Origin: an uncultured virus (IMG/VR IMGVR_UViG_3300011189_000010)
Taxonomy: Duplodnaviria > Heunggongvirae > Uroviricota > Caudoviricetes
IMG/VR virus record: IMGVR_UViG_3300011189_000010
Reading direction: 5' to 3' (one strand)
Length of the DNA: 20,000 nucleotides
A model generated the notes under the pieces. It saw only the letters and a list, made by a program, of their open reading frames with translations, was not told the DNA's origin and ran no database searches. Shown one piece after another: positions 1-20,000 of the stretch (the stretch's first letter is position 1; every line of letters begins with the position of its first letter). Both the position numbers and the translations under genes were made by a program.

Positions 1-2838
1 ATGTTAGACACACATTGGATTGATGGTATTTACGATGGTGGGCACTTTAAGGGCGTTGAGTATTTGACAGGAAATTTTATATCTACATCTTATGAAGATG
101 GTTTACTATCTATTAAAACAGATTTAAAACACAATCTAGCAGTAAATGATATAATAGAAATTATATTAGACGATGATATAACAGTTAACACTGAATATAA
201 TGGAGAACATCGTGTAATAAAGATAAAAAATTCTTTTGAAGTTATATTAGATCAAGAATGGGGGCAGAGTGTTACTGATGAAAGTGGGACTTACAAAACT
301 GGTTATTCAACTGGTCTTATACAAAATATGGATTTTAAAAGCAATAATGTATCTAGACTAACTTCCAATAAAACGCTTAACTCTCTAGCAGTTTTTAACT
401 ATAACTCTTGGTTGGATGTTACCTACTATGAAGATACTGCTGTTAATATCGGCAAACCACAAACAGTATTGAATAAGGTGTCTAGAAAGTATTTTTCAGA
501 GAATAACTTATATGGTTATCCAACGAATGATGTATTATCTAGTAGTTCTAATTTTAGGGATTCTTTCTCTTTAAACAAAAGACTATATAGTCTTGGTACA
601 AAGTTTAAGATATTTAGTGATTACATTGGTGAATCTTCCGAATTTAAGGATTTCTTTGGACCATCAGGTGATGATTTAGACTTATTTTTAGAAAAAGGAT
701 GGTCATTCTCTATACCACAGAACTCAACAAGTTCTATTACCCCTAGTCTAACATTTGATAGGACAGAAAGTTTAGGTGGATTTACAGTTATACAAGGCGA
801 AGAACTTAAAATGTTGTCTAGTGGACAAGGTGGTGTTTTGGACTTAGACGAACCACTTGTTGATGTATTAGGAAGGGATAGGGCAGATATAGCTAGAAAT
901 AGATATACTCTTGTTGAATTCGATTTGGTTGAATATAACTCTGGGGAAAATGAATATAGGTTTCCTATAGATTCTCAATTTGGTGGAAATACTTTCTCTT
1001 CTAGTTTATCACCTGAGCCTACAATACATTTTGATAACATAAACAAAACATCTAGGTTAGAAAATGTTGAGTTACAAAGTGGTGGAACGCAAGAAATTAT
1101 ACAATTAAGACCATCTACCTACTTACCAATTTATAAGAACATAAACCACATAATAACACCCAGAAAGAGAAAGGTTGAATACTTTTTCAACAAAAGGCAT
1201 TTATCTATGAATATAAGGGGTAGTGGATTATTAGGAGAGTTAGAAACTTCCACTATAATAGATAATTTGAAGTTACTTGAAATAAACATGGTACCTTTCT
1301 TCAAGTATTTTAGAGATGATAATATAAATAAAAGCATTCAGATACCATTTACTGGTGTTTCACCATATATAGATTATACAGATAATGACTTTGATTTTAT
1401 TGATAATATCGATATAAATTTAGGAACTATAAGTTTGAACACGGGTGATATAGATTTTGGTAACTCTGGGATAGATATAGGAATAATTGATGTACCCGAA
1501 CCACCAAGTGATGATGAGCCAGATGATCCATCACCAGGAGATGATCCTAATTTGATTATAGAAATACCTGTTTTGTTTGTTCCTAGAATTTTAGTAAGTG
1601 ATAATCATCGTATAAGACTAGACTTTTCAGGAATAGAATTCTTAGAAAATGCGTATATGCCTATTAGATTAAATATAGATTTTAAATTAGGTGTCAATGG
1701 TGAAAATATAACATTTTCAGAAACACTATCTATAAACTTTAATGGGACTGGTGTAATAGATGCACAGGGAATAGCAGATTCTGATTCATTTGTGAATGGT
1801 TTAATCAGCTTTAGAGATTCTGTCTTTAGTAATTCAGTTGATGAATATTCTGCTACTTACACAATAGGACCAGACTCTTTTGAAATTGAGAGTGTTATAA
1901 ATAATTCAATTATATTATTTTTACCTAATACAAGATTTACTACTACTGATGGCATAACAGAAAGATATTCTTATATAAATACAGATACTACAGCATCAGT
2001 AGAGGTCTATGGAAATATACCAAATGAGCCGAATGAACCTTCGTTAAGTGTGACACCAGAAAGTCTTACACTACCTAATAATAATAGTGGTAATGGTAGT
2101 TTTATAATAGATTCTAATGGAGCTTGGACAGTTAGTAAGTCAGCACCTTGGATTAATGATTTAACAGTAGAGAGTGGAGAGGGCAATGCTAATTATAGCT
2201 TTAGTTATCAAGGAAATTCTAAAGTTAGTGAAAGAGATGGTACTATTACTGTGTCACAAGTTGGTGGTAACCTCCAAGCAACTTATACACTTACACAACC
2301 TGGTGATCAACCTTATTTGGTTATTTCTAACGAAGGTCAAGTCTCTAGTGCTACCAGAGAAGTTAGTTCTAATGGGGGAAATTATACTATTGAAGTAGCT
2401 AGTAATACTAATTGGTCTATTGATACTAATGCTCCTTCTTGGTTAAGTGTATCACCACTCAGTTCATTTGGTACTAAAGATGTGGTTGTTTCACGCTTAC
2501 AGAACACCACATCTGGTCCTAGAGTAGGTATTATAACGGTTAGTGAGGATAATGGAAATTTAAGTGTTACACAAGAAGTAACACAAACATCTAGTGGAAA
2601 TGATGAAGAGACATTATTCCTTCATAATTTAAGTTCAGGTAGTACATCAGCTTTGGCATGTCAAAGCCAGTCTACATTATCCTATTATACAAATAATGAT
2701 ATATTTGAACGTTCTACAAAAGTATATGCTAACTTTATTGGAAGTATAGGTGCTAATGGATTTGTGTCTAATGGATTTGGATCATTAGAAGTAGATAATG
2801 GTACTGTAATTAGTGGTGTATTACCTTGTGGAAGATAA
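1..2838 (+). CDS. Large putative virion/tail protein (probably 5'-truncated by the window edge) with a Pro/Asp linker and two C-terminal BACON-like Ig-fold domains
   Basis: 945-aa ORF starting at base 1. It begins with WIDGI-YDGGH-FKG (WxxG-type repeat), has a PEPPSDDEPDDPSPGDDP linker at 1495-1548, and two BACON-like units (I-x-SN-x-x-W...W...SG-x-G...N...R-x-G-x-ITV) at about 2044-2300 and 2311-2590. Domain calls are by eye. Confidence 0.65.
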   Translation: MLDTHWIDGIYDGGHFKGVEYLTGNFISTSYEDGLLSIKTDLKHNLAVNDIIEIILDDDITVNTEYNGEHRVIKIKNSFEVILDQEWGQSVTDESGTYKTGYSTGLIQNMDFKSNNVSRLTSNKTLNSLAVFNYNSWLDVTYYEDTAVNIGKPQTVLNKVSRKYFSENNLYGYPTNDVLSSSSNFRDSFSLNKRLYSLGTKFKIFSDYIGESSEFKDFFGPSGDDLDLFLEKGWSFSIPQNSTSSITPSLTFDRTESLGGFTVIQGEELKMLSSGQGGVLDLDEPLVDVLGRDRADIARNRYTLVEFDLVEYNSGENEYRFPIDSQFGGNTFSSSLSPEPTIHFDNINKTSRLENVELQSGGTQEIIQLRPSTYLPIYKNINHIITPRKRKVEYFFNKRHLSMNIRGSGLLGELETSTIIDNLKLLEINMVPFFKYFRDDNINKSIQIPFTGVSPYIDYTDNDFDFIDNIDINLGTISLNTGDIDFGNSGIDIGIIDVPEPPSDDEPDDPSPGDDPNLIIEIPVLFVPRILVSDNHRIRLDFSGIEFLENAYMPIRLNIDFKLGVNGENITFSETLSINFNGTGVIDAQGIADSDSFVNGLISFRDSVFSNSVDEYSATYTIGPDSFEIESVINNSIILFLPNTRFTTTDGITERYSYINTDTTASVEVYGNIPNEPNEPSLSVTPESLTLPNNNSGNGSFIIDSNGAWTVSKSAPWINDLTVESGEGNANYSFSYQGNSKVSERDGTITVSQVGGNLQATYTLTQPGDQPYLVISNEGQVSSATREVSSNGGNYTIEVASNTNWSIDTNAPSWLSVSPLSSFGTKDVVVSRLQNTTSGPRVGIITVSEDNGNLSVTQEVTQTSSGNDEETLFLHNLSSGSTSALACQSQSTLSYYTNNDIFERSTKVYANFIGSIGANGFVSNGFGSLEVDNGTVISGVLPCGR

Positions 2839-2843
2839 TTTTA

Positions 2844-3554
2844 TTACTTTTTGATAACTAATAAATATCCAACTTTACCAGATTTAGAAAAATGACCCAT
2901 AGAGTTAAATTTAGTTATTTCACCACTTAGTTTAATATTGGCTTTTTGTAGACCAAAAATTCTTCCTTCACCCTTACACTTTCCACATCTATTTAGACCA
3001 ACTTGACCTTTACCAAAACAAAAAGAACATGGTTGTCCATTATATTCTTTCCCAGTACCTTCACAGAAATCACAACCATCATCAGGATCGAATGTTCTAA
3101 TAACCTTTCCTTTATTATCTTTTATCTCTATCTTAGAATTCAAATCTTTGCCATTACCATCACAAGTCTTACATCTAATCCATCTCTCATATTTTAGATT
3201 ACCACTAAAACTATCATCAACCTCTATTTGTATATTATTTACTTGGTTGTTTTTAAAATCTTCTAATTTCTGCTTACTCTTGTCATAATCAAAGTCATAA
3301 TCAACATCGAACATTTCAAGTTCCTCATTATAGTCTTTGCCATATATTGATTGATTATCATATTCCACTCTCTTGTTATTATCAGAAAGTACTTTATAAG
3401 CATCTGTTATTGCATTAAAAAGAGTGGGATCAATATCCTTGTTCCTATCAGGATGATATTTAAATGAAAGTTTATAATAGCTTTTTTTTATTTCCTTATC
3501 ACTCGATAAATGACTTACTTCTAATACAGAATAATAGTTTAAGTGTTTATTCAT
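2844..3554 (-). CDS. dnaJ: DnaJ-like co-chaperone (J-domain plus four-repeat zinc finger, shortened C-terminus)
   Basis: NYYSVLEV...EIKKSYYKLSFKYHPDRN...AYKVLSD J-domain with the HPD motif. Zinc-finger repeats CKTCDGNG, CDFCEGTG, CSFCFGKG, CGKCKGEG. Confidence 0.92.
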   Translation of the reverse strand: MNKHLNYYSVLEVSHLSSDKEIKKSYYKLSFKYHPDRNKDIDPTLFNAITDAYKVLSDNNKRVEYDNQSIYGKDYNEELEMFDVDYDFDYDKSKQKLEDFKNNQVNNIQIEVDDSFSGNLKYERWIRCKTCDGNGKDLNSKIEIKDNKGKVIRTFDPDDGCDFCEGTGKEYNGQPCSFCFGKGQVGLNRCGKCKGEGRIFGLQKANIKLSGEITKFNSMGHFSKSGKVGYLLVIKK

Positions 3555-3961
3555 GCCTGATATAAATAGTTTTCTATTTTCTTAATTGTATAATTAGTTA
3601 AAGCAACAAAATCACTTAATACTTCACTAGGAACATTTAACGATAACATCTCTATACTAACAATATTATCTACCCATCTAGGATTTTTTTTAAGATTAAT
3701 ATACAAATTGCTTATATATTTTAATCCTTTTGTATTTTTGTTCTGAATAATAATTGTCTTATCAGATGAATCATTTGTTTCTCTTATAACCTTGTCTCTT
3801 AATAAGTTATATTGTTTATATTTGTTATTATAATTATTATAAAACGATTTTGACCAAAAGTCCATAGATATACCTTCTCCTGTGTGTAAAGTATTGAGAT
3901 AATCTAGATTATATAGATTATCTGTAATCATTATCTTATTTATATATTTGTAGTCACTCAT
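3551..3961 (-). CDS. Hypothetical protein (136 aa; alternative start at 3931)
   Basis: Stop overlaps the dnaJ start (ATGA coupling). An in-frame ATG at 3931 lies 9 nt downstream of an AATATATA motif. Confidence 0.7.
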   Translation of the reverse strand: MSDYKYINKIMITDNLYNLDYLNTLHTGEGISMDFWSKSFYNNYNNKYKQYNLLRDKVIRETNDSSDKTIIIQNKNTKGLKYISNLYINLKKNPRWVDNIVSIEMLSLNVPSEVLSDFVALTNYTIKKIENYLYQA

Positions 3962-3982
3962 TACTTATCTATTTAATATTCT
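3951..3982. repeat. Direct repeat copy 1 (32 bp) flanking the methyltransferase
   Basis: tagtcactcattacttatctatttaatattct; 30/32 identical to 4797-4828, with a 21-bp perfect core at 3962-3982. Confidence 0.9.
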
Positions 3983-4724
3983 TTTCTTTCCTTCTTTTTA
4001 TAGCAAGGTTATAAATAGACAAATTATTCTCAATACTTATACTATTCCTACCAAGTTCAAAGCTTGCAATTCCTGTTGTATCACTTCCACAAGTATTGTC
4101 TAAAACAGTATCTTTTTTATCAGTATATGTTTCAATTAAGTATTTTATCAAGTCTATTGGTTTTTGGGAAGAGTGTATTCTACTATAATTATCAACACAC
4201 TTAAATTCAAGTAAATTAGTTGGATACCTTGTTGTTTTTCCACCTTTATAATCTCTCTTATTAGTCCCGTGATAGGCTGTTCCATCAGAGCATCCTTTCG
4301 CACTATTTGTCGGTTCGTGTCCTTCTGTTATTTGTGGGCAATATTTTCCCTTTTTGAAAATAACAATCTCTTCAACTTTTCTTGTAGGCATACGTTTTGC
4401 GTGAAAAAAGTTTGTTGCTTGATTTTTTACCCAATACCAAACATATCTATAATCCTTTTCGTTGCTACTTATTATTTTCGTTGTAAAGGGCTGGGAAGCA
4501 AATAAGGCTATTGTACCGTTTTTGGATATAATTCTATTGTATTGCTCCCAAAGTTTATCAGAGGGTATTATCTCATCCCATTTAGGTGCGGTCATACCAT
4601 AAGGTAAATCACAACAAATAAAATCAATACTCTTGTCTGGTATTCGTTTCATTTCTTCCAAGCAGTTACCAAACCATAATAGGTTATTTGTCTTCCCATC
4701 ATCAACCATTTTGTCATCATTCAA
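3969..4724 (-). CDS. DNA N6-adenine/N4-cytosine methyltransferase, beta class (N6_N4_Mtase family)
   Basis: GNCLEEMKRIPDKSIDFICCDLPYG (motif IV), HSSQKPIDLIKYLI, and VLDNTCGSDTTG (motif I region near the C-terminus). Start is TTG at 4724 or ATG at 4709. Confidence 0.9.
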   Translation of the reverse strand: MNDDKMVDDGKTNNLLWFGNCLEEMKRIPDKSIDFICCDLPYGMTAPKWDEIIPSDKLWEQYNRIISKNGTIALFASQPFTTKIISSNEKDYRYVWYWVKNQATNFFHAKRMPTRKVEEIVIFKKGKYCPQITEGHEPTNSAKGCSDGTAYHGTNKRDYKGGKTTRYPTNLLEFKCVDNYSRIHSSQKPIDLIKYLIETYTDKKDTVLDNTCGSDTTGIASFELGRNSISIENNLSIYNLAIKRRKEKNIK

Positions 4725-4796
4725 GAAAAATATTATTATTCGTCTTCATCCAAAGTTTTTTTTATTATTAAATCATACTAGACATACAACAATGTA

Positions 4797-4828
4797 TAGT
4801 TACTCAATACTTATCTATTTAATATTCT
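4797..4828. repeat. Direct repeat copy 2 (32 bp) flanking the methyltransferase
   Basis: tagttactcaatacttatctatttaatattct; overlaps the SbcC/gp46 stop codon and lies 846 bp from copy 1. Confidence 0.9.
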
Positions 4829-6516
4829 AGTTCTTCTATACTAGAAAAAATGTCTTTATTTATTTGTATTATATTATCAAACATTTCTTGGCTTAGTATA
4901 GCATGGTGGACTACGAATATATTAATGTTATAGTCATTTGCAAACGATTTAAGCAATAGTAGTATAGAATCTATGCCCTCTAAGTCTAATGAAGAGAACA
5001 CCTCATCTAGGAAAAGAATGTTAATATGTTTTTTAGTTCTTATAAGTTTTAAGTAAGCAATTAAAATACATATATTTATTTTCTTTGTTTCCCCAGTAGA
5101 CAAAGAATCGTGATCAACAACTGCTCCCAATGATTTTATCTCTGCTGTAAATGTTTCGTCTAATCTAACTTCAAAGTTTAGATTCATTTTTTTAATATTC
5201 TCTCCTATGAAATGATTTATAGGTTTTATTATATTTGTTATTATAGATTTCTTAACACCATCTTCGCTAAGTATTCTATTTAACTCTTTATAATAAAGTT
5301 CTTTTTCTTTATTACTAGTTATTTCTTCTGAACTCTTTTCTTTCTTCTTACTAAGTTCCTTAATGGTTTCTTTAAACTCAGATATGTTAGATGTGTCTTC
5401 TTCTTTTAAGTTTGTCTTTTGCTTAGATTTAAAATCATCAATCTTTGTTTTATAATTTTTAAGAAGGTATTTCAAATCATTAAAAGACTCACTAGTTGAA
5501 TTTGATATGCCATCTAATTTAGTTTTCTTATTTTTTAAAGATTGTATATTTTCTTTTATTTCAGTAGCAATGGCATCATATCCTTTCTTTTTCTCTAACA
5601 AAGATGATTTAAGGTCTAGAAATTTCTCAGAGTTAAAATCAGTAGCACATGTTGGGCATTTTCCAGAGTTATATAAGTTTATTTCTTTCTGGACGTTTCT
5701 GATGTCATTGTTTGTATTTATAAGTTGCCTATTTTCAGATTCTAATTCTTTGGACAAAATAGAATCTTTCTCTTGGATTTTAGATACTTTAGATTTTAAT
5801 AAAATATATTCTTCCTTCCTAGAGTTTGCTTCATTTGTGATGCTATCAATATCTGATTGTAAATTTTCTTTCTCTCGTTCCAATGATTTTTTTATGGACT
5901 TTTTTATAGAGTCTATAGACTGTTCTAATGTAGATATTTCAGAATCTAGGGACGTTATTTTATTTTTATTAACCTTATTTAGTTCCTTCAGGATACCATT
6001 TAGGATATTAATAACTTCTAGGTTAAATAGTTTATCTAATAATAGTTGCTTTTCTTCCTTTGTTAAAGATATGAAGTTTTTAAAATCATTGATAGACATT
6101 GAAATAAATGATTTAAAAGTTTCTATATCAACACCAACATATTCTTCTATTTTATCGTTTATATTTCCCTTTCCAGCCCTCTCATTTAAGACACCATTTT
6201 CCCACAACTCTAATTTATTTGGTGATATACCTCTTTTGACTTCAACATCAACTCCTTCTGATTTGAATTTTATTCTGTTCAATAACTCACCATTTATTCT
6301 ATTTGGTAATGTCCCTAACTTGTACCATTTCTTAGCTTTGTTTGATTTAACTTTTCCATATAATGTATATTCAAAACTCTCCAAAAGAGATGATTTACCA
6401 TGTCCGTTGTTCCCTGTCAATAGGATTAATTTTCCCTCATCAGTTGATAGATTTAGAACTTGTTCATTATTACCAAAAGATTTATAACCCTTTATACCAA
6501 TTTCGCTTATAAGCAT
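4819..6516 (-). CDS. sbcC: SbcC/Rad50-family ATPase, T4 gp46-like recombination nuclease subunit
   Basis: N-terminal IKGYKSFG, Walker A GNNGHGKSS, coiled coils with a central CPTC zinc hook, signature LSTGE, Walker B/D-loop ILFLDEVFSSLD, H-loop VVHH. At 565 aa it is short, like phage gp46. Confidence 0.92.
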   Translation of the reverse strand: MLISEIGIKGYKSFGNNEQVLNLSTDEGKLILLTGNNGHGKSSLLESFEYTLYGKVKSNKAKKWYKLGTLPNRINGELLNRIKFKSEGVDVEVKRGISPNKLELWENGVLNERAGKGNINDKIEEYVGVDIETFKSFISMSINDFKNFISLTKEEKQLLLDKLFNLEVINILNGILKELNKVNKNKITSLDSEISTLEQSIDSIKKSIKKSLEREKENLQSDIDSITNEANSRKEEYILLKSKVSKIQEKDSILSKELESENRQLINTNNDIRNVQKEINLYNSGKCPTCATDFNSEKFLDLKSSLLEKKKGYDAIATEIKENIQSLKNKKTKLDGISNSTSESFNDLKYLLKNYKTKIDDFKSKQKTNLKEEDTSNISEFKETIKELSKKKEKSSEEITSNKEKELYYKELNRILSEDGVKKSIITNIIKPINHFIGENIKKMNLNFEVRLDETFTAEIKSLGAVVDHDSLSTGETKKINICILIAYLKLIRTKKHINILFLDEVFSSLDLEGIDSILLLLKSFANDYNINIFVVHHAILSQEMFDNIIQINKDIFSSIEELEY

Positions 6517-6535
6517 TTTTTAAAATTTTAAATTA

Positions 6536-6871
6536 TTACTTTTTATCTTCTTTGTTGTTTTTATCTAAATAGATGTCGTATTTGTTAGGTTCGAAATCAT
6601 CAACTATATTTATTATCTCATCATACGGTACTACTTTCTTAATAATACTAATCATAAGTTCAGTGTAGCCTTCATAATCTTCTATATCACATTCAAGCTC
6701 TTTCTCTAATTCTTTATCTGGTGTTAATACTAATAAATCTTCTGTATAGAAAAAGGTAGCTTCATAGAATGTTCCATCAAGACCCAAAGATAGCAAAGTT
6801 ATTACTCCACCCTCATGTTTTCCTAGATAATCTATTATATTTATTGATATTTTATTTTTTATATCACTCAC
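6536..6871 (-). CDS. Hypothetical acidic protein (111 aa)
   Basis: GTG start overlapping the upstream TGA stop (GTGA); packed in the minus-strand gene run. Confidence 0.75.
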   Translation of the reverse strand: MSDIKNKISINIIDYLGKHEGGVITLLSLGLDGTFYEATFFYTEDLLVLTPDKELEKELECDIEDYEGYTELMISIIKKVVPYDEIINIVDDFEPNKYDIYLDKNNKEDKK

Positions 6872-7107
6872 TCTTTTAATGTTTTTAATTTTTCATCCCT
6901 AACATCTTTATCATAACTTCTTAGATAGCCCCCTATAATCAAAGTTTTAAACAAGGAGTCTGCCTGTTTATTAAGGCCTTGGTCATAACACATTAAAGCA
7001 TCTCTATAATAAGTGTTTATCATTTCAAACTTTTTAATATTTCTTATTTTTAATACTTTTTTAATATCTAGATAATAGTCGCTATAGTTGTTATTGAATG
7101 ATGTCAT
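6868..7107 (-). CDS. Hypothetical protein (79 aa)
   Basis: Tightly packed ORF with an ATG start, ending ...VRDEKLKTLKE. Confidence 0.7.
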   Translation of the reverse strand: MTSFNNNYSDYYLDIKKVLKIRNIKKFEMINTYYRDALMCYDQGLNKQADSLFKTLIIGGYLRSYDKDVRDEKLKTLKE

Positions 7108-7111
7108 GTAT

Positions 7112-7372
7112 TTAAGGTTTTATTGTTATTTTTTTAAACTTTTCATCCGTATCATAGAATATTATTTCTACCTTATCTACATTCAAGAACTCAACTGATT
7201 TGTTTGTAGCTTCGTTAATCATTACATCTTTTACGTATATTACATCTATAGCAGGTTCTTCTCCTAGAAATTTTCTTAAATCTTCTTTTATAGATTTCAA
7301 AGACCAGTTTTCTGACTTGAAATCTATGTCGGATACGTAATTCCTTATTGCATTTTCTTTAATTGTTTGCAT
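7112..7372 (-). CDS. Hypothetical protein (86 aa)
   Basis: Tightly packed ORF with an ATG start and A-rich leader. Confidence 0.75.
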   Translation of the reverse strand: MQTIKENAIRNYVSDIDFKSENWSLKSIKEDLRKFLGEEPAIDVIYVKDVMINEATNKSVEFLNVDKVEIIFYDTDEKFKKITIKP

Positions 7373-7386
7373 ATTTACATTTGTTT

Positions 7387-7713
7387 TTAAATATATCCTC
7401 TGTCTACTATATATGTATTATTACTTAAAAGTTTTAAATTATGTTCAATTTTCTTACAAATAGATATAAAATTAACAATGTCTTCATTTTCTAGTTCAAA
7501 CCATTCCCCACCTATTTTTTTAAATGAGTATAATCTATGTATTTGCGATTCTATCTTAGTACCATACTCTGATTCAAATATTTCAACTATTTTTAAACTA
7601 GCTGGATTACCAGTTTTTAGTTCTTTCAACCTTTTTTTGACTTCTCTACGAGTGATTCCTATTTTATATAATTTTTCATTATTTATTTCGGATGATATTA
7701 AATATACGTACAT
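7387..7713 (-). CDS. T5orf172/MUG113-like (GIY-YIG superfamily) protein
   Basis: YVYLI...LYKIGIT...KRLKELKTGNP...IESQIHRLY...GGEWF pattern. Confidence 0.85.
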   Translation of the reverse strand: MYVYLISSEINNEKLYKIGITRREVKKRLKELKTGNPASLKIVEIFESEYGTKIESQIHRLYSFKKIGGEWFELENEDIVNFISICKKIEHNLKLLSNNTYIVDRGYI

Positions 7714-7717
7714 GTAT

Positions 7718-7725
7718 TATATATT
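7718..7725 (-). promoter_or_regulatory. AATATATA motif, putative phage promoter
   Basis: 4 nt upstream of the ATG at 7713. Confidence 0.5.
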
Positions 7726-7804
7726 TTCTATACACATCTCCTTTTAATGTTTTAGTTAGAAATAGTTTAAAAACATGCAACATCATGATATAATAATAAT
7801 ATAA

Positions 7805-8545
7805 TTAATTTTTTGTCTTAAAATGAATGTTAATCCAGAAATTACTAGTATCTAATTTAATCATTACCTTGCTCTTCCATTTTTTATTAGACATCCATTT
7901 TTTTAGATTAGACTTTAATTCTATCAACTGTTCATCACTAAAATTACCATTAACCCATTCACCAAAACCTTTATATCCAAATGTTATAACATTATCACTT
8001 ATAGTTGGATAAGACCTTTTGCTATAGAATCCAGGCTTATAATCCCTCATATCTTCTTTTATTCTACCAAAAGTAAGTAAATCATTATATGATATATTAA
8101 CAATTAGTTTTTTAAAAGAACTTGAAGACTTGGAGTCTAGACCAAGCACCCATTTTATAGTGGAATTAGACAATTTAAAACTACCTATTGGCAATAGTTT
8201 ATCTTCATAAGATATGCCATATTCTAATTTAGCCGAATTTTTAATACCAAAGTACATTTTTAACTTATCCTTAGAACCATCAATTAAACCGATATACTGT
8301 GTTAATGACTTAAATCTTTTGAATATAGTCCTTGCTTCAAAAGAACTTACTTCTTCTTGTTCAAAATACGCTATAAAGCCATCCTTAGAGTGTTTATAGT
8401 CTTGAGATATGTCTTTGTAACCTAAAGCAGTTAAAGTCTTTAAAAACGACTTAAAAACGCCTTTACCAGCTTTACTTATTTCTGTCTGTACTAAAGATTC
8501 TGATAATCCTTTGTACTTATAATATTCGTTAAACTTTTTAATCAT
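7805..8545 (-). CDS. Hypothetical protein (246 aa, basic)
   Basis: Long ORF overlapping the upstream stop by 8 nt; N-terminus MIKKFNEY...LSES. Confidence 0.8.
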   Translation of the reverse strand: MIKKFNEYYKYKGLSESLVQTEISKAGKGVFKSFLKTLTALGYKDISQDYKHSKDGFIAYFEQEEVSSFEARTIFKRFKSLTQYIGLIDGSKDKLKMYFGIKNSAKLEYGISYEDKLLPIGSFKLSNSTIKWVLGLDSKSSSSFKKLIVNISYNDLLTFGRIKEDMRDYKPGFYSKRSYPTISDNVITFGYKGFGEWVNGNFSDEQLIELKSNLKKWMSNKKWKSKVMIKLDTSNFWINIHFKTKN

Positions 8546-9338
8546 CAGTAAAAGTTATTTTTACACTCTTTACTGGTTTTAAAGAATTTCCTAGACTATC
8601 AGTAATATTAAATGTAAGGTAATATTCACCAGCAGAATCTATTGTATCTATTTCTTCTCCAATGTTATTTTTAAGAATAAAATTATCATCTGTGTAGATA
8701 AAGGAATTGTTATTAGAATCTCTAACATCATTCACAATATTACTAACTAATGTTCCTTTAGTGACATCACTAATAAAAGAGTCAATATATTGGAATTCAT
8801 CAGCAACAGTTGTATTATAAGGTTTTACAACATCTGGACTATTAGCATCTATTATATTTGTGAAATACACAACTGGTCTATAATCAAAGAAAGAAGATTC
8901 ATCATCAATAATGGCTAACATAACTTCTAACCTAACACTATATTTTTCATTTGGATTTGATATAAATAATTGTGGTATACGTTTAGTTGTATTACCAGTA
9001 AGTACCATCATCTCTGAAACAACACCTTCATATTCCAAATTATCGTAAGGACTCCATGTTAAGTAGTTATCTTCTTTTATTACAGATTTGAAGTCATAGA
9101 TAACTTTCATAGCTAAAAATGTAACATTATCACCCAATCCTAAATGATTGAGTAAATAATTCTGTTCTCCTTTTTTCAGTATTATTTTACCTTTCAATAT
9201 TTGTGTATATGGTATTCTTAACCCAGATAACATAAGGCGTTCCATAGTATTAGATTCTTCAACAGCAACAAAGTCGCTTTTATTAAGCTTTATATAATTA
9301 AAGCCATTATCAAATAAAGAATTTCCACATACACTCAT
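8538..9338 (-). CDS. Hypothetical, probably structural, protein with a C-terminal Ig-like strand motif
   Basis: 266-aa ORF. The C-terminal GEYYLTFNITDSLGN resembles the G-x-Y-x-x-x-x-x-x-T-D-x-x-G-N end of Ig-like domains. Confidence 0.7.
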   Translation of the reverse strand: MSVCGNSLFDNGFNYIKLNKSDFVAVEESNTMERLMLSGLRIPYTQILKGKIILKKGEQNYLLNHLGLGDNVTFLAMKVIYDFKSVIKEDNYLTWSPYDNLEYEGVVSEMMVLTGNTTKRIPQLFISNPNEKYSVRLEVMLAIIDDESSFFDYRPVVYFTNIIDANSPDVVKPYNTTVADEFQYIDSFISDVTKGTLVSNIVNDVRDSNNNSFIYTDDNFILKNNIGEEIDTIDSAGEYYLTFNITDSLGNSLKPVKSVKITFTDD

Positions 9339-9357
9339 AATATCACTTTTGTTTATT

Positions 9358-9365
9358 TATATATT
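9358..9365 (-). promoter_or_regulatory. AATATATA motif, putative phage promoter
   Basis: In a 39-nt intergenic gap, 19 nt upstream of the ATG at 9338. Confidence 0.5.
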
Positions 9366-9377
9366 AAAATCAGAAAC

Positions 9378-12062
9378 TTAATTTAATCTATTGATGCTAA
9401 TTTGATACCTTTCATTTAATTCATCTGAGTTACTGACTCTAGTAACTTTTATACTAGAACCTTTATTTAGTGAAAAATAAGGTTTATTACTCAATAAAGT
9501 AGAAGGTGGAACGTGAGTTGGATTATGTATTACAAATGGTGATTGACCTATATAAGTACTTACTAAATCATTATTAGAACTAATATCAATAACTATTTCA
9601 TTACCAGATATTGAATTTAAAATATACTGACCAGAGTAATCAAAAATAGATTCCTCTCCAAAAAATAAATTATTAAGAAGTAATGAGTCACCCGTATTTA
9701 AAGAACTTTCTACTAATATAGGATTTTCTTCTAATGATAGTTGAATAAGGTTATCTGATATAAGTGTTATGGGTTTACTAAAATCTATATTAAAATCAAA
9801 TCCATCCCATAGATAAGAAGAATTCGGAAGTTCTGTATTAGAATTATAATATACTGGTAAATCAATACCCCCAATTAAAAGTGTCTCAGTTTGTTCATTA
9901 TTATTAGATCCAGCATTTGATACCATAAATATATCTAGCTTTTTATTTTGTGTAGATTCTACAGTCCCTGTAATATTAATATCTAAAGTTTGCATAAGTG
10001 ATAAATCTTTATCTAAGATAATAGTAAGTTTATCATTATTATCTAGGTTTAGTTGTATTTTGTCATCATTTTTAATATTTATAAGAAAGTCTCTATTTCT
10101 AGGAACTAATAAACTTGTTGAAACTATACCATCTTGTGTGTATAATTCACTAGATAATATATTGTCTACTTTATCGTATTTATTATCAACATTTATTAAT
10201 TGAAACGTTGGGGGATTACCAGGTATCTCAACAACCTCAATACTACTACTGTTTTCGATTTGGTTCGTAGTATATAAACTTAATAACTTTTCTAAATTAC
10301 TTATTTTTGTATTTATAGTATTCAAATCAGTCTGTGTATATAAAAGACCTTTCAATGAATTTAGTTCATCTCTAACAAAAGATTGTTCTGCAATTGTCTT
10401 TAAGAAACTATCATTAGTAGATGATAAGGATTGCATAGCTTTATTGAATAAATTCATACTAAACATAGAATTTATAGCTTCTGGATTATAAGTTTCGGTT
10501 GGGTTATCATTTATTATATTAAAATTAAGACTTAAGTTAAATGCATATGATGTACCATCTTGCTCCCCATTAGCTACTAATTTTTTAATAGCAGGGAACT
10601 TAATATCCTTATCACCACTCAAGCTATTGCTAGGATTATCTAAAAATGATATACCATATAAGTTGGTAGTTGTATTACCATTATTATCCTCTACTGAATA
10701 GTACCATAAAATTGCATTAAATTCAAAATCTCTAGGTGGTTCATTATTAACATTAAGTGCATTAAACTGATCAAAATTACTAACAGTTCTGTTGGGTATA
10801 TTCATTTTGATATAATGACTAGTATCAAAGTCTAAAGTAACACCGTCAATTTTAGTATTATCAATAACTGGATTATTTATATCACCCTTAACACCATAGT
10901 AATCTCCATTCCTTCTTAGAGAATCACCATTTGATGTTCTGTATGTGAAATCTAGTGTATCAAATTGTCCAAAATATCCACCTGGGTAGTTTTGGCTAGA
11001 ACTTACTATTGGTGAGTTGAAAAGTTCGGCACCTCTTATCTCTGGTTGGTACTGATTAGGTATTATTGGAAAGGTTACATTTGGTTTATAATTCTCATCA
11101 GAGAGAGTTCTGAATAAAACATCGGGAGTCTTTCCTGTGTGGTCTGGTATATGAGCATAAACTTCTGTATAAGACCTATTAGCTTCTTGTACATTGGATA
11201 CTCCATTTATTTCTCCAACATATTGAACAAGCCTATTATAAACTAATCTAGCTTGACCAGTAGTCTCTATTATTTCGCTTAAATTAGACTCTAAATCAAC
11301 AATTATTCTTTGTCCAACACTACCAGTGCTAGGAAAACTTTTTAATATTTTTGTATTAACACCTTGCTCTGTGTCAGCATCAGATAGGCTTGACTCATTT
11401 AGTATATCAGAATTTGATACATTGTATATGTTTATAACATCACCTTCTATTAAATTAGTCGTACCATTAAATTGTATTTCTAACCTTGGTGGTAAGTTAA
11501 AATCTGTATCTTCTGTTTGTCTATATGCGACTGTGTCCCAATCTATTATTTCTCTTTCTTTCCACAAGTACTCTGGAAAGTATTCATCATTATTTATATC
11601 CCTAGATTCAAATTCTGTTAAATTACTAAAATACTCATCACTTGGTAAGGCTGGTTCTAATTGTAGTATATTCAATTTTTTACACCATTTCCAGAATATC
11701 TTTTCAGAGGTAGTCTCCAATGATTCATTATTATAATAGTATTCTGTATTATTGAGTCTTGACTCTCTTATAGTTACCTCTTGATTAGCAACATAATTTC
11801 TTAGAGATTCAACAATTGACTCACCATATGTGGCAGGTGGGTTAGCACCAGTGGATTTTGAAAACACATCAAAGTCAAAATAATTAGGACTAGATGTGGA
11901 TGTAGTATCTTGTTTTGGTAGATTAAGCAAAGTATACTTAGAAAAGTACATTTTATAATTACTGTTTTGGTATGCAGCACTTATGTCTTCTGCTGCTCCA
12001 GGAAAAGCATAAAATGTTGTACCATTTTGTTTTAATGATTTATAAAGAGGTGTTTTAGCCAT
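9378..12062 (-). CDS. Large hypothetical protein, probable virion structural component (894 aa)
   Basis: Long acidic, Asn-rich ORF with beta-rich stretches and a short coiled coil (RDELNSLKGLL...INTKISNLEKLL). No catalytic motif recognised. Confidence 0.65.
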   Translation of the reverse strand: MAKTPLYKSLKQNGTTFYAFPGAAEDISAAYQNSNYKMYFSKYTLLNLPKQDTTSTSSPNYFDFDVFSKSTGANPPATYGESIVESLRNYVANQEVTIRESRLNNTEYYYNNESLETTSEKIFWKWCKKLNILQLEPALPSDEYFSNLTEFESRDINNDEYFPEYLWKEREIIDWDTVAYRQTEDTDFNLPPRLEIQFNGTTNLIEGDVINIYNVSNSDILNESSLSDADTEQGVNTKILKSFPSTGSVGQRIIVDLESNLSEIIETTGQARLVYNRLVQYVGEINGVSNVQEANRSYTEVYAHIPDHTGKTPDVLFRTLSDENYKPNVTFPIIPNQYQPEIRGAELFNSPIVSSSQNYPGGYFGQFDTLDFTYRTSNGDSLRRNGDYYGVKGDINNPVIDNTKIDGVTLDFDTSHYIKMNIPNRTVSNFDQFNALNVNNEPPRDFEFNAILWYYSVEDNNGNTTTNLYGISFLDNPSNSLSGDKDIKFPAIKKLVANGEQDGTSYAFNLSLNFNIINDNPTETYNPEAINSMFSMNLFNKAMQSLSSTNDSFLKTIAEQSFVRDELNSLKGLLYTQTDLNTINTKISNLEKLLSLYTTNQIENSSSIEVVEIPGNPPTFQLINVDNKYDKVDNILSSELYTQDGIVSTSLLVPRNRDFLINIKNDDKIQLNLDNNDKLTIILDKDLSLMQTLDINITGTVESTQNKKLDIFMVSNAGSNNNEQTETLLIGGIDLPVYYNSNTELPNSSYLWDGFDFNIDFSKPITLISDNLIQLSLEENPILVESSLNTGDSLLLNNLFFGEESIFDYSGQYILNSISGNEIVIDISSNNDLVSTYIGQSPFVIHNPTHVPPSTLLSNKPYFSLNKGSSIKVTRVSNSDELNERYQISINRLN

Positions 12063-12089
12063 TTAGTTAAATTGTGTTTTTATAATGTA

Positions 12090-12097
12090 TATATATT
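12090..12097 (-). promoter_or_regulatory. AATATATA motif, putative phage promoter
   Basis: 27 nt upstream of the ATG at 12062. Confidence 0.5.
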
Positions 12098-12161
12098 TCT
12101 TTAGTACCTCTTTACTCACAAAACTTTACATACTTACGACACTGCTCATAAAAATATTCAC

Positions 12162-12533
12162 TTACAACATTTTAATTATTTCCGTTATCGTTCTCTTAGT
12201 TCCATTTAATGTATATTCATACAATCCGAAAGAGTTATTTTCAGTAGGTATCTCATCAAAGTATTTTATATCATTAAGAACCTCATCTATATCATTTCTA
12301 TACATTAAATAAAAATCATATATATCAGAATCATTAATAAGTCCTTCTATTTGAAAATTTTCGGGAGATTTATTGTACGAATCTACAAAAGTACTATACT
12401 CACCACCATTGTTTTCAACAGTTATCTCTATCATATCCTTTATTTTATCAATCAATTCTAAATACTTATCATCTTCAGCAACAAAGTCTGGTTTGATGTC
12501 TTCCTTTATGTAGTCTGTCCATTTTTTTATCAT
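12162..12533 (-). CDS. Hypothetical acidic protein (123 aa)
   Basis: ORF with an ATG start; N-terminus MIKKWTDYIKED. Confidence 0.8.
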   Translation of the reverse strand: MIKKWTDYIKEDIKPDFVAEDDKYLELIDKIKDMIEITVENNGGEYSTFVDSYNKSPENFQIEGLINDSDIYDFYLMYRNDIDEVLNDIKYFDEIPTENNSFGLYEYTLNGTKRTITEIIKML

Positions 12534-12537
12534 ATAC

Positions 12538-12545
12538 TATATATT
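12538..12545 (-). promoter_or_regulatory. AATATATA motif, putative phage promoter
   Basis: 4 nt upstream of the ATG at 12533, in a 28-nt gap. Confidence 0.5.
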
Positions 12546-12561
12546 ATTTTTTAAAATTAGT

Positions 12562-15500
12562 TTATGACCAGTCTGCACTAAATACACCATCATACCACAC
12601 ACCACCTTTCCATATACCGTTCTCAAATAATCCATTAAACCAAAGACCACTTCTCCAATCTGCATTCCTAAACCTACTAACCGACCTAAAATCTAAGTTT
12701 TGTTCATTTACAGTGTCTTGTATATTTATATCAAGATATATATCACTGGTATTTTCATTTTGAATAGTATTTACGACAGAATATATACCAGGTTCTTCAT
12801 TAGTTCCTAGATTATATATATCAATTCCCCTAGATATAGCACTAAAGGATGATGTTTTATCTGCAATAATAGTTATTTGATCCCCTATATTATAACTATA
12901 AGGCTTATCAATAGTTATGTAGTTATTTTCTATATTAATACCAACAATGTTAATATCCTCTACAATTCCACCATACCACACACCAGACCTAAAGTCTATA
13001 TTATAAGCAACGCCACCATAAAATCCACCACTAAACCAAGTCCCTGTCTCCCATATAGAGTATTTGTGTACTTCTGATACATCATAATTACCATTAGTGT
13101 CAATATTTAATCTAGAATGAAAGGTTCCATTGATAAATTTACCAGACTTCCAAATAGAGGCTCTACTATTATATGATTTAACACCAAATCTTGACTCAAC
13201 ACCGTTTTTTTCATCAAAAACACCATTAAACCAAATTCCATTATCAAAATCTCCACCATTCCAAGTACCATCTAACCAATAAGCTGCCCCGTTATCCGTA
13301 CTAAACCTCCCATTATTCCAAGTACCGTCTATCCATATACCACTTGTAAATATACCATTTTCCCAAGTACCACCATTCCAGAGACCGTCAAACCATTGTC
13401 CGTTTATCCACTTTCCATCATACCATCTACCAGTATTCCAAGTACCATTTTCCCAAGTACCACCAAACCATCTACCAGTATTCCATACCGAACTAATATT
13501 GTTATCAGAGTTTACATCAATGGTTACATTTATAAAATTATCCTTTATATTTTTTGACTTCCATATACCACCAAACCAATCTCCAGATAACCAAGTACCA
13601 CTTATCCATGTACCACCAAACCATCTACCACATTCCCATCTTCCTTTATACCATACTAGACCATTATTATCAAGACCAATAACAGCATCGCTTATTTCAC
13701 TCTCATAAATCCATGAATAGTTTCTTGCTAAAGTCTCAACATCAAGACCATCAACTAATCTAAATCTGAATCTATTATAATCTACATTTGATAGAGAATA
13801 TAAACTACCAGCTAGTGTGGTGTTCTGTGGATTCAATTCTATTGACACCTTACCTAGTTTATCAACACCAACATCTATAAGGTCTGTTGGTTGATAATTT
13901 AAAAAGGGATCTTTCCTAATATATCTCACAGTCCCAGTATCTGTACCAATTAAAGGTCTATTTTCATAATTTATATCAGTAACTAAGTCAAATTCATTTA
14001 TTACATTAACAACTCTATATCCAAAATACTGAGGATTAAGTTCTTCTGATGAACCATTACCACCATTAAAATCTAGTATAACACCATCCCCATTTGAAAG
14101 TTCGTGCTTTTGTGAACAAGAAACATATAATTTATTTTGAAACTCACTTGTATTCAATATAGGAACAGTTACTCTTTCCTCTAATCTAGTTATATTGAGT
14201 GCTAATTCATTTTTAAAATCAGTATAGACTATACCACTTATAGAATTATTAGTCGTAAAGTCTGATAATAATATTTTAGCATAGGAATCAGTATTTACTT
14301 TGAAATTTAATTTTTTATTTAGAGTTTCATATTCTACATCCCAAATCTGACCAGAATCAAAAGTCCCAGATTTATACTTCTTAGTAGAATATGACCTTTG
14401 TATATTATTCAATAACTGTAAATCACTACTTATAACCTCTAGTGATCTTCTTGACTCTATATCAATTGAGGTTAGTGGATTAACTTGGTTTTCATTTGGG
14501 TAAATAAATTCTTTGTGGAACTCTATAATATACGTATCCGTGCTTTGTTCATAATATTTATCAAAAACCAACATCTGTTCATTTGAAGATAAATCTTCGT
14601 CTTGGTATAAATTTATATTAACAAAGGTATTTAAAAAAATACTCTTCCATTCAAATTCTAAATTAGAGCCAAAAACTAATTTATTATTCTTCTTTATATT
14701 ATAGTCAATATAAATAGAATTTATATCATTTGCAGAGACTGGTATGTTATTATAAACAGGCATAGAGTAATATTCCTTTGTCGGAAAAAATCTAGGATTT
14801 ACTGTATTTATATCATTAATAGACTCTAAATAGTCTAATAAATTATAAGTTGGTGTGTAACCAAATTTTAGAAATGAGTCTTTATATTCCATTGTAGATA
14901 TTTTAGCACCATCATTAAGACTAAATAATGTAGTCATATTATAATATGATGTTATGTTATTGAATTTAGGTCTAAAATTTATTACACCATTATTGTTAAA
15001 TATTATATCATATCCCTTATATAATGGATGTTTTTTAAAATTAGATACAAGTGAATCTCTAGAATTAAATCTGTTTAAATTAGTTATTTTAATCTCTGAA
15101 TTTTTAAACATATTAATAATAGATTGGTTAAACTCTGTATATAGATATACAAATGTATTATCTAAAAACACAACAGTTTTATTAACCATAAAGTTTTCAT
15201 TTAGAAAATTTGTTTCTACATTTATGATATCGCCCTTACTTGGTATATCACTTAAATTACTATATTTTATAACCATTAAATAACTACCAAGATATATGTT
15301 TATAGCAGAATCAAGTGGTCTAGACACTTGTGGTTGTGAAATTGAACTAAATCTACTAAATTTATCATTGTATAGACTTGGTGATAATTTTAATAAATCA
15401 TCATCTGATGTAGAAATCCCTTTTATAAACCTTTGTACATTTTCTTCTGTTTTAGTAAATTTAGACGAAAATTCCACTTTGGTTGTGTCTGTCATTGGTG

Positions 15501-17664
15501 AGTTAGTATAGTGTTCGAATGTTGATGTACTATCTTTCCAATAATCTATCCAGTTAGTCTCATTTTCAAAGGACGAAAACTCTATACTACCACTGATAGA
15601 ATCATAGCTTATTTCTATAGATTCTGGTAGTCTGTATTCACCATCGTCTGTGAAAAAGTTTAATTTACTAGCAATATCATAATCTAGGAATAACATCTTT
15701 GACTTTAACTTGTTCAAGAATGTATCATCTATATCCTCAAATACTAAGGTATTATAATCAGAACTACTAAGTAAAGAATTATTACCACATATAACTATTT
15801 CGTTACCCCCAAAGTCAAATAACTTATTTGGATATAGTTCAGAAACAAAGTTAGCATTAGTTGCAGTTATAGACCTATTATCAAAGCGTGTTCCAACTCC
15901 TATAGAATTGAAATCATCTAAACTGAATGAAAATATACCATTACTATCTGTTTCTTGATTAAAACCAACAAAATAAAAAGTATTAGTGCCTTCTTTTCTC
16001 TCAATATTTACTATATCCCCGTAGTTTTTGTCCTTAAACTCCATAAATAAAAAATCAGTATCAAGTGGTATAGATTCATTTATATCATAAAATATTATAT
16101 TACTATCATTGGTAACTATTATAACTAGTTCCTTCGGACTATCAGTTATAGTTATATTAGACTCAGAAGCATTGAACGATGTATAAAATGGATTCCAATT
16201 ATCAACGGTTGTTATGATTATATCATTTATATTATCAACTAATAAAAACTCATCATCTTCATCTAAAAATTTGGATATCCTCCTCTTGAATGCCGTCCAT
16301 TTATCACCATCGTTCTTAATCTCTAAAAACACGCCATTATCCCCACCTATAAATATCTTATTTGTATTATAAAAGATAACTTTGTTAAAATTAAATGATT
16401 GAAAAGCCTTAACATCAAATGGTATCCAATCCTTGCCACCATTAGATGTTATAAATATTGTATTATTATCACCAACTAAAACACCATTAAGATCATTAAA
16501 GAATGATATAGAATTTAAATTACTCACGACTTGTGTATTAGATTTTATTAACTCTATTTTATCTACTTCAAAATCGTGTTTCCTAGTTCTTAATAGATTA
16601 CCCTTATTGCCCACTATCCAATAATATAATGTAGTCTGTGATATACTTTTCAAATCTACTTTAAACTTATTTCTTATTATATTGCTTCTACCGTCTTGAT
16701 TATTTATAATAGATCCAAATTCTCCAACAGATATTATCCTCTCTGGTATTGAGTAATTGGTTTCGTTAAATTCATACGATTGTGTTCCGTGTTTTAAAAG
16801 GTCGTAATAATTTAAATCGGCTATGTTATTATAATCTAATTGATTTCTAAGTAGTTTATTTTCTTTTTGAACAAATTCAATAGGCTCATTAAATCTAGTT
16901 GTTGGATAATATCCATTAGATAACCTAGACAGATGAAACTGTTTATCTTTATTCACTAAACCTAATTTAACACTTACACTATATCTAATACACTTCTGAT
17001 AATCGTCTAAATCATCTTCTTTAACAAGCCTATCATTTTTTACCAAATATATACCATTCCTTTCATCAAAATACTCATAAGTAGTATTAGTACCCAATGT
17101 ATCTACTACAGTATAATTTCCTTCGAAGAAATCATCTGGATTTGTTGTTATTTGTAATATAATAGTTTTCTTTTGGTCTTTTACAAGTACTCTATGTCCT
17201 TCTAAAACTCTAACACCATCTATTTTAGTATCTCCAAGATTTGCACTTAAGTCTAGTATATCATCTGTTGTTGCCAAGTCAACATATATGAAGCTATTAA
17301 AAGATTCTCCTATTATTTTCTCTGGTGTGAAAAGGTTTTTTAGAGTAAGTCCATATTCTGATAAATTCTTTGTATAAAATTCATATGCAGTATCTCTATT
17401 TATAGGCGTGGGATACCTAGGTGGTACTAATGTGTTAACATAATCAGAAACACTTGGATCAATATACCATGTCTTATATCTTCTATTTGATAGTATATCA
17501 TATATATTATCTTCATCATTAAATGGTATATAAGTAGCACCACTTAGACAATTTGAATAAAACCTAACACTTTCTTGTTCTTGTTTTAAAAATTCATAAT
17601 TGTCATGAATTAAAGTATCTTTCTTACTAAACCATTTATCTTCTATTTTGTTATATTCCCACAT
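12562..17664 (-). CDS. Very large multidomain putative virion/tail protein (1700 aa): tail-fibre-like motif, YCF48/BNR-like propeller blades, C-terminal (W/F)xxGx repeats
   Basis: VDLATT...KIDGVRVLEGHRVLVKDQ...NGIY motif at about 17290-17040; LNSISFFNDLNGVLVGDNNTIFITSNGGKDW blade/Asp-box pattern at about 16740-16290; pentapeptide repeats at 13653-12565. Confidence 0.7.
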   Translation of the reverse strand: MWEYNKIEDKWFSKKDTLIHDNYEFLKQEQESVRFYSNCLSGATYIPFNDEDNIYDILSNRRYKTWYIDPSVSDYVNTLVPPRYPTPINRDTAYEFYTKNLSEYGLTLKNLFTPEKIIGESFNSFIYVDLATTDDILDLSANLGDTKIDGVRVLEGHRVLVKDQKKTIILQITTNPDDFFEGNYTVVDTLGTNTTYEYFDERNGIYLVKNDRLVKEDDLDDYQKCIRYSVSVKLGLVNKDKQFHLSRLSNGYYPTTRFNEPIEFVQKENKLLRNQLDYNNIADLNYYDLLKHGTQSYEFNETNYSIPERIISVGEFGSIINNQDGRSNIIRNKFKVDLKSISQTTLYYWIVGNKGNLLRTRKHDFEVDKIELIKSNTQVVSNLNSISFFNDLNGVLVGDNNTIFITSNGGKDWIPFDVKAFQSFNFNKVIFYNTNKIFIGGDNGVFLEIKNDGDKWTAFKRRISKFLDEDDEFLLVDNINDIIITTVDNWNPFYTSFNASESNITITDSPKELVIIVTNDSNIIFYDINESIPLDTDFLFMEFKDKNYGDIVNIERKEGTNTFYFVGFNQETDSNGIFSFSLDDFNSIGVGTRFDNRSITATNANFVSELYPNKLFDFGGNEIVICGNNSLLSSSDYNTLVFEDIDDTFLNKLKSKMLFLDYDIASKLNFFTDDGEYRLPESIEISYDSISGSIEFSSFENETNWIDYWKDSTSTFEHYTNSPMTDTTKVEFSSKFTKTEENVQRFIKGISTSDDDLLKLSPSLYNDKFSRFSSISQPQVSRPLDSAINIYLGSYLMVIKYSNLSDIPSKGDIINVETNFLNENFMVNKTVVFLDNTFVYLYTEFNQSIINMFKNSEIKITNLNRFNSRDSLVSNFKKHPLYKGYDIIFNNNGVINFRPKFNNITSYYNMTTLFSLNDGAKISTMEYKDSFLKFGYTPTYNLLDYLESINDINTVNPRFFPTKEYYSMPVYNNIPVSANDINSIYIDYNIKKNNKLVFGSNLEFEWKSIFLNTFVNINLYQDEDLSSNEQMLVFDKYYEQSTDTYIIEFHKEFIYPNENQVNPLTSIDIESRRSLEVISSDLQLLNNIQRSYSTKKYKSGTFDSGQIWDVEYETLNKKLNFKVNTDSYAKILLSDFTTNNSISGIVYTDFKNELALNITRLEERVTVPILNTSEFQNKLYVSCSQKHELSNGDGVILDFNGGNGSSEELNPQYFGYRVVNVINEFDLVTDINYENRPLIGTDTGTVRYIRKDPFLNYQPTDLIDVGVDKLGKVSIELNPQNTTLAGSLYSLSNVDYNRFRFRLVDGLDVETLARNYSWIYESEISDAVIGLDNNGLVWYKGRWECGRWFGGTWISGTWLSGDWFGGIWKSKNIKDNFINVTIDVNSDNNISSVWNTGRWFGGTWENGTWNTGRWYDGKWINGQWFDGLWNGGTWENGIFTSGIWIDGTWNNGRFSTDNGAAYWLDGTWNGGDFDNGIWFNGVFDEKNGVESRFGVKSYNSRASIWKSGKFINGTFHSRLNIDTNGNYDVSEVHKYSIWETGTWFSGGFYGGVAYNIDFRSGVWYGGIVEDINIVGINIENNYITIDKPYSYNIGDQITIIADKTSSFSAISRGIDIYNLGTNEEPGIYSVVNTIQNENTSDIYLDINIQDTVNEQNLDFRSVSRFRNADWRSGLWFNGLFENGIWKGGVWYDGVFSADWS
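12565..13653 (-). repeat. Coding pentapeptide repeat region (W/F)-x-x-G-x, about 34 units in six blocks
   Basis: For example WNTGR WFGGT WENGT WNTGR WYDGK WINGQ WFDGL WNGGT WENGI FTSGI WIDGT WNNGR. Exact nucleotide repeats at 13353-13375/13443-13465 and 13423-13440/13468-13485. Confidence 0.9.
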
Positions 17665-17665
17665 A

Positions 17666-17890
17666 TTATCTTTTAACTTTTAATTCCCATATAACTGTTT
17701 TGCTATTAAGGTTGATATTACTATTTATAATAGAAACTTTAGATTTTTTTAATATTTCTTTGATACTTTTTATAAAAATATCATATTCGTATATATCATA
17801 AATATATTCGGACACATCAATTTTATATTCTTGATTTCTAGAGAAAACCAAATCATAAATTAAATCTTCTATTTGTTCTGTTGTTTCCAT
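17666..17890 (-). CDS. Hypothetical protein (74 aa)
   Basis: First gene of the minus-strand run; its stop is 1 nt from the start of the 1700-aa gene. Confidence 0.75.
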   Translation of the reverse strand: METTEQIEDLIYDLVFSRNQEYKIDVSEYIYDIYEYDIFIKSIKEILKKSKVSIINSNINLNSKTVIWELKVKR

Positions 17891-17990
17891 TTATAGAATT
17901 TATAGTACTTTTATTGTTATTATATATTAAATAGAGTTAGTTCTAGGTTAGTGATGAGTAACATTTTTAATATATAAAAATAAAAGGTGA
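17891..17990. promoter_or_regulatory. Divergent promoter region with back-to-back TTAATATATAA motifs
   Basis: 100-nt gap between divergent genes. AATATATA on the minus strand at 17921-17928 and on the plus strand at 17969-17976, each pointing at its gene. Confidence 0.6.
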
Positions 17991-19766
17991 ATGGGAAAAT
18001 CTAAAAAAAAGAATTCATTAAACAAACAACAGTTTACTAAAAGTGGTGTAGAGTTAAGTATTAAACAAGATAAATTATACAAAGGTATTAGAAGTAATAT
18101 ACTCACTACAGTACACGGTCCAGCAGGTACTAGTAAAGCACAACCTATGGAAACTCCTGTACTAACACCAAATGGGTGGTCTAGAATGGGAGATTTAAAA
18201 TTAAATGATAATGTTATTTCTAAGGATGGGAAACCTACTAGAGTTATTGGTATATTCCCACAAGGTAAAAAGGAAATATGGGAAATATCATTTTCTGATG
18301 GAACTAAAACTGAATGTTGTGGAGATCATTTATGGTTAACCCAAACTGAAAAAGATAGAAGCTATAGGAAGTGGACAAAAACAACAAATGGTATAAGGAA
18401 AAAATATAAATCACCGTTAGATGGTACTGTAAAAACGACAACTGAAATTGTGGAGACATTATATACAAAGAGAAATAGAATAAACCACACTATACCTATA
18501 ACTGAGCCAGTAGAATTTAATAAGATAGATATTGATATTGATCCATATGTTATTGGGTGTTTAATTGGAGATGGTTGTCTAAGAGGAAGTATAGTATTTA
18601 CTTCTGTGGATTCAGAAATAATAGAAACTATAAAAAATTCTATTGATGATGACATGAATTTAGTTAAGAGAAATGATATTGATTATTGTATTACTAAAAA
18701 CATATCTGAATATAAGAATAGATATAAGCAGTATCTCATTAAGATAGGATTATTTGGTAAATTAAGTTATCAAAAATTTATACCTAATTGCTATAAATTT
18801 AACTCTATAACCAATAGAATAGAACTATTAAGAGGTCTTATGGATACTGATGGAACAGTGAGTAAAGATGGATTTTATGTATCATTTACATCAACATCTA
18901 AAAAGTTAACCGCTGATGTTATTGAATTAGTTCAATCACTAGGTGGTACAGGGACTTACCACACACCAGTTTATAATAAATATACATACAATGGGGAACT
19001 AAAAACAGGTAGATTGGCTTATACAATTTCAATAAAAATGAATCCAAATATAAATCCTTTTAAACTTAAAAGAAAGAAGGATTTGGTAGTTCCTAAAACT
19101 AAATACATACCACGTAGGCACATCGTTGGTGCTAAGTTAATAGGCAAAAAAGAAGCACAGTGTATAAAGGTCGATAGTGAGTCAAGTCTATATCTAACCA
19201 ATGATTATATAGTCACACACAATACATTTACCACCTGTTATGCAGCATTAGGACTTCTAGCTGATAAGAAAATAGAGACCATTATAATCACTAAACCTAT
19301 ACAAGAGAGTGGTGAAAACTTAGGAGCTTTACCAGGTGATAAGGATGAGAAGCTACAACCTTATAAACAATCTTATTATACAACATTCGTCAAGATAATA
19401 GGTAAAGAAACAACAGATGAATTATTTGAAAATGATGAGATTATATTTGAACCATTAGCATATATGAGAGGATCAACATATGATAATTGTATAATGTTAT
19501 TAGATGAGTGTCAGAATGTTACGATAAAACAACTTATGCTATGGGTAACTAGATTAGGAACTGATTCTAAGGCAGTTATGATGGGAGATACTTCACAGTA
19601 TGATGTTAGGAAAAGAGATTCTGGATATAATGATTTTATGGAAATGATTAGTGGTATGAGTAACCTATTCCCATTCGAATTTTTAAACGAAGATATTGTT
19701 AGGAATAAATTCTTAATTGAACTAACTAATCGCTATGATAAGTATAGATTTAAAAAAGACATTTAG
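17991..19766 (+). CDS. phoH: PhoH-family ATPase interrupted by an intein (spliced product about 229 aa)
   Basis: GPAGTSK|T Walker A split by the intein; ITKP, ESGENLGALPGD, EPLAYMRGSTY, LLDECQN, TRLG and GDTSQYD are PhoH-type motifs. Confidence 0.93.
   Translation: MGKSKKKNSLNKQQFTKSGVELSIKQDKLYKGIRSNILTTVHGPAGTSKAQPMETPVLTPNGWSRMGDLKLNDNVISKDGKPTRVIGIFPQGKKEIWEISFSDGTKTECCGDHLWLTQTEKDRSYRKWTKTTNGIRKKYKSPLDGTVKTTTEIVETLYTKRNRINHTIPITEPVEFNKIDIDIDPYVIGCLIGDGCLRGSIVFTSVDSEIIETIKNSIDDDMNLVKRNDIDYCITKNISEYKNRYKQYLIKIGLFGKLSYQKFIPNCYKFNSITNRIELLRGLMDTDGTVSKDGFYVSFTSTSKKLTADVIELVQSLGGTGTYHTPVYNKYTYNGELKTGRLAYTISIKMNPNINPFKLKRKKDLVVPKTKYIPRRHIVGAKLIGKKEAQCIKVDSESSLYLTNDYIVTHNTFTTCYAALGLLADKKIETIIITKPIQESGENLGALPGDKDEKLQPYKQSYYTTFVKIIGKETTDELFENDEIIFEPLAYMRGSTYDNCIMLLDECQNVTIKQLMLWVTRLGTDSKAVMMGDTSQYDVRKRDSGYNDFMEMISGMSNLFPFEFLNEDIVRNKFLIELTNRYDKYRFKKDI
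18138..19223 (+). mobile_element. Intein (362 aa, Ala1, class 3 signature) with a LAGLIDADG homing endonuclease
   Basis: Starts AQPMETPVLTPNGW; block B CCGDHLW; LAGLIDADG motifs PYVIGCLIGDG and LLRGLMDTDG; block F AQCIKVD; ends IVTHN followed by +1 Thr. Confidence 0.92.
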
Positions 19767-19770
19767 TAGG

Positions 19771-19800
19771 AAATCCCAATCATTGTATTGGGATTTTTAT
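19771..19800 (+). terminator. Probable intrinsic terminator after phoH
   Basis: Perfect 10-bp stem aaatcccaat / attgggattt with a 6-nt loop, running into TTTTTAT, 4 nt after the stop codon. Confidence 0.7.
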
Positions 19801-19809
19801 ATATAGTAA

Positions 19810-20000
19810 ATGAAATATATCTTAGAATACAAATCATTTTATAAAGTTGGAGATATTGTACTGATTGAATATTGGTACAATGATATGATAACACCTGTTA
19901 AAATATTAGAGGAAATAACTAAAAGAAAACTTAGGATTTCACATGATATAAAAGAATCAAAAATAAGGAATGCTCCTGATGAGGTTGTTAAATCAACTCA
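19810..20000 (+). CDS. Hypothetical protein, 3'-truncated by the window edge (not in the ORF track)
   Basis: ATG at 19810, open to the end: MKYILEYKSFYKVGDIVLIEYWYNDMITPVKILEEITKRKLRISHDIKESKIRNAPDEVVKST. TATATATA lies 4 nt upstream. Confidence 0.75.
   Translation, partial: MKYILEYKSFYKVGDIVLIEYWYNDMITPVKILEEITKRKLRISHDIKESKIRNAPDEVVKST

Follow-up and report, generated by a model that had tools for sequence, protein, structure and literature searches.

The DNA analysed here is a window of 20,000 nucleotides (the whole stretch, to which all coordinates refer) from an uncultured megaphage whose relatives include LR745206 and LR756502, phages of >630 kb. These megaphage relatives were matched only in a distant search, and a search of a phage collection gave no near match. 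The locus consists of an SbcC/gp46-like ATPase gene, a gene for a putative DNA methyltransferase and a gene encoding a 136-aa protein, all on the minus strand, with a 32-base direct repeat on both sides of the methyltransferase gene (Table 1). Scores of the SbcC-like gene against the Pfam families SMC_N and SbcC_Walker_B are both under the Pfam cut-offs. Its homologue in L002 has a similar end, and in the viral contigs the protein matched one distant locus (L007, 41% identity). The 136-aa protein is 34% identical to a 144-aa ORF of L002 (E 8e-24) and has no Pfam or PHROG match; no relatives of it were found in the viral contigs searched. It is important to note that the slot between these two neighbours is hyperplastic: it holds no gene in metagenome contig L092, one in the window, three in LR745206 and about seven in LR756502.

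Table 1. Features of the methyltransferase locus in window coordinates
Feature	Position	Strand	Remarks
SbcC/gp46-like ATPase gene (upstream neighbour)	4819..6516	-	phrog_77 E 3.5e-72; native 3' end inside upstream repeat copy
Upstream repeat copy	4797..4828	-	SbcC-like last codons and TAA stop (GAA TAT TAA), 11-base spacer, decayed start of 136-aa gene (TTG AGT AAC)
Inserted DNA, 814 bases	3983..4796	-	putatively imported leader and methyltransferase gene; stretch missing from empty allele in L092
Putatively imported leader, 47 bases	4750..4796	-	homologous to intergenic DNA upstream of L019 methyltransferase gene
Beta-class N6/N4 DNA methyltransferase gene (predicted)	3969..4749	-	PF01555, phrog_67 and M.RsrI matches
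Central part of methyltransferase gene	4119..4670	-	77-81% nucleotide identity to L018 and L008-L012; unlike L019
Right-joint 9 bases, AGAATATTA	3974..3982	-	native to 3' end of donor-type gene; identical to SbcC end 4820-4828; L019 keeps AATATTA there
Downstream repeat copy	3951..3982	-	methyltransferase last three codons and TAG (AAT ATT AAA TAG), spacer, intact ATG AGT GAC of 136-aa gene
136-aa gene of unknown function (downstream neighbour)	3551..3961	-	conserved in LR745206 and LR756502

The methyltransferase covers profile positions 1-220 of 221 in PF01555 with 76.2 bits (cut-off 26.7), and it matches phrog_67 (E 1.3e-60) and M.RsrI (E 4.4e-13 over residues 5-226). The textbook form of the catalytic motif IV, located near the N terminus, is (D/N/S)-P-P-(Y/F). 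In the window the motif reads D-L-P-Y-G, aligning with the DPPY of M.RsrI, and among 28 aligned family members there are 27 DLPY and one DLPF. Because this variant is conserved it is probably functional, though it differs from the textbook motif. The AdoMet-binding glycine motif is G-S-D-T-T in the window, L093 and L019, G-S-G-T-T in most relatives and G-S-C-S-T in some. It is most likely that the enzyme, judging by its family, methylates phage DNA (N6-adenine or N4-cytosine) and thereby shields it from host restriction enzymes. No partner restriction enzyme was found near the gene.

The window copy of the gene is frameshifted over its first 13 codons by one extra T in the run at 4726-4730, and the open frame extends from TTG 4724 (or ATG 4709) to 3969. 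Three related contigs lack that T and there the ORF starts with an ATG equivalent to window position 4749, so the true leader is about 47 bases long (4750-4796). The frameshift shows up in the comparison with public-run contigs as well. The preliminary description was right in placing a short leader together with the methyltransferase between the repeats, and only the extent of the leader had to be corrected. No terminator-like sites were found within 3400-5400. The gene is probably read through from SbcC, the genes forming a same-strand operon with no predicted terminator nearby; a promoter scan with the sigma-70 consensus, which may not suit this host, was uninformative for the leader. Contig L093 and run X3 have another segment, longer by 222 bases, in place of the central part of the gene, and in the public-run contigs the joint of this swap runs from 4109 to 4597 with 709 letters between. 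GC content of the cassette is 31.6% as compared to 28.5% in the window, a value reached or exceeded by 65 of 384 windows of the same size; composition is not distinctive and was dropped as a sign of foreign origin.

The two repeat copies match at 30 of 32 positions with a start-to-start spacing of 846. The mismatches are at 3955/4801 and 3961/4807 only, leaving 21 consecutive identical bases (3962-3982 and 4808-4828 on the plus strand). A repeat search returns the same pair. The 30/32 match, the 21-bp perfect run and the spacing had been read directly from the sequence in the preliminary description, whose coding-strand details of both copies hold as well (SbcC ORF 6516..4819, methyltransferase end 3969, 136-aa ORF 3961..3551). 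The 20-base repeat core occurs twice in the window at up to 3 mismatches, while the mean in shuffled sequences is 0.04 and none of 200 shuffles reaches two occurrences. In place of the window's own assembly we used G001, a 99%-identical record of 141.5 kb, and it contains just two copies, as does the window. In 1.9 Mb of relatives (three complete relatives) the core gave 6 matches at 3 mismatches as compared to 9 for the reversed control; the repeat is thus not a dispersed element, as the regulatory motif envisaged earlier as an alternative would be. Both copies are also found on three other contigs with spacings of 844, 845 and 1066, which means that the structure is not an assembly quirk of a single data set. 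The upstream copy is identical across the four cassette-bearing sequences, and an exact 31-base pattern had no matches in viral contigs. The idea that homologous methyltransferases elsewhere are repeat-flanked too was not borne out: the flanking-repeat score is 26 in the window and at most 14 at the other homologous loci, none of the 41 scored loci exceeding control level (displaced windows of the same geometry at 41 loci mostly gave up to 17, with one at 30). The repeat is a duplicated junction of the SbcC stop and the start of the next gene, beyond chance and unique.

An empty site with one repeat copy had been predicted, and it exists. In metagenome contig L092 the SbcC 3' end is followed by TAA, 11 bases and the start codon ATG of the 136-aa gene; the repeat occurs there once and the cassette is lacking. 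Identity to the window is 98.9% in one flank (1483 bases) and 98.6% in the other (138 bases). The interval is missing between the same neighbours, and its reading as inserted DNA is supported. The cassette is carried by three other contigs, one of them with the swapped methyltransferase centre. Contig L092 ends exactly 127 bases past the last position distinguishing the two repeat copies (L092 3012-3138). This end point is explained if a k=127 assembly graph stopped where the empty and filled paths merge, and k-mers of that length across the junction need reads spanning it. Among the k=31 contigs of run X7 there are ends at 3982 and 4837 and a start at 3953, which are the nodes predicted with both alleles present. 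Depth in this run is 68.4 in the flank and 47.5 at the filled junction, and in the bin 4780-4853 the unlisted 820 depth-bases equal, by arithmetic, 39 bases at a depth of 21. Co-existence of the alleles in X7 and in the L092 sample is read from these contig end points and this depth arithmetic. Beside the site, empty and filled flanks differ at 2 of 770 bases (window 3213-3982), i.e. 0.26%. Further away, 85 of the 116 L092-specific differences are clustered in a single hypervariable part of the BACON gene (window 963-1462). Present lake populations are polymorphic: beside the empty allele there are two filled ones, which differ in their central (specificity) segment. Ordinary homologous recombination in the kilobase-long flanks probably passes the alleles from strain to strain during co-infection. 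Flank phylogeny was uninformative for polarising empty and filled states, an ancestral empty site and a secondary deletion being indistinguishable from the flanks. Word shares of 0.62-0.75 in 18 salt-lake runs, of which X7 and X22 were compared at the level of contigs, lie near the 0.62 expected of the flanks alone and were not counted as evidence.

Regarding the source of the inserted DNA, the unrelated small phage L019 has the leader and both ends of the methyltransferase gene in common with the window. Identity is 78% over window 4798-4499 and 81% over 4175-3974; the homology extends from about 4798 to 3974 and stops at the inner repeat edges. As L019 is a single comparator at about 78% identity, the left boundary is possibly off by a few bases. 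In L019 the gene of this family is an opposite-strand insert among tail and head genes. Its ORF extends 16 codons beyond the joint, which makes the window copy the truncated and derived one. Runs X3, X7 and X22 also contain donor-type 3' ends (depths 38-109), which follow the window as far as 3974 and then diverge, continuing like L019 (29 of 30 bases matching, by eye). The 9 bases AGAATATTA are native to the 3' end of the donor-type gene and the same as the SbcC end, which points to microhomology used at the right joint. The junctions are identical in all four cassette-bearing sequences and this points to a single event. From these sequence comparisons the donor lineage is inferred to be an L019-type tailed phage.

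Taken together, our results suggest a one-off illegitimate, microhomology-guided insertion that duplicated 23-32 target bases and is now seen as a presence/absence polymorphism; we give this reading a probability of about 0.72. The methyltransferase gene, together with about 47 bases from its native upstream region, would have come from an unrelated L019-type tailed phage and entered the megaphage genome immediately 3' of the SbcC-like stop codon via two illegitimate joints. The right joint would have formed at the 9 bases shared by chance between the 3' region of the donor gene and the SbcC 3' end. The left joint, with at most 2-3 shared bases, would lie 23 bases further downstream in the target. 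Since the two joints overlap on the target, everything between them would be present twice, from the stop codon across the 11-base spacer to the first four codons (12 bases) of the 136-aa gene. Such an outcome is expected equally of two routes. Replication may have switched template out of the target and back into it during recombination-dependent replication, or a crossover may have occurred within shared donor DNA between two reciprocal single-joint hybrids. In either case the methyltransferase would have lost its native C-terminal tail and taken Lys-stop from the target, and the useless part of the upstream copy would since have changed at two positions, one being ATG to TTG. Note that, of the 23 duplicated bases beyond the shared 9, 2 are mismatched (about 9%), far above the 0.26% flank divergence between empty and filled alleles. 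This excess could come from an imprecise joint, from selection against a relic start codon or from an old insertion whose flanks were homogenised by recombination. Among the papers listed in a literature search for illegitimate recombination of phages involving microhomology and direct repeats, nothing close turned up.

The preliminary description had proposed entry by circle integration or by a long target duplication. The duplication fits the data, while a circle is not needed for the origin and fits poorly: the donor-type genes (L019 and contigs in three runs) have just the first 9 of the 32 repeat bases, so the structure cannot have arisen by 32-base homologous integration. The gene might nevertheless be mobile at present, as are the cassettes of T4-type phages, if recombination between the repeats keeps excising an 846-base circle and this circle can integrate again where an empty genome has its one junction copy. 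In that case the empty allele would be a recent deletion that can be reversed, and the module would work as an on/off switch. A stretch of 21 identical bases suffices for homologous or single-strand-annealing recombination at a low rate; SbcC-like and RecA-like proteins are encoded in the relatives (the RecA-like gene is found in all three complete relatives). A crossover in the 21-base core would yield exactly the L092 sequence. Both alleles lie on nearly identical backgrounds beside the site, one unbranched X7 flank contig is apparently common to both forms, and PMC2839356 provides a documented precedent in the mini-circles of those cassettes. However, a never-filled site would give the same empty sequence, and exchange of kilobase-long flanks in co-infection accounts for the shared backgrounds without excision. 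Excisability, as suggested earlier, gained no support: neither an 846-base skip joint nor a circle joint is among the joints listed for the contigs of four public runs, which were filtered to exclude the long records and leave most of SbcC uncovered. This counts weakly against excision, since contigs drop rare forms. We regard continuing excision as unlikely. A wider version makes the junction a portable recombination site: the 846-base circle would leave and re-enter while the central specificity segment is exchanged with methyltransferase genes of other phages. Natural populations of >600-kb phages would then have an anti-restriction switch that needs no recombinase, is reversible and can be re-targeted. 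That is rather improbable in our view.

It is also conceivable that the repeats act as attL/attR-like sites for a site-specific recombinase whose gene lies elsewhere in the >600-kb genome; the cassette would then be non-autonomous and mobilised in trans. The arrangement, one gene flanked by an identical 21-base core that has imperfect bases next to it, has this appearance, and the nearest record samples about 20% of the genome. The absence of integrase and transposase from the window, stated earlier, was upheld by a profile scan of 16 ORFs for recombinase and transposase families. Tyrosine integrase (PF00589) is missing from all four records searched (three complete relatives and G001). Serine recombinase (PF00239) is present in one of the four, LR756504, the most distant; the two closest complete relatives and G001 have none. 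Moreover, the core is found nowhere else in the 141.5 kb of G001 and shows no excess over the control in the relatives, donor-type genes lack it beyond 9 bases, and the repeat is built from the target's own stop codon, spacer and start codon. We consider mobilisation in trans very improbable. Mobilisation by a homing endonuclease was dropped: the T5orf172 ORF (7387-7713) is 2.5 kb off, and the cassette is the sole difference between empty and filled alleles. Finally, the repeat could have arisen by chance or through misassembly, or could be a shared regulatory motif, given that AT-rich DNA (28.5% GC) raises the rate of chance matches and assemblers can be misled by short repeats. This we consider already refuted by the shuffles, by the displaced controls, mostly well below the score of 26, and by the motif not being dispersed. 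In addition, the structure is present in four separate assemblies, and a Logan contig (X7 record 22) spans the leader and the upstream copy into SbcC.

Phage mosaicism is assumed to be built by gene gain through illegitimate recombination, the joints of which are rarely preserved. The one-off insertion that we favour is a clear, fairly ordinary case of a phage gaining a putative anti-restriction gene and does not represent a new kind of mobile element. In these uncultured lake megaphages both joints, the 9-base microhomology, the target duplication, a donor-type gene from the same habitat, the unfilled allele and a later swap of the central segment are visible together. With all these traces preserved, the locus is a tidy natural example of how giant phages acquire and re-tool anti-restriction genes, and it can be used as a marker for following gain and loss in time-series metagenomes.

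Several known systems resemble this locus. For the PeSL (promoter-early stem-loop) cassettes of T4-type phages, excision and insertion of an ORF by the phage's own homologous recombination has been proposed (Arbiol et al. 2010, PMC2839356). They share with our locus a single non-essential ORF in a hyperplastic region, direct repeats on both sides, no dedicated recombinase and a close relative with one repeat copy and no ORF, which here is L092 (PMC2839356). PeSLs are dispersed regulatory motifs of about 100 bases (promoter and terminator hairpin) at many sites, with mini-circles shown physically (PMC2839356); for the present locus no circle joint is among those listed. Our repeat, in contrast, is 32 bases long, has two copies only, is a copy of the local stop, spacer and start, and contains no predicted terminator.

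A target sequence directly repeated at both sides of the insert is also what transposons and insertion sequences leave behind. Here, however, there is no transposase in the window and there are no terminal inverted repeats (insert ends from 4796 downward and 3983 upward, compared by eye). Moreover, a 23-32-base duplication is longer than usual, and one joint lies in a 9-base donor/target homology.

As to the gene product, the match to beta-class methyltransferases of the M.RsrI and M.MboIIA type (PF01555) covers the whole length of the domain and the order of motifs is the same, with a DPPY-like motif near the N terminus and the AdoMet glycine motif near the C terminus. One difference is D-L-P-Y(F)-G instead of D-P-P-Y in all 28 aligned members.

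Morons are, according to Hendrix and colleagues, extra genes that tailed phages reportedly gain via illegitimate recombination; orphan methyltransferase genes are the case that concerns us here. Like a moron, the gene separates two genes that are direct neighbours in a relative, L092, from which it is precisely absent; it seems to have brought along its own upstream DNA (the 47-base leader) and probably has a role in host interaction. No terminator of its own is predicted, and its composition is not distinct. What sets it apart from the usual moron is that both joints, the microhomology, the target duplication of 23-32 bases and the unfilled allele are all preserved, which is uncommon.

The methyltransferase gene and a short leader are enclosed by a direct repeat of 32 bases, and the preliminary description was right about the positions of its two copies and the 2 differences between them. 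The 20-base core occurs twice in the window as compared to 0.04 copies expected, and none of 200 shuffles reached 2 copies. G001, the closest available record to the window (141.5 kb, 99% identity, rated 20% complete), also has 2 copies of the core and none of the control pattern. Three complete relatives (1.9 Mb) together yield only 6 matches to the core at three mismatches versus 9 for the reversed control. These counts rule out both a chance match and a dispersed motif. Read on the coding strand, the upstream copy contains the SbcC end (…GAA TAT TAA), an 11-base spacer and then TTG AGT AAC. The downstream copy contains the methyltransferase end (…AAT ATT AAA TAG) plus ATG AGT GAC, which starts the 136-aa gene. 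Both inter-copy differences fall in the functionless part of the upstream copy, and one of them changes the relic ATG to TTG.

Features of the window and of related loci
Feature	Position	Strand	Remarks
Upstream repeat copy	4797-4828	-	
Downstream repeat copy	3951-3982	-	
SbcC/gp46-like ATPase	6516..4819	-	phrog_77, E 3.5e-72
PF01555 DNA methyltransferase (open frame)	4724..3969	-	profile match
136-aa ORF	3961..3551	-	no family
DnaJ-like gene	3554..2844	-	
BACON-domain ORF	1..2838	+	hypervariable at 963-1462 (85 differences/500 bases; neighbouring kilobases 0-12 per 250)
T5orf172/MUG113 (GIY-YIG-like endonuclease) ORF	7387-7713	-	small, free-standing, amid small unknown ORFs; possible homing endonuclease
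Intergenic stretch, ~50 bases	7768-7819		82-88% matches in G001 at 11470-11517 and 91953-92008; may be a dispersed intergenic motif
1700-aa ORF	12562..17664	-	very large protein with BNR-like match; 15-base-period repeat in many copies at 12579-13654, suggesting a domain of pentapeptide-type repeats
PhoH-like ATPase gene	17991-19766	+	interrupted by intein-like insert matching LAGLIDADG_3 (E 1.9e-9), Hom_end and, weakly, Hint, all ahead of the PhoH domain
Mosaic methyltransferase allele (L093)	3019-4020	-	central insert of ~75 residues; no Pfam match for the insert at E up to 0.01
Tandem PF01555-type methyltransferase genes (L019)	2333-3190 and 3959-4786	+	opposite strand, within tail/head module
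Ribosomal protein S21 homologue (L002, LR745206.1)	3978-4172	-	PF01165, E 2.5e-12; adjoins UVR-motif protein

According to the ORF calls, the minus strand carries every ORF from about 12062 down to 2844, and profile searches add a BACON-domain protein and an intein-bearing PhoH to the genes of the window. No high-identity match was found among the phage records searched. The best matches of lower identity are the uncultured phages LR745206.1, LR756502.1 and LR756504.1; LR745206.1 (634,780 bases) is 70.7% identical over 62% of window 3000-6600. [quoted passage not shown] The runs containing the stretch are labelled as lake-water and salt-lake metagenomes.

Metagenome contigs were scanned with a 22-base pattern spanning both repeat copies, and four contigs were returned. 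Two copies are present in Ga0306912_1000004 (spacing 844; the same record as G001), in Ga0306906_1000034 (spacing 845; 99.98% identical to window 2500-7000) and in Ga0307932_1000004 (spacing 1066). Ga0307974_1000015 (L092) has one copy. It aligns with window 2500-3982 at 98.9% identity and with 4797-4934 at 98.6%, reusing the same 32 bases, and its junction reads SbcC 3' end, TAA, 11 bases and the ATG of the 136-aa gene, precisely as predicted earlier for deletion of one repeat plus the interval. L092 terminates with its contig, 106 bases into SbcC, and the final 127 bases of the contig start at repeat position 12, the first base past the last inter-copy difference. We infer that this end is the merge point of empty and filled paths in a k=127 graph, k being assumed. 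If this is true, the k-mers behind the junction greatly exceed the 21-base identity in length, and the sample also contained the filled form.

Public runs were examined as Logan contigs (k=31; the shorter records), and none of the records listed for the runs has an 846-base skip. Run X7 has a contig that spans 3300-3982 at depth 68.4, ending on the last base of the repeat; another of depth 47.5 begins at 3953 and extends into the methyltransferase, and a third of depth 39.2 covers 4647-4837. These end points, with 30-base overlaps, are the nodes where empty and filled alleles would branch, an independent hint of both forms. A purely filled population would give no branching there, because the copies differ within any 31-mer reaching those points. 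Moreover, about 820 depth-bases in bin 4780-4853 of X7 are not accounted for by the listed record. A 39-base empty-specific contig of depth 21 (68.4 minus 47.5) would supply this amount, although this is arithmetic on unlisted records with no joint observed.

Along 3020 bases of left flank, L092 has 116 differences from the window, as compared to 0-27 among the cassette carriers. More specifically, 85 of the 116 differences lie in 963-1462, within the BACON gene, and only 2 in 3213-3982. The 963-1462 region could represent a recombination tract or else a host-range variable region. Judging by this distribution, recombination evidently affects the flanks, and so the event cannot be polarised from them. 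Because the ancestral sequence would be restored exactly by a crossover within the 21-base core, L092 may either have lacked the cassette from the start, which is the simpler reading, or have lost it.

Relatives of the methyltransferase are encoded in 177 viral-contig stretches, of which 80 loci were kept. One of them, L019, is a small tailed-phage contig with its methyltransferase gene on the opposite strand amid tail, connector and head genes. Its nucleotide similarity to window 4798-4499 (78%) and 4175-3974 (81%) reaches beyond the coding core. In the alignment the homology begins just within the upstream repeat edge, spans the leader and stops inside the downstream copy, after …AATATTA. 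Past this joint L019 has 16 further codons of its own and the window has the spacer of the target. Contigs of runs X3, X7 and X22 (depths 38-109) fit the methyltransferase 3' end down to 3974, and their loose ends past 3974, reverse-complemented, agree by eye with 29 of 30 bases of the L019 continuation. The same waters thus contain a donor-type gene that has its native 3' end and, within it, exactly the 9 bases AGAATATTA. The first 9 repeat bases hence belong to both donor and target, and pure target duplication is confined to the remaining 23 bases. At the left joint donor and target have at most 2-3 bases in common.

How could such a structure arise? Measured on the target, the right joint is 23 bases upstream of the left one, and the junction is duplicated because the two joints overlap. 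Circle integration, one of two origins proposed in the preliminary description, accounts poorly for this. If driven by homology it requires a donor with all 32 bases, which the donor-type sequences do not carry, and through the 9 bases alone it would duplicate 9 bases only. The other proposed origin, a long target duplication, agrees with the 23 of 32 repeat bases that are purely target. Two routes would give the structure: replication could switch template from the target to the donor and return by way of the 9-base match, or two reciprocal single-joint hybrids could cross over. A RecA-like protein is encoded in all three complete relatives, and the SbcC gene adjoins the cassette. Among four records, no tyrosine integrase was found, and a serine recombinase is present in LR756504 only. 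The repeat copies, leader and gene ends are identical across the four cassette-bearing sequences, which points to a single insertion event. Flanking repeats were scored for the best 42 of the 80 loci, the truncated L028 being left out and one locus lying too near its contig end. None of 41 homologous loci scored above 14 as compared to 26 for the window; most displaced control windows scored no more than 17, and a single one scored 30. Repeat flanking is not habitual in this methyltransferase family.

The gene itself varies among carriers. An extra T in the run 4726-4730 is found in the window only and is absent from the cassette-bearing contigs L088, L090 and L093 and from the X7 contig, in which the ORF begins with the ATG corresponding to 4749. 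Since the extra T is unique to the window, its copy has either lost 13 N-terminal codons or contains a sequencing error. L093 has the same ends, but a diverged segment with 222 additional bases takes the place of the central region, and the resulting protein of 333 aa still falls in PF01555. X3 has the same replacement (joint 4109 to 4597, 709 letters between), and the centre of the window gene resembles methyltransferase loci L018 and L008-L012 and not L019. The gene is thus a mosaic, and phages exchange its middle, which is probably the part for target recognition. PF01555 matches over the whole length of the protein, the best solved relative is M.RsrI, and the motif D-L-P-Y/F-G, shared across the family, is aligned to DPPY. 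Near the gene no partner restriction enzyme is evident, and the 136-aa neighbour occurs whether or not the methyltransferase gene does. There are three PF01555 genes per relative and at least two in G001. By the standard inference for such phage genes, this is a putative orphan anti-restriction methyltransferase.

Taken together, the earlier observation is confirmed, and the main points of its interpretation hold: the cassette was inserted, the target duplication is long, and gain or loss of the cassette is polymorphic. The slot between the SbcC gene and the 136-aa homologue contains nothing in L092, the methyltransferase in the window, three small genes in LR745206 (for a UVR-motif protein, an unknown and the S21 homologue) and about 3.2 kb with some seven ORFs in LR756502. 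The cassette is a well-preserved case of a known process and not a new kind of element. From its gene content the slot is a hyperplastic spot and resembles the hyperplastic spots of T4-type phages (PMC2839356).
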